Source: a virus | Taxonomy: Duplodnaviria > Caudoviricetes | Virus record (IMG/VR): IMGVR_UViG_3300023184_000132 | Location: 1 to 60,962 of that record | Reading direction: 5' to 3' (one strand) | Length of the DNA: 60,962 nucleotides | Part shown: positions 1 to 60,962 of the stretch, in pieces | Layout: each line of letters begins with the position of its first letter | Position numbering within the stretch: position 1 is the first letter of the stretch | Made by a program: the position numbers and the translations under genes | Notes under the pieces: generated by a model | The model's database searches: none | The model's input: the letters and a program-made list of their open reading frames with translations, nothing else | What the model was told of the DNA's origin: nothing

Positions 1-1507
1 CAGCACCACTATTATTGTGGAGGACTCAAAAGCAGGATGGGCAAAGTCCTACAAGGAATTGGTGTCGCTCCTAATCGGTGGACAAATTCCTAAGTGGGAC
101 TTAACCAAACTTCGTCCTGCGGGCGCAAGATTGAAAACATTTGGTGGGCGTGCAAGTGGGCCAGGGCCTTTGGATGAATTGTTTCGTTTCACATCAGAAA
201 GTTTTAAGCGTGCAGCAGGACGCAAACTTACATCTATTGAATGCCATGATATTGTGTGTAAGATTGCGGAAGTGGTTGTGGTAGGCGGTGTTCGCCGTTC
301 CGCACTTATTTCACTGTCCAATCTGGCAGACGAAAAGATGCGTGATGCAAAAACAGGCGCATGGTGGAACGAGAATCCTCAACGAGCCCTCGCAAACAAC
401 TCTATTGCATACAAATCAAAACCTGATATCGGAATCTTTATGGAAGAGTGGATAAGTCTTTACAAGTCCAAGAGTGGTGAACGCGGCATTTTCAATCGTG
501 AAGCAGCCAGAAAAACTGTGGAGAAATTGGGTGATCGTCGTGATCCGAACCATGAGTGGGGCTGCAATCCTTGCAGTGAAATTTTACTGCGTGATCGTGA
601 GTTCTGCAACTTGTCCGAGGTTGTGGTTCGTGCTGATGATACAGAAGAATCACTTAAGCGCAAGATTCGTATTGCCACAATCTTAGGAACATTTCAGTCG
701 TCACTTACACACTTTCCGTATCTGTCCAGTGAGTGGAAACGGAACTGTGAAGAGGAAGCCTTGCTTGGAGTTTCTCTTACAGGTATCTTGGACAATCCGA
801 TGATGAGTGAAGTGTGTGAGGAAACAGAAACCCTTCTAGCACGATTGCGCGAGAGTGCAGTTGCGGTGAATCGAGATTTTGCACGGCGTTTAGGAATCAA
901 TCCTGCTGCTGCTATTACTTGTGTGAAACCGAGTGGCACAATTTCACAATTAGTGGACTCGGCAAGTGGTATTCATGCGCGTCATTCTGAATATTATATT
1001 CGCACAGTTCGTGCGGATCGCAAAGATCCCCTGTGTCAACTAATGATTGACAAAGGATTTCCGCACGAGCCTGATGTTACCAAGCCTGACTCGGTAGAGG
1101 TGTTTTCGTTTCCTATGCAAGCGGTTGGATCGGTTACACGCCGAGACATGACTGCATTGCAACACCTAGAGTTGTGGTTGCAGTATCAACGCCATTGGTC
1201 GGAACACAAACCGTCAATCACTGTAAGCATACGAGACCATGAGTGGTTGGAAGTAGGCGCATGGGTCTACAAAAACTTTGATGAGATTTCAGGAATTAGT
1301 TTTTTGCCGTATTCAGACCATACCTATCGCCAGGCACCGTATACCGAATGCTCTAAAGAAGAGTATGAAGCACTACAGGTTCGCATTCCTAAGGGCGTGG
1401 ATTGGAGTGACCTAAAGAACTACGAGAAAACTGATCAAACTACAGGCACACAAGAACTCGCATGTTCAGCAGGTTCGTGTGAACTTGTGGATTTGGTTAA
1501 GAGTTAA
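1..1507 (+). CDS. nrdJ: Class II (adenosylcobalamin-dependent) ribonucleotide reductase, monomeric RTPR type; 5' truncated by the window edge
   Basis: Motifs LRPAGARLKTFGGRASGP, VVVGGVRRSALI, active-site NPCSEI, TCVKPSGT and C-terminal redox pair CSAGSC. The frame is open back to base 2. Confidence 0.93.
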   Translation, partial: STTIIVEDSKAGWAKSYKELVSLLIGGQIPKWDLTKLRPAGARLKTFGGRASGPGPLDELFRFTSESFKRAAGRKLTSIECHDIVCKIAEVVVVGGVRRSALISLSNLADEKMRDAKTGAWWNENPQRALANNSIAYKSKPDIGIFMEEWISLYKSKSGERGIFNREAARKTVEKLGDRRDPNHEWGCNPCSEILLRDREFCNLSEVVVRADDTEESLKRKIRIATILGTFQSSLTHFPYLSSEWKRNCEEEALLGVSLTGILDNPMMSEVCEETETLLARLRESAVAVNRDFARRLGINPAAAITCVKPSGTISQLVDSASGIHARHSEYYIRTVRADRKDPLCQLMIDKGFPHEPDVTKPDSVEVFSFPMQAVGSVTRRDMTALQHLELWLQYQRHWSEHKPSITVSIRDHEWLEVGAWVYKNFDEISGISFLPYSDHTYRQAPYTECSKEEYEALQVRIPKGVDWSDLKNYEKTDQTTGTQELACSAGSCELVDLVKS

Positions 1508-1511
1508 GCAC

Positions 1512-1518
1512 CTAAATA
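1512..1518 (+). promoter_or_regulatory. T4-type late promoter variant (CTAAATA)
   Basis: CTAAATA lies in the 15-bp gap before the RuvC-like gene. The same heptamer recurs before several other genes in the window. Confidence 0.55.
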
Positions 1519-1522
1519 AGGT

Positions 1523-2050
1523 GTGAAGACAGTCGGTATAGATTATTCCCTATGCTCTCCGTGCGTTGCCGTAACCCACGATGGTGTCCATTACGAGGCA
1601 CACTACTTAACCGATACCAAAAAGTTCTTAGGCAATTGGAAATACGGCAATATCTCTGTTACAGGCTGGCAATACCCTGAATGGCACACACCAGAACAAC
1701 GCCATCACCTGCTGTCAGAATGGTCTGTGGCTCTCTGTAGTGACGCTGGCCGTGTAGTTATAGAGGATTACGCTATGGGTGCGAAAGGCAGAGTTTTCCA
1801 TATAGGAGAGAATTGCGGTCTCCTAAAATGGAAACTGTGGAATTTAAAAATTGGGTTCACAGTTGTGCCTCCTACAGTTTTAAAAAAGTTTGCCACAGGT
1901 AAAGGCAATTCTGATAAAGAAATGATGCACGAGGCGTTTGTCAAGCAGTTAGGTGTGGACTTGCGGAATGCTATGACGCCTGCAAACACAAGGGTAGGCA
2001 ATCCTGTATCCGATATTGTGGACTCAATCTTCTTGTGTCGTTACAGTTAA
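1523..2050 (+). CDS. RuvC-like Holliday junction resolvase
   Basis: RNase H-fold acidic motifs VGIDYS, VVIEDY, PTVLKKFATGKGNSDK and DIVDS. Confidence 0.85.
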   Translation: MKTVGIDYSLCSPCVAVTHDGVHYEAHYLTDTKKFLGNWKYGNISVTGWQYPEWHTPEQRHHLLSEWSVALCSDAGRVVIEDYAMGAKGRVFHIGENCGLLKWKLWNLKIGFTVVPPTVLKKFATGKGNSDKEMMHEAFVKQLGVDLRNAMTPANTRVGNPVSDIVDSIFLCRYS

Positions 2051-2424
2051 CCTGTTGTGCCTATATCTATTTTTGTAATTTCTGGATACACGGTAATCAT
2101 TCCTTGACGCAACCGTTTAACAGTATACGGTTCAGGGCCAGAACTTAATCCGTGCAATTCCACATCGTAAAAATACACTCCTGGCTTTACCACAGAAGTT
2201 CCTGTTGCTCCTAATGCCACTTTAATGTTTCCAGTTGCACCTGTTATTGAAGCACCCAATCCAATAGCAGTGGATGACGAATAAAATTTACGCATTTGTG
2301 AAAACACAGCGTACCCTTTAGATCCTGAGGTAATTCCTTTAGTAGTTCCATCATCGTTGGTTGCTGTTAAAGAAAAGGAAAAGGTTGCCCCTTGATCCAT
2401 GTCGTAATTGATTGATACTGCCAT
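2047..2424 (-). CDS. Small virion structural protein (beta-sandwich, BppU-N-like)
   Basis: DQGATF...SQMRK.Y.S...GVYFYDVE...R...G.ITVYPEIT pattern typical of small T4-like tail-associated proteins. Last gene of the fibre operon. Confidence 0.65.
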   Translation of the reverse strand: MAVSINYDMDQGATFSFSLTATNDDGTTKGITSGSKGYAVFSQMRKFYSSSTAIGLGASITGATGNIKVALGATGTSVVKPGVYFYDVELHGLSSGPEPYTVKRLRQGMITVYPEITKIDIGTTG

Positions 2425-2949
2425 TTATGCTGTCCTTTGTGCTAAGTAATATTTGCAAGAAACTACAGATCCATTAAAATTACCACAAACGCCTCTGCTT
2501 CTCCACACACCTGGAAGTTTAGCATAGAACTCACTTTGTATTTCGTTGCCGTCTGCCCAATGAAATGCTTGTTGTGTATTAGCATCTTTACCACTACGAA
2601 TATACACATTATTTAGGATAGTGTTCACTCTTGGTCCTTTTTCCGTAAAAAGAGAATTACCCTCTTCTGCTGAACAGACAACCGACACAGAAATAATAGA
2701 GCCGACAGGGTAGTCAGAATCGTGTACAGTGCAAGTATCTGATGCTAGGCAAGGAGTTTGCAATGCAGAATCTCCTGCCTCTATACTTTGTTTGGTTTGA
2801 TTCGTTTGAGTTGTAATGATTTGTAGTATTTCAGATTTCCAATCCACTAAAATTTTCTCTGTTGCCGTCAGAAGTTTATGCACTTCTCCCTCTGTGTGCT
2901 TTTTTGCCTCAAACAAATAGGAAATATACTCTGAAGTTCTGTCTATCAT
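2425..2949 (-). CDS. Hypothetical tail-fibre-associated protein
   Basis: ATG at 2949 overlaps the upstream TGA (ATGA coupling). Helical N-terminus; C-terminal YPVGS...LPGVWRSRG...YLAQRTA resembles fibre-tip domains. Confidence 0.55.
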   Translation of the reverse strand: MIDRTSEYISYLFEAKKHTEGEVHKLLTATEKILVDWKSEILQIITTQTNQTKQSIEAGDSALQTPCLASDTCTVHDSDYPVGSIISVSVVCSAEEGNSLFTEKGPRVNTILNNVYIRSGKDANTQQAFHWADGNEIQSEFYAKLPGVWRSRGVCGNFNGSVVSCKYYLAQRTA

Positions 2950-5900
2950 TTTAATAGTTCTTTCCAAGACTGTAATTCCATGTTGGTAGAAACAACTCTA
3001 TAGTACCAATTTACAGGAACAACACTTGTCAAGGTTACTGTTTCTGTGGAAGCCTCAGGAACAGACCATACGGATCTAGCATACGATTGTGTCACTGAGT
3101 TGCTAGAAATATATGCAACAGGATCAAAATCTTTACAGATGTCTGATAGACTAGAGCCTACTAAGAGTGCAGTTCCTGCATCGTTTCCTACAGAAAACCC
3201 ATTGCCACTTACAACTGCGTAATGTATTCCACCACTACCAGTGTGTAGTTTAGTTACACTAGAAGGAGTGAGCAGATTTGCAGGAACTCCTGTATAATTA
3301 TTTTCATCGCGTTCTCCTCCCCAAACCACAATAGATCCGTCCGATTTTAGTGCAATAGAAGATTCGTTGCTTGCAGCAACAGACACTATTCCAGAACCAG
3401 CACCAAGAGATACACCTAAAATTTGTGGTGGTGTGTTACCAGTTGCTATGGCAGGTGTTGCGTTTCTATCACCTGCACCATTGTATCCCAAACACTGTCC
3501 GCTTCGGTTTTGTCCCCAACAAACAACTGTTCCATCCGACTTGAGTGCAATAGTATGATACCCTCCAGCAGCAATGTCTATAACACCAGAAAGTGCTGCG
3601 GTTGGTACTGCGCCTTCTCCTAGTATGTTGCTTCCCCAAGAAACAACTGAACCGTCGTGTAATAATGCTACTGTGTGTGATTGACCTGCGGATATTTTAC
3701 GAACATTACCAAGAACATTACCACCAATTACCACGGGAGTAAGTCCGTCATAAGCTGCAGAAGTAATGGCAGATCCATTAAGTGCTGTTCCTCTACACTG
3801 GCCTTCAAAGTTTCTTCCCCAACACACAACAGTTCCATCAGTTTTTAGTGCACAAAAGTGTTGGCTACCAGCACTGATTGATGTAACATTAGATTGTGCT
3901 GCTACAGGAACAAGAACCAAAACACTCTCGATAGCGGTTGTGGGTATACCCCAAGCAACAACCGAACCGTTTCTTGCGTCACTAATTAATGCGGAAAGAA
4001 TGCTGTATGTTCCTGCCACACCAATAGCATTAGAAAGTGCTTCTGTTGGAACAGTTAATTGTTGACTATTGTTTTTTCCCCAAACTAAAACTTTTCCGTT
4101 TTTAATTGCCATAGTGTTCCAAGCTGATATTGCTACTTGAGAAATATTAGAAAGAGCTTCTGTGGGAACTATAGTCTGTCCAAAATTAAGTAATGTATCA
4201 GATAAAGGCACTCCCCAACTTGCCACTGCGTTGTTTACCACAAGAGCAGATTTACCCTTTAACGCAATACTTACAGGAAGGTCTAGTTCATTTGTATTAT
4301 GGTAAACACCAACAGATTGAGACGGCAACATTTCTGCAGTGCTACTTACTACTCTTTGAAGTAGTTTATTCTGCCACACACCATTTTGGTTTCTGTAATA
4401 CAAACTTAATGCAGCCGCAATTCTGGTTTGTAATAGTGTTAAATTTGGTTCAATAACAACAGAATACAACTGCAATACTGTTGCATCTGTGTATTTTTTT
4501 GCAAGGTCTATCCACAACAGATCTTCTGCATCAATAAAATCTTTTAGGTTTAGCAGTATATAATTGTCTGCGTTGTCCACATATATCTGAGATGCGGCTA
4601 CAGAACTTGTAGCAGGAACTTGGGACAGTATGATATACTGATTGTATACAGTTGCTCTAAAACCAGAAACCTGAGATAGAAAATTTAAATCTCTTGATCC
4701 AAGTGTTTCTATTGCGTTAACATGAAGATCTCCGTCTCCAGATTCTCCTGTATCTACACCTTGACATTCGTATACCTTGCATCCGCAAGCATCAATACTT
4801 ATTACTGTTGCAGTAAATCCAGAAGCACACTCAGGAGGAAGCGGACAGGGAGTAGGAGGTGTGGGTGTGCACGGCCCAATAATAAGATTGTGAAAAGAAC
4901 CTGCAGAAATAGCAGTAACACCAGTTTGTGCATAGGTGGGAGTCTGACAATTGTTTATATCTACAGTGCAACATCCAGTATCACAATGATCTCCCCAAGT
5001 AATAACTTTACCACCTTTTAGTGCCTGAGTGTGGTATCCATTAACAGATATTGCAGTAACCTCGGCAAAGGCTGTGCTTGGTACACTTGCGGCCGCACCC
5101 TGACCCCAACAAACAACTTGTCCGTTTTGTAGTGCACAACTGTGGAACGATCCTTTTGCAATAGCAGTAACACCAGAACCAAGATTTTTTACCCAATAGT
5201 CTCCTAATACACTAGACTTAATATTTTTTCTGTTACCATCGTCTGGTGATACCCAAACTGTTTCTTCTACTGTTCCTAATTGGTTTTGAATATTACTTCC
5301 CCAACCAATAACAGTTCCATCAGATTTTAAAGCAAGACAACCGTCTCCTTGAGCAGAAATTGCAATCACACCAAAAAGTGCTTCTGCTGGAACATTAAGT
5401 ACACCAGACCAAACATTATACAATTCATAATTTCCGTTACGCAGTACACGATTACCCCAAGCATACACCCTTCCGTTTTTAAGAGCAAGTGCATGACTAA
5501 ACGATATTGAAATTGCAGTGACACCACCAGTAGTCAGTTCTGTAGGAATTTCACTAATGCCTGTGCTGTATGGGTCGTCACCTGCTGCGCCCCAATAAAA
5601 AACTTTTCCTTGACTTAAAGCAAGACTACCCCAAGTTCCAGCTGCTATGTCTGAAACTATAGGAAGACCAAGAGGAACTGAGGATTGGTTTTGGGTGTCT
5701 CGACCCCAAGCAATAACTTTACCTGTATTTGTAAGAGCAAGACTGTGGTACGAGCCTGCCGAAATTTTAACAACACTAGAATCTACTGTTTTTGGTATGA
5801 CGCATTGGTTGTAGAAGTTCCATCCCCATGCGGATACAGAAACCGGCCCGTTGCAGGTTCTGTTGTTTCCTAATACTGATGGAATATTCGGACATTCACT

Positions 5901-6428
5901 GTCAGATCCGCCAATATAACCTCCACCACCTCCTGTACCACTAGAACTGAGCCACTGTGATATTCCTGCAGGATCTACTGGATCACTTCCATAGCAAAAA
6001 GTACACAATTCGCAACCTGGACATGCTCCGCATTGCGGCCCTAAGCAACTTTGTATTGAACTTCCATCAGGCTGTCCGTTTGCGTCTACTCCAAAAGGAA
6101 CAGTGCACGGACACCCACCGCCACCACCAGTAGTAGGATTACCAGTACAAACAGGACAAGTCTGACACCCTGTGGTGTAATCCGCACATGCTGCTTCATC
6201 GCAGGCTACGCAAACATCAAGACCTTTGGTGTTGTTTGTATTGGGAGTAAGTCTGCTAAACAGGTACTTGGATTGTACACTTCTTTTTAGTATATTTTTA
6301 TAGTCTGCACAAATTTCAGAATCTCCACCTAAATCCTGTGCACAATAAACACAAAGCCAACACTGTGTGCATTCTGTTGCTGTGCAGTCAAAACAGGTTT
6401 CGCAGACATCTGTATTGGTAAACGCCAT
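2946..6428 (-). CDS. RCC1/BLIP-II repeat (double beta-propeller) protein with Cys-rich segments; putative adhesin
   Basis: Many ISAG.YH.LAL..G.V..WG.N..GQ repeats in two clusters (~4880-5840 and ~3210-4270); N-terminal CxxC-rich region. Confidence 0.85.
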   Translation of the reverse strand: MAFTNTDVCETCFDCTATECTQCWLCVYCAQDLGGDSEICADYKNILKRSVQSKYLFSRLTPNTNNTKGLDVCVACDEAACADYTTGCQTCPVCTGNPTTGGGGGCPCTVPFGVDANGQPDGSSIQSCLGPQCGACPGCELCTFCYGSDPVDPAGISQWLSSSGTGGGGGYIGGSDSECPNIPSVLGNNRTCNGPVSVSAWGWNFYNQCVIPKTVDSSVVKISAGSYHSLALTNTGKVIAWGRDTQNQSSVPLGLPIVSDIAAGTWGSLALSQGKVFYWGAAGDDPYSTGISEIPTELTTGGVTAISISFSHALALKNGRVYAWGNRVLRNGNYELYNVWSGVLNVPAEALFGVIAISAQGDGCLALKSDGTVIGWGSNIQNQLGTVEETVWVSPDDGNRKNIKSSVLGDYWVKNLGSGVTAIAKGSFHSCALQNGQVVCWGQGAAASVPSTAFAEVTAISVNGYHTQALKGGKVITWGDHCDTGCCTVDINNCQTPTYAQTGVTAISAGSFHNLIIGPCTPTPPTPCPLPPECASGFTATVISIDACGCKVYECQGVDTGESGDGDLHVNAIETLGSRDLNFLSQVSGFRATVYNQYIILSQVPATSSVAASQIYVDNADNYILLNLKDFIDAEDLLWIDLAKKYTDATVLQLYSVVIEPNLTLLQTRIAAALSLYYRNQNGVWQNKLLQRVVSSTAEMLPSQSVGVYHNTNELDLPVSIALKGKSALVVNNAVASWGVPLSDTLLNFGQTIVPTEALSNISQVAISAWNTMAIKNGKVLVWGKNNSQQLTVPTEALSNAIGVAGTYSILSALISDARNGSVVAWGIPTTAIESVLVLVPVAAQSNVTSISAGSQHFCALKTDGTVVCWGRNFEGQCRGTALNGSAITSAAYDGLTPVVIGGNVLGNVRKISAGQSHTVALLHDGSVVSWGSNILGEGAVPTAALSGVIDIAAGGYHTIALKSDGTVVCWGQNRSGQCLGYNGAGDRNATPAIATGNTPPQILGVSLGAGSGIVSVAASNESSIALKSDGSIVVWGGERDENNYTGVPANLLTPSSVTKLHTGSGGIHYAVVSGNGFSVGNDAGTALLVGSSLSDICKDFDPVAYISSNSVTQSYARSVWSVPEASTETVTLTSVVPVNWYYRVVSTNMELQSWKELLK

Positions 6429-6429
6429 G

Positions 6430-7275
6430 TTATGTTACTTTACACTCTTGCCACGACAAAATAGTTTGTGGATTGCTAGAAGGAGTTATCAATCTATACC
6501 AATAACCAGAAGGAATTGATGCGTAAATATTGTAGGACGCAGAACCTGTTTGTTTCACCAAATTTAGTACGGAAGCCTGAGTGCCTGCGTCTGTAGAGGT
6601 GTTTGTTATTGGATCGTAATCCATTTGAATTAGGCTTAAATCTTTTCCTGTCAAAAGAGCAGCGTAATTGCTTGCGGAAGATCCTTGAAGGTTTACGCTT
6701 AATTGTAGTTCCGAAGCTCCTGAATTGTATCTAATACCAAATATGCTCCACAAAATATCCATCCGCATTTGTGGATCGTTTCCCATCGCCACCACGGTTG
6801 CGTCTATAGTCGCGTCTGTTATCTCTAACTCATGGGTGTTGGCGTTATCCAAAACTATTTCATCGTAATAATTAACGATAGCAGGAGGCGAGGAAGCAAT
6901 AGGTTTCAGGTAAATCCAGTCTCTAGACCAACCCGCATTTATCGTGTTTATAGTATCGTTTATAGTGGCAATAATTGTTGAGAAATTATTAGTTATAATT
7001 GTGTTTTCGCTGTTTGTGTACAGTTTTGCAATTTGTAGTGCTGCAGCATCTGCTGTCTGTGCGTAGGTCTTCAGGTAATTAGTGACTGCATTGTCTTGCA
7101 GATCTACATAAATTTTTGAAACTCCATTTGTGGTAGAATCTCCTAATCCTAATTGCGCTAGAGTAACAAAATGATTTGGTTCTGTGCCAGGAACTCCTGT
7201 TACTTGAGCAGCAATACTCACAGTTCCTAATCCTGGAGTTGCGGGCTTAATACTGTTTACTTGTAGTTCTGACAT
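6430..7275 (-). CDS. Tail-fibre cassette protein (MSELxV family, copy 3)
   Basis: N-terminus MSELQVNSI, then P.EPNHFVTLAQL / KIYVD fibre motifs and a coiled coil. Confidence 0.65.
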   Translation of the reverse strand: MSELQVNSIKPATPGLGTVSIAAQVTGVPGTEPNHFVTLAQLGLGDSTTNGVSKIYVDLQDNAVTNYLKTYAQTADAAALQIAKLYTNSENTIITNNFSTIIATINDTINTINAGWSRDWIYLKPIASSPPAIVNYYDEIVLDNANTHELEITDATIDATVVAMGNDPQMRMDILWSIFGIRYNSGASELQLSVNLQGSSASNYAALLTGKDLSLIQMDYDPITNTSTDAGTQASVLNLVKQTGSASYNIYASIPSGYWYRLITPSSNPQTILSWQECKVT

Positions 7276-7276
7276 A

Positions 7277-8047
7277 TTATCCTCCTACAGGCAACCAAAA
7301 CATATTAATGTGTGAGGATCCTGTGCGAACTATCCTATAATAGTATCCTTTTGGAATTGGACAAAGTATGCTTTGTTGCCCGCCACCATCGTCATCTGAA
7401 GAGTGGTGCTGTCGTAAAGTTGTAGGTGGATTAGACCTATCCGCATATATCCAACAATGTGGCCACTGACCATAATCCCAGTTTGCCATAACAAAACCGT
7501 CGGTTGCTGCCTGAAAGATTCCGTCTCCAATAGCCACATAGTCTCCAAAGCCAGTTATTGGTACAGGAATACCAGCAATTTTTCCGTCTACATATGCTTT
7601 GTTTGCTAGTTGTGAGGATACCGTACATTGTGCTGCACACACAGGAACAGGAGAAAAGGTTGCAACTCCGTCAAATTGTGAAGTTCCTGTAAAAGCAGAT
7701 TTATACTTATGAGTAATCAATCCTGTGGAATCAATGGTAAATCTTTCTATACCATTAGTTCCTATCACCAAAGACTTGTCGTCTTTTGCAGATATTGCTG
7801 CTCGTTCTGTTTCTGTGTAACTTGTAAATTTAATAATGGAATCTCCTGTACTAGGAGACTGCGGCCCTTTTACTTTTACACCGTAACTTTCTGCAGAAAC
7901 AGTTACAATTTCAATAGAACCTTCGGCACGAATAGTTCCGTCAACAGTTAGTTTGTTTGTGCCGACTATTGAAGGCAAACCAACCTGACCGTTAATCTTT
8001 ACTGTTCCGCCTAAACCAGAAATTTCATTTACTTTTAGTTCTGACAT
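7277..8047 (-). CDS. Tail-fibre cassette protein (MSELxV family, copy 2)
   Basis: MSELKVNEI N-terminus, TNGIERFTIDSTG fibre repeat, LANKAYVD motif, FQAATDGFV tip domain. Confidence 0.7.
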   Translation of the reverse strand: MSELKVNEISGLGGTVKINGQVGLPSIVGTNKLTVDGTIRAEGSIEIVTVSAESYGVKVKGPQSPSTGDSIIKFTSYTETERAAISAKDDKSLVIGTNGIERFTIDSTGLITHKYKSAFTGTSQFDGVATFSPVPVCAAQCTVSSQLANKAYVDGKIAGIPVPITGFGDYVAIGDGIFQAATDGFVMANWDYGQWPHCWIYADRSNPPTTLRQHHSSDDDGGGQQSILCPIPKGYYYRIVRTGSSHINMFWLPVGG

Positions 8048-8821
8048 TTTTTATCCTTTAAGATACTTTCATAATATAGTATAGTGCGTAATATGGTGGT
8101 CGGTTTTCGTGTGGCTGATCTCCACTACCTATGGTGGGCATAGGATTACCACTACTATCAACTGCGGTTCCTGTAGTTGCAACCATAGAACCAGAGTCTT
8201 GATATTCACCCCCTCCTGCATGTTTTTCTTGTAATTCTCCACCATTTTGCACCGATATAATTGTTGCTCCTGCTGTACTTGTAGCAGAACTCATATAAGG
8301 CGTTGGGGTTGTAGTGCCTGTGTAAACTGAACAAAATGCTCCATATTTGTGTTTATGATTTGTTAAATTTGTTATTGATGTTGGAACTTGTGATGCGGTT
8401 AGAGTTACTGTATTTGAACCACCTTTGTCACCGACGGTATACGACAATCCTGCACCAACAACGAATTTGTCCGTAAGATTTGGTGTGCCATTTTGACCAT
8501 TACAGATAGCCCATCCTGCAGGAACTAATGCCGCAGTTCCGCTCCACATAATAATTCCACCAACAGGGAATCCCAATCCCCATGCAGGAGGACTTCCTGC
8601 GCCTTGAGAGACTAACAATTGTCCTGCAGTTCCTGCGGATTTGGAAATTGAAGTTCCAACATACAAAGGGCCCATTATTGCAACAGTTCCTTGAGTAGTT
8701 ATTTCAAATTTGGAAACTTGTAACGAATCTGTAACTAAAAATCCAGGAGAAACAGTTACTTTGTTTCCAAATGCAGGCTTAATTGTTTCTACTTTTAGTT
8801 CTGACATTGTTTATCCTTTAA
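8030..8821 (-). repeat. 32-bp near-identical direct repeat spanning stop codon, RBS and first codons of consecutive fibre genes (8030-8061 and 8790-8821; partial third copy 7258-7275)
   Basis: Minus strand TTAAAGGATAAA(A/C)AATGTCAGAACTAAAAGTA, one mismatch between the two copies. Confidence 0.9.
8058..8807 (-). CDS. Tail-collar-domain fibre protein (MSELxV family, copy 1)
   Basis: FPVGGIIMWSG...PAGWAICNGQNGTPNLTDKFVVGAG and HENRPPYYALYYIMK, the signature of the phage tail collar domain. Confidence 0.85.
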   Translation of the reverse strand: MSELKVETIKPAFGNKVTVSPGFLVTDSLQVSKFEITTQGTVAIMGPLYVGTSISKSAGTAGQLLVSQGAGSPPAWGLGFPVGGIIMWSGTAALVPAGWAICNGQNGTPNLTDKFVVGAGLSYTVGDKGGSNTVTLTASQVPTSITNLTNHKHKYGAFCSVYTGTTTPTPYMSSATSTAGATIISVQNGGELQEKHAGGGEYQDSGSMVATTGTAVDSSGNPMPTIGSGDQPHENRPPYYALYYIMKVS

Positions 8822-11800
8822 AGAATCTTCCACTTAAACCCACTTTGAATCACAACAGTTTTTCCACTTACAATCATAATTCCACTACCAGGATCTACTG
8901 TGTACACACCTTGTGGATTTTGTGGGAAAAGTGCCGAGTTCATTGTTAGTCCAGTATTTATGGTGGTTAAACCTGTGGAATTAAACATTCCACCGTAAAA
9001 CATTCCTTGAACAGGAACAGTATTCCAAGGAGGCGCATTGCCTGTTGTGTTTCCGTCAAAAATATGTGGCCCAATCTTAACACCAGATCCACGAACTTCA
9101 AGAGACATGGTTGGAGTGTCTGTTCGGATTCCCACCATTCCTGCATCATTTCCCGATCCTCCCACAACAGTAACTCCCCAATTTCTGTTGATACCAGTCA
9201 CACCTTCCACAGTTATTCTTATGTCACGATCAGGGCCGGCAACTATAAGTGCTTCTCCTGAATTTACTCCACTCATAAGTCGCAAATCATAATTTTCCGT
9301 GGTAAGTCCAGGCCCACCCTGATCAAAAGGAGTGGTCAGATCTATAATTCCACCCTGTGCACCACCAATTTTAACCTTACCCCATCCGTAAGGATTTTCC
9401 ACTTCTACTTCTGCGCCTTGTGAAGTAAGAGATCCTGCAAAGAATTTGTACTTACCCATTCCTGCAAAAGTCAATCCTCCACCCACAACAGGAGAGTAGT
9501 GTGTGTCTCCTGTTTCTCTTGACAAAGATTGTGCGTTATAACGAGCATTTGCTCTTCTGCTTGCTGTCATACCAGAATCAGTATGCAATTCCTTTTGTGG
9601 TTGCATGTCATGACGAACATAACGATCATCGTGATTATGACCTGTTAAAATAAGTGCATTTACTTCTGGTCTTGCTCGGATAATCCAATAGGTTACTACG
9701 GCAGGAGGATAATGATAGTCTCCACTGATTCCACCACGAGGAATATCTGCAGTAGATCCGCAACCTGTGCAACCGTGACAACCTGAGCATCCTATGCAGT
9801 CTGCAATACCGTCTATACGATAGCAAGGAGTTATAGGATCGCAACAAGCACATGCAGTGCAACCGCCAGGAGGAGTGGTAGGATCACATATATTTTGTTT
9901 CAACCAAACGCAACTTATGTGTCCATTGTTTACTGATCCTGAATACCCTTGAGCAGCACATGCCTGACACCACTGTCCACCCTGCTTACAGGTGGAACAA
10001 TCTTTGCATTGCTGTCCGTTTACTGATCCACTGCAGCCTTGATTTTCGCATCTGTAGCAGTCACACACAGGACACGATTGTATGAAGCATTGATCTGTAG
10101 CATCGTTGCACTTAGTGCTATTGCACCCGATACAAACATCAGGAGTAGTTCCCTCGTCACCAGTACTTGTAGTAGTGGTTGTTGTGCCTGTTCCGTTACC
10201 ACCGTTACCCCCACCTATAACAACACCACCATTGCCACGGTTGCCACCACCTAATCCACCACCTGGTACAAAGTTAGAAGCAACAAGACCTGCTGATGGA
10301 GAATTTAAAACAGGTTGAACCAATCCATCAAGAACATTATAGGCAAGAGTGTGTAACACATCTCCCACCATCATCATTGATCCGTTGTCTCTGAAATCAG
10401 CACCTGCTCCTGCACCAAATACAGTTCTATTGCGAAGATCAGGAACCAGAACAGTTCCCCAAGTACTTAGTACATCAGTTCTGTGTCTGCCGTATACTCG
10501 AACAGAGTAGTCTCTAGGTGCATTTTGTGCTTGACTAAGCAACAAAGAAAATTGATTTCTTGTATAACCAGATTGTGTGTCTGTTCCGTCTATAAACTTG
10601 CGTAAAGCAGCAGTAATCTGATATGTTCCGTCTACGGAATATACTCTTGCGTCACGGTATGCAATAGTTGCGTTAGTTACTTTGGAATATATTTCTATAC
10701 GAATCAAATCGCCTTGAGAAGTTGATGGAGAAGGGGATGATTGGAAATTTCTATTTCCTCCCTTGATGTACAATTCCACAGCGTTATTACCAGCACCACT
10801 AGGTGTGCCTTCTTCGTCGGCAAAGTTTAGGGTTTTAAAACTAGAAACTGAGGCGTCTGCATAGTATTTTTGATCATCAAATCTTCCGTTTGCAGTTCCT
10901 ATTACTTTATACAGTTCTTGATATACTCCTGGACGCAATTTTCTTCCGTCGCAAAGAATCCACTCGTCACTGAGTTCGTTTAGTGTGCCAGAATACGGCA
11001 TAATGCTTCCAACAGGAACTAAACCTTGAGCGTATATTTCGTCTGTGGCAGAACCGCCCATCATAAATCCAGGTTGTGATAATACCACACCTGTTGCTTT
11101 TCTATTGGACGGCGATCCTGTGATACTTACAGGAATAAACATGTTTTTTGCAATGTAGTATGGATCTCCAAAAGTTGCACCAAAATCTGAAGTTAACCCG
11201 CCATTCAGATTCATCATAAGAGCAACACCTGGCGTAACATCGCCAGGAACTGGAATTGTAGCAAGCCCAGTGTTTACATACACAAATTCGTTGGCATTCA
11301 ATACTTCAACAACAATTCCAACGGTGTCTGCCAAATCAACAGAAAGTGGACTTGCTTTAATATATTTTGTTGCCGTTGCACCAACTGCGTAAGAAACTTC
11401 ACGAACAATGCAATTTCCTGCAGTTAACCCGTGAGTAGTTTGTTTCACACGAATACGATTAGAATCAGATTCCAACCAATTTGAATTTATTCTTCCACGA
11501 CTATCAGAAATAGGAATGCTGTATGCAGTAGAGCCTGCAAATCCTTCGTTTGGTTCTGCAGCACCACCGTAAGGACTACCTGTAGTTGCTCCTGCACCAT
11601 CCAAATAATCAGCATTAAATCCCTTTGCCCACATATTGCTAGTTCCGCCTGATGTGGTGGAGAAACTATAAGGGCCAGTAGTCAAACCGTATATTGTGGA
11701 TAAGGTGAATTCTGTTGAAGATTGTCCTGTTCCGTAGGACAAGACCAATGGAGATCCTGTAGCACCATAATTATGAGAAACTCCCCACACAGACTTGTTG

Positions 11801-13989
11801 TCGTAAGTAAGTCTTATTGTTGGATTTCCTGCTTGACCACTTGTTCCGATAAAAGTAAAATCGTTTTTTGCGTCGCCTGCAGTAAGAGATTTGTTGCGGT
11901 AATTTCGTGCAGTAATAAATCCTGTTTCCGTATCTACACCTAAGTTTTTATAAGAAATCCATGCTTCACTAGAACTTTCCCAAACAAAAGTTTTATCTCC
12001 ACTAAGACCCTTTACTGTCAGTCCTGCTCCATCAAGTTGAGCATCGGTAAAGAAATCTGTGGTAGCACCATCAAACGACAACAGAGTAAAGGATGTTGGG
12101 CCAGTAGGAGATTTAAATTTAACTTTTCCACCTGTTTGAAAATCTTCAGCTCCACCTGCACTAAACATAGAACCGATGCGTACCTGAGCAGTCATGCCAC
12201 TTACTGGCCCTGTAATACTCTTAACCACACCAATTACTTCTGCGGTTGAGCCTGGATTTGCTGCATAATCGTCATAGAACGCACTTGCACCTACAATATT
12301 CAACGCATACAATTGTCGAATTGCCGCAGAAGGGCCTGTAATAGTAATAAGACCTGATGTTTGGTATGCTAGTTCAATATTTTTATCTTCTATACGAAGA
12401 TCGTTGGAAGCAATAAAACTATTATTTCCACCTACAAGCAAATTACCGTTAATTGTAACATTACCGTCCATTTCAAGGGCAGTAAATTCCAATTTTGGAG
12501 GCAGCATAAATCGAGCTTGAACAGATTTTGGTGTTCCGTCTTTCACGGTGGAAACATCACTCATATCTTTGAATATAAACAAATCGTTTCCTGTAACTCC
12601 ATTCATACCAGAGTTTATTGGAAGTGTTCCAGGATCTACAAACATCTTACCTCTAAAATTATTAGAAGTAGTTGTATTGGAAGGGTGTCCCCAAGTTATA
12701 CCAGGCCCGTTTTTAAAACCAATTCCGACAACACCATTGTAATTACAGTTGTCTTTGCCACTTACAAGTTCTATACCTGTGAGTCCTGCTATTTCGTACA
12801 GATTTAATGGATTTACTGCGTCAATAATTTGATTGGTTCTGTCGTACCATGTATGAAAAGTGTCAGAAAGAACAAGTCGGTCTATATTGACAAGATCTTG
12901 GCAACCAACTGCGGTTCCTCCTTTACCCTGCAAAGGATCGCAACAACTCACGCAACCACATGCTGTTCCACCACCACCACCACCAATACCAGTTGCTCCG
13001 TCTGCTCCTGCAGGCCCAACCACAGTTCCTGCGTTGATTGTTGTGGAGTCTGAAAGAACAAGTATAAGATTGCCGTCAGGAATACTAACATACGCATTAA
13101 CAACATTTACTCCAACACCAGTTGCTCCTGTTGCTCCTGTTGCACCTCGAACTCCTGTTGTGCCTGTTGCTCCTGCAACTCCTGTTGCTCCAACTACTGT
13201 TCCTGCTTCTATATTAGAAGTTAATCCAGTAGAGTAATCTATTATAGTAAGGATAAGTTTATTGCCAGTAACTATGGCAGAGTAAATAGAAGTTCCTGTA
13301 GTTCCTTGAGAACCTGTAACTCCTACGCTTCCTGTTGATCCTTTTAATCCTTGTGCACCAGTTGCACCTGTTGGGCCTTGTGCTCCTGTTGAGCCTGTTG
13401 CGCCTTGAACTCCTGTTGAGCCAGTTGCACCTGTTGGGCCTTGTGCTCCTGTTGAACCTGTTGAGCCTTGCGCGCCAGTTGCGCCTTGCGGGCCAGTTGG
13501 GCCTGTTGTACCTGTTGCGCCTGTTGCTCCCTTTAGTGCTGCAGCGCCAGGTATACCTTGCGGTCCTGTTGCTCCTGTAGGGCCTGCGGGGCCTTGTACA
13601 CCTGTTGCTCCTGTAGGGCCAGCACAACACGGGCCTGTTGGGCCAGTTGCACCTGCGGGGCCTTGTACACCTGTTGCTCCTGTAGGGCCAGCAGATCCTG
13701 TTGCGCCTGCAGGGCCTGTTGCACCTTTTGAACCAGTTCCACCTGTTGGGCCTGGACTGCCACCTCCCGATATCTTTGCAGTACAAACAATAGTTGTGGT
13801 GCTTCCATTTCCGTCTATGGTTCTAGCACAATCACAGAAAGCTAAACAGTCGGCGTATACTGCATCATCGTATTGGGTAATGCAGGTGGCAATATCTGCC
13901 ATACATGTTGCACAAGAAATACCAGAGTTATAAACTCCTCCATTTAGAATATTGTCATCGCAAAAACCTGCGGGTGGTGTGGCTGGCAT
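8818..13989 (-). CDS. Large tail fibre with collagen-like repeats, split tail-collar domain and Cys-rich inserts
   Basis: Long (G-X-T) runs; [16 protein letters not shown] attachment-like motif; [10 protein letters not shown]; collar pieces [11 protein letters not shown] / WILCDG / VPDLRNR / YWIIRA; VGIRTDTP...LEVRG repeat. Confidence 0.85.
13100..13765 (-). repeat. Collagen-like GPT/GAT/GST codon repeats, including an exact 42-bp duplication (13583-13624 and 13652-13693)
   Basis: Translation [13 protein letters not shown] etc.; cctgcggggccttgtacacctgttgctcctgtagggccagca occurs twice. Confidence 0.9.
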
Positions 13990-14225
13990 TATGCACTCTC
14001 CTGATTACTGACTCGTTCAGAGAGTTTTAAAATTAAAGTTTTTAATTCGGCGATTTCCATCTTCATCGTATTTATATCATTTTTATACGACTCTTGCTTT
14101 ACCTTAAATCTTTCTTTTTTTCGGTTGTATTCGTCTATTTCTAGTTTGTTGGTAAACAGCAAGGCACCACTTTCGCAGTCTCTTACGATTGGTTCATTTT
14201 CAACTTTTAATCTGTTTGGACTCAT
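13989..14225 (-). CDS. Small coiled-coil protein that follows DUF4815/VrlC-type genes in T4-like phages
   Basis: KVE...VRD..SGALL.TN..E.DEY...[16 protein letters not shown]; overlaps both neighbouring genes. Confidence 0.7.
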
Positions 14226-17200
14226 GTGGCAATTACTCTCATGGTTTGGATGATAGGAACTATATTACTCACAGAAGAATTCATAACGATTTTGGTTGCA
14301 AAGGTAGTAAACTTATCTTTTTCGTTAAGTATCAGGGTATATCGTATTTCTTGAAATACTCCTTCAGGAGTGTTTGCGTTTGTGGACGCAGACATTTTTT
14401 GATATCCTCTAGTTTCTAGATAAGTATTGGAATCACTTTCATCAGGCAGAGTTCTAGCGTAAACCTCAATTGATGACGGCGTAGGATTACTAATTGTTAA
14501 AAATACATCAAGTCTGGTTGCAGGGTAATCTAAATTTACTTTTTTGGAAATATATCTAGATTTTGCTCTAGCAGAAGAAGCTACAGATCTATTATCAGGA
14601 GATTCTTCTCCATTATCATTTTGCGTTCCCGCAGTATTGTTGTTAATTATATTTTCTACAGACAAAATACAACCTCGATCCAAATCTACAACAGGAGACA
14701 CCCATTTATTTGTAGTATTAAGATAGGCGTATATTGAAGTAAACTTACCGTTAGGATCTAGATTTGTGTCATTTCTTCTGTTAATATTTTTGTTTAGAAT
14801 TATTTGTGTATTATTAACCGACATAATGCCTTCTTCTTCTACACTAATAGAAGTTCCTGGCGGAGTAATGGTGGGAAGTTGAAACCGAACAACAGAAGGA
14901 TTTATTGTTTCTGATCCGTAATAGGTGTTTGGTATGTTTGCCATACGAAGCACAGGACTTCCTGTTGTAGTAAATTCGCAAATATTTACCACAAACTTCA
15001 GGTCTTCATTCTCAATTTTTGATAATGTGTTTTGTCCTTGTGCAGCATACAAAGAACCGACTCCAGGCTGACTTGTTGCACTGTATACAGGATCACTTTC
15101 ACTTGAACGGTATAGTGTGTCTCCAAGTATTGCGGAATGCAAAGAAAAGTTACTGCTACTTGTTTTTAAAGAAAAACAATACTCGTAGCCTGGCGCAAGA
15201 TATACAGGAGAAGAAAAATTAAACTTAGTTCCGTTTCCAGTACCGTATTCTGTTGCAGTTATTGCGTCTGAATACACAGTAGAAGTGGAAAGAGGAAGAG
15301 TTTTGCACGGATGAGGATAACCACTTGAGGTGGGTTTAAGCATAAGAGTAATTGGAGCATTATACGAAGAATCAATTCCACTAAACCAAACAGTTACACT
15401 TTTTGCAAACACACCAAATGGATATTGAACAGGATCAATTTTAAATCCTTGAGATAGTGGATCTACCTTTCCTCTAGAGGAAGCTGTTGTGCCAGTTTTC
15501 TTGGTAAACACAGAAGTCTCTATGGTGGGATCGTTCACACTTTTGCGGTAAGAAACTGACTTTCTTGTGCTGACAATTCCTACATCACCTTCTTTGTAAT
15601 CCACAGAACCTTCTGCGTGGAATAGTTTTTCTGCAGAAGTTGTTATTTTAGTTACATCATTGGTGGAACTATCGCATACACGAATCAATTTAGCACCAAC
15701 TTTAACCAATCCTGTTTCATTTAAAAGTATTGCATAGTAAGGAGAATCCGTTCCTATACTACCAGAACTGTTTGTAACCACAGAAGAACCTGAAGCACTA
15801 ATCGAATAAGAACCAGCAGTTGCTTGTGGCGTTACTGTGTAAATTGTGGATGGGGTTGAAGATCCGTCCACGAATGCATACACCCTTGTGGATGGACGCA
15901 ATCCTTCTGCGTTTAAAAGAATGTAGATGTTTCTTGCATAGTAATCTACATCTTTATTTATTTTATAGTTTGCTTTATTTTGAGTTATTGATTCTGGAGT
16001 TATAGATTTGGAAGATGGTATGTTTTTGAATTGAGCAAAATTTGCCGATATAGACATTTGGTCAGTTGTCTTGTTTGGCAATATTTGCGTTGTTTCGTCG
16101 GAAGGATTCTTACCAAACCAATTAGTTTCCCAATCGTTCCACTGAGTTCCAAATCCTCCAGTTTGTCCTGGCCCTGTTCCACCTTCTGCGTTTAAAGATC
16201 CTCTAACAGAATACAACCAGTTGTCTCTTTCGCCAGAAATATTAACTTTAATTGCAGGTGCTTGTGTGTCAGACATCCAAAAATCAGAATCTGGATTCAG
16301 TTTAAGTGATCCCATATAATTAAATATACCGAAAGGATTCACTTGTCTAGAAGTTGTTGCCAATGGTTGAATAATACCAGGAACTTCAGTGTAATCAATT
16401 GTGTATATTCTGTCTGCTGTTGCTCCAGGCAATCCTGCAGGAGAAACAACAGACGATGCAGGAGTTCTACTATCAATATCAATTCTGTATATTTTACTGC
16501 GGAAAGCAGGTCGCAAAATTGTATTTTGCGGATCAATTGCAGCATTGAACATAGAATTCTTAACATCCGCAACATTATGACCTCGGAAAGAATCTACCAA
16601 GATACCTTTCTTTGGGATTAGAGTTCCTTCGGCATCCTCAATAGGAGTATTTTTTGCTTCTTGTTCCAACAGATTTAAAGATGTGTAGTATTCTACAGCA
16701 TCCAATCGTTTCTCAAGATTTCCAATATCTTCCATAGTGTAACGCTTATTGCTTTGAACTCGGACAGATACATCATTTTTTGTATTAGTGTACGGAGAGT
16801 AATACAATGTGTACAGAGTCATACTGTTTAGGTCGTCGATAGGTGTGGGTGCATCAATTTCTGGTATACCAGCAATTAATTTAAACTCTTTGTTTCTTGT
16901 AAGAACAATCTTGTCACTTCTTGGCAGATAATTTTCAACAGTTATATAATTTAAAGTATTGTCGGATGGAAGAACATTTGGCATAAAAGTTCCGTTTGGC
17001 ATTTTATCTGAACGGAAATCTATCATGTCTGACAATTTATAAGTATTTCCTGTATCTGGACTTGTATAGTAAGGAATATTCTCTAATGGTGCGTTGTAAG
17101 AATTTACGGTAAATGGTGCGGATGTTGCGCCTGTGGTTGGTCTTGCGTAATAGGAACAGTTCACAGTCATACCTGAGGTAATACCACCAGGAACAGATCC

Positions 17201-19303
17201 TGCAGTGTATCCAGGTGCTAACACCAATTTAGACCAATCGTAATAATTATCTCGTTGACCGTTATCCAAAACAAAATACTTATTAAGATTTCCTGAAGCA
17301 CCAGTAATAGAAGAAACACTAACCACATCCACATAATTGTTTAGATACACAAACTGTCTTCCGTTTGCTGCACCAGTAGGCCCAATTTCTTGTTGTATTG
17401 GTCCTGTTACAGTTAGTGCAACATTGGTTAGTGTTTTTGATCTATACAAGTAAGATCCACCAATACCTGCAAGAGCAACCTCATAATTAATTGTTGCGGT
17501 TACTCCTGTTGGGCCCGAAGTAATATACAAAATTCCGTAGGTACTAGAGTCTCCCTTTGCGAGAACATTACTTACACTGTTTCCAGATATACTTACCACA
17601 GAAAAAGTATTGTCGGGAGAATATACACCAGACGGATAGTTAAAATGTGCTTTAGAAGAATCTGAACCAAAACCAATATTTGAAATAGACAGTTGTGCAG
17701 TTCCTGTTGCGTCAAATTTTACCTGTTTGCTTAATCGGACTTGATAATTTACATCTGTTATTTGTTTTGTTCCTAGTCCTGCACTGTGTGGATACAGGAG
17801 CGTATTGGAATAGTCTTGAAGTTCTGCTCCGCCTGTAGGAGAATATACTTCAAACAGCTGTTGACCTGCTCCTACAATATTTGTCGTGAATAAACTACGA
17901 GTATTTGAAAAAACATTACCACCACTCATAGAAACATCAAACAGATCTACTCTCCATCGTTGTCCTACTGCTCCGCCCTTATACTCTAAACCTCGGATTT
18001 TTGCAGACCCAATAGAAGCGTATGCAGAAGCACCAGTAATTCCATAACTAGACGATAGCATCACTGTGGATACACTACTTATATCAAATCCAGAAGACAG
18101 ACCAAGACTTGGAAATTTTCCTGTTGGATTTAATTCTGCCAAGACATACGGGCCAACCACAGAAGAAATTCTTGCGTCTTCAAACGAACGATAAGTTCTT
18201 GCCTTTGGCAGATCTATTTTTGTAATTCCTTGAGTTTCAAATTCGTATCCAAATACATATGCTTTTCCTGGCCCAATTTCTGCAGTTAATGTTGCACCAG
18301 TAGGCCCGAACGCTCCTTCTGTTATGGAAATTGAAAAAGGATCTACAATATAGTTGCCAGATTCGTCATAGGTTCTTCGAGCAAGAGTGTCACCGATTAC
18401 GGCGTAAGCAGGATAATTTTCTTTCTTGATTACAGTACCATTTAAAATACGAAGAAATTCCACAAAATTTTCTCTAGAAAAATTGTCAGTGGTTGAAGTG
18501 TTTGTAGGAATAAACGGGTATTGAATTAAGGAAAGATCTATTTTATATCGGTCAGAGCCTGGTGCAGCATAGTTGTAAAATCCAAATGCTGGATCTTTCA
18601 AGGTCTCGTTGTCTTCGCTTGTTATAAATTGACGATTAACAGAAAATCCGATACGAGTGGTTGGATCGTCAAACAGTCGAATAGAAGAACCTGCAGTTCC
18701 TGTTACTGAATACGCGCCTATGGTTTGTTGATCATTGGCAACAAAGAATCCTTCAACATACCTTACTCCTGAAGCAGCGTGAATAAGAACAGCATTTCCC
18801 AGAGCATGTCCTGTGATATACCCTGAAGTAATACCTGAAATTGTCATGGAAACTGCTGTACCGTTCGTTGCTGTTCCACCAACACTCAGGTTTGAAGAAA
18901 ATGCAGTTCCTCCAGAAGTGTATTCGTAGAAAATAACAGGCATGTTATCTACCGTGCTATTAGACAATCCACCTTCGGCGTGAACAATTTTTGCGTTTGC
19001 TCTACCCGAAACCGTTAATACAGTTCCAATAGTATCAGCAATATCTAAAGTACCAGTTAAACCAGTAACTCTGGCGTAATTAATTCTGTTCTCTACTACT
19101 TCCCCACCTAAAACAATAGATCCGTCTTCAAAAATATTATCACCAAATCTTTGAATTTGGTTCTGTAAAATAGACTGAAGTTGCGTTAATTCTCTTGCCT
19201 GAACCGCATAACCTGGACGAAACAACATGCGAATAAATTTGTTATTAGCATCGTAATCATCGTAATAAGGATCAACATTAAAGATAGTGGGATCGTATGA
19301 CAT
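14222..19303 (-). CDS. Large baseplate/virion structural protein (DUF4815 / VrlC-like)
   Basis: FNVDPYYDDY...LFRPGYAVQARELTQLQSILQNQI, YAAPGSDRYKI, LARRTYDESGNY, NKRYTMEDIG.LEKR...EYYTSL.LLE. Confidence 0.9.
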   Translation of the reverse strand: MSYDPTIFNVDPYYDDYDANNKFIRMLFRPGYAVQARELTQLQSILQNQIQRFGDNIFEDGSIVLGGEVVENRINYARVTGLTGTLDIADTIGTVLTVSGRANAKIVHAEGGLSNSTVDNMPVIFYEYTSGGTAFSSNLSVGGTATNGTAVSMTISGITSGYITGHALGNAVLIHAASGVRYVEGFFVANDQQTIGAYSVTGTAGSSIRLFDDPTTRIGFSVNRQFITSEDNETLKDPAFGFYNYAAPGSDRYKIDLSLIQYPFIPTNTSTTDNFSRENFVEFLRILNGTVIKKENYPAYAVIGDTLARRTYDESGNYIVDPFSISITEGAFGPTGATLTAEIGPGKAYVFGYEFETQGITKIDLPKARTYRSFEDARISSVVGPYVLAELNPTGKFPSLGLSSGFDISSVSTVMLSSSYGITGASAYASIGSAKIRGLEYKGGAVGQRWRVDLFDVSMSGGNVFSNTRSLFTTNIVGAGQQLFEVYSPTGGAELQDYSNTLLYPHSAGLGTKQITDVNYQVRLSKQVKFDATGTAQLSISNIGFGSDSSKAHFNYPSGVYSPDNTFSVVSISGNSVSNVLAKGDSSTYGILYITSGPTGVTATINYEVALAGIGGSYLYRSKTLTNVALTVTGPIQQEIGPTGAANGRQFVYLNNYVDVVSVSSITGASGNLNKYFVLDNGQRDNYYDWSKLVLAPGYTAGSVPGGITSGMTVNCSYYARPTTGATSAPFTVNSYNAPLENIPYYTSPDTGNTYKLSDMIDFRSDKMPNGTFMPNVLPSDNTLNYITVENYLPRSDKIVLTRNKEFKLIAGIPEIDAPTPIDDLNSMTLYTLYYSPYTNTKNDVSVRVQSNKRYTMEDIGNLEKRLDAVEYYTSLNLLEQEAKNTPIEDAEGTLIPKKGILVDSFRGHNVADVKNSMFNAAIDPQNTILRPAFRSKIYRIDIDSRTPASSVVSPAGLPGATADRIYTIDYTEVPGIIQPLATTSRQVNPFGIFNYMGSLKLNPDSDFWMSDTQAPAIKVNISGERDNWLYSVRGSLNAEGGTGPGQTGGFGTQWNDWETNWFGKNPSDETTQILPNKTTDQMSISANFAQFKNIPSSKSITPESITQNKANYKINKDVDYYARNIYILLNAEGLRPSTRVYAFVDGSSTPSTIYTVTPQATAGSYSISASGSSVVTNSSGSIGTDSPYYAILLNETGLVKVGAKLIRVCDSSTNDVTKITTSAEKLFHAEGSVDYKEGDVGIVSTRKSVSYRKSVNDPTIETSVFTKKTGTTASSRGKVDPLSQGFKIDPVQYPFGVFAKSVTVWFSGIDSSYNAPITLMLKPTSSGYPHPCKTLPLSTSTVYSDAITATEYGTGNGTKFNFSSPVYLAPGYEYCFSLKTSSSNFSLHSAILGDTLYRSSESDPVYSATSQPGVGSLYAAQGQNTLSKIENEDLKFVVNICEFTTTGSPVLRMANIPNTYYGSETINPSVVRFQLPTITPPGTSISVEEEGIMSVNNTQIILNKNINRRNDTNLDPNGKFTSIYAYLNTTNKWVSPVVDLDRGCILSVENIINNNTAGTQNDNGEESPDNRSVASSARAKSRYISKKVNLDYPATRLDVFLTISNPTPSSIEVYARTLPDESDSNTYLETRGYQKMSASTNANTPEGVFQEIRYTLILNEKDKFTTFATKIVMNSSVSNIVPIIQTMRVIAT

Positions 19304-19315
19304 ATGTTTTCCTTA

Positions 19316-19322
19316 TATTTAG
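19316..19322 (-). promoter_or_regulatory. T4-type late promoter variant (CTAAATA)
   Basis: Minus strand CTAAATA-TAAGGAAAACAT-ATG, overlapping the gp8 stop codon. Confidence 0.6.
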
Positions 19323-21796
19323 AACTGAAAAAGAACTTTAATTTCTTCTCTTTGTTCAATATTCCTTTTAATAGGTTGCGTGTTCTGTATGTAGACAAGT
19401 TCGCCCGACCGATACTGTAACTCTTCTTCGTGTAAAACTGTACCGACTTTAGCGTTTGCGGTCAGGGCTCCTCGGTCAATAAACTCTAAGTTTGTGTTGT
19501 TAAACGATCCTTTTACACCTGAAAGTCTTAAAGTTCCTCCAGTAGAACCCACAGGATTTACAGACCATTCTACTACTAGACCTGTTCCTTGTGTTGTTCC
19601 TCCTGTTACTCCTCTTACCAACTGATCAGAAACAAAAGAAGATCCGAAAAATGGATTGGCAGCGCTAGTAAGAAGAGAAAGAGTGGTTGTTTGATCGTAG
19701 ACCGATACTGAATTTTTAGTAATTTCTCCAATATCAATTATTTTTGCAGTTCCCGATGCACCAGTTATACCAGAATTTGGCACCATAAAGAAGTTGGATT
19801 CTACCAACTTTTCTAATCTTGTTGGAATTTTGGTAGCGTCCTCAATATACAAAGTTCCCAATGCATTATTTCCTGGCGCAGTTTGCCAACTATTAATTAT
19901 ACCAGTAAACCTAGAATTTGATATGTTGTTTTCTCTGTTACCAATGCTGTTTACCCACAATCCTGGTCGAAAATCCAATCCATCTCCTCTAAATTCCGAA
20001 CCTGATGCTCCTGATGCAGGAGTAATTTTAAGACGAAGAAGTTCTCTTCCTTCAGTTCCTGCAACGATTCTTTGATCTATATCAACAATAGTAAAATTTC
20101 CACTACTAGCAGAACCTGTCGTGGACGAAACAATACCGTCACAAAAGAACGATCCACCTGTAACAGATTCCACAATAAGTTCGGAAGATCCATAGTATCC
20201 TGTAACTCCGCTACTCCAACTTACTATGTTTCCTCTGGCAGGACTAAATCCTGTTCCTCCTCCCGATCCTGTCAACCCTTGAGTCAAAACTGAATTTGTC
20301 TTGAAACTGCCTGAAAGACCCCATTCCTGAAAACGGAGTCGTGTTTGTGGTTTCTTGAGAAGAGGGTTTTTTACTATTCCAAACTGTCTGTAATCGTTAT
20401 TAACTGACAATTTGCTGCGTTCGTTTTGATCAAAATCTAAAACTACCATCATTGCGGCAGCACCCAATTCTCTTACCGCATCTTTTCCGTGGCCTCCTGG
20501 AGGAGACAGTACAATATTTGCAGCATCGTTTATACTTCCAGTTCCTGTGAATCCTGCAGTAAAAGTTAATCCTTTTACCATATTAAACTCTGCTCTGCTG
20601 TAACCGTATCCTGTGTCTACCATCTCAAAAGAATCTATCAGAGTTTGGTTGTAAATGTTTGTAACATTGCAGGAATCTCTAGAAGTGGTTAAGCCAGGCC
20701 CAAACTTGATGGTTATGTCTGCTTCTTTAAAATTATTAAGATAATTATCTCTAGAACTTCCGTCACCAATTATTTCCAAATTTGGAACTATAGAGAATTT
20801 ACTTGCGTTTGCACCACTTCCTGATAGACCAATAGTTAATGGACTGTCTAGGGTAATATTTCCGTAATTTCCTATAGGACTGTAGGTATACGATTTGATA
20901 ATTCTTCTTTGGCCCTCGCCTGCTCCAGAATCTACAGAAAACACCAAATTATTGTAGAAGTTATTGACACCAATCAGAAACGGACTGTATATGCGAACAG
21001 ATCCTGAATACCCGTCAATATAGTTTTGTTGAACGCTATTTCCGTTGTCTGGCAAAACACAATTTACTGCTGTAAGATACGGACGATACTGTTGCTTTAA
21101 TTCTACAAACGAAATTTCTCCGTCTATTGCTGCTTCCTGTACATTCCACTGCAAAGATCGTTCTTCGTCTACCAATTTCAAGTAGTCTACATGCTCTACT
21201 GGAATGTATCCTTGAACAATAATTCTTTGAAATGCTGCAGAAAAACTAGAAGTTTCGTCATATACAGTTTTTGTAATAAACTTTCGTTTACTTTCAGGAA
21301 TCATGTATAAAAATTTCCAACGATATCCGTCAGACAATTTTCGTATTTCTGGATCTGTATGGGTAGGAGCAACAGAAGAGGGAGAATTATAGTAATTATC
21401 AATACACTTGTACACTCTAGTTTCGTCTACTATTACATAAAACCTGACAGGATAAGTAGGATCAAACAAATCAGACGAATATCTGTAAGATTCGTATACT
21501 GAACCCAATTTCCAATCAAATCTTGGTATGACTAAGGATAAATTGTCTTGTGTCAACCGCTTTGCTGCAACTATATTTTCCCAAAATTGGGTTTCGGTAT
21601 CGTCAGTATCCTCTGCCATAGGAACTGGACTAGCATAGGTGGAACTCAATCCTGCTGCTACTTCAGTTTCCCAAGGAGTAATTCTTCCTATTGTTAAAAA
21701 GTAATTATTTTTTGAAAATATTGATATATCTGAAAGAACTATATCGGATAAGTGTCTTCTGAAGTTTTGTCGTATTGGTGAGCAGGAGGAGGACAT
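19319..21796 (-). CDS. gp8: Baseplate wedge subunit gp8
   Basis: IPRFDW..G..Y..Y, RVYKCIDN...S.VAPT, DGYRWKFLY, PPGGHGKDAVRELGA, NDYRQFGIVKNP, SGELVYIQN..PI.R...Q.EEIK. Confidence 0.9.
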   Translation of the reverse strand: MSSSCSPIRQNFRRHLSDIVLSDISIFSKNNYFLTIGRITPWETEVAAGLSSTYASPVPMAEDTDDTETQFWENIVAAKRLTQDNLSLVIPRFDWKLGSVYESYRYSSDLFDPTYPVRFYVIVDETRVYKCIDNYYNSPSSVAPTHTDPEIRKLSDGYRWKFLYMIPESKRKFITKTVYDETSSFSAAFQRIIVQGYIPVEHVDYLKLVDEERSLQWNVQEAAIDGEISFVELKQQYRPYLTAVNCVLPDNGNSVQQNYIDGYSGSVRIYSPFLIGVNNFYNNLVFSVDSGAGEGQRRIIKSYTYSPIGNYGNITLDSPLTIGLSGSGANASKFSIVPNLEIIGDGSSRDNYLNNFKEADITIKFGPGLTTSRDSCNVTNIYNQTLIDSFEMVDTGYGYSRAEFNMVKGLTFTAGFTGTGSINDAANIVLSPPGGHGKDAVRELGAAAMMVVLDFDQNERSKLSVNNDYRQFGIVKNPLLKKPQTRLRFQEWGLSGSFKTNSVLTQGLTGSGGGTGFSPARGNIVSWSSGVTGYYGSSELIVESVTGGSFFCDGIVSSTTGSASSGNFTIVDIDQRIVAGTEGRELLRLKITPASGASGSEFRGDGLDFRPGLWVNSIGNRENNISNSRFTGIINSWQTAPGNNALGTLYIEDATKIPTRLEKLVESNFFMVPNSGITGASGTAKIIDIGEITKNSVSVYDQTTTLSLLTSAANPFFGSSFVSDQLVRGVTGGTTQGTGLVVEWSVNPVGSTGGTLRLSGVKGSFNNTNLEFIDRGALTANAKVGTVLHEEELQYRSGELVYIQNTQPIKRNIEQREEIKVLFQF

Positions 21797-21802
21797 ATAC
21801 TT

Positions 21803-21810
21803 TATTTATA
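21803..21810 (-). promoter_or_regulatory. T4 late promoter consensus TATAAATA
   Basis: Exact consensus in the gp7-gp8 gap, 6 nt before the gp8 ATG. Confidence 0.7.
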
Positions 21811-24800
21811 TCAAATCAATTGATAATTAAATTCCTTTATTGTGGTGCTGCCTGCAATAACGGCATTTGATGTGTTTCGGAAATAGATCTTCAGTCTATA
21901 GATGCAGTTATTGTTTGGAATTTGAATTCCTTGGTAGGCAAAAGACCCACCAAACACTCCTCTGCCTAAACTTACAGCACCTGGCTCTGACAATGGGTGT
22001 TGTGGGTTTATAAACGGAAAAGTGATTTTTACAGTGTTTGCAGAAGTTGCCATTGGCCCAACTGATGCCATTTGGTACTCTTTACCTGTGGAATCCACGA
22101 TAAACAAATCTGCCCACATGCTTATTGCTGCATAGTAACTAAGATACAGCATGGTAGACAATCCTGCTGAACTTCCAGTCTCACTTATAACACCAGTAAC
22201 ATCAATGTAAATTGATTTGTTGTTGGGTAAACTGCCCACAATATTGTTGGAATCTGTGCTCCAATCTGCACGATCAACATATACTCCGTTTATAGTGGTA
22301 GCCTTTACTTGAGGAACTGGTGGTGGCTGAACATCGGAATTCTTGCAGTCAAATTCAGGCCCAACAGGCATGGTTAAGAATGATCTGATTGTAACTTTTC
22401 GGAAATCGGAGTATGCAATTTCTTTACCTATATTTAAAAATTCACTAATACCACCTGTTTCTCCGCCAGTTCCTCCGTTAGCATTGCAACCACAAGTTTC
22501 TTTGCAATATGTGTGGTTTAGTCTATATGCGTATACGCAATCCGCAGGAACGCACTGACTGCAATTTTGGTAAGGTTCTTGAGTATTGCAATTCACACAC
22601 AAATCACAACCGTCTCCTACGCATCCTCCTGCAACGCAAGCATTACAATCTTGAGTTGAAGTGCATCCACACTCATAGCAGAATTCGTGATTTATGTTGA
22701 ATTGGTCATTACACTCGTTTTGTGTACACTGATTACACAGGGTATACCTTTGTTGACACCCGCAACCCAAACAAAAATCGTGATTTATAGAAGTATCAAA
22801 ATCGCAATCGCCTTGCAAGCACTCGTTGCAGTTTGTGTATTTTCCGTCTCCACCTCCACCATAACAATCAGGACACTGTGTTCTGCAAAGAATACCGTTG
22901 CAATTTAATCGTAAACACTCTGCACAATCTACTACTTCAGAAACACATCCGCAAGTTTTGCAGAATTGATTATTAACACTTGATACATCATCACAGTCTA
23001 ATTGTGTGCATTGATTGCAATTGCTGTAAATATTTGAGCATCCACAATCCACACAAAACTGATGGTTTGCACTAGAAGTAATACCACAATCTCCTGTTGT
23101 ACACTGGCTACACAGGGAGTATCGTTGATCGCATCCTCCACAGTTGTAGCATCCAGAGCAACCAACGCAATCGTATCCACCAGTTATATTAAAGCAATCG
23201 TAAATTTCCGAACAGCATCCGCACCCTGTGCATCCTGTTGCTCCTGTTATACCACACCCTGTGCATCCTGCACACCCTGAACATCCCTTACAGTCGTAAA
23301 TTCCTGTAACCGTATTGTAACACGGTAAGTCCAACCATGTGCTGCATACCGCGCAACCAGTAGGCCCTGCGGATACTCCTGTAATTCCACACCCTGTACA
23401 ACCACCGTATCCTGAGCATCCCTTACAGTCGTAAATTCCTATAAAGGTGTTCCAACACTGAGTTCCGTTTGCAGTTATACCGCAGCAGTTTGCACCTGTG
23501 CAGGAAGGCTCTATTACAGAACATCCTGTGCATTGCCAGCATCCTGAGCATCCTACACAATCGTAGGCAGATGGAATATTTGTTGTATAGCACGGATCTA
23601 TTTGAGAACAACGAGCACATCCTGTTGCAGGTGCAGTTACTCCACACCCTGTAAATCCAAAGCATCCTGAACATCCTATACAATCTTTAAGTCCTGTTAC
23701 TCTGTTGTAACCACCAGTCATGCATTTTTGGCATGGTACACTAGCAGTTCTGCCACAACCTGTGCAACTTGCACACCCTGAGCAACCCACACAGTCGTAA
23801 AAACCTGTAACAATATTAAAGCATGCTCCTGTGGTACTAGAACTGCAGCAACCACAACCTGTGCAAGAAGTGGGGCCTGTAACACTGCAACCAATACAAC
23901 CGTGACAACCTGAGCAACCTTTGCAATCATATATTCCGTTAACAGTAAAGCATGGATTTGTTGGACTACACAATGCACACCCTGTTAGACTTGCAGTCAT
24001 TCCACAACCAGTGCAACCGTTAAACCCTGAGCACCCTAAACAATCGTACATGCCAGTTACAATATTAAAGCAAAGTGTTCCGTTTCCTGTAGTACCACAG
24101 CATGCAGTTCCTCCTGAACCAGAGCATCCTGTAGACCCTGTTGTTCCTGTCATTCCACATCCTGTGAATCCAAAGCATCCTGAACATCCTATACAATCTT
24201 TAAGTCCTGTTACTCTGTTGTAACCACCAGTCATACAGCACTGACATCCAACACAAGGAGCAATAGTAGTGCAACCGTCACACCCAAAGCATCCTGAGCA
24301 ACCCGCGCAGTCATAAATTCCCGCAAGAGTATAGCATGGAAGGTCGGCACGACACAAATTACAGCCAGTTGCTCCTGTTGCTCCTCTAGAACAACCAGTA
24401 AACCCATGACATCCTGAGCAACCTTTGCAGTCATAAATTCCTTGTACTGTGTATCCTAGATTTGTTGAACTACACAAGGCACATCCTGTTGCTCCTGCGG
24501 TTTGACCGCATCCTGTACAACCGTAACATCCTGAGCAACCCTGACAATCTAATTGTCCTGTCCAAACATTTACGCACGGCACTCCATAGGAGCAAGATTC
24601 GCATGGATCGGTTGGTGTTACTTCGCACCCTGTGCAACCACCGTATCCTGAACAACCCGCACAGTCGTAAATTCCGTAGAAAGTGTTAAAGCATTGTGTG
24701 CCGTTTGCAAGCAAACCGCAACAAAGAGCTCCACTGCAAGTTGCACCAGTTACACCACAACCAGTACACCCAAAACATCCTGAGCACCCTTGGCAATCGT

Positions 24801-27800
24801 AAATTCCTTGTACAGTATAGCATCCGTTTTGGCAACAGGCACAACCAGTACAAGAGCAGTTTCCTGTTTCTGTGAGTGTCCCACCGTAAATATAATCTTG
24901 CTCTATTGGTTCAAACACAACAGGAATCAATCCCATATCAATAACAGACTTGATGATTGGCCCTCGTGCCATTTTTATTTCGTGCGCGCAACCACTGCTG
25001 CCACGAACTACTAGGTCTATAGAATTAGAAAAATTCATTCCGATCCAAGTTTCGTGATCTGGTGTGAAATAATTTGCAAGACCAAAAGAAGAATCTACTT
25101 GAGTTATTCCACTAGGCGAATAAAAATCAATATAAGTAGGATTCATTCTGTGTAGATAATCGCAAGCTCTTCCTTCAGTAACATATTTAATGGATGGATG
25201 AGAAACAGTTGTAATTAGAGAGTAATTATCTACGGTACTTGGACTTACTGCTGAAAACTTATTCCAAGCATCTAATCCAGCTATTCCCTTAGATATTCCA
25301 CGAGTATTATTTGTTATATTATCCACAATACTTAAATTGTTTTGAAGAATAGTAACATCAAAACCAGTAGAACCCATTGGATACAAATTAGAATTGTCAA
25401 ATTCTATATTGGAGTATATACTATTTCCTAACCAAAATCCTACTTGTTTTGTGTCATCTAAAGCGTCTACCATTGTTTTCATAATGGTTTCTGCATTGTC
25501 CATATTATTAGTAATAGAAGAGGTTACTCCTGTTGGGGAAGTGTATACTCTGTTTGGTTCTGTCCAGTGTGTAACAGATCTTGGTGGATAGTTTGCGCCT
25601 ATTTTGTAGGAAAGACCACTTGGTGTCCATATCATGGCACGATCCCAACCCTTATTTTCTAATTGGTCTTTAATATATGCAGCAACACCAGTGTATCCAA
25701 TGGTATTAGGATAACCACCGACAAGAGTATAGTTTACACTATTTTTGTCCCATCCGTATGGGTTATAATTTGATGCTGTTGGACTTGGTTCGATAAGGTG
25801 TTCTAATGCTAACGGTATTCCTCGAACTGGACGATAGTCGGGTATGTAAGTTTGTGGAGGATACCTACGATCTAAAAATTCTTTATAAGGAGTAAGTGTT
25901 TCTATTACTGCTGCAGAATCTGTTCCTATTCCGATAGAACCCATTCCTATTAGATTTGCTTGAAATCCTGCTACTGGTGGAATTTTTGCAAATTTTATAA
26001 TTACTTTATAGGTTTTGCTTTGACCTGCTGCTAATTTTGCTTGTCCGTTTTGCGTAATTTGACTTTCGTTCCATGTAGCAATCTGAAAACTAAATCTGTC
26101 TTGATATGCTTTATAAAATGCGTTTCCTTGTTGTGCTAATATAACACTCGGTGCATCTTGTGGAGGAAACGCAACCAAAGAAATTTCGTGATTGTCGTCG
26201 GAAGGAGAATACTCTGTAAGTGCTACACTAACAGCAAAATTATTGTCCACGCAACATTCACCACTAAATTTAGTTTTTGCAAGATGAATTGGAGAATACA
26301 GTTGACTTGGATAATTTGAAGAAAAAAGACGAGAATTTTTATCTAAGTCTATAAATGCACCCACTCCTGATCCAAAAGAACCAGCGTTAATTCTTGTGTC
26401 AAAATAAGAAACACTTTCTCCTAGATCCATTGGTGGTAAATCTGGCCACGCCATGTATTTTTCCGTGGTGCATGTGTTGTTATAGGCATAACTTATTTCT
26501 AAAGAATTGTCTGCGTCATTTTGTGCCACACTTATACTAGGAGCAATTTCCGCAGAAGAGCAAGAGGTTGGTGTAGTTTTTGGTTTCCAACCATTAATAA
26601 TATTTCTGTTACCAGGCCCGTATACATTCCATGCGTTTTCTATGGCATTGAATTGAATACTAAAGTCTCCGTCCAATCCAGTATTGTACAAACCATTCCA
26701 ATAAGTAAGTGCAGCAGACCACTGAGAAGCACCCATATTGTCTATCATACTCCACACATGGTCTACTTCTGCTGCTGTTGTTCTTTGGAAATTACCACTT
26801 GCTTGACCGTAGGTTACCAATTCAAAGGTTGCTCCCACCGCACCAAAACTAATAATGTCTCCAGGAGTAAATATGTGTCCCCATTTTGGTCGTTGGTTTG
26901 TAGGAGAAGGATCGGTGTTTGCAGAAATTTTGGCTAATTCTGCAAAAGTTCCTACAGGATTGGGTACACCCATGCTTGTTGGGTACGGAGCATTTCCACT
27001 TGTCATTCCGTGCGTGATTCCGTCCATCATCATAAGGTCTCGGTCACGATTCTCGTAAGGAGGAATACCATCGTAATTTACGGTAGTACTACTGAACCAC
27101 ATACTGCTATCAGCTCCTTCATACTGACCAAAAATTGGGCCACCAACAAAGAAGTACGGTTCTACTGCAATTTCTACTTCGTTTGGTTTGTTAGGAACTG
27201 ATCTTACTGCTTTAACATAACCAATTCTGTCTGCCGTATTCCATCCCTTATCTTTATAAGAGTTTCCGTCAGAATATGAAAATACAGTGGACGATCCTGT
27301 TAATGAATTAAACAGGGGATTTGAAATAATAGCACCAGTTACTCCTACTCCTGCTCTCTTTCGGACAGGATTGGTTGGTCTTTTGTCGTCTGCTGGTCTT
27401 GTGTCGCGATGATTAAACGCAAAAGTAGTTCCAGGCACCATACCCATAGGAATTGTCCACCTTCCGTCATTAGATGTTTTCTTTACACGAAAATTCCATT
27501 CACGAAGTCTTGACCAATCCAAAACCTTTACGGCAGGATTATCGGTATCTGGCACAAACCATGTAGGGAAAGTGGAACTTAAATACGAATATTTGTGGGG
27601 TTCTAGATAGTTGTATTGTGCAGCATATTGACCAGTAACTCCATCTAAAAATGCTTGATACGCAACAAGATTTTTACGACAATGGTACATTAGACTGCTT
27701 GTTTCTAAGGGTAGAGGAGAGGATGATGTTGGCCATGTAGGAGAAATGTCTCCTCCTTGCCACGGATCACCGTCATTAAATTGACCTCCCGCAATGCGCC

Positions 27801-30800
27801 AACTAACTCTAGCAGTACCATTTTTTCCTACAATATGACTGCCGCCTGTGGGTGCTCCTGGTCTACCGAATGCTGTATTCCAATCCCAATAAGGTTCGTA
27901 TCCGTGTCCTAGTGTGAATGGATTTTTTTTCCAATCTATAACATTTCCGTTCGCATCCATTACTTCTACAGTTTGTGGATTTTCTATACTAATTCCTAAT
28001 CCAAACTGACAAGCATAAGTTTGCTCGCCTGTCCACATGTAAAAACCGTCTACTGCTCCTTTGCTTTGTCCAGAAAGAGAAGGAGCGATATATAAATCTA
28101 CAAATTGGTTTGGTGTATAATAACTAAGATCTTGGACAGAGGTTATATACGCACCGTAAGTTAAGCCTCTAGCGTATCCACCGTCACCAGTACCTTGCGT
28201 GAAGGCCTTGTTAGAGATAAAAGGAAGAATGTATTTTTTGGTAGGCTCAATTCCTGCGTCTGACTGCTCTTGAAATATTTGACTTTTCCAACTTGACAGC
28301 ATTGAAATAGTTTGGCTTGCGATAAATTTCTCAAAAACCAAATCTCTAGTAGCAGTATAGAAAGAAGGTTGCCAACCAGACACCGCCTTGCAAAAAGGAT
28401 ACCATTTTTCTTTGTGTAGTTTTTTAGAAAACTCTGTATTTTCTACTGCTTGGTTTGGATATACAGTGCTGTATAGGTTTCTTCTTGCTTCTACAGATGC
28501 TTGTCCCACCACTCTGTTTGGATCTAGTGAGTGCAAAACTATTCTGCCGTCCCAAACACAGGTCGGACAAGTCGCAGAAGGAGCATAAGAAGTGTAAGTA
28601 AGACCTGACGGTAAAGTAAGTGTTTCTCCTATTGATCCTCTTGCAAATTCGCCTCTTCCTCGGAATCCAGGATATCCATAATAATTCTGAATATTTCTAG
28701 GTGCTACGCCTGGATGACCGTAATTTGCAAATATGGCATTTGGAAAATTCTCTTGTAATCCTCCAAAAGTTGTTCCGTCTGGACTGACTCCTCCAACAAA
28801 CATAGGAATTAAAATTTTATCTCTAATAAAATTACCCACAGAATTTGGATTGTCTGGATCTGCTATTCCTTCAGACTCGGAAAATAAAGCATCCCAACTC
28901 TCAGTGTTCATGCTAATAAGACCAGTATAGTCTGCAGGGAATGGGTTTAGATTATCCCATCCTCCACCAGAAATTCCATTCCAATCTGGTCGTATCTCGC
29001 CCCTCAAGGATCTTACCATTTTAGAAACTGCTTCTTTAGTTGTAGCAGTCAAGCCACTTATTCCTAAGTGTCCAGTTTCCTTGCAATTGTTGCACGGTAA
29101 TCCGTATCCACCTGTAACTGAACGATAAGTTAAATAGTGCGAACTTGTTGCAGAATCCCAATAAGCAAAATGGTTATAAGATAATGGAGGAGGAACTACA
29201 GCAGGTGTTGTGAGTAATTTGTTGGGGTCTTGTGACAAATAATTCTTGGTTGTGTCCGACAATCCTCCAGTCTGAATGGTTGCTTGACTAGGAGGAAGTA
29301 TTCCTATTACATTTTTGCCGTCAGCAGAAAATTCGTATTGAGCGGGAATATCAAAATTTACTGCTTTTCCTGCATTGCTTGGATTAGTAGAAAGTAATTG
29401 TGATTCGTTAGAATTGTCGGAACTTAATTTTTCAAAATTCTTTTGACCTGCGTATGTAAACACATTGTCGTAGTAAAATATAGGCAGCAGTTTTCCTGGT
29501 TGAACAAGACTAGATTTGTTTGGAGCAAAAGATACAGTTTGTGGTTGGTAATACGATTGTGTATAATCTTTAAGAGGATTATAATTCAGCATAACATATC
29601 GTTCACCAGAAGTAAATCCTCCTGACCACTCCTCTCGGTTTGCAGTAGACGCTTCTGTCCATTCCATCCAGTATCCTGTAGTTCCTGTGGACTGACCTGT
29701 CACTGTCATTCCAATTTGGTTTCTTCCTCCAAGATCAGTTAAGAATTCTGTTTTAAGATCGTATGGAATTCTAGCAACTACTGGCCCACGAATTCTACGG
29801 TTTGGATGCTGATATATGATCCAAAACGGATCTGCATTTTGAAATCCTGCAGTTTTTAGTGCAACCAAAGGATTCATGAATTCTCTTGAAAAAGTTACAG
29901 GATTTCCTATACTTTTATAATACTCTTCTGCGGTGGTGCCGTTCAGCAACGACAATGATATATCTCCCGAATCAATAGTACCGTTCTCGTCTAGGTCGTT
30001 TTGTATAGTCTTGTTGTGTTGCGTTGGATCGTATCCTGCAAGCAATCCTGTATACGGATCAGAAAACCAAGGAGACAAATCGTCGTTGGTTATGAATGTA
30101 TATGGAGTATAGTGACCAATAATAGGAACATCGTACTCAAAAAGAGAAGTGCTTTGTTGAAGATCCGCAACCGCACACCGTTTAATTTGAACCTTACCAA
30201 AGAATGCTAAGCCTGCAGGATTCAACAATCGTTTAAGAATGTCTCTGTAACGATCAATTGTTACTTCACTTAAAATTACATACGAGTAATTTTGATAGAA
30301 ATGATTGTCCTGCATTACTTTGTTTGTGCTTAGTCTGCCGTCATTGTTTGCGTAGTAACCCGCATACTCTGATACTCCACCCACCGAAACAGATCCAGTA
30401 AATCCAGTACCAGATTCAGACGATACAGTAATTGTTGGAGCAATCTTGTAGTTTACTCCAAAGTTGTCAATTATAAATTTGCGTATTTTTCCGTTTGTGT
30501 CCACTTCTCCAACTCTGCCTGCCGCACGAACTCCTGTGTCTCCAGCAGCAGGAGTAAAAATAATTCTGTCCCCTGTTTTATAGCCAGTTCCTGCATCATT
30601 AATTGTAATTTTACCAAGTACAGAAAATACTCTATTTTCTTTACGAACAACCCCGTCTGCATCGGCAAATTCTATACCGTAATTACCAGAAACAAATTCA
30701 CCGTTTACACCACCCAAAAACAGTTCTGATATATCGTTTGTGCCTACTCGATATGTACTAACATCCAACACACGAGCACTAGCAAGGATACCACCGTCAT

Positions 30801-31311
30801 CGTTTCTTTGAATTACGGTTCTACCCACAGAGTCGTAAATTGTTTTTCCTGTGTTGTTGCCTACTTTAATAGATCTGCGAACTACCCATTTTCCGTCAGA
30901 CAACTTTAGAATGTCGTTTTTAGGATAGTAAAATTCCACAGAAGTGTCGTATAGAATTCTGAAAAGAAAGTCATAGGTTTTCTCTGTACCTTTTGCTCGG
31001 TAGAAACCTTTGATGTTTTTCATTAATTTAATTGCGTCTACAGGTTTTTTTGTTACATCCGATACTGCCATAGTTTCAGGAAAACCAAACAAATATTCAT
31101 TTTTAAAATTAGCAATAAACTCGTCAAGAGTTCTGTCAATATCTACAACATTTCCTAGTTTTTGCGGAGATCGCAAATAAGTATTGTCTGCATCCAACCA
31201 CTCGTAATAAGATGTAAGGAATGCAACAAGGGTAGGATGATCCACCCTAACAAATTCGGGTAACTGTCCTGCTATAAATGTAGAGATTGGGTTTGAGTTG
31301 TTGTTAGTCAT
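21811..31311 (-). CDS. gp7: Giant gp7-like baseplate wedge initiator (3166 aa) with accessory barrel-like domains and Cys-rich repeats
   Basis: QLPEFVR.DHP..V.FL..YYEW, KNIK.FY.AKGTEK...FLFRILY, YYPK..ILK.SDGKW, QDNHFYQNYSYVI, L.PAG..FFG. Lies between gp6 and gp8. Confidence 0.85.
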   Translation of the reverse strand: MTNNNSNPISTFIAGQLPEFVRVDHPTLVAFLTSYYEWLDADNTYLRSPQKLGNVVDIDRTLDEFIANFKNEYLFGFPETMAVSDVTKKPVDAIKLMKNIKGFYRAKGTEKTYDFLFRILYDTSVEFYYPKNDILKLSDGKWVVRRSIKVGNNTGKTIYDSVGRTVIQRNDDGGILASARVLDVSTYRVGTNDISELFLGGVNGEFVSGNYGIEFADADGVVRKENRVFSVLGKITINDAGTGYKTGDRIIFTPAAGDTGVRAAGRVGEVDTNGKIRKFIIDNFGVNYKIAPTITVSSESGTGFTGSVSVGGVSEYAGYYANNDGRLSTNKVMQDNHFYQNYSYVILSEVTIDRYRDILKRLLNPAGLAFFGKVQIKRCAVADLQQSTSLFEYDVPIIGHYTPYTFITNDDLSPWFSDPYTGLLAGYDPTQHNKTIQNDLDENGTIDSGDISLSLLNGTTAEEYYKSIGNPVTFSREFMNPLVALKTAGFQNADPFWIIYQHPNRRIRGPVVARIPYDLKTEFLTDLGGRNQIGMTVTGQSTGTTGYWMEWTEASTANREEWSGGFTSGERYVMLNYNPLKDYTQSYYQPQTVSFAPNKSSLVQPGKLLPIFYYDNVFTYAGQKNFEKLSSDNSNESQLLSTNPSNAGKAVNFDIPAQYEFSADGKNVIGILPPSQATIQTGGLSDTTKNYLSQDPNKLLTTPAVVPPPLSYNHFAYWDSATSSHYLTYRSVTGGYGLPCNNCKETGHLGISGLTATTKEAVSKMVRSLRGEIRPDWNGISGGGWDNLNPFPADYTGLISMNTESWDALFSESEGIADPDNPNSVGNFIRDKILIPMFVGGVSPDGTTFGGLQENFPNAIFANYGHPGVAPRNIQNYYGYPGFRGRGEFARGSIGETLTLPSGLTYTSYAPSATCPTCVWDGRIVLHSLDPNRVVGQASVEARRNLYSTVYPNQAVENTEFSKKLHKEKWYPFCKAVSGWQPSFYTATRDLVFEKFIASQTISMLSSWKSQIFQEQSDAGIEPTKKYILPFISNKAFTQGTGDGGYARGLTYGAYITSVQDLSYYTPNQFVDLYIAPSLSGQSKGAVDGFYMWTGEQTYACQFGLGISIENPQTVEVMDANGNVIDWKKNPFTLGHGYEPYWDWNTAFGRPGAPTGGSHIVGKNGTARVSWRIAGGQFNDGDPWQGGDISPTWPTSSSPLPLETSSLMYHCRKNLVAYQAFLDGVTGQYAAQYNYLEPHKYSYLSSTFPTWFVPDTDNPAVKVLDWSRLREWNFRVKKTSNDGRWTIPMGMVPGTTFAFNHRDTRPADDKRPTNPVRKRAGVGVTGAIISNPLFNSLTGSSTVFSYSDGNSYKDKGWNTADRIGYVKAVRSVPNKPNEVEIAVEPYFFVGGPIFGQYEGADSSMWFSSTTVNYDGIPPYENRDRDLMMMDGITHGMTSGNAPYPTSMGVPNPVGTFAELAKISANTDPSPTNQRPKWGHIFTPGDIISFGAVGATFELVTYGQASGNFQRTTAAEVDHVWSMIDNMGASQWSAALTYWNGLYNTGLDGDFSIQFNAIENAWNVYGPGNRNIINGWKPKTTPTSCSSAEIAPSISVAQNDADNSLEISYAYNNTCTTEKYMAWPDLPPMDLGESVSYFDTRINAGSFGSGVGAFIDLDKNSRLFSSNYPSQLYSPIHLAKTKFSGECCVDNNFAVSVALTEYSPSDDNHEISLVAFPPQDAPSVILAQQGNAFYKAYQDRFSFQIATWNESQITQNGQAKLAAGQSKTYKVIIKFAKIPPVAGFQANLIGMGSIGIGTDSAAVIETLTPYKEFLDRRYPPQTYIPDYRPVRGIPLALEHLIEPSPTASNYNPYGWDKNSVNYTLVGGYPNTIGYTGVAAYIKDQLENKGWDRAMIWTPSGLSYKIGANYPPRSVTHWTEPNRVYTSPTGVTSSITNNMDNAETIMKTMVDALDDTKQVGFWLGNSIYSNIEFDNSNLYPMGSTGFDVTILQNNLSIVDNITNNTRGISKGIAGLDAWNKFSAVSPSTVDNYSLITTVSHPSIKYVTEGRACDYLHRMNPTYIDFYSPSGITQVDSSFGLANYFTPDHETWIGMNFSNSIDLVVRGSSGCAHEIKMARGPIIKSVIDMGLIPVVFEPIEQDYIYGGTLTETGNCSCTGCACCQNGCYTVQGIYDCQGCSGCFGCTGCGVTGATCSGALCCGLLANGTQCFNTFYGIYDCAGCSGYGGCTGCEVTPTDPCESCSYGVPCVNVWTGQLDCQGCSGCYGCTGCGQTAGATGCALCSSTNLGYTVQGIYDCKGCSGCHGFTGCSRGATGATGCNLCRADLPCYTLAGIYDCAGCSGCFGCDGCTTIAPCVGCQCCMTGGYNRVTGLKDCIGCSGCFGFTGCGMTGTTGSTGCSGSGGTACCGTTGNGTLCFNIVTGMYDCLGCSGFNGCTGCGMTASLTGCALCSPTNPCFTVNGIYDCKGCSGCHGCIGCSVTGPTSCTGCGCCSSSTTGACFNIVTGFYDCVGCSGCASCTGCGRTASVPCQKCMTGGYNRVTGLKDCIGCSGCFGFTGCGVTAPATGCARCSQIDPCYTTNIPSAYDCVGCSGCWQCTGCSVIEPSCTGANCCGITANGTQCWNTFIGIYDCKGCSGYGGCTGCGITGVSAGPTGCAVCSTWLDLPCYNTVTGIYDCKGCSGCAGCTGCGITGATGCTGCGCCSEIYDCFNITGGYDCVGCSGCYNCGGCDQRYSLCSQCTTGDCGITSSANHQFCVDCGCSNIYSNCNQCTQLDCDDVSSVNNQFCKTCGCVSEVVDCAECLRLNCNGILCRTQCPDCYGGGGDGKYTNCNECLQGDCDFDTSINHDFCLGCGCQQRYTLCNQCTQNECNDQFNINHEFCYECGCTSTQDCNACVAGGCVGDGCDLCVNCNTQEPYQNCSQCVPADCVYAYRLNHTYCKETCGCNANGGTGGETGGISEFLNIGKEIAYSDFRKVTIRSFLTMPVGPEFDCKNSDVQPPPVPQVKATTINGVYVDRADWSTDSNNIVGSLPNNKSIYIDVTGVISETGSSAGLSTMLYLSYYAAISMWADLFIVDSTGKEYQMASVGPMATSANTVKITFPFINPQHPLSEPGAVSLGRGVFGGSFAYQGIQIPNNNCIYRLKIYFRNTSNAVIAGSTTIKEFNYQLI
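22486..23121 (-). repeat. Cys-rich type B/C array: Y-x-x-C-x-x-C-x4-C-x7-N-H-x-F-C-x-x-CGC (5 copies) interleaved with a shorter DCxxC unit (2 copies)
   Basis: Order B-B-C-B-B-C-B read directly from the translation. Confidence 0.88.
23131..24860 (-). repeat. Cys-rich type A array: 14 units with core (Y)DC-x-GCSG-C-x-G-C-TGC
   Basis: Counted 14 DCxGCSG cores in the translation; includes an exact 68-bp duplication (23654-23721 and 24167-24234). Confidence 0.92.
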
Positions 31312-31320
31312 TGCTCATAT

Positions 31321-33234
31321 TTAATACGGAAACGGTGTTCCCGATTGCTGATTAATTGTTGGGATGCCGTCTTGTTCCACCGCAAAATTTGATCTATCAT
31401 AATCGACAACAATGATTTGATTTCTTAAAGATTGGATGTCACTTTTTTGGGGTTGCACTGTTATTTTTATTTCTGATGCGGTTTTTGGTTGAATGTATTG
31501 CGGATTAAAGTTATTTAGGGTCAAAATTCCCTTCTCATAATTTATCTTGCCTATTTTACTGTTAATGTAAATTTTAGCAGTTCCTTCAATTTTATAAATT
31601 CTAATATTTCCGTAACCATCATCGTCCAAATAAGAATCCACTACTGGTTTGACTAGAGCAGTGCTTGTGGCATCCTGATAACCAAAAGCAGTAGAAGTCA
31701 ATATTGGAGTGTATCCTTGAATCGGGTGCAGTAATGGGTTGCCAAACTTAATTGTGTAAGGAGACGGTTTGTTAAGAAAGGGTTCTATTCGTTTTTGAAG
31801 TTGAACACTTAAATTTGTTCCTGATATAGATTTGTTTGACGCGTCTATGGCAGCAGACAATTTTGATGTTTTAAAATTTCTTCCAAATTTATCTAGATTT
31901 GCGGCTTCAAATTCCTTGACAGTTAAACTCACCTGTACCGATAAACCGTCTGGACTAAGGTTGGTTTTTGTGGGATCGTATGAAGATACTGCACTCATTT
32001 CCAAATACACATAATCAGGATCTGTTATTTCTGGTTTAATGGTGACAAGATTTCTTTTACCAAGAATACTTTTCTCAATAGCCATTTTTTCTAAAATACC
32101 AATTTTTGATCCATTTTTTGGTTTAATTGAAATATAAACTTTTCCGTAAGCAGGAGGATCAGATTCTTCTCCACCCCAAACAAAAAACGAATCAATAGTG
32201 TCACTAAATTCTCTAACCAATATGGTTTTATAGTCTTCTACAGTTACTGCTCGTTCTTGTGCTTGATAGTTGCGTGGTGCGTAGTATTTGATGGATTCGA
32301 TAGATTCTGCTTGTGTTCCACCAAAAGAGTAGGTGGAAATTCCTGTTGGATCTAGAATCGTATTAGTTTCTGCATAAGGAGCAAGAATACCCCCAACATA
32401 GGTAAAATTCTTACAGTTGTTTGCAATTTCTCCGTTAGTAAGCAAATATTCTACTGATATAACATTATTATTTTCTAGTGCCTTACCTACAATTCCGTCT
32501 CCAAAGTAGATTTCAAAATTTTGATTTTCTGATTCTTGTAGAAAATACACCAACGAATCGCCGTTTAGACCATTAACATCTGTTGCTTTGTTCCATATGT
32601 TTATCATTCCAGAAGTGTCGGTGACCGATTTACGAACACGAACTCGGATAGTATCAACATCAATATTGTTGCTAGGTAGTATAAATTTTTGAGCAGGGTC
32701 AAAGGAATTTACTACAAAAGTATAGGATTTCAAAGTTCCTTCGTAACATTTAACATTCCTTGCAACAAAACTACCAGAAACAGATTCTACTTTATAGTCG
32801 TCTAGAGATATAAAATTATAAAATTGGTTTCCTGGCAAGGATGCTCTAAAGGTATCTCCTCTATTAATAAATGCATTTCCTTTTCTTACACGACCTTCTA
32901 TAGTTTCGCCTGTGTTTGTTGTTACATTGTTAAAAGAAACATCTAGAAAAATTTTAGAAGATTTGGTGGATCTAGGTGTGTATCCAAGTTGTTTGGCAAT
33001 AGAAACCGCACTAGCTCGCAACACAGAAGAGTCTAAGAATGCTTCGTTTGCCACCATGTTTGCGTAAAACGCCTGATAATGCGTGTTATATGCAAGCAAG
33101 TCCATAATGATATTAATTCCTGAACCCTCAAAATCAAAATCTTTAAATTGAGTTTGTGATCGTAAATAATTCTTTAGATTTGTTTTGATTGCATCAAAGT
33201 CCAAACCATCTATTCTAAGATTTGTGTTACTCAT
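31321..33234 (-). CDS. gp6: Baseplate wedge subunit gp6
   Basis: LDFDAIKTNLKNYLRSQ..FKDFDFEGS, LAYNTHY, NE.FLDS, IYFGDGI.GK, QERAVT.EDY, WGGEE.DPP.YGKVYI. Confidence 0.95.
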   Translation of the reverse strand: MSNTNLRIDGLDFDAIKTNLKNYLRSQTQFKDFDFEGSGINIIMDLLAYNTHYQAFYANMVANEAFLDSSVLRASAVSIAKQLGYTPRSTKSSKIFLDVSFNNVTTNTGETIEGRVRKGNAFINRGDTFRASLPGNQFYNFISLDDYKVESVSGSFVARNVKCYEGTLKSYTFVVNSFDPAQKFILPSNNIDVDTIRVRVRKSVTDTSGMINIWNKATDVNGLNGDSLVYFLQESENQNFEIYFGDGIVGKALENNNVISVEYLLTNGEIANNCKNFTYVGGILAPYAETNTILDPTGISTYSFGGTQAESIESIKYYAPRNYQAQERAVTVEDYKTILVREFSDTIDSFFVWGGEESDPPAYGKVYISIKPKNGSKIGILEKMAIEKSILGKRNLVTIKPEITDPDYVYLEMSAVSSYDPTKTNLSPDGLSVQVSLTVKEFEAANLDKFGRNFKTSKLSAAIDASNKSISGTNLSVQLQKRIEPFLNKPSPYTIKFGNPLLHPIQGYTPILTSTAFGYQDATSTALVKPVVDSYLDDDGYGNIRIYKIEGTAKIYINSKIGKINYEKGILTLNNFNPQYIQPKTASEIKITVQPQKSDIQSLRNQIIVVDYDRSNFAVEQDGIPTINQQSGTPFPY

Positions 33235-33620
33235 CGTGTCCTCTCTAAAAGTATATTAGTCTCTAAAATTGTTGGTCTGTTTGTTATAGTGAATTTTATA
33301 TTTACCACAACTGCATTGTTGTCATAGTTTGTAGAAAATTTCACCATTAAATCGTTTACTCTTGGTTCGTATCTTCGTATGAGTTCTTCAACATGACTCT
33401 GCAGGACTCCGTATACAATGGGACTTGGATTCTCAAACAGCAAATCTTGAATACCCGAAGTTATTTCAGGATGGAATGGTTTTTCGTATCTTCGTATAAG
33501 AATAAGATTACGGAGAGCTCTTTTTACTGCTTCTTCGTTTATTTTTATAAGAACATCTCCGTCCACATAATTGGGAAGAAAGTCCAAATCTAAATCTGTA
33601 AAATAATTTTTACTTGCCAC
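33231..33620 (-). CDS. gp25: Baseplate wedge subunit gp25
   Basis: DLDLDF, AVKRALRNLI....EKPFHP...G...LLFEN, YEPRV, LERTR terminus; GTG start. Confidence 0.92.
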   Translation of the reverse strand: MASKNYFTDLDLDFLPNYVDGDVLIKINEEAVKRALRNLILIRRYEKPFHPEITSGIQDLLFENPSPIVYGVLQSHVEELIRRYEPRVNDLMVKFSTNYDNNAVVVNIKFTITNRPTILETNILLERTR

Positions 33621-33623
33621 AGG

Positions 33624-34277
33624 TTATCCCTTTTTTGTTATTTCTAGTTCTATAAACGAAGAATATTGCTCCATTAAGCGGAGACAGTCTTCTGGATCGT
33701 CTGGAAGTGTGTTCTTGTCATTCCAATCTACCTTTACAAATCCAATATACAGATCATTTTTTTTAATAGGCAGTAGTGCAAATGCTTGGATGTTTTTTGA
33801 TTCGTTATAAGTTTTTAGAACAGTTTCGTTGGGTAAGGATTGTGTAAATCTTATTTTAGGATTATCTTCTTTTAATATTTCTATCATGTCCCAAAATAAA
33901 GTAGCAAGAATTCCTTGCATAGAATGAAACTCCATAGACACGCCAGGACTACAGGATTCGTGAGATATACTAAATCTCTTCATTGCAGATCCTTCTAAAA
34001 ATTTACCACCATTGTGAAATTGTCCTATTTGCGCTCTGTCGGAATTGGTGTGAAATCTTAAAGAGGTTAACATTTCGTGTATATGGTTGTGTTTTCCTTC
34101 TGCAGGAGATTTAATATCAATAACTTCTTCTTGTGGTTGTCTTCGATCTTTCACAGATTTTGTCCACAGAGCATACTTATTTTTTACATAAGAAACTCCA
34201 ACAAAAATTCCACCGATTACCGCAGCAGCAGACACTCCGATATTCATCCAAAATTCTATATTTGTGTTAGGTATCAT
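33624..34277 (-). CDS. Single-TM membrane protein with a GAF-like C-terminal domain (holin T-like candidate)
   Basis: AGGAG RBS before ATG 34277; hydrophobic IGVSAAAVIGGIFVGVSYV; DRAQIGQFHNG...ALLPIKKNDLYIGFVKVDW is GAF-like. Confidence 0.55.
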   Translation of the reverse strand: MIPNTNIEFWMNIGVSAAAVIGGIFVGVSYVKNKYALWTKSVKDRRQPQEEVIDIKSPAEGKHNHIHEMLTSLRFHTNSDRAQIGQFHNGGKFLEGSAMKRFSISHESCSPGVSMEFHSMQGILATLFWDMIEILKEDNPKIRFTQSLPNETVLKTYNESKNIQAFALLPIKKNDLYIGFVKVDWNDKNTLPDDPEDCLRLMEQYSSFIELEITKKG

Positions 34278-34287
34278 AAAACTCCTG

Positions 34288-34590
34288 TTAACCTCCACCA
34301 CAATAAACATTGTTACTGCCTGTTGCTATAGCAGATCCGCACCCTACAGGATCACCAATTCTCATTGCTTCACGACTGTTTATGTACACCTGAGAAGATC
34401 CTTTTACACTTATAGATATGTGGACAGGATGGTGGTCGTCACACCCTCTTGCATGCGGTCCGAGACCATCGTACTGACGGTGTGATCCTTTGCTGTTCAC
34501 AAAAACATTAGACGACCACGCAACCACCTGACGAGGTGGATGGCAATCGTGTCCGCTGCAAATATCTCCGTGAGTGCTAATTCCTGGCAT
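34288..34590 (-). CDS. PAAR-family spike tip protein (gp5.4-like)
   Basis: GDICSGH, S.NVFVN, GSSQVYIN..EAMRIGDPVGCGS.IATGS.NV with His/Cys metal ligands; downstream of gp5. Confidence 0.9.
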   Translation of the reverse strand: MPGISTHGDICSGHDCHPPRQVVAWSSNVFVNSKGSHRQYDGLGPHARGCDDHHPVHISISVKGSSQVYINSREAMRIGDPVGCGSAIATGSNNVYCGGG

Positions 34591-34591
34591 G

Positions 34592-35584
34592 TTAGTCGAA
34601 GTATCCTCTTTCTTTCATTTTTAATAAATATTCTGCGTTAGACACTGGTTTTTCGTCAATAAAAAACTTATTATTGATATTTAGGATCAATCTGTCTCTG
34701 TCTGATGACCAGTTATTGCTGATCCTCATTGAGAACTCTTTGTCGGTAAATACTCTTGGATCTTTTGCGTTAAATGCTCGTATTACAAATTTTGCGGTGT
34801 TGTTTGCAGGTAATCCGTTTGCAAAGGCGGATGCCGATCCAACCGTGGCATAATTTTTTTCATTTATACGATAATCCTCTGGTAATTTCCAGCGTTTCAT
34901 AAAGTAGTCTTTACTGCTGTTGTCGCCAGGAGAGTCTGGCAAATCCATTTCCGAGATCACACCGTAAGCAACTCCTGTGTCCATATCTAAGATTAGGTCT
35001 GGGGGAAACTCTCCTCCAACAACCATGTACTGTATATCGCAACACTCGTTGCAAATATACCGTATTTCGTACACAGAAGAATAGATTCCTGTTACGGTGG
35101 TGGACGGTGGGCCTGGTGACGGATACGCGTGGAATCTGATTCTGCTTTCAGTTTTATTAATTCGTTGCGACTCTGTGAATGCGCCTAAATTGGTGTTTAC
35201 ATCAATTTGTGGGGTGCTGCTTACCCCTCCCTGCCCTCCAAATAAGATTAGGCAGTTTGATCCTGAATAGTCTCCTGAACCTGTTACAAGTTCACCAGCA
35301 GCACCTCCAGACGCACCGTAAGTGGTGTAGCCAGTTACTCCTACTGCATGACATCCTACACCTTCTGCTATTTTAATACCGTTTATGTTATAGGGCCCGT
35401 TAGGATAATAAAATTCAGGTGGACGCATTCCGTTATGTCGGTATTTGCCTAACCATCCTCCCCATTCAACCGAACCAGTATTTCCATAGGTTTCTGATCC
35501 GTCTCCAATGGTACACTCTGCTGCTTTTCCGTAAATTGTTCCGTATGGACTAGCAGAAAATGAAGTAGAACTTCTAAAACGCAT
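34592..35584 (-). CDS. Hypothetical baseplate protein (gp5.1 position) with an Ig-like segment
   Basis: Between gp5 and PAAR; GEFPPDLILDMDTG..YG resembles putative-Ig repeats; C-terminal NNWSS. Confidence 0.5.
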   Translation of the reverse strand: MRFRSSTSFSASPYGTIYGKAAECTIGDGSETYGNTGSVEWGGWLGKYRHNGMRPPEFYYPNGPYNINGIKIAEGVGCHAVGVTGYTTYGASGGAAGELVTGSGDYSGSNCLILFGGQGGVSSTPQIDVNTNLGAFTESQRINKTESRIRFHAYPSPGPPSTTVTGIYSSVYEIRYICNECCDIQYMVVGGEFPPDLILDMDTGVAYGVISEMDLPDSPGDNSSKDYFMKRWKLPEDYRINEKNYATVGSASAFANGLPANNTAKFVIRAFNAKDPRVFTDKEFSMRISNNWSSDRDRLILNINNKFFIDEKPVSNAEYLLKMKERGYFD

Positions 35585-37614
35585 TAGAAGACTCCACCGT
35601 CTACTTCGGTTACCGCATCAGGTTTCATTGACGGGAATTCTGTTTCAAAAGCAATAATAGGAATTGCAGGAATACCTTTTGTTGCACTAGCAGTATCTGA
35701 CCTGCCAGGATATCCATTGATAACAGTTGCTTTACCGCCAGGAACTGCATAAAGACTTTCAGTTGGTATTGCAGGAGCTCCAATACTTATTAGATTTGTG
35801 TCTGCTATGGATTGTCCTGCTATACCTGCCGCGACAGGAGGCAAAGGAGTTGCACTAAGATTGGTTGTGCTTTGTGGTGTACCTGATGCGTATGAAGACG
35901 GAGAAGGAACTGTTAGTATTCCGACATTTGCTCCTTGCTGTACCGATTGTAGTGCTGCTGCAGGATTAACAAACGCCAATACTCCTGCAAATGCTCCTCC
36001 CACCACAGTTCCCACCGATCCTAACGCACCACTCAACAAAGCACCACTACCTACCGAAGAAATGGTTTCTAAACTTAGACCAGTTGGAACAGGACCGACA
36101 CTACCTGAAGGAATATTTAAACTGTTGGCAATACCACTTGCTTCGCTGCGAACGCTAGTTTCAAACCCTCCAACTTCCTGACCCAAAACTGGAAATCCTT
36201 CGTTTGTTCCTTTAACTGCTCCAGGCGACACAATTTGATTTAGATTGCTGTTTAGATTGGTTTGTGCCGTATTTGCAGCATTTAGTGTAGCCGTGTCCAC
36301 ATTTGTTGCGGTTTCTAGATCCGACATCTCTTTTAATTGCTGTGCAATGCTGGCTCCAACATTACTCTGTATTTCCTCAATAGGCAATAAGTTTGCTGCA
36401 TCCACAGACACCAAATCTGCTGCACCAGAAGGTAATCCTGCAGAAACCAATGCTGTGGATACTCCTGTTTCTACTGCTACTTTTTGTAACTCTTGCCACT
36501 TTGGTGGTGTGCTTAGTGCAGAGGACACCGCAGAAGCAAATGCACCTGCTTGTAGTCCTCCTGTATCGGGACACAAACCTTTCATATAATCCGTACTTAT
36601 AACTTTGCCCTTTATAATTTCTTGATTTATAGGGCTTCCTGTAGCAATTCCTGCTTTTCCCAATAGGGGTGCAGGATTTTTTCCTGACGATAAATCGGGA
36701 GTAGACGCTTGAGCAACAGCAACGCCTTGAGGATTGAAATCTATTCGAGGAGCAACAAACGCCATATTTCCGTCACTGGCAACAGTGTAAGTTCCGTGAA
36801 CTCGGTGTTCAAAATTTTTACCAGTTTCCATAACCACATTACCCCTAGCCAACATACGAACATCTCCACCTACTTCAATGTAAAAATCTTTTCCTGCTTT
36901 CAAGGTGGTAATAGCACCTTCCATATTCATAAAGCAGTTTCCTTTTACAAATAGTTTTTTGTCAGATAGAGATATTTCAAAATCGTCTCCCTTTGTTTTT
37001 TGAACACGAGATCCGTCTGGATGTATTTCTATCCAAGTTCCTGCTTTGTGGTATATTCCTATTCTTTCGGCACTTGGGGTGTCGTCCAATTCAATAATAT
37101 GTCCTGATTCTGTTTCTAGAACATGATTTTTTGGGTACTGTGCTGCATACGCTGTTTCTTTTTCATCCCAAACTATTCCTGGATGTAATGCAGTCTGTAC
37201 TCCTTTTAGTCTTTCCTTTTTTTTACTTTGAACTATTGTTTTTTCAATGCTTTGATTACGAGCAAGTCGATTGACATCAGGCTCTTTTGTGTCTTCTGGA
37301 ATACCAGCAAACGACCCCATAATAACAGGATCTTGACAATTTACTCCGTCTCGGAAAAATCCAATTACCCACGATCCTGTAAGCAGACCTGTTGGTGAAA
37401 TTCCTTTACCGTGGGATGCTGCACTGTTTATTGGTTGTAGTAGAGTTGCCCAAGGAAGATTTTCTGTGGGAAGTAGTTGTTTGTCAAAATTGTGGTATTC
37501 AAAGCACCGAACACGAACTCTTCCCATCTTTAAAGGATCGTGTACATCTTCCACTATTCCGTGAAACCACACAAAACCATTCTTTCCCATTTGATCATGA
37601 ATATTATCACCCAT
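35584..37614 (-). CDS. gp5: Baseplate hub/central spike gp5, with no lysozyme domain and a long C-terminal extension
   Basis: WFHGIVEDVHDPLKMGRVRVRC, LPWA, GSWVIGFFRDG...Q.PVIMG (OB fold), YPKNHV.ETESGH..ELDDTP..ERI..YH..GT, beta-helix to RIDFN; GGAG RBS before ATG 37614. Confidence 0.92.
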   Translation of the reverse strand: MGDNIHDQMGKNGFVWFHGIVEDVHDPLKMGRVRVRCFEYHNFDKQLLPTENLPWATLLQPINSAASHGKGISPTGLLTGSWVIGFFRDGVNCQDPVIMGSFAGIPEDTKEPDVNRLARNQSIEKTIVQSKKKERLKGVQTALHPGIVWDEKETAYAAQYPKNHVLETESGHIIELDDTPSAERIGIYHKAGTWIEIHPDGSRVQKTKGDDFEISLSDKKLFVKGNCFMNMEGAITTLKAGKDFYIEVGGDVRMLARGNVVMETGKNFEHRVHGTYTVASDGNMAFVAPRIDFNPQGVAVAQASTPDLSSGKNPAPLLGKAGIATGSPINQEIIKGKVISTDYMKGLCPDTGGLQAGAFASAVSSALSTPPKWQELQKVAVETGVSTALVSAGLPSGAADLVSVDAANLLPIEEIQSNVGASIAQQLKEMSDLETATNVDTATLNAANTAQTNLNSNLNQIVSPGAVKGTNEGFPVLGQEVGGFETSVRSEASGIANSLNIPSGSVGPVPTGLSLETISSVGSGALLSGALGSVGTVVGGAFAGVLAFVNPAAALQSVQQGANVGILTVPSPSSYASGTPQSTTNLSATPLPPVAAGIAGQSIADTNLISIGAPAIPTESLYAVPGGKATVINGYPGRSDTASATKGIPAIPIIAFETEFPSMKPDAVTEVDGGVF

Positions 37615-38962
37615 TGGTTTTCTCCGTGATAGGAGACCCATAAGAGTCTTTTGTAACAGTCAATATAAGATCATAATCTTGGTGAAAAAATGAGTGATTT
37701 ATTTTGGTTATCATGTAAAGACCCGACAAGTATCTGTCCATTCCAAAATCTTCGTTTTGCTGTGCTTTTTTACTAATGTCTTCAGGAGAGGTTATTTTTA
37801 ATTCAACAATATCTCCTACTCGTCTACGAGAATCTCCTGGAACTTTTAATTGAAGAGTTATACAATTCATTTGATTCATGGAACTTTGACGAAGCAGTGC
37901 GTATTTTTCGTGCTCTTCGTTGTCGGGTATACCAGAAAATCTGTTTGAATTTTTCGGCAGAATTTTTTTATACGCTAAAGGATTTCCGTAAAGGTGTGTG
38001 TTTGGAGAAACAAGAGGATGCTTGTTGATGTGTTGACTAGAGGAAAATTCTTTATAATAATCAAATATAGAACCTTCCATTTTTTTGTTGTGTATATCAA
38101 AGGTATTCAGTATTGATCCGTAAACTCCTGTAGCAACATCCTGCATTTTATCGTTAGAAGAAATCACTGTTAGTTCTGTAATATTATCAAACATTGTTTT
38201 GTCGCGTTGTTTGTCTGTGGGTATTTGCCGATAAGTTGCAGTTTTGGGTAGGCCTTTAAAATAAGATAGAGGAGCAAATACATAAGTTCCATTCAAATGT
38301 TGAAAGAACAGGTAATCTGCACATTTATTTTCTTTTATTGAGGAAAAAGATTTATTTGCCAACCAATTGATTGCGTAAAACGGAGACCACCACGGAAACA
38401 CCACGCTTTTATTTGTTCCTTCAGACGGAACTGGAACCCAAAATTTTACTGTTTTGTTAAGATAATTTTTATCGTTTTGCTTTGCTTTCCATATGTGCTG
38501 ATCAAATATTTGACTTGCCATATCCGAATATGATTTTTGCTTATACGCAGTTGAGAATTTTGTAGTGGTGTTAAAAAAGAATTCTTCTGAGACAAATTCT
38601 ATGGTTGTTATTTTTGCTTTATCGGATGCTTCTGTGCTGTGTGATTTGTAGACTCTAAAAACCAATTCTATTTTGTTTTGTTGCTGATTTTCTTGTCCAG
38701 GAGTATAAAAAGTTATCCGAATAGACTCGTTGCCCATTATAATATAATGATTTTTCAACGCCAGTGCGTCTCCAAATACTATCGATCCAGATAGACTATT
38801 TGAAAAAATATCTTCGTAAACTTCTACTGAATAAATAAAGTCTTTTAAACTAATTTCTTCTGGTTTTCCTGCTGCTGCAGAAGGAATCAAAAGATTTACA
38901 GATTCAATAACAATATCGCCTGGACGATTTAGCAAATTAGGATCAGTAGTTGGCGCGTCCAT
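37607..38962 (-). CDS. Baseplate hub protein (gp27-like)
   Basis: VYEDIFSNSLSGSI...D, GNE.I.I.F.TP, P.WSPF.AINWLA, YLFFQ, VPGD....VGD.V, YLSG.Y.IT.I.H; lies between gp53 and gp5. Confidence 0.8.
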   Translation of the reverse strand: MDAPTTDPNLLNRPGDIVIESVNLLIPSAAAGKPEEISLKDFIYSVEVYEDIFSNSLSGSIVFGDALALKNHYIIMGNESIRITFYTPGQENQQQNKIELVFRVYKSHSTEASDKAKITTIEFVSEEFFFNTTTKFSTAYKQKSYSDMASQIFDQHIWKAKQNDKNYLNKTVKFWVPVPSEGTNKSVVFPWWSPFYAINWLANKSFSSIKENKCADYLFFQHLNGTYVFAPLSYFKGLPKTATYRQIPTDKQRDKTMFDNITELTVISSNDKMQDVATGVYGSILNTFDIHNKKMEGSIFDYYKEFSSSQHINKHPLVSPNTHLYGNPLAYKKILPKNSNRFSGIPDNEEHEKYALLRQSSMNQMNCITLQLKVPGDSRRRVGDIVELKITSPEDISKKAQQNEDFGMDRYLSGLYMITKINHSFFHQDYDLILTVTKDSYGSPITEKTNG

Positions 38963-38969
38963 TTATTGT

Positions 38970-39809
38970 TTATCTGAATAAGTCGGAAAATTCTTTTGAT
39001 GCACTGTTTACATATTTTGCTTTTAGCAAAGAGATGTTTCTTTTTCTTTCGTTTAAAAACGATTCGTAATCGTAATTTGATACCTCTCCAATCGAAGCAA
39101 TTGTGGATTTTAGGGGAGAAGTATACACTTTTATTCGTTCCGTTGCATCTCCACCAGATATAGGATTGATTCTTCCTCTAGGGTCTAACCAGTTTCCGTA
39201 TTTGTCTTCAAAATGATGCAATGATGTTTTGTTTTCTTCTGTGTATATAATTTTAGTTTTTATTTTTATTCCGTTGCTGTTTGTTAAACTTATTGTATCG
39301 TTTGCGGTTGTTGGAGTTCCTGTGTTTGTATAGCCTGTTACTACCATCTTGCCAAACAAAGGATCATACGACAAGGCAGTAACCGTTGTGTTTCCTATAA
39401 TTGCGGTGGTAGATTCTGTTAAAACAGGTTCTGTGTTTAAAATTGGAAGTTCTGCTTTTGCTCCATCCGAATAGACAAAAGTATCAGAAACATAAACTGC
39501 AATTCCAGGATATTTGTAATCTAATTGACTGTCCAATTCTCTCTGTGATAAGGGCCAATCGTAATAAGGATTTATCATCTCGTTAAACAAGAGTATTATC
39601 CAATGAAGATCTGCTCTTCCGTATACTTGGTGTGCTAAGGTTTCTGGTTTTTCACCATCAGAAATTAAATAATCATCAAATAAACTATCGTTATCTTTAA
39701 TATAATTTGAAAATTTTGCTCTAACCAAAATATTTCTTGCTTGAACAACAGTTAATTCGTTGGCATCTCTTATTATAGAAGTAATGGGGAAATTTGAAAA
39801 ATAACTCAT
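38970..39809 (-). CDS. gp53: Baseplate wedge subunit gp53
   Basis: MSYFSNFP, I.DGEKPE.LA..VYG...LHWIILLFN..INPYYDWP, NY.YE...NE.KR.I.LLK. Confidence 0.92.
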   Translation of the reverse strand: MSYFSNFPITSIIRDANELTVVQARNILVRAKFSNYIKDNDSLFDDYLISDGEKPETLAHQVYGRADLHWIILLFNEMINPYYDWPLSQRELDSQLDYKYPGIAVYVSDTFVYSDGAKAELPILNTEPVLTESTTAIIGNTTVTALSYDPLFGKMVVTGYTNTGTPTTANDTISLTNSNGIKIKTKIIYTEENKTSLHHFEDKYGNWLDPRGRINPISGGDATERIKVYTSPLKSTIASIGEVSNYDYESFLNERKRNISLLKAKYVNSASKEFSDLFR

Positions 39810-39811
39810 TT

Positions 39812-41416
39812 TTAATACCCCTGATCTATTCTGTCTTGAGTTAGGATTTCCAACTCTTCAAAGGTAAGACTCATGTCTATTTTTGTTGGTGACGCACCCA
39901 ATCCAGGTTCAGGTGCAAAGGTGGTAAACTGTTCGTCACCGTAAGTTAAACTTATATCTTTCAAGGCACACCGTGCAATTTTAGGTAAAAAAACATTTTC
40001 AACTCCGTTATGAAAAAACTTAATTTTAAATTCTGCAGGATAATCCAAATACCTTCCTGCCAAATCTTCAGATCGCTTAGGTAATGCGTACTTTCTAAAA
40101 TCTCTTATAATGCGGTGAACTTCTAACATTTCGTGACGAGATCTTGGTGTGAATCGAAAAGAAAACTCAAACACTCTTCTTTTTACAGACTTAAATAAAT
40201 TAAGTGCAAAAGGATTTTGAACTTTGCGAGAGGTTGCTGCGTACACCTTATCCAACTTTAAGTCATCCATTCCTACCATTTTTCCTAAAGATGTACTGGC
40301 CTTTGCCAAAGCTCGTCTGGCGTAGGTTTCCTGCATTGCGCGCATCAATGCTCCTGAGTTTTCTCCCTGAGAAGAAGCACCCACCATATTTGCTAGAGTC
40401 CTGCCCATACCTTTTAGCCCACCAAGTGTTTCTACCAATGCACCAAAATCATCTTCTGTGTACTCTACTCCGTATGAAGTTTTTAGGTTATTTGGTAGGT
40501 ATAGAAGTATTGTTTCTGAAATTCTTTTGTTTGCAGTAGTCATTCCTGTAGTTTCTGCAACAAACGAAAAATCTCCCATTCCTGTATTTGCAGTTGGTTC
40601 TCCATAATTTTCCCATACCGATTTTGCCATTGTGCTAAATGCTCCCGATTGAATTAGTGAATTTGAGTTAAATGCTGCCACTCCCATTGATGCGGCAGAA
40701 TCCACAAGACCAGAACCTGTAGCAAAAGAAGCAGCACCGGCGATTCCTCCAGAAACAGAAACTGCTGCAGCACGAGTAACTGCTCCATGATTGTTTATGT
40801 TAGTTCTAAGTTTTTCTATATCATAATTAAAATTACCGTAATTAATTTTAGGAATAATTTTATCTGACTGTGATGAGGTGTTGGAGACCAAACTTGCACC
40901 ACTAGTTTCGTACATTTCAAATTGCATATAATTTTGTAGTTCTGGATTTACTCCTAGATCTTCAGGATACACTAGAATTCTATTCTGACCTTCTGTCCTG
41001 TTTGACCTTGCAATATCTCTCTTAAGTTGTTCTTGATGAGCCATAACCTCCATGGCGGTGGTCTGATATTCATCCGTCTTCATCATGGCAATCGTATCTT
41101 CTTCACTAAAACGAGTTACTGCGCTGTTTGGATTTGATTTGTTGCCAGATTCCGTACCAACTGCATCGTATCCTACTGTCTTGGACAACCCTTTACTATT
41201 ACTACCAGAAGGTGGAGCTCCTGCTTGAGCTGCTCTAGATGCTCTGTAGTTTGCTGCCGACTCTGCTCGCAAAGATTCCAACTGTTGTGGGGTATAAGTA
41301 GATTCTAGAGAACCTGCTAACGAGGGGCCATCGCCAGGATTTCCTAATGTTGGACTTTTAAGGGCCTGGTCATGAGCCATCATTCTTTGAATTTGCAAGT
41401 CGTCTGCTGCGCTCAT
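39812..41416 (-). CDS. gp48: Baseplate tail tube cap gp48
   Basis: YPEDL, I.LYLP, NP....LFKSV..R.F.F.F.FTPRS..E, YP.EF.I.F, C.L..I..TY, L.F.ELEILT. Confidence 0.9.
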   Translation of the reverse strand: MSAADDLQIQRMMAHDQALKSPTLGNPGDGPSLAGSLESTYTPQQLESLRAESAANYRASRAAQAGAPPSGSNSKGLSKTVGYDAVGTESGNKSNPNSAVTRFSEEDTIAMMKTDEYQTTAMEVMAHQEQLKRDIARSNRTEGQNRILVYPEDLGVNPELQNYMQFEMYETSGASLVSNTSSQSDKIIPKINYGNFNYDIEKLRTNINNHGAVTRAAAVSVSGGIAGAASFATGSGLVDSAASMGVAAFNSNSLIQSGAFSTMAKSVWENYGEPTANTGMGDFSFVAETTGMTTANKRISETILLYLPNNLKTSYGVEYTEDDFGALVETLGGLKGMGRTLANMVGASSQGENSGALMRAMQETYARRALAKASTSLGKMVGMDDLKLDKVYAATSRKVQNPFALNLFKSVKRRVFEFSFRFTPRSRHEMLEVHRIIRDFRKYALPKRSEDLAGRYLDYPAEFKIKFFHNGVENVFLPKIARCALKDISLTYGDEQFTTFAPEPGLGASPTKIDMSLTFEELEILTQDRIDQGY

Positions 41417-41476
41417 ATTAGTTTCCTCTGTTTAAATGTGTTTAACATAGACATTTTGCCTTTCCTTTGCTTATTG

Positions 41477-41501
41477 TATTTAGATAATATTTTACTAAAT
41501 A
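41477..41501. promoter_or_regulatory. Divergent pair of late promoters (CTAAATA on - at 41477-41483 and on + at 41495-41501)
   Basis: tatttag ... ctaaata back-to-back between the divergent gp48 and gp4 genes. Confidence 0.7.
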
Positions 41502-41522
41502 TAAAAAAGAGAGGATACTCCT

Positions 41523-41996
41523 ATCGGAACCTTCAGATCATATAAAGGATTCTATAAACCCAAGAATCCCACCAAATATAAAGGCGATCCCACCAACTGT
41601 ATTTATAGATCGTTGTGGGAGCGGCGCTTTATGCAATACTGTGATTTAAACGAATCTATCGTTGGTTGGTCGTCTGAAGAAGTAGTAGTTCCTTATTGGT
41701 CTCCTCTTGACAACAAACCTCACCGATACTATGTGGACTTTTGGGTGAAAACTATGACGGCTGAAGGCAAAGAAGAGTGCATGCTGATTGAAATTAAACC
41801 TAGAAACAAAACAAGTAAACCTGAACTAGGCAACAAAAAGATGACTAGAGCAAAAATAAACGAGATGCGAGACTGGATTATAAACAGCAGCAAATGGGAA
41901 GCTGCAGAGAAATTCTGCGAGGCTCGTGGGTGGAAATTTAAGGTTTTGACCGAAAAAGACATATTTGGTCGAGGAAAAGAAAGAAACGCACCATGA
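41523..41996 (+). CDS. gp4: Head completion nuclease gp4 (TnsA-like endonuclease fold); probable ATC start
   Basis: SYKGFYKPKNPTKYKGDPTNCIYRSLWERRFM..CD.N..I..WSSEE..VPY.SP.D...HRYYVDF, IEIKP, N.SKW.AA; GAGGA 7 nt before ATC 41523. Confidence 0.92.
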   Translation: MGTFRSYKGFYKPKNPTKYKGDPTNCIYRSLWERRFMQYCDLNESIVGWSSEEVVVPYWSPLDNKPHRYYVDFWVKTMTAEGKEECMLIEIKPRNKTSKPELGNKKMTRAKINEMRDWIINSSKWEAAEKFCEARGWKFKVLTEKDIFGRGKERNAP

Positions 41997-42568
41997 GTCA
42001 AGAAGAAGTAGGAGCTATTCTTCGCAAATTTAAATTTGAAAATATTGATATTGCTACACGCACAGCAACGCATTGGTTAGGAGAACACCTAAACTCGGTA
42101 GGGCCCATTAGTCGTACCTCTATTCTTAGAGACGCAGTGTCTGCTTCTTCTATTAGTCCAGGCAACATGTATTTTTTCTCATACAATCCTAAAACTAAAA
42201 ATATTTTGCCGTTTTACGACATGTTTCCTCTTGCTATAGCACTAAAACCAACTCCTGGTGGGTTTTTAGGGTTAAACCTACACTATCTTAGATACTACCA
42301 CAGAGCAGTATTCTTAAATTTGCTGTTAGATTTTGCAGACAGAAGCAATTGGTACGAAACAAAAACGGCAAAATTCTTGTTGGAGTATACAGCATTAAAA
42401 AACAATAAATATCTTCATGGTACGATAAAACGATATTATTTTAAACAATTCATAAGCGGAGCAGTTCGAGTGCTTCCTAAAGACTGGAAGGTTGTTCCGT
42501 TTTTACCCATAGATAGATTCATGAAAGCATCAAGAGAAGAAGTGTTTAGGTGGGCATCTTCACAATAA
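41993..42568 (+). CDS. gp2: DNA end protector protein gp2
   Basis: PG.MYFF.Y.PKTK..LPFYD.FPL, GFLGLNLHYL, IKRY, FLP..RF.KAS. Confidence 0.92.
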   Translation: MSQEEVGAILRKFKFENIDIATRTATHWLGEHLNSVGPISRTSILRDAVSASSISPGNMYFFSYNPKTKNILPFYDMFPLAIALKPTPGGFLGLNLHYLRYYHRAVFLNLLLDFADRSNWYETKTAKFLLEYTALKNNKYLHGTIKRYYFKQFISGAVRVLPKDWKVVPFLPIDRFMKASREEVFRWASSQ

Positions 42569-42586
42569 GCAGAAAGACATATTCAC

Positions 42587-43597
42587 ATGAGCGCGTTCGG
42601 TTCTTCATTTAATTTTCCTAAATTTCAAGATCTTCTTGCAGCAGACTATTCTAATAGTGGACAGCGGGTGTCTCCTTTAGGGTCAAATCAAGGTGCGGGT
42701 TTTATTGAGGAAATGGTTGGATACGCTAGGTGGATGGGATTTATGCGTCCCAACAGATACTGTGTTTTGTTTCAAGGAGTTCCAAGTGCTGCTGCTTTAA
42801 TGGAAACCAAAAACGAACGATTATCCATGAATTGCTTGTCTGCTACCATACCAGACTCTGGTTTTTCCACAGCAGAAATGTCTATTTCTGGCCCTAAAAG
42901 AAATATTCCTCAATCTCAGGTGTTTAGTGCAGATCCTGCATTTCAATTTAATTGCGGAACAGATCTATACGAATACACTTTTTTTCGTGCATGGCAAAGG
43001 TCGATTGTAGATCCAGTTTCTCGTCAGGCAGCATACTATAATGATTATGCAAGAAATTGTTCGTTAACTCTTGTTATTCTGCCAAATAATGTTAAAAACT
43101 TTAGAGAAATGCTGGACAGATTGGATACTGGTGAACTGTATGGAATCCGACTGAGTGAATTGTATCCAAAGGTTGTTGGTATGAATCAAGTTCAGCACAG
43201 TTCTTCAAATAATGTTTTAATATCTAATGTTACCTTTGGATACCGTGAAATTGTTCCGTATAAGGATTGGGCAGACGACTACAAGTATGCACTCAAGGCA
43301 GCAGCAGATTCCATGATGGATACCATACAGAGTGGAACTTTTACAAAAGCAAAAGCATTGTCAGGAGAGGGGTTACAGAAAGAATTGGAAAATTCCGCAT
43401 ACGAACAAAGCATGGGCAATTTTCTTGCTAAAGAACCTCTTGGTGCTAAAATTGCTGGCGGCAATCCAAATTACGAAAAATACATTGTTCCTAGCAAAGA
43501 TCCGTCAGTCCCACCAAATGCAGGAAGTGCCAATGTGTTTATGAACAATTTGCTGACTTCAGGTATTAACACTTCTGCCCTCTTCAAAGGCATATAA
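42587..43597 (+). CDS. Tail tube-like protein / baseplate tube initiator (gp54/gp19 fold)
   Basis: RPNRY.V.F, L...C..A.IP, FF..WQ..I.D, YY.DY, L.E.YP..V, V.F.YR; located between gp2 and gp26. Confidence 0.8.
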   Translation: MSAFGSSFNFPKFQDLLAADYSNSGQRVSPLGSNQGAGFIEEMVGYARWMGFMRPNRYCVLFQGVPSAAALMETKNERLSMNCLSATIPDSGFSTAEMSISGPKRNIPQSQVFSADPAFQFNCGTDLYEYTFFRAWQRSIVDPVSRQAAYYNDYARNCSLTLVILPNNVKNFREMLDRLDTGELYGIRLSELYPKVVGMNQVQHSSSNNVLISNVTFGYREIVPYKDWADDYKYALKAAADSMMDTIQSGTFTKAKALSGEGLQKELENSAYEQSMGNFLAKEPLGAKIAGGNPNYEKYIVPSKDPSVPPNAGSANVFMNNLLTSGINTSALFKGI

Positions 43598-43600
43598 ATA
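43593..43600 (+). promoter_or_regulatory. T4 late promoter consensus TATAAATA
   Basis: Exact consensus upstream of the AAGGAG RBS and gp26. Confidence 0.75.
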
Positions 43601-43633
43601 CAAAGTAATGACACAACCTAAGGAGAATTGATT

Positions 43634-44344
43634 ATGGGTCTGCCAACAATTGCTGTACCGAAATATACACTCACTGTTCCTTCTAGTGGACAACAAATAG
43701 AATATCGTCCTTTTCTTGTAAAAGAAGAGAAAATTCTGCTTTTAGCAAACGAAAGCAAAAACGAAAAAGAACAAATTCGTGCAATGAAGCAAGCAATTGA
43801 AAATTGCACCTTTGGTAAGGTGGATGTAAATTCACTTGCTTCGTTTGATATTGAATATTTGTTTCTTAAATTGCGATCTAAGTCTGTAGGAGAAACGGTA
43901 GAAGTTGGAGTAAAATGCAGCGAATGCGAAACCAACTGTCCTACAACTATTGACTTGAGTGATGTAGAAGTAAGTTTCCACCCTAAGTTTACAAACAGGA
44001 TTGCCCTTACAGAAACAATCGGTGTTCTGATGCGTTATCCAACTTACGATGACATGGTAACAATTTCTCAGGCGCAGAAAAAAGAAGACAATACTGCTGT
44101 TATGGATTTTGTGGCAAGTTGTATTAACAAAATTTATGACGGACAGCAAGTTTACAACACTGTGGATTTCACAAAACAAGAGGTCTTGAATTTTTTAGAT
44201 GAGTTATCACAATCGTCTTTAAAGAAGATAATGTCGTTTTTTGAATTGATGCCGTCTCTACAAAAAGAAATAAAAGTTATTTGCAAAAAGTGCAATAAAG
44301 AATCGGAGGTAATGCTAAAGGGTGCTCAAAGTTTTTTTCAGTAA
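43634..44344 (+). CDS. gp26: Baseplate hub assembly protein gp26
   Basis: LP.I..P.Y.L.VPS.G..I.YRPFLVKEEKILLLA.ES, FDIEYLFL.LRSKSVGE, two CxxC pairs, C-terminal G..SFF. Confidence 0.92.
   Translation: MGLPTIAVPKYTLTVPSSGQQIEYRPFLVKEEKILLLANESKNEKEQIRAMKQAIENCTFGKVDVNSLASFDIEYLFLKLRSKSVGETVEVGVKCSECETNCPTTIDLSDVEVSFHPKFTNRIALTETIGVLMRYPTYDDMVTISQAQKKEDNTAVMDFVASCINKIYDGQQVYNTVDFTKQEVLNFLDELSQSSLKKIMSFFELMPSLQKEIKVICKKCNKESEVMLKGAQSFFQ
44332..44338 (+). promoter_or_regulatory. Putative programmed -1 ribosomal frameshift site (T_TTT_TTT)
   Basis: XXXYYYZ heptamer in the correct phase one codon before the gp26 stop; the -1 frame is open into the gp51 ORF. Confidence 0.65.
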
Positions 44345-44346
44345 GT

Positions 44347-44556
44347 ATGATGCACGACAATCTGGCGAATATGTTTCAAAGCAATTTCGCACTAATGCAG
44401 CATCATAAGTATTCTCTGTCGGATTTAGAAAATATGCTACCGTGGGAACGAAGATTGTATATTGATATGGTGATTAGTCATGTTAAAGCGGAGAATGAGA
44501 AACAGCAGGGAGGAATTGGTGGAGGAGATTTAGATCCTGCCCAATTCAAGAAATAG
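44347..44556 (+). CDS. gp51: Baseplate hub assembly catalyst (gp51 as annotated in cyanophages); probable frameshift extension of gp26
   Basis: NFALMQHHKYSLSDLENMLPWER..Y motif; no Shine-Dalgarno sequence before its ATGs. Confidence 0.85.
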   Translation: MMHDNLANMFQSNFALMQHHKYSLSDLENMLPWERRLYIDMVISHVKAENEKQQGGIGGGDLDPAQFKK

Positions 44557-44580
44557 ACTACACCACAGCATTAATAATAC

Positions 44581-47409
44581 ATGGCGCAAGATTTTAACAC
44601 AGGACCCAATGCTACCCCTGGCGGTGCACCAGAAAATGCTCGCGTCAATGATGCTGCAATGAATGCAGAATTAAAGCAGGCTCAAATTCTTCAGAACAAT
44701 ACCATTAAGGGATTGACTGATACAATTGATAAATTAACAAAACAATACGAAGAATTAACACAGTCTGGCAAAGAACTGTCACAGGATGAAGCAAATGTAA
44801 GCAAACAGCTTCAAGACAAAATACAAGATCTTTCTGATGTGTTAAAAAACATGAAAGCAGGAATAGCAAGAGGTGAACAACCTGCATCCCTTTCAAGTAT
44901 TGGTCAGAAAGAAAGAATCCAAACTTTTGATAGACTGACCTCTGTTATAAAAGATTTTCAAAAATCTAATGCAGAGTTTATGAAATCTTCTAGTGGAGAT
45001 GCGTTGGATTTTGACACTTGGTTTGCTAGTTATACTGCACAAAAGCAATATGATATAGAGTCTCTTGAATCTTCCGAAGACAATAATTTGTTGTTAGAAG
45101 ATATTAAAAAGATTCTTAAATCTCAATCTTCTGAGCTTGCAAATCTTACTGACGAAGAATTAACAGATGTTGCTAAAAAGAGTTTAAAGTTATCAGTAGA
45201 CGAGAAAAAAAGAGATTTAGAATTTTACGAACAAAACAGAGATATTATAAAATTAAATAGAATTGCAAACGAAAACGAGCAAGATGGTGTGAAAAAGATA
45301 ATTTCTTCCGCCAAATTTGACCCAACCAAACCTATATTAGAATACGGATTTAAGAGTATCAACAAGGATATGGATACTCTTATTAAAAACACAAAGCACC
45401 GAACTTTATTACAAATTGTTGCTGATTTGTTGGGGCCGTTAGGTCATATTATAGTGTTTATGATTAAGGTATTGTTTATTCCTCTTGCTGTAATTCTTGG
45501 TCTGCTTGTTGGTGTTGTACAAGCGCAGTTTCTCAAGTTAAGAGAAGTAGGAAGAATGTTTTCTGGTGAGTTTTTTGTAAACATTTACAAAAATTTAAAA
45601 CTGGTATTTGGCAGCGGAGGCCCAATACATAAACTTGGAAATGCTTTTGTCTGGTTCAATATGAAATTTATGGGATTGTCTAGTGTTTTTAATAGAATAC
45701 AAGCAGCTATGGGTAGGTTTATATTGGCAGTAATCATTGGAGAAAGGGGCTTTGCTGGTTTTATAGGTAGACTAATCAATACAATAGGTCCTTCTATAGT
45801 AAGAGGGTTTGCTAAGGTTACAGGTTTATTTGGACGCGCTTTGGGCAGTCCTCTCAGAAGAGTTGGAGATTTGCTTTATACAATTGGAGTCCTCTTTCGG
45901 GGAGCAATAAGTAAAATTGGATCTGCTGTGAGATTTATATTGCCTTATTTTAAGACGATTGGAAATAAATTCACTGCTGCAGCAGCATTTTTATTGAAAC
46001 CCTTTACTATGTTAAATTCTTTCTTAAACACAAGAACAGGAAAGCTGTTTTCGGTTGCAGATAGATTTTTAGGTGGAATTTTTTCTACTTTTAATGCTTT
46101 TCGCAAAATTGGTCTTGTGGTTGGTGGGATTCTTGGGCCGTTTGCCGGGGTTTTAAATATTTTTAAATCTCTTCCTGATTTCTTTCACAGAATATTTCAC
46201 GGAACTTTTAGAGAAGCAGTAAAAGCAATTATGGGAATGATTGTGTTTATACTCACTCAATTTTTCTCTTCGCTGCTTGGGCCTATTGGTGGAGTAATAG
46301 CACTCACTATGTTTAATTTTGAAAAAATCATGAAATGGTTTGATCCTATATTTGATTTTTTGCTTGATATTGCAATGTGGCTTGGTGGCACACTAATGAT
46401 GATATGGGAATATGCGGTTAAACCTTTAATAGGAGCAGTTGCCGAATTCTTGTCTGCATTTCTTGACATAGTATTTGCTATAGCCAAACCTGTAATTCGT
46501 TACCTGCGGTTTATTTGGGATATTATTATTAAACCTTTGCTTGTTCTTGCTGGTATTGTTTTAGTGGGTTTATTTTATGTGGTAAAAAAGGCATTTCAAG
46601 GATTGTCTTGGTTGTTTACAATGGTAATTTTACCAGCAGTAGAAATGATTTCATATGTTATTGAAAGTGTATTCAATAAAGTGGAAGACACACTTTTAAC
46701 TGTTTTAAATTATTTGGTTGATTGGATTAATAAAGCAGCTAGTTGGTTTGGTATGAGTAAAATTGAACACTTTGGTGGTAGCACCGCAGATAAAGCAAAG
46801 GCAAAAGAAAAAGAAGCAGCAGAAAAATTAGCAATTCAAGAACGAGAAAAGCAAGAATTAGAAAAGAAAAATCAAAAAGATATGCAGGCTGCAGTGAAAT
46901 CTGGTGTAATTTCTGGTATGGAAAAAGCACAAGAGGTTGTAAGAGATCTTTACGACATGACTAAAACAGAAGCATCAGGAATGCTAAATCTAATAACCGA
47001 TGCACTTTCCTCTAATGGTGCAGGTATGCTAGACGGCAAAAAGATAGGAAATCTTGTAGCAGCTGCGGAAAACGGATTGAAGAGTGGATTTGCGGCCGCA
47101 AAAGGAATTGATATTTCCTCAAAATTAAATAGCGTAAAATCTATAGGTAATGATTTTGTTTCTATGCTTTCCGCACCCAAAGCAGAAACAATGCAATACG
47201 CAAACACCAATAATGGTTCTGTAGAATATTTTGATAAGCAAACAGGATTCACCCCACAACTCGCCGGAAATACTATTGTAAACAACAATAATAATGTTGT
47301 AAACAGTAGCAATTCCGGCGGTGGGTCTAATCTGTTACCGATAATTTCATCGGGTCACACTGATCCTACCAAAGTATCGTTGCAAATTGGTCTAAGACCA
47401 CCAGGATAA
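44581..47409 (+). CDS. Tail tape measure protein (gp29-like)
   Basis: 942 aa, all-helical; charged coiled-coil N-terminus and long amphipathic F/W-periodic repeats; directly follows gp26/gp51. Confidence 0.75.
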   Translation: MAQDFNTGPNATPGGAPENARVNDAAMNAELKQAQILQNNTIKGLTDTIDKLTKQYEELTQSGKELSQDEANVSKQLQDKIQDLSDVLKNMKAGIARGEQPASLSSIGQKERIQTFDRLTSVIKDFQKSNAEFMKSSSGDALDFDTWFASYTAQKQYDIESLESSEDNNLLLEDIKKILKSQSSELANLTDEELTDVAKKSLKLSVDEKKRDLEFYEQNRDIIKLNRIANENEQDGVKKIISSAKFDPTKPILEYGFKSINKDMDTLIKNTKHRTLLQIVADLLGPLGHIIVFMIKVLFIPLAVILGLLVGVVQAQFLKLREVGRMFSGEFFVNIYKNLKLVFGSGGPIHKLGNAFVWFNMKFMGLSSVFNRIQAAMGRFILAVIIGERGFAGFIGRLINTIGPSIVRGFAKVTGLFGRALGSPLRRVGDLLYTIGVLFRGAISKIGSAVRFILPYFKTIGNKFTAAAAFLLKPFTMLNSFLNTRTGKLFSVADRFLGGIFSTFNAFRKIGLVVGGILGPFAGVLNIFKSLPDFFHRIFHGTFREAVKAIMGMIVFILTQFFSSLLGPIGGVIALTMFNFEKIMKWFDPIFDFLLDIAMWLGGTLMMIWEYAVKPLIGAVAEFLSAFLDIVFAIAKPVIRYLRFIWDIIIKPLLVLAGIVLVGLFYVVKKAFQGLSWLFTMVILPAVEMISYVIESVFNKVEDTLLTVLNYLVDWINKAASWFGMSKIEHFGGSTADKAKAKEKEAAEKLAIQEREKQELEKKNQKDMQAAVKSGVISGMEKAQEVVRDLYDMTKTEASGMLNLITDALSSNGAGMLDGKKIGNLVAAAENGLKSGFAAAKGIDISSKLNSVKSIGNDFVSMLSAPKAETMQYANTNNGSVEYFDKQTGFTPQLAGNTIVNNNNNVVNSSNSGGGSNLLPIISSGHTDPTKVSLQIGLRPPG

Positions 47410-48321
47410 TTAATCCTCTTCTGCCAACTTTCGGAAGTACGAAAGTGTGTCGTCTTCACTACTCGTGTCTTCTTGTGCGACAGGTTTCTTAGAAGGAACA
47501 ACTGCTGCTTCCTTCTTGCGAAACTTCTCACTCAGACTCTCACGGACAGGTTCTGCGTCTTCTGCTCGTTTTGCAGATTTGCTTTCAGTAGTCAGAACGG
47601 TATGATACCGATCCTTTAACTCATCGTAAGACTTGAACTTATCCTTGCCAACAAGTTCTTGCAACTTGTATTGTGACTTCCAAACCTTCTCAAGCAAGTC
47701 GTCCTTGCCATCAAGCAGAGAACTAGGAGAATCAAACTCACTTTTGTCATAGTTTGCAAACCCTGCAACCGTTTGAATCTTCATCTTGAAATTTTGACCC
47801 TTCCAAAAGTCAAACGGATTTACTGGTTCTTCGCCAGGAAACTTTGGTTGCATACTATCACTAATCTTATCAAAAATCTTCTTGCCGTAACGAAACAAGA
47901 ATACCTTGCCTTCATTCTCACGATTAGCAGGATCACTGATAACCATAATATTGCTGATGTAAGACAGTTTTCGTTTGCGTTGTCGTGCAATTTCCTTGTC
48001 GGATTCTACACCACTATTCCACAACTCATTGTTTGCTTCACACACAGGACACTTCAAACCAAGAGTAGTTGGGCAGTTTTCAATATACCATCCACCCTTG
48101 CTTTGAAATCCGTGATTAAACATACGAACCCACGGAACATCTTCGCCTTCTGTTGCTGGCAGAAAACGCAAGATAGCAAATCCATTGCCGTCCTTGCCTC
48201 GTTCTGGTGCCCAAACGCGTTCATCCTTGTAGGACTTTGTTTCGTTAATCTTCTCCAATTCCTTGCTTAAACTAGAAACGGAATTGTTACTCATCTTCTT
48301 CATATCTGAAAATCCAGCCAT
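47410..48321 (-). CDS. gp32: Single-stranded DNA-binding protein gp32
   Basis: GNGFAILRFLP, HGFQ..GGWYIENCPTTLG..CPVCE, KRKLSY.SNI.V..DP, GKVFLF.YGKKIFDKI, acidic tail DDTLSYFRKLAEED. Confidence 0.97.
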   Translation of the reverse strand: MAGFSDMKKMSNNSVSSLSKELEKINETKSYKDERVWAPERGKDGNGFAILRFLPATEGEDVPWVRMFNHGFQSKGGWYIENCPTTLGLKCPVCEANNELWNSGVESDKEIARQRKRKLSYISNIMVISDPANRENEGKVFLFRYGKKIFDKISDSMQPKFPGEEPVNPFDFWKGQNFKMKIQTVAGFANYDKSEFDSPSSLLDGKDDLLEKVWKSQYKLQELVGKDKFKSYDELKDRYHTVLTTESKSAKRAEDAEPVRESLSEKFRKKEAAVVPSKKPVAQEDTSSEDDTLSYFRKLAEED

Positions 48322-48374
48322 ATAGTATCCTTTCGTATTACGAGGTATTAAAAGTATTAGTGAACTAAGAGTAC

Positions 48375-48402
48375 AGTATACTCTTTATTTTGTGGAATGC
48401 AA
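48375..48402 (-). promoter_or_regulatory. Sigma70-like promoter for gp32 (TTGCAT-N16-TATACT)
   Basis: Minus strand -35 at 48402-48397 and -10 at 48380-48375. Confidence 0.55.
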
Positions 48403-49002
48403 GTCTTTTGTTAAGATTTCTGCAATAATTTTTTTCAGTTCGTCCCGACGAGATTCAAGATGCAAAAAGGGAGCGTATCTTAAAATGGGAATGCCTATTT
48501 CTTCCCAAATAGGATCTCCTGCCGTATTCCAACTTTTTGTAAACTGAAGAATATCGTCTAAAACCACAAAAGTTTCAGGACTTATTCTTTTCTCCATTAG
48601 ATATTTAAAAATAGGAGCATACGATCCGTCTACAGGAGTAAACATATTATTAAATTTATCAGGAGTTTCTTTACACAGTGTCCACAACTGATTAATTTCA
48701 GTCTTGATATGGTACTGAAGACTTTGGACGCGTCGGGTTCTAGTAGTGTGTGCCTCGGTTGCTTCTTCAGACAGCATATCACCAATCCATTTTTTATTTA
48801 CTAAAAACTGAGACAGTAAAAATTCCACTAATTCGTCACCTGAATACTTTTTTGATAACTTTTCAAAAAAGTACCGATCTTTTCTTCGTTCAAAAGTTTC
48901 AGGTAAAACTTTAACTTTGCCGAAACGGTGAAAATCAAACCCATTGTTTCTGAAATGAGCCTTCAGGGTAAGAAATGTTTGGTATACCTCAAAAGGTCTC
49001 AT
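48385..49002 (-). CDS. gp59: Helicase loader gp59
   Basis: FEVYQ..L.LK.HF....FDF..FG, F..RKDRYFFEKL, WIG, IS.ET..VLD.I, Y.PF; lies between gp33 and gp32. Confidence 0.92.
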   Translation of the reverse strand: MRPFEVYQTFLTLKAHFRNNGFDFHRFGKVKVLPETFERRKDRYFFEKLSKKYSGDELVEFLLSQFLVNKKWIGDMLSEEATEAHTTRTRRVQSLQYHIKTEINQLWTLCKETPDKFNNMFTPVDGSYAPIFKYLMEKRISPETFVVLDDILQFTKSWNTAGDPIWEEIGIPILRYAPFLHLESRRDELKKIIAEILTKDLHSTK

Positions 49003-49226
49003 TAGAAAAGTTTAGAACCTTTTTTCAAGATGTTTGCTCGTTGACCTTCTACTTTGATTCGTTCCTTTAGAGGTTTTGTTAGTAGTTTTGCTGCTGCTTC
49101 TGGCTCAATGCCGTGACGCTCACACAGATCAATAATGACTTCCATGTAAGTAGTGTCTTTTCTTGCAGTATACAATTCTTCTACTTGACGACAAAAATCT
49201 GCTTGCAAACTTAGTATTGATCCCAT
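49002..49226 (-). CDS. gp33: Late transcription coactivator gp33
   Basis: F...VE.......YMEVIIDLCE..GIEPE...KLL.KPLKERI..E....N.L. Confidence 0.9.
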   Translation of the reverse strand: MGSILSLQADFCRQVEELYTARKDTTYMEVIIDLCERHGIEPEAAAKLLTKPLKERIKVEGQRANILKKGSKLF

Positions 49227-49227
49227 T

Positions 49228-49434
49228 TTATTCTTCTTCTCTTGGTACACTTACTACATTTTTGCCACGAAGAATACCGTTAGAAAATTCCTCATCGTTA
49301 AGCACAAGAGTGTATTCTTGTTGCTGTATCATTATACGAATAACATGCTTTCCTGCACCAATTCTTTCTAAAACCGTTTGTTCAGATTCTGGTACAACTT
49401 CTTCTTTTTTAAATAGTCTGCTCAACCATTGCAT
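49228..49434 (-). CDS. Hypothetical protein
   Basis: AGGAG RBS before ATG 49434; fills the gap between the exonuclease and gp33. Confidence 0.6.
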   Translation of the reverse strand: MQWLSRLFKKEEVVPESEQTVLERIGAGKHVIRIMIQQQEYTLVLNDEEFSNGILRGKNVVSVPREEE

Positions 49435-50083
49435 TGATCTTCTCCTGTAGTTCTTTGAAATTATTATGCGACCAATAATTCTTGATAGAGTCACCTAGTT
49501 TTGTCTTATAGTCATCAGGATTCTTTTTGAATTCCTGAGTCGTACCGTCCTCTGCAGAAATCAGAATAACAACCTGTGGAACACGAACTCCTGTGCTTTC
49601 CAACCACATATACGAGTATGCAGCGGTTTGCTCAAAGTAGTTGGTAATCCAATCTGTTTTTCTGAAAGATTTTGCTGACTTAAAGTCGATTACAGAGAGA
49701 ACTCCCTCGTACTCTCCAATACAATCAAAACGACCTGCCATACGCAAACTGTCAGAACACAGTTGAGTTTCCTGTGCAATCACCTTGTTAATCTTGCTGA
49801 TGTTAGGAATCATCTGCTCAAACAAGGTCTGCGTTCTTGTGCAGGAACTTGTTGTGGGTTTGCCGTCAATATGATTCTCAATAAGTGTGTGCATATCTGT
49901 ACCTCTACGCATTGCGTCCTGACTAGATTTCATGTTTGCAGGGTCTGCACGCCATTTTGCCCAAAATTCTTTCTTTGCGAATCCTGTAATAGTGGTAACC
50001 GATGGATACCAATGACCGTTTGTTGGAGACTGGTAAAATCTGCCCATACCGTCTAGTTCTGCTGTTTTTAGTTTACTGTTCAT
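49409..50083 (-). CDS. PD-(D/E)XK exonuclease (RecB/Cas4-like) of T4-like phages
   Basis: YPSVTT, RGT.MH..IE, AGR.DCI.EY.G.LSVIDFK, YF.Q..AY. Confidence 0.9.
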   Translation of the reverse strand: MNSKLKTAELDGMGRFYQSPTNGHWYPSVTTITGFAKKEFWAKWRADPANMKSSQDAMRRGTDMHTLIENHIDGKPTTSSCTRTQTLFEQMIPNISKINKVIAQETQLCSDSLRMAGRFDCIGEYEGVLSVIDFKSAKSFRKTDWITNYFEQTAAYSYMWLESTGVRVPQVVILISAEDGTTQEFKKNPDDYKTKLGDSIKNYWSHNNFKELQEKINAMVEQTI

Positions 50084-50084
50084 T

Positions 50085-50336
50085 TTAATAGTCTCTCATT
50101 GTATTTCTAGGGTGTGCCTTTTTAATTTTAGATATAACATCTTTAAATCCATGATCTGGTCGTGTGATACCTAAACGAACAGCATCAATAATTTGAATAC
50201 TAGCATCCGATTTAACAACTTTTTTCTTACCACATTTGGGACACGGTTTCTTTGTTGGCTGATTTCGTTTTGCAATAGTATAGATATCATCCCAAAGATG
50301 TTTACACGCACTACATTGATATTCGTATAATGGCAT
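50085..50336 (-). CDS. FmdB-family zinc-ribbon protein
   Basis: MPLYEYQCSAC.H...CPKCG, followed by PD.GFKDV.S.IK.AHP. Confidence 0.85.
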   Translation of the reverse strand: MPLYEYQCSACKHLWDDIYTIAKRNQPTKKPCPKCGKKKVVKSDASIQIIDAVRLGITRPDHGFKDVISKIKKAHPRNTMRDY

Positions 50337-50341
50337 GTGGA

Positions 50342-50569
50342 TTAACGAGGTCTTGGGTTGCTGACCGCAGTCGGTTCTACATCTTTAGACTTGAACCAAC
50401 GCTGTATGTATGGATGGGTGTCTTCAATGTTCTCGGCATCGTGAATAGACACCAAATACTGAGGGCCGTAGTGTCTGTCCCACTCCACTCGAATTACCAT
50501 TCCCACCTTTTTAACACTACGAACCCATACCTTGGAACCTGGAGTTAGGTTTACTTTTGCTTCGTTCAT
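50342..50569 (-). CDS. Hypothetical small SH3/Tudor-like protein
   Basis: PGSKVWV....VGMV...YLV....WF...DV beta-barrel pattern; AGGAAG RBS. Confidence 0.6.
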   Translation of the reverse strand: MNEAKVNLTPGSKVWVRSVKKVGMVIRVEWDRHYGPQYLVSIHDAENIEDTHPYIQRWFKSKDVEPTAVSNPRPR

Positions 50570-50641
50570 TGTTCTTCCTAAAAATTAAAATACAAGTAGT
50601 GGCTAGCAACATGCTGTCCGACTTGCTTGTGATATATACAC

Positions 50642-50700
50642 ACTATAACCAACAAATGTATTTTGTCAAGTGTTGACAATAAATTTTATTGTGTTATTAT
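50642..50700. promoter_or_regulatory. Divergent sigma70-like promoters with back-to-back -35 boxes
   Basis: TTGTCAA-gtg-TTGACAA inverted repeat; + strand TTGACA-N16-TATTAT (with TG extension), - strand TTGACA-N16-TATAGT. Confidence 0.75.
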
Positions 50701-50706
50701 CCCACC

Positions 50707-51846
50707 ATGTCTAAAAATAAAAAAGCGTACTATTCAGGATCAGGCGACGAACCCACTTGGGATCATTTGACAACACTCTTGTCAGAAGACCCTAAAGTGT
50801 CCCTGCACTATATTAAAGCAAACAATTGGTATCACCATCAGTCCGACGAAGCAGACCATAAAAAGTGGGTTGTGGAGTGGATGGTTAAGAACAAGTATCC
50901 AACTGCAAATATAAATTCTGTTAAAAAGTTGGGAGATGTTAAAATACGACCTGATGCAGTGGACGGATTGCCTCTAGGTATGTCTGTGGGTCATGTAGCA
51001 AGAATGATTAACTTGGGTGCGCCTCTTGTTCCTGCACAGGTTGCAAATTTGAAAAAATGTGTTGCGTACCTTGTTACCAAAGGCAAAACCGTAAAGCAAC
51101 AAGCAACTGCTGTTCCTAAGGTGGGAGTTCGTGAACATGTAAGAGAACAGGTATGCGAACTTATAGAAAAACTTGAAGTAATGGTGGACTGTATTTTAAG
51201 TGAACAAAAATTTGAATGGAGTCCTGAAGAGTTTATTAAAACTCATCAGATAAAACCAATGCTGTCTACCTTTATTGCAGATTGGTTTACTCGACAACTG
51301 AACGAAGTTAATATCCTGTTAAGTGGAGAAGCAGACGATCAATTAAAGGAAGGGTACTCTATGTTTAAAAAGGGTACAATTAGACGATACCAAGAATGGC
51401 TTCAGTCTGTTGTTACTGCTTTTCGTGGAGTTAAAAAGGTAAAAACCTTTACTGTTCGCAAACCAAAACGCAGAACTTCTCCTATTGATCGTGTAACAAA
51501 AATGAAGTGGAAAAAGTCTGACACGGAACTTGGTATTGAATCTGTACATCCTTCTCGTATTGTTGGAGCAAGCAAAGTCGTATTGTTTGATACAAAGAAA
51601 CGAGATATTGTTTTGTTAGAAGCAGACTCTGCCGATGGATTAGATGTTCAAGGCACTACTATTAAAGGATTTGCGGTAGACAGCAAATCAAAAAAGGTTA
51701 GAAAACCAAAAGTATTCCTACAATCCATCAAGGGGGACATTGGCATTCGTGCGTTTAAAACCGCATTTGATGGGTTAAAGACAGAAGAAAAAACTGCAAT
51801 AGGTAGAACAAATTCAGAAATGGTCATCTTGACTGTGTATAAATAG
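50707..51846 (+). CDS. Conserved hypothetical protein of T4-like phages
   Basis: Long basic ORF with NWY, DQLKEGYS, S.HP..I.GA....LF.TK.R, V.GTTI.GF, K..RKP, GR.N...VIL motifs; ATG at 50707. Confidence 0.7.
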   Translation: MSKNKKAYYSGSGDEPTWDHLTTLLSEDPKVSLHYIKANNWYHHQSDEADHKKWVVEWMVKNKYPTANINSVKKLGDVKIRPDAVDGLPLGMSVGHVARMINLGAPLVPAQVANLKKCVAYLVTKGKTVKQQATAVPKVGVREHVREQVCELIEKLEVMVDCILSEQKFEWSPEEFIKTHQIKPMLSTFIADWFTRQLNEVNILLSGEADDQLKEGYSMFKKGTIRRYQEWLQSVVTAFRGVKKVKTFTVRKPKRRTSPIDRVTKMKWKKSDTELGIESVHPSRIVGASKVVLFDTKKRDIVLLEADSADGLDVQGTTIKGFAVDSKSKKVRKPKVFLQSIKGDIGIRAFKTAFDGLKTEEKTAIGRTNSEMVILTVYK

Positions 51847-51899
51847 AATTAGTATGCTACATACTATATAATTATGAAACCGCTAACGGGAGCAATACA

Positions 51900-52331
51900 A
51901 TGAAACTTATGGTAGGTGAAATTTTAGATTTAGTTGCTGCAGCAGATACCGAAGATAAAAAAATCAATATTCTTCGTGCAAATTATTCTCCTGCAATGGA
52001 AGATGTGTTGCGATGGGCTCACGATCCCACAATTATTTTTTTCACAGATAAAATTCCTCCGTACACTCCTGATCAAGCCCCTGAAGGGTTGACTATGACA
52101 ACTTTGTATTCTGAGCACAAACGATTTTATATGTTTGCACGAGATGCTCATATTGACGATTCCCGAAAAAATGTATTGCTGATTCAGATGCTAGAAGCAC
52201 TTGGAAACAAAGAAGCATCGGTTTTGGAACAAGTAATCAAGAAAAACTTATTGGTTGTTTCTAAGAATTTGGCAGAAAAAGCATACCCTGGTATGTTCCT
52301 AAAGCCAGTTCGTGTTCCTGTTGGTTCTTAA
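51900..52331 (+). CDS. Conserved T4-like hypothetical protein (DUF6433-like)
   Basis: EIL..V.......KI.ILR, W..DP.I, PPY.P..AP.G, L..E..R.Y.F, IQMLE.L...EA; GGAG RBS; TATAAATA at 51838-51845. Confidence 0.7.
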   Translation: MKLMVGEILDLVAAADTEDKKINILRANYSPAMEDVLRWAHDPTIIFFTDKIPPYTPDQAPEGLTMTTLYSEHKRFYMFARDAHIDDSRKNVLLIQMLEALGNKEASVLEQVIKKNLLVVSKNLAEKAYPGMFLKPVRVPVGS

Positions 52332-52344
52332 AGGACTGTTTGGG

Positions 52345-52524
52345 ATGAGTAAAAAAGATAATTACTATACTGATTGGGAAGACAAGCATTCCCGAAAAAA
52401 TAAAAAATCAGAAAATAGAAAAAATCGTAAACGAGTTAATTCAAAAGAATTGATGGAACGGTTTACTCGTGATGATTTTCACGACGATTTATACAAAGAA
52501 AACGAAAAATTTCATAATCATTGA
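52345..52524 (+). CDS. Small basic hypothetical protein
   Basis: AAGGA upstream of ATG 52345; fills the operon gap. Confidence 0.5.
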   Translation: MSKKDNYYTDWEDKHSRKNKKSENRKNRKRVNSKELMERFTRDDFHDDLYKENEKFHNH

Positions 52525-52535
52525 TTTGTTTCTGA

Positions 52536-52542
52536 CTAAATA
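52536..52542 (+). promoter_or_regulatory. Late promoter variant CTAAATA upstream of the glycosyltransferase
   Basis: Intergenic GACTAAATA; the same 9-mer precedes the next gene (53764-53772). Confidence 0.65.
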
Positions 52543-52576
52543 CTAGCGATCCGCCAATTACAATATGGAGAATACA

Positions 52577-53737
52577 ATGGCAAATAGTGATACAGTTGCT
52601 ACTAAAAAAGTTACTTTGGTCATGATTGTTAAAGATGAATCTAGAGTTATTGAGCGTTGCTTGGCATCTGTGTTGCCAGTAATTGATTCTTGGGTCATTG
52701 TAGACACAGGTTCTACTGACGATACAAAAGAAAAGATCAAAAAGTTTTTTGACAATGTAGGAATTCCTGGCGAACTGCACGAAAGTAAATGGGTAAATTT
52801 CGGAACGAATAGAACCGAAGCATTGGAACTTGCCTATAAAACTGATGCAGATTATTGCCTTATGATTGATTCCGACGAAGTTCTTGTGTTTGACACAGGT
52901 TTTGATCCTGACGCATTCAAGCAAAACTTAACTGCCGATCTTTACAATGTGTTTGCGTTTTACGGCAACACTCGGTATCACCGACCACAACTAACATCAA
53001 ACAAAAAGAAGTTTTATTATCGTGGCGTTTTGCACGAGTATGTGGATTGTCACGACACGGTAGAAACTCGTGATTTTGCTAAGGGTTTTACAAATACTCC
53101 TATTCAAGACGGTGCTCGTTCGCAGAATCCTAAAAAATATGCAGACGATGCTGATGCGTTTGAAGAAGCACTCAAGGGAGAAGTTGATCCAAAAGACTTT
53201 AACCGTTACCATTTCTATATGGCACAGTCTTATCGAGATTCTCAGCAATGGGAAAAGTCTCTTGAAGCCTACACCAAACGAGCACAACTTGGTGGATGGA
53301 ACGAAGAGGTGTTCTACAGTCTTTTTCAAGTTGGTCGAATCCGAGAAATTTTAAAGCACAGTATTGATGATATTGTTGCTGCGTACTTTCAAGCATTTCA
53401 AGCAGCTCCGTGGCGTGCTGAGAGTCTTTGGGGTGCTGCTAGAATTTGTCGCTTGTCTGGTCGGTTTGACCAAGCATATCGTTTCTCCAAGCAAGCAATG
53501 AAAATTAAATATCCAGAAGGTGCTTTGTTTGTGGCACAACCTGTGTACGATTGGATGATTTTAGACGAGTTTTCCATTGCTGCATATTGGACAGAAAACT
53601 TCCGAGAGGCTCGTGCTGCGTCCATGAAGTTGCTGCAGGACGGAAAATGCCCACCAGATCAAAAGGAAAGAATTGAAGCAAATCTTAAATTTGCTACCGA
53701 AGGGGTAGTAAATCAAAGCGAAGTCGTTCTGAGTTGA
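52577..53737 (+). CDS. GT2-family glycosyltransferase with C-terminal TPR repeats
   Basis: LVMIVKDE...IERCL.S, IVDTGSTDDT, F..NR..AL, DxD motif IDSDE, YRGVLHE; TPR-like helices RYHFYMAQSYRD / EEVFYSL / PWRAESL; GGAG RBS. Confidence 0.92.
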   Translation: MANSDTVATKKVTLVMIVKDESRVIERCLASVLPVIDSWVIVDTGSTDDTKEKIKKFFDNVGIPGELHESKWVNFGTNRTEALELAYKTDADYCLMIDSDEVLVFDTGFDPDAFKQNLTADLYNVFAFYGNTRYHRPQLTSNKKKFYYRGVLHEYVDCHDTVETRDFAKGFTNTPIQDGARSQNPKKYADDADAFEEALKGEVDPKDFNRYHFYMAQSYRDSQQWEKSLEAYTKRAQLGGWNEEVFYSLFQVGRIREILKHSIDDIVAAYFQAFQAAPWRAESLWGAARICRLSGRFDQAYRFSKQAMKIKYPEGALFVAQPVYDWMILDEFSIAAYWTENFREARAASMKLLQDGKCPPDQKERIEANLKFATEGVVNQSEVVLS

Positions 53738-53765
53738 TTCTTATACTATCTGATTGTTTGGCGGA

Positions 53766-53772
53766 CTAAATA
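53766..53772 (+). promoter_or_regulatory. Late promoter variant CTAAATA upstream of the fibre gene
   Basis: Intergenic, followed by AAGGA RBS and ATG 53804. Confidence 0.65.
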
Positions 53773-53803
53773 GTATCACAGGCCCGCAACAAAGGATGGT
53801 ATA

Positions 53804-56800
53804 ATGGCAAATTTTAGATCTAATCGCTTTGGTAGTGTTTATATTCAACCGACCCCTAACGAAGTGGGTCTCAAAGATATTTTTTCACAACCAGGACATT
53901 CGTTTCAGCCCGGCGCTGCTGTATATTTTGAAACCAATGGAAGTTTGCAGCCTGCAATTGCCACTTCTTTATCAAAATCTAGTGTGATTGGTCTTGTTGA
54001 GTCTGTAAACGGAGACAATGTTACAGTAGTATATCAGGGAGAAATTGAATTTGCCGCAGGTGCAACCTCTTCTCTTGTTAATTTTCCCCTACTAACTGGA
54101 AACACTTACTATCTGTCTGCTTCTATTACGGGTGGAATTACCGCAGGGTATTCCACAGATCTGTCTGCAATTATCAAACCTTTGATGATTCCTTCAGGTG
54201 GGTACAAAGGCGTTGTTATAAATTCCTTACCCCTGTCTTCTACTCCTTTTATAACTTTATTTACTCCTGTAGGCAGTCTTGTTCCGTATGTTGGAGCAGG
54301 ATCAAACTTGCCAGGAGGTTGGTTACTGTGTGTTGGTGATGCTTTAAAGAAAACTTCTTCAAATCCTCCGTATGCTGATCTGTACGGCATTATTGGAGAA
54401 AAATACGGAGTCTATGGAATCACCAAAACTTCAACTACTGGATTAACTGCATTCACACAATTTGACAGTTCAGTAGACAGTCCTCCAACAGAAGGGCCAG
54501 GATCTACAAAGAATCACTATATTGAACCTAATGATATTTTTAAAATGGTTTGGGGATCAAACCAATCTGTGGTTCAAGCGTATTCTGCCACAGGAACAAC
54601 AAATAATGTTACTTTTAAGTTTTTATCTGCTATTACAGGAAGCACTTCGTTTAATTCTTTAGGAGTTGGAACTGAATTTGTACTAAAGTCTCTTGTTGCA
54701 GGAGAAGCAGCTGGTTACACCTCAGGAAAATTCTTTATTCCTGATCTTCGTGGTCGTATGGCAATAGGTGCAGGAACTGGACGAGGATTGTCTACTAGAA
54801 CCTTAGGTGATTTCGGTGGAGAAGAATCTCATGTATTGTCTGTGTCGGAAATTCCTTCACATTCACACACTATACCAATTCTTAATTCTTTAGGAATTTC
54901 TGGTAGTGCTTCCTATATGCTTAATGGATCAACTGGCGGAACTCTTCAAGCAACACTATCCTCCTATCCTCAAACTGTACTTCCTGTTACAAGTGTAACA
55001 GGTGGTGCAAATGCACACCAAAATATGTCTCCATTCATGGCAACAAATTGGCTTATTCGTTACCGAAACAATACAGGTATGGCAGGTATTGAAACCGGCC
55101 CTCGTGGAGCGCAAGGAACTACAGGATCTACTGGTGCTCGTGGTACTACAGGCGCAACAGGAGTTCGTGGAGCAACTGGCTACGCATTGGGTGCGTTGCA
55201 CTACTCTTACAGCAGTGTAATCAATCCTTCTCCTGGTTATTTTACTAGATATACCACCACTGCAACCAACCCTGACGGAAGTCTTTCTTTTTCTGACAAT
55301 ATGGTGCTGAGTGCAGAAGAGTATTACGGAACCGGCGTAGGAGCCTATATTTCTGCGTCCATGAGCAATACAAACTCTCAAAGAAATTGTCTTGCTATAG
55401 TAAGATCTTTGAAAAATCCTAGCAATTACGCAAGAGTGTACTCTTTGCAATCTCCGTATACTGTGGTTAATGTTACAGGGCCTTCTGTTATACCCACAAC
55501 AGGAACTGATACACAAGCACCACAAGCATTGTTTGTTGCAGGAAATACCTTGACATATTACCGATTACCTATAAATGAAGTTCTTGCAACTCAAGGCACA
55601 GAGATTGAAGGAGAAATGTATTCGGTTATTCTTATTCCTAGTGCAAACGATGGAGTAAAGGGTGCTACAGGTGCTACTGGTGCAAAGGGTGCAACAGGAA
55701 CTAACGGAGTAAGTATTGGTGCACTTACTTATTACTATGGTGCTGATTTTGGTCTTGATCGTACAAGTAACGATGGGTTTTTAGAGGCATGGAACGGCTT
55801 TTGGAATTTTTCTTCTAAAGACTACTATGGAGTAGACACATCAGGAGTATTGTCTACTATAGGCAGTGAAAATGTAACCTTGGATGCCGCTGGAAATCAG
55901 GTAGCAAAACAAGATAAAGCAGTTCAGATGACTGTTAGAAGTGTTTCTGACAATTCGTATATTGGACAATTTTATCTTGACGGAACATATAGTACCACCG
56001 CGTTAGGCTCAGGAGTTACTGCATACGCAATGACATCTCCTTTTAGTCTAGGATCAATTCCAGAGGGTTCTGCAGGCGGATTGGTGTCTGGACAGTTGTA
56101 TTCGGTACACCTGACTCCACTTTCAATTCCTCCTTCTGGTTTTGTGGAAAAAACCAGTATTAAAACTGTTTACATAACTGCAGACGGTGGTGAAGTTCCT
56201 GAACTGTATATTGATACTGACGGTGCTGTAGTGGCAGATCGAGGTTCAACAGTTAATAAAACTCAACCTTATGGAGTGTCTACCAACAGCGACCTTCCAA
56301 CATCATCAGCATATCTGTTCTCTTCTATGCAAGGAACTTACAACAAAGAATTCCCTAATGAAACTGACCCTGTACACCCACTGGCAACTATTAAGAGTAA
56401 TTTTATCTATTCTATGCAATTGACTTCTCAACCTTGCGGAGGTAATTGTCAGGGAGCAAGTGGATACATTGACTTGTGTTCTGTGGTTCGAGATGTGAAT
56501 ATGAGTAATTATTTTACTCCTCCCACCGAAACAAACATTGGTCTTGTAAAAAATGGTGCAAACACGGTATTTCAGTCAGATGTTTCTCATGTAGTAGACG
56601 GATGTAGTGTTAATGTATTTGGTTACACAGGTTCTTATTTTACAAAAATCCCTGTTGGCATTTCTGCAAATTATTTAAACAATTCTTTGGGTAACACAGG
56701 AAGAAACACTCTTGCTATTGATGTTTACATGAATGTAAATAATATTGTGGTAGGCAACTATATCGGTATTCGTCCAGAGTATTTCACTCTTGCCTTGACA

Positions 56801-57832
56801 GGATCTGCTACAGGACACCAATCTCTTTCAGGAGTCTACAAAGTAAGTTCAGTTACAGGAGATTCGGTACGAGTATACACTCCAATTCCTTTTGGTGCTA
56901 GTGGTTCAAACATTTTCACAGGTTACATTACTGGTGGAATAAGTGGTAATTTTAATCAAGTGGATGTGTACACGGTATCCATGAACTTCCGAGACTGTAG
57001 TGGATACATTGTAAATTCTGGCGATTTAACTCTAGGGTTGTCTTCTCACGGACTTCCGTTTGTGGTGTCGTTTGAAGGTATGACTGCAAGTAGTCAAGCA
57101 GCAAAAGCAGTTATGGCTGTAAAGTCGGGTCATGTTGTTGTGGGTGAAGACATGGCATTCTACGGATGGCCTGCCTATGGAGCAGCATTGTTTGCTGACA
57201 GCGGAGGAACTATCAATGCCTATTCTCCAAAAATTTCACAAAATGCTGTTGGTGTTCACGCAACCAACAATTCTCAAATTAAATTGAAAAATCCTGTAAT
57301 TTCTTCCAACACCTTTGGTTTGTATTCTCGTAATGGTGGTATTATTCAAACCACAGGCTTAAAGGTAGACCGAGCAATCACCTTGATGGCAAATAATTCT
57401 GCAATCGGCCTTGTTTACGATGCAGCTCTTAAAATTGAAGACTCAAAGTCACACATAATGTCTAGTGGTTATCAGGCAGGATTTTATTTTGGAGGAAGTT
57501 CTGAGTTTACTATTAGGGGTGGTGACGATGATTTAGGCCTTAGTGGTGCTACAGGATTGTCAAATACCTGTGGTGGTTCAACAGGAGGCCTAACTGGTGC
57601 AACAGGAGGAAACGGTTTCCTTATTGGTGCTCCTGGTTCTGTTGGAAGAGCCACTCTTTTATTTGGTACAGGAACTATGTCTGTTAATGTTACTGGTCCC
57701 GTTGCGTTTAAAGCGTCTTCAAGAAACTCAGCTACGCAAATTATACAGGCAAGAAACAGTTTAACTCCTAGTTCTGCATTTTCAGATTTAGGAATACAAC
57801 CACCACCAACAGCACCATTTAATCCACAATAA
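53804..57832 (+). CDS. Fibre/spike protein with split tail-collar domain, collagen-like segments and C-terminal beta-helix
   Basis: TPVGSLVPY.G / WLLC.G / FFIPDLRGR..IGAG / HQNMSPFMATNWLIRY; GATG runs; C-terminal right-handed beta-helix-like repeats (ISQNAVGVHATNNS, ISSNTFGLYSRNGG). Confidence 0.82.
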   Translation: MANFRSNRFGSVYIQPTPNEVGLKDIFSQPGHSFQPGAAVYFETNGSLQPAIATSLSKSSVIGLVESVNGDNVTVVYQGEIEFAAGATSSLVNFPLLTGNTYYLSASITGGITAGYSTDLSAIIKPLMIPSGGYKGVVINSLPLSSTPFITLFTPVGSLVPYVGAGSNLPGGWLLCVGDALKKTSSNPPYADLYGIIGEKYGVYGITKTSTTGLTAFTQFDSSVDSPPTEGPGSTKNHYIEPNDIFKMVWGSNQSVVQAYSATGTTNNVTFKFLSAITGSTSFNSLGVGTEFVLKSLVAGEAAGYTSGKFFIPDLRGRMAIGAGTGRGLSTRTLGDFGGEESHVLSVSEIPSHSHTIPILNSLGISGSASYMLNGSTGGTLQATLSSYPQTVLPVTSVTGGANAHQNMSPFMATNWLIRYRNNTGMAGIETGPRGAQGTTGSTGARGTTGATGVRGATGYALGALHYSYSSVINPSPGYFTRYTTTATNPDGSLSFSDNMVLSAEEYYGTGVGAYISASMSNTNSQRNCLAIVRSLKNPSNYARVYSLQSPYTVVNVTGPSVIPTTGTDTQAPQALFVAGNTLTYYRLPINEVLATQGTEIEGEMYSVILIPSANDGVKGATGATGAKGATGTNGVSIGALTYYYGADFGLDRTSNDGFLEAWNGFWNFSSKDYYGVDTSGVLSTIGSENVTLDAAGNQVAKQDKAVQMTVRSVSDNSYIGQFYLDGTYSTTALGSGVTAYAMTSPFSLGSIPEGSAGGLVSGQLYSVHLTPLSIPPSGFVEKTSIKTVYITADGGEVPELYIDTDGAVVADRGSTVNKTQPYGVSTNSDLPTSSAYLFSSMQGTYNKEFPNETDPVHPLATIKSNFIYSMQLTSQPCGGNCQGASGYIDLCSVVRDVNMSNYFTPPTETNIGLVKNGANTVFQSDVSHVVDGCSVNVFGYTGSYFTKIPVGISANYLNNSLGNTGRNTLAIDVYMNVNNIVVGNYIGIRPEYFTLALTGSATGHQSLSGVYKVSSVTGDSVRVYTPIPFGASGSNIFTGYITGGISGNFNQVDVYTVSMNFRDCSGYIVNSGDLTLGLSSHGLPFVVSFEGMTASSQAAKAVMAVKSGHVVVGEDMAFYGWPAYGAALFADSGGTINAYSPKISQNAVGVHATNNSQIKLKNPVISSNTFGLYSRNGGIIQTTGLKVDRAITLMANNSAIGLVYDAALKIEDSKSHIMSSGYQAGFYFGGSSEFTIRGGDDDLGLSGATGLSNTCGGSTGGLTGATGGNGFLIGAPGSVGRATLLFGTGTMSVNVTGPVAFKASSRNSATQIIQARNSLTPSSAFSDLGIQPPPTAPFNPQ

Positions 57833-57848
57833 GTGAAAAGGAAATACT

Positions 57849-58343
57849 ATGAGATTTGAAAGACTTGAATCGGGTGACTTTACTGTAAACGGAACATTGG
57901 TTAAGAAAAATATATTTTTAACTCTTGAGCCAAATTATTCTGAACCATTGGACACTATTCATTTTCGGTATGATCAAGGGGTAGGAAGAACTGTTACTAC
58001 AAACACCAAGCAGTACAAAATTGCTGGTGTGTGGGAAGAAGGAGAGCGATACTTTCGTCGTTTACACGATTTGAAACGAGCAAACATATTAACAGAAAAC
58101 GAAGAAACTGAAGAAGAGTGTGAAACCGAGGTTAAACCTGCCTCGTACCGACAAGCAAGAAAAAATGAGTATCCGCCACTTTCTGATCTTATTGTTGCTC
58201 TTTGGGAAAATTTAATTGAAAAGAAAACAAAAAAAGAATCAGGCGTTGACAGTATACAAAAATTAAGAAAAGAAGTAAAGTCTAAATACTCTTTGGAGAA
58301 CAAGAAAAATGCCATCAGTCAGGACGAGACAGAAACTAATTGA
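57849..58343 (+). CDS. Putative fibre assembly chaperone
   Basis: C-terminal YRQARKNEYPPLSDLIVALWE...RKEVKSKY, a helical motif common in genes following phage fibres. Confidence 0.55.
   Translation: MRFERLESGDFTVNGTLVKKNIFLTLEPNYSEPLDTIHFRYDQGVGRTVTTNTKQYKIAGVWEEGERYFRRLHDLKRANILTENEETEEECETEVKPASYRQARKNEYPPLSDLIVALWENLIEKKTKKESGVDSIQKLRKEVKSKYSLENKKNAISQDETETN
58282..58288 (+). promoter_or_regulatory. Late promoter variant CTAAATA upstream of gp13
   Basis: Followed by GGAG and ATG 58309; lies inside the upstream ORF. Confidence 0.5.
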
Positions 58344-59124
58344 TTATTCGTTGCGAGCATTGGGTTCGCCAGTAATAGAGGTAAATGTTGACGACGATCA
58401 AGTACAGGATCGTGTAGACGATGCTATTCGTTTCTTTTCAGAATATCACTTTGATGGTGTAGAAAAGGTGTATCTTAAATATGCAATTCAAGAAGAAGAT
58501 ATTGTAAACAAATCTATTACTATTCGTGCAGACAATCCTGGTTTCCTGCTGTCAGATAGACTCACGGCAAATTCAGAAGATCCAACTGCTGCCGATATTA
58601 TGTTGGAAGATTTGATTACCAGTGTCACCAAAATATTTCATATTACTCAGCAGTCTATGGGCATGTTTGATATTCGATATCAATACGCACTAAACGATTT
58701 ATACACCTTTGGAACTATTGATTTGGTGCAGTACGATTTAACACAGCAATACCTGTCGTTGCTTAGTCAATACTTGTCTCCTGAAAAAATGGTGAATTTT
58801 AGTCGAGTAACTAATAAATTAAAGATTCAAATGGATTGGAAATTGGCAATGCCTGGTCAATATTTTATTATTGAAGCATACCGTATTCTTGATCCTAGAA
58901 TCTACACAGAAATTTACGAAGACCGTATGCTTAAAAAGTATCTTACTGCACTAATCAAAAGACAGTGGGGAATCAATCTAAGCAAATACAACGGAATAAA
59001 ATTGCCAGGAGACATCACTTTCAATGGTGATAAACTGGTAACTGAATCTAGTACAGAAATAGATAGTATAGAAAAAGATATTATTGCAAAATACGAATTG
59101 CCAACAGACTTTATGATGGGTTAA
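58309..59124 (+). CDS. gp13: Neck protein gp13
   Basis: TRQ.LIDY.LR.LG.PVIEVNVDDDQ..DRVDDA..FF.EYHFDG, LKKY.TALIKRQWG.NL.KY.G..LPG, FMMG terminus. Confidence 0.96.
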   Translation: MPSVRTRQKLIDYSLRALGSPVIEVNVDDDQVQDRVDDAIRFFSEYHFDGVEKVYLKYAIQEEDIVNKSITIRADNPGFLLSDRLTANSEDPTAADIMLEDLITSVTKIFHITQQSMGMFDIRYQYALNDLYTFGTIDLVQYDLTQQYLSLLSQYLSPEKMVNFSRVTNKLKIQMDWKLAMPGQYFIIEAYRILDPRIYTEIYEDRMLKKYLTALIKRQWGINLSKYNGIKLPGDITFNGDKLVTESSTEIDSIEKDIIAKYELPTDFMMG

Positions 59125-59134
59125 GGAGCAAAAA

Positions 59135-60016
59135 TTGGCACTTAATCCATATTTTAACAAATTTAAAAACCTACCAGAACAAAATTTAATTGAAGATCTC
59201 ACTATTGAGGCAATTAAAATTCACGGTATGGAAATGTATTACTTACCCCGAACCATGATTCGGAAAGATGATTTCTTTGGAGAAGCACCGTACTCACGAT
59301 TTGCTTCTTTTAAAATGATTGAGATGTATATGGATACCACCACTGCATTTGAGGGTGGTGATACTTTCACAAAATTTGGATTTGAAGTTCGTGATAGTGT
59401 TAAATTTACTGCATCTCGAAAAAGATTTAAACGAGAAACTGGCATGGAAAGACCGATGGAAGGAGATTTGTTATATCTTCCTCTTAATCGTGGTCTGTTT
59501 GAGATAAAATTTGTAGAGCATGAAAATCCTTTTTACTCGTTAGGAAAATTACTTTCGTTTCAAATGACTTGCGAGCTGTTTCAATACAGCGAAGAAAAGA
59601 TGGACACCGGCATTCCTGAGATTGATGTTGTGGAGGAAGAAGCTGGTTATAGTATTACCCTTTCTTTAGGAGCAACAAGTGGAACAGGAATTTTTGGAAA
59701 AGGCGATACAGTATACCAATACTCGAACGGATCGGTTACGGGATCGGTGGAAAGCGCGAATGCTAAAGCGACCGTTCTCTCGTATGACAGTAGCATCCCA
59801 ACTACTGTTGTTGTCACTGATATATTTGGTGAGTGGAAATTATCAGACACGACGACGCAAGTCTATGTGACAAAATCTGACAATACTGCTTACAAAGTAG
59901 TCACAGGAATTAACGATAAGTTTGGCACAAACATAGACGATTCTAACGCACAGATACAGGAAGAAGCAGAGCAATATCTGAATTTCACTGAAAAGCATCC
60001 GTTTGGAGAACCATAA
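59135..60016 (+). CDS. gp14: Neck protein gp14
   Basis: NPYF, EQNLIEDL.IEAIKI.G...YYLPR, KFG.E.RD, RP.EGDL.Y.PL...LFEIKFVEHE.PFY.LGK, F.E..PFGE; TTG start with AAGGAG. Confidence 0.96.
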   Translation: MALNPYFNKFKNLPEQNLIEDLTIEAIKIHGMEMYYLPRTMIRKDDFFGEAPYSRFASFKMIEMYMDTTTAFEGGDTFTKFGFEVRDSVKFTASRKRFKRETGMERPMEGDLLYLPLNRGLFEIKFVEHENPFYSLGKLLSFQMTCELFQYSEEKMDTGIPEIDVVEEEAGYSITLSLGATSGTGIFGKGDTVYQYSNGSVTGSVESANAKATVLSYDSSIPTTVVVTDIFGEWKLSDTTTQVYVTKSDNTAYKVVTGINDKFGTNIDDSNAQIQEEAEQYLNFTEKHPFGEP

Positions 60017-60792
60017 TGTTTGAACATTTCTACCACCAAACTATCAGAAAGGTTGTTGTAGCATTTGGTTCTATATTCAACGACATCTATATTTCTCGTT
60101 TGGATAGTTCCAATACAGAAGTAGAACGAATAAAAGTTCCAATTAGTTACGGACCACAGCAAAAATTTATTCGACGACTGTCTCGTATCGGAACAGATTT
60201 TGATGCCAATAAAGTTAAGATTGAAAGTTATCTTCCAAGATTGTCGTTTGAAATTTCTACACTATCATATGATCCTAATAGAAAATTAAACACAATGAAT
60301 AGAACTATTTCCTACAAAAATGCGTCCACTATCAAGACTCGTTACGAAAAAGTTCCCTATAACATGGATTTAAGTCTAGGAATAATGACAAAAAATACTG
60401 AGGATGCTCTGCAGATCATTGAACAGATCCTTCCCTATTTTCAACCAGAGTACACAATCTCTATTAAAATGAACGAGATTGATCAGAATGTAAATATTCC
60501 TATTGTATTCAAGAATTGTAGTATCGGTGAAGGAGACGATGGGTCTTACGGAAACTATGACACAAGAAAACTGACTTACGCAACACTATCTTTTAGTTCA
60601 AAATTATATCTTTACGGCCCAATTCAAGAATCTGGTATCATTCTTAATACTGCTGGTATAAATCTTATTGATATGAATAGTGGGTTGACTGCTGCCAATA
60701 TTAATGTGTATCCAAACACAGGAGTTACTGCGGGAAACTATGTGCCAGCTGGGCCAACTGCTCAAACTGTGATTACAGAATATCCGTTATGA
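60016..60792 (+). CDS. gp17-like no; gp15: Tail sheath stabiliser / tail terminator gp15
   Basis: FYHQTIRK.VVAFG.IFN.I, KVP..YGP.QKF, LPR.SFE, VPYN, DALQI.EQILPYFQP. Confidence 0.96.
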   Translation: MFEHFYHQTIRKVVVAFGSIFNDIYISRLDSSNTEVERIKVPISYGPQQKFIRRLSRIGTDFDANKVKIESYLPRLSFEISTLSYDPNRKLNTMNRTISYKNASTIKTRYEKVPYNMDLSLGIMTKNTEDALQIIEQILPYFQPEYTISIKMNEIDQNVNIPIVFKNCSIGEGDDGSYGNYDTRKLTYATLSFSSKLYLYGPIQESGIILNTAGINLIDMNSGLTAANINVYPNTGVTAGNYVPAGPTAQTVITEYPL

Positions 60793-60807
60793 AAATAGGA
60801 GTATATT

Positions 60808-60962
60808 ATGGGTGGTGATTCAAAAATTGATGCAAATTTAAATAATGCTATATTTGGTGATCCTTTGCCTGAACCAAAGGGAAAGATGATAGAACCTGTC
60901 CGAATTGCCGTAGCATCCTCGGTAACAGGAAGTGCTGATCCAGATAGAGACTATCGGGAAGT
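60808..60962 (+). CDS. gp16: Probable terminase small subunit gp16, 3' truncated by the window edge
   Basis: AGGAG RBS; open frame MGGDSKIDANL...DPDRDYRE to the window end; position after gp15 and the D.DY motif fit gp16. Confidence 0.65.
   Translation, partial: MGGDSKIDANLNNAIFGDPLPEPKGKMIEPVRIAVASSVTGSADPDRDYRE

Follow-up and report, generated by a model that had tools for sequence, protein, structure and literature searches.

Disulfide bonds in phage tails have been seen only recently, and the reports on the cyanophage Pam3 and the Agrobacterium phage Milano speak of a handful of such bonds. In Pam3, disulfides were described as joining the baseplate wedge and the fibres, with the fibres covalently tied to cysteine-rich regions of the wedge (PMC9942802), and in Milano a disulfide network was reported to cross-link all tail components (PMC10811340). 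For both phages, reduction was proposed to loosen the wedge and to help trigger contraction. Glycine-rich polyglycine-II domains, with glycine at every third residue, were described for Pam3 gp24 and for the S16 and T4-type gp38 adhesins (PMC9942802). The VSPs of Giardia, exposed CXXC-rich proteins, were reported to resist proteolysis, extreme pH and temperature (PMC6341118, PMC3656445). The protein P0001, encoded in the window analysed here (60,962 nucleotides), comes from an uncultured T4-like phage of freshwater; it is a giant protein of the baseplate and carries two tandem arrays of cysteine-rich units. It would resemble Pam3 and Milano in the use of disulfides in virion tail proteins, which is predicted for P0001; in those phages, however, a few single cysteines in ordinary domains form mostly inter-subunit links, whereas P0001 has about 157 cysteines in 21 mini-domains, apparently bonded within the unit. 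The likeness to the Giardia VSPs is one of functional analogy only, as no Pfam match indicates homology, and the unit architecture, the organism and the cellular setting differ. The (Gly-Cys-Xaa)4 core of the units could, by analogy, lie in an extended left-handed strand similar to polyglycine-II, although the adhesin domains have neither a cysteine ladder nor 40-aa tandem units.

The P0001 gene (Table 1) is flanked by genes matching phrog_219 (gp6-like, 31321-33234) and phrog_438 (gp8-like, 19319-21796), which is the position of gp7, and a gp5-like hub and a gp48-like cap are encoded upstream. The Pfam family PF23786 (Baseplate_wedge) matched residues 73-138 with 36.3 bits (cut-off 27), placing the protein in the wedge family, the PHROG profile phrog_17744 matched with an E value of 4.1e-57, and the T4 gp7 chain (9f4a) was matched weakly in the PDB sequence search (E 0.0036). 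All wedge matches, from Pfam and PHROG alike, fall within residues 1-587. The likeness to T4 gp7 (PF23786; 9f4a), whose chain is 1032 aa long, and to the giant wedge proteins of T4-like cyanophages (phrog_17744, phrog_4406, phrog_2885 and phrog_701) lies in the N-terminal 400 residues and in the gene position between gp6 and gp8. Proteins of this group are commonly made very large by additional domains, the matching wedge profiles being 3231-6136 positions long, but none of them covers residues 2150-2960 of P0001. The cysteine arrays are an add-on specific to this lineage.

Two short gp7 relatives, P0008 (800 aa) and P0009 (796 aa), have no cysteine array at all. By BLASTP, residues 2-584 of P0008 align with residues 3-587 of P0001 (81% identity) and residues 593-800 with residues 2960-3166 (67% identity), and no alignment was obtained between residues 587 and 2960 of P0001. 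Because residues ~588-2959 are missing from these close relatives, both arrays are located in a large accessory insert between conserved wedge parts; they lie in the last third of this insert of about 2370 aa, directly before the conserved C-terminal domain. The earlier placement of array 1 inside baseplate gp7 therefore holds for the gene and not for the fold, the array being in an accessory insert outside the conserved wedge. Residues 588-2141 gave no match in Pfam or in the PDB sequence search, and the C-terminal domain gave none in Pfam.

Table 1. Positions in the window of the P0001 gene, its parts and the other cysteine-rich tail proteins.
Feature	Position	Strand	Basis or remark
Gene of the gp7-like baseplate wedge protein P0001, 3166 aa	21811..31311	(-)	Single ORF
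Conserved N-terminal wedge part of P0001, residues 1-587	29551..31311	(-)	BLASTP against P0008; wedge matches
Accessory insert of P0001, residues ~588-2959	22435..29550	(-)	Missing in the 800-aa forms P0008 and P0009
Array 1 of P0001, residues 2152-2729, 14 Cys-rich units with 6, 8, 10 or (unit 1) 11 Cys	23125..24858	(-)	
Array 2 of P0001, residues 2730-2959, 7 units with 6 Cys each	22435..23124	(-)	
Conserved C-terminal domain of P0001, residues 2960-3166	21814..22434	(-)	Common to the short gp7 forms
Single 10-Cys unit in the collagen-like tail fibre protein P0005 (gene 8818..13989)	9754..9891	(-)	DNA pattern; translation
RCC1-repeat tail protein P0007	2946..6428	(-)	Different Cys-rich N-terminus, 44 Cys

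Array 1 was found to consist of exactly 14 units of 37-51 aa, each ending in DCxGCSGxxxxxGC, in agreement with the 14-unit array of about 575 aa noticed earlier at 23131-24860. The motif DC.GCSG occurs in 14 copies between residues 2172 and 2714, at a spacing of 37-51 aa, and the units share the consensus ...TGCxCCS....CYNTVTGIYDCxGCSGCxGCTGCG, in the core of which D, C, G, C, S, G, G and C do not vary. The concentration of cysteine is extreme, 160 of the 173 cysteines of P0001 lying in the 100-residue bins that cover residues 2101-3000. A degenerate DNA pattern of the unit core matched the window 15 times and none of 100 shuffles; 14 of these matches are in the P0001 gene and one is in the fibre gene (9760-9801). 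GxTG linkers, as described earlier, join the units exactly in four of 13 cases (GVTG, GMTG, GITG and GITG), the others being mostly GxTA or SVTG, with two of another kind (TTIAP and SVIEPS). From the suggested analogy with collagen, only the tripeptide periodicity is retained, and each unit has only about four G-C-x triplets. Over residues 2138-2970, no Pfam family at all was matched at E<=10, the collagen triple-helix repeat (PF01391) included.

The same DNA pattern also retrieved the (Cys-Ser-Xaa)n phage proteins of phrog_15341 and phrog_31265, which share cysteine at every third residue, and residues 2505-2687 of P0001 matched phrog_15341 weakly (E 1.8e-4). These proteins are 177-300 aa long and consist of a pure tripeptide run set between a small domain at the N-terminus and a conserved one at the C-terminus; they lack the 40-aa unit, its YDC motif and its N-terminal half. 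The likeness is probably compositional.

An assembly artefact, raised in the earlier note as a possible refutation, is ruled out by the presence of the array in seven orthologous proteins or contigs and by its coverage in contigs of four further runs, which come from four lake or freshwater studies. One of these (X5) covered 30 of 30 bins, and it differed by substitutions alone, free of insertions and deletions. At the DNA level the units have diverged, with a mean identity of 0.67 that drops to 0.45 in third codon positions, and TRF reported no repeat as long as a unit. The number of units varies naturally, with forms of 0, 14 and 18 units. The other possible refutation, a match to an already described repeat family, did not materialise either, no significant match having come from searches of Pfam, of NCBIfam, of PDB sequences or of folds. 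The proposed search with an HMM of the unit was carried out against 1.84 billion representative proteins, and only this lineage matched. The 40-residue cysteine-rich module is previously undescribed and restricted to one lineage; with no relatives in Pfam, NCBIfam or PDB, it is a candidate for a small fold that is new.

Array 2, overlooked by the earlier note, follows directly downstream of array 1. Its unit is C-x2-C-x4-C-x10-C-x2-C-x-C with NHxFC, and two short variants are present besides the seven full units. The 42 cysteines, six in each of the seven units, are present in six of six proteins examined. Likewise overlooked was the single unit in the tail fibre protein P0005, a match to PF01391 Collagen (E 2.9e-14); this unit aligns with those of array 1 and is also present in the fibre orthologue on L003. 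Cysteine-rich modules are confined to the peripheral tail proteins P0001, P0005 and P0007, and the core baseplate and tail proteins contain 0-0.6% cysteine.

The cysteine content was evaluated for 102 units of array 1 from seven related proteins. Eight cysteines were counted in 72 units, ten in 24 and six in four, so that 100 of the 102 units have an even number; the two odd units, with 11 cysteines, are unit 1 of P0001 and unit 1 of P0002. In P0001 alone, 13 of 14 units are even. Four positions, Cd, C4, C5 and C8, are invariant in 102/102 units, and the other six vary in strict pairs: C3 with C7 (91 units with both, 11 with neither), Cb with C6 (81 and 21) and Ca with Cc (54 and 48), without a single discordant unit in any pair. 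Controls across pairs were not concordant; C3 and C6, for example, occur together in 70 units and are discordant in 21 + 11, with no unit lacking both. Within P0001, units 4, 6 and 10 have neither C3 nor C7, units 2, 7 and 12 have neither Cb nor C6, and units 1, 2, 6, 7, 9, 12 and 14 have both Ca and Cc. Changes between orthologues follow the same rule, C3 and C7 of units 4 and 6 being missing in P0001 and P0002 and both present in P0003, P0004 and P0006, and Ca and Cc of unit 10 being lost together. Since the 102 units stem from seven related proteins, Fisher p values for the coupling overstate independence, and the independent support consists of 14 old paralogues and three orthologue-level events. 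The residues that stand in for a lost cysteine are G, F, Y, A, T, K and S, and never His. In an alignment of five proteins, 156 of 162 cysteine columns are invariant, compared with 337 of 655 other columns, and among the 40 differences listed for a strain of about 94% identity from another study, seven are in cysteine codons and all seven are synonymous.

Even counts and gain or loss in fixed pairs are the marks of a disulfide-rich repeat module, which is a class defined by structure and not by sequence. From these sequence patterns, the cysteines are inferred to form intramolecular disulfides rather than zinc, Fe-S or cysteine-modification sites, so that, of the three readings offered earlier, the disulfide reading gains and those of an Fe-S array and of a modification substrate lose, while the four invariant cysteines may yet be a Zn site. 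On balance, the array is probably a chain of disulfide-stapled mini-domains acting as a tough tether, with a putative chemistry and fold. Fourteen mini-domains of about 40 aa that fold on their own, with three to five intramolecular disulfides apiece, would be followed by the seven six-cysteine units of the second type, and in each of the former the tripeptide-periodic core (Gly-Cys-Xaa)4 would turn its cysteines towards the unit's own N-terminal half. The coupled presence and absence predicts the bridges Ca-Cc, Cb-C6 and C3-C7, and the remaining two would be formed among the invariant Cd, C4, C5 and C8. Both arrays may serve as a protease- and shear-resistant tether or stalk that links the outer domains of the insert to the baseplate in oxygenated lake water, a role suggested by position alone. 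The array could also be packed compactly instead of extended, because the points at which the insert leaves and rejoins the wedge protein nearly coincide. AF2 modelled one unit with a mean pLDDT of 72.6 and hardly any regular secondary structure, which is common in small cross-linked domains, and a fold search with this model retrieved no matching solved fold; the three-unit model was poor (pLDDT 52.9), with the lowest confidence in the linkers.

Phage tails are assembled in the reducing cytoplasm. The bridges would presumably form after the protein has left this compartment, or through an oxidase not seen in the genome fragments. Five records, each 7-34% complete, were searched for redox genes, among them the thiol oxidase and glutaredoxin suggested by the earlier note, and yielded no gene for a sulfhydryl oxidase, thioredoxin, glutaredoxin or DsbA, the Erv1 search being uninformative, as it gave no match in any of 14 control genomes. 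It counts against the disulfide reading that tails are assembled under reducing conditions, that about 78 bridges per chain would have to form correctly, that coupled presence and absence is indirect evidence, and that the C-x2-C spacing together with exactly four invariant cysteines also fits a Zn(Cys)4 site.

A zinc-nucleated hybrid, in which Cd, C4, C5 and C8 would hold a single Zn in the manner of a zinc ribbon or knuckle and the optional cysteine pairs would be disulfides or extra ligands, appears unlikely, even though it would allow folding in the reducing cytoplasm, where Zn is favoured over disulfides. All 102 units share exactly four cysteine positions, C4-x2-C5 makes a CxxC knuckle with Gly after it, and the weak, non-significant PDB matches were to Zn or Fe-S binders (eS27, E 0.85; PsaC, E 0.035). 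Nevertheless, no zinc finger, zinc ribbon, zinc knuckle or DnaJ-type CxxCxGxG domain was matched in Pfam or NCBIfam, even at E<=10 and E<=1, the PDB sequence searches with the array gave no significant match, His is never found at a cysteine position, and a metal site leaves unexplained why six of the ten positions are strict pairs. Additionally, Zn(Cys)4 sites are readily oxidised in oxic water.

A bolder version of the disulfide reading is quite unlikely. Here the unit would be a new "cysteine ladder" fold, a collagen-like or polyproline-II-like (Gly-Cys-Xaa)4 strand with one face stapled to the N-terminal half by a row of disulfides, and 14-18 such units would be chained into a redox-sensitive baseplate tether whose reduction at the host surface loosens the wedge and helps trigger contraction. 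There is only a slim chance that the array is a docking platform, with its cysteines in intermolecular disulfides with the cysteine-rich N-termini of P0005 and P0007. The arrangement reported for Pam3 is a precedent (PMC9942802), cysteine clusters do occur at both N-termini, and one extra cysteine is left unpaired in unit 1 of P0001 and P0002; however, the even counts (100/102) and the coupling within units leave no other cysteine free for a partner, this extra cysteine is absent from P0003, P0004, P0006, L020 and the 18-unit contig, and 14-18 units far exceed the need set by the number of fibres per wedge.

An array of Fe-S or metallothionein-like metal clusters for redox sensing or metal storage is very improbable. 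The core C-x2-C-x2-C-x2-C-x2-C contains a ferredoxin-like CxxCxxC, and the best PDB sequence match was photosystem I PsaC, which was not significant (E 0.035, 15.5 bits). Of the 102 units, 21 lack the third cysteine of CxxCxxC (C6) and 11 lack the fourth (C7), no CP motif is present, so that the 4Fe-4S ferredoxin-type CxxCxxCxxxCP does not apply, and Pfam gave no match. Metallothioneins do not resemble the units, with their conserved aromatics and about 20% cysteine, and survival of a cluster on a virion in oxic lake water is unlikely. Hardly more credible is a substrate for enzymatic cysteine modification (formation of thiazoline or thiazole, known from Cys-Xaa-Xaa bacteriocin precursors, or of thioether links by a radical SAM enzyme), for although the periodicity of the core resembles that described for heterocycloanthracin precursors (PMC2674419) and the only NCBIfam match of a single unit was TIGR03601, this heterocycloanthracin/TOMM family scored far under its cut-off (E 0.78, 10.4 bits against 35), YcaO and radical SAM genes were found in none of the five records (a weak argument, given fragments 7-34% complete), the context is a 3166-aa structural protein and not a short leader-core peptide, and enzymes acting on cysteines singly would not predict even counts and strictly pairwise gain and loss.

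With disulfide-stapled mini-domains as the preferred reading, a bridge pattern predicted from natural variation is directly testable by mass spectrometry, and the natural forms with 0, 14 and 18 units lend themselves to comparison. Should the units prove as stable as expected from their composition, they may be of use as compact, rigid spacers in protein engineering. A freshwater T4-like lineage spends about 800 residues and about 157 cysteines of a baseplate protein on 21 putative cross-linked modules, and the module is reused in its tail fibre P0005. This raises the general question of how dozens of disulfides would be formed correctly in a virion assembled in the cytoplasm.

Of the 173 cysteines in P0001, the gp7-like baseplate wedge protein of the window, 160 lie in the bins spanning residues 2101–3000, where two arrays of short Cys-rich units were found. 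In array 1, the motif DC.GCSG occurs in exactly 14 copies between residues 2172 and 2714, with a spacing of 37–51 residues, and the unit core D-C-x-G-C-S-G...G-C is invariant; motif count and unit span bore out the 14-unit array that the earlier note had placed in this gene. A degenerate DNA pattern of the unit core gave 15 matches in the window against 0 in 100 shuffles, 14 of them in the P0001 gene and one in the neighbouring gene of the fibre P0005. Array 2 consists of seven 6-Cys units, C-x2-C-x4-C-x10-C-x2-C-x-C with an NHxFC signature, and also holds two shorter variants. P0005 presents, besides its array-type unit, a Cys cluster at the N-terminus and further Cys-rich stretches N-terminal to that unit. 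The RCC1-repeat tail protein P0007 carries many of its cysteines in its N-terminal region, in CxxC-type motifs unlike the array unit, and probably likewise serves as a peripheral tail or adhesin protein. The Cys content of the core tail and baseplate proteins was 0–0.6%.

Positions of the cysteine-rich features in the window and of the small Cys-repeat proteins in IMG/VR loci
Feature	Position	Strand	Remarks
P0001 gene	21811..31311	-	One ORF, 3166 aa
Array 1	23125-24858, residues 2152-2729	-	Units cut after last core Cys
Array 2	Residues 2730-2959	-	Directly after array 1; overlooked in the earlier note
Fibre unit in P0005	9754-9891, residues ~1367-1412	-	One 10-Cys unit of the array-1 module
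P0005, collagen-like tail fibre	8818-13989	-	PF01391 and phage tail collar domain
P0007	2946-6428	-	1160 aa, 44 Cys, two blocks of RCC1-like repeats
Small Cys-repeat protein	L018:3254-3895	-	IMG/VR pattern scan
Small Cys-repeat protein	L019:945-1484	-	IMG/VR pattern scan
Small Cys-repeat protein	L064:8983-9564	+	IMG/VR pattern scan
Small Cys-repeat protein	L036:1026-1925	-	IMG/VR pattern scan
Small Cys-repeat protein	L047:1934-2464	+	IMG/VR pattern scan
Small Cys-repeat proteins	~90 more IMG/VR loci		Pattern scan

The full array-1 unit has the layout Ca-x2-Cb-x-Cc-Cd ... C3-[aromatic] ... D-C4-x-G-C5-S-G-C6-x-x-C7-x-G-C8, and its cysteines were counted in 102 units from 7 proteins, which are mutually dependent because they were drawn from orthologues. 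Eight cysteines were present in 72 units, ten in 24 and six in 4, and the sole odd counts, of 11, belong to unit 1 in P0001 and in its orthologue P0002. Positions Cd, C4, C5 and C8 are present in every unit, and the other six vary solely as three fixed pairs: C3 with C7 (both in 91, neither in 11), Cb with C6 (both in 81, neither in 21) and Ca with Cc (both in 54, neither in 48), each with 0 discordant units. Cross-pair controls were discordant, e.g., C3 against C6 (both in 70, discordant in 32, neither in 0). The pairing is already visible among the 14 old paralogues within P0001, where units 4, 6 and 10 are without C3 and C7, units 2, 7 and 12 are without Cb and C6, and seven units carry both Ca and Cc. 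Joint losses were also found between orthologues, of C3 and C7 in units 4 and 6 on the P0001/P0002 branch and of Ca and Cc in unit 10; lost cysteines gave way to G, F, Y, A, T, K or S, but in no case to His. In array 2, each of the seven units has 6 Cys in all six proteins examined. In a 5-protein alignment, which leaves out the 18-unit contig and the incomplete locus L020, 156 of 162 Cys columns were invariant versus 337 of 655 other columns.

Judged from the sequences, even counts combined with obligate partnering are the hallmark of disulfide bridges; the predicted ones are Ca-Cc, Cb-C6 and C3-C7, with two more expected among Cd, C4, C5 and C8. The main rival is that the four invariant cysteines bind Zn, nucleating folding in the cytoplasm; this we regard as unlikely, since metal sites would not predict even Cys counts or obligate partners. 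Clusters of the Fe-S or metallothionein-like type, and enzymatic modification of the cysteines, are given a smaller probability still, the same two regularities being predicted neither by Fe-S clusters nor by such modification. Searches for Erv1/ALR, thioredoxin, glutaredoxin, DsbA, radical SAM and YcaO each gave 0 of 5 records, so that the radical SAM, thiol oxidase and glutaredoxin genes envisaged earlier elsewhere in the genome were not encountered there; this absence is weak evidence, because the records are 7–34% complete and the Erv1 search, with no match in any control genome, is uninformative in its 0/5.

Array 1 was found in six further proteins or contigs, with units corresponding one by one. 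P0002 showed 94% identity to P0001 over the region and the orthologues P0003 and P0004, encoded on contigs of 182 kb and 159 kb, 67%, and the array is also carried by the C-terminal fragment P0006 and by L020. One IMG/VR contig has 18 units (adjacent loci L109, L012 and L078 read together), one unit pair being present in an additional copy. Among the contig sets of other metagenome runs aligned to the window, X2 and X3 displayed 99–100% identity over parts of the array stretch; X2, X3 and X4 supply short contigs that reach just 25, 17 and 15 of 30 bins, respectively, and gaps there carry no meaning. The X5 strain (~94% identity, ~50-fold depth) covered every one of the 30 bins, differing by substitutions alone (0 indels); of the 40 differences from the window that were listed (139 more lie outside the listing), 24 were synonymous, as were all 7 affecting Cys codons. 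Between array-1 units, DNA identity averaged 0.67 overall and 0.45 for third codon positions; exact stretches common to two units reach at most 68 nt (units 6 and 10), and TRF reported no unit-length repeat. The array is not the assembly artefact considered in the earlier note, given six other carriers and full X5 coverage without indels. A contig record of X2 (depth 57.7) touches the window at 23249 and at 24368 (window 23249–24385), the two points being separated in it by 23 other letters; its loose ends have many collagen-like codons, and no joint is listed there. A deletion form of the array is disfavoured, the record probably being a cross-match from another repeat gene of the X2 metagenome.

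Relatives of the module were sought in several collections. An HMM profile built from the 14 units, a search proposed earlier, was run against 1.84 billion representative proteins and returned no described repeat family, P0001 and P0006 alone being recovered at E ≤ 0.001; array 2, searched against proteins of 406–2000 aa, gave P0006 only. Megablast and tblastn with the P0001 gene and Cys region against 50,697 GenBank phages gave 0 matches, in searches where the low-complexity filter of BLAST may mask the Cys repeats, and a related-locus search of IMG/VR with a single Cys region confirmed none. For residues 2138–2970 of P0001, Pfam showed nothing even at E ≤ 10; NCBIfam at E ≤ 1 yielded noise only, the Lcl collagen-like adhesin (16 bits; cut-off 500) and TIGR03601 (10.4 bits; cut-off 35) being rejected. 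Neither the two arrays nor the unit profile had a significant match among PDB sequences (top PsaC, E 0.035, and eS27, E 0.85), and no usable match came from the ESM Atlas. A DNA pattern scan of IMG/VR drew 179 matches in 110 stretches, of which, judged by context, only 8 loci on 5 contigs hold true units, namely the P0001 orthologues and L003, a P0005 orthologue that keeps the single unit, the other Cys-rich stretches and the N-terminal Cys cluster. In cellular genomes, 0 true units were found among the 124 matches listed, from at least 120 stretches; two of those listed passed a loose filter, both being tripeptide repeats. The literature searched, supplementary files lying outside the search, describes no phage baseplate protein that bears an array of Cys-rich repeats.

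Also drawn by the IMG/VR scan were small phage proteins of 177–300 aa that make up a widespread family, members of phrog_15341 and phrog_31265 with 0 Pfam matches. Their N-terminus is a short domain, ..NGNRCSVEYWGS.EEA..AL.SL.., followed by a run made purely of (Cys-Ser-[Gly/Asp/Arg/Tyr])n, every third residue being Cys; in most of those examined, L047 being different, the run leads into a conserved C-terminal domain, ..ALNMG.WHTC.TTHCRAGW... Some variants carry (Cys-Thr-x)n or (Cys-Ile/Val-x)n, and the Cys-Xaa-Xaa run is reminiscent of heterocycloanthracin-type precursors. The match of P0001 to phrog_15341, whose members are built on a pure (Cys-Ser-Xaa)n run, is weak and probably compositional.

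The source phage is a T4-like myovirus, its IMG/VR contig, which the window comprises in full (60,962 bp), having an estimated completeness of 34%. The N-terminal ~400 residues of P0001 match PF23786 (baseplate wedge; 36.3 bits against a cut-off of 27), and the N-terminus matches phrog_17744 (E 4e-57) and, weakly, T4 gp7 (PDB 9f4a; E 0.0036). The gene is flanked by gp6-like (phrog_219) and gp8-like (phrog_438) genes, with a gp5-like hub and a gp48-like cap upstream and a phrog_358 structural protein and the collagen-like fibre downstream; a gp32-like SSB, neck proteins, a sheath stabiliser and ribonucleotide reductase are encoded elsewhere in the window. The N-terminal 504 aa match 247 records among the 50,697 GenBank phages, all at <60% identity and for the most part Synechococcus phages and cyanophages, and no close relative of the source phage was found among them. 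Near-identical DNA is carried by lake and freshwater metagenomes (4 runs from 4 studies compared).

A search with the C-terminal 206 residues of P0001 led to two short gp7 forms without arrays, P0008 (800 aa) and P0009 (796 aa). Residues 2–584 of P0008 align with 3–587 of P0001 (81% identity) and residues 593–800 with 2960–3166 (67%), while nothing aligns between 587 and 2960. Because P0008 aligns only on either side, residues ~588–2959 of P0001 represent an accessory insert between two conserved wedge parts; both Cys arrays form its last third, array 2 ending at its C-terminal boundary, and the remainder showed no match in Pfam or PDB sequences. P0002 (4235 aa) and P0004 (3687 aa) are larger forms with additional inserted domains, P0002 containing two RCC1-type families (PF13540 and PF25390) that are both also named on P0007. 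Since close relatives have gp7-like proteins of ~800, 3120–3166, 3687 or 4235 aa, and the Cys units number 14 or 18, the insert is modular and variable, as expected of a host-interaction part.

Structure prediction with AF2 was unusable for three units (mean pLDDT 52.9, lowest in the linkers). A one-unit model built from a 53-sequence alignment of units reached a mean pLDDT of 72.6 and a pTM of 0.50, with 32 of 46 residues at 70–90; it is nearly devoid of regular secondary structure. Against the PDB, Foldseek returned 0 hits at E ≤ 10, which for a 46-residue model shows neither novelty nor identity, and VIA-align placed 0 of 48,161 chains at Z ≥ 2, equally uninformative at this length. The tripeptide-periodic core, (Gly-Cys-Xaa)4, may run as an extended strand, its Cys-bearing face joined in a ladder to the unit's N-terminal half.

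Disulfides in phage baseplates and tails have precedents in cyanophage Pam3 (PMC9942802) and in the tail of Milano (PMC10811340). An intermolecular docking platform like that of Pam3 is here accorded only a small probability. The arrays are probably a chain of small disulfide-stapled domains. These would make a tough tether or stalk that anchors the insert's outer region to the wedge, in a phage whose habitat is oxic lake water. Disulfide-rich repeat modules and disulfide-stabilised phage tails were already known; what is new is the module family, whose predicted bridge map can be tested directly.
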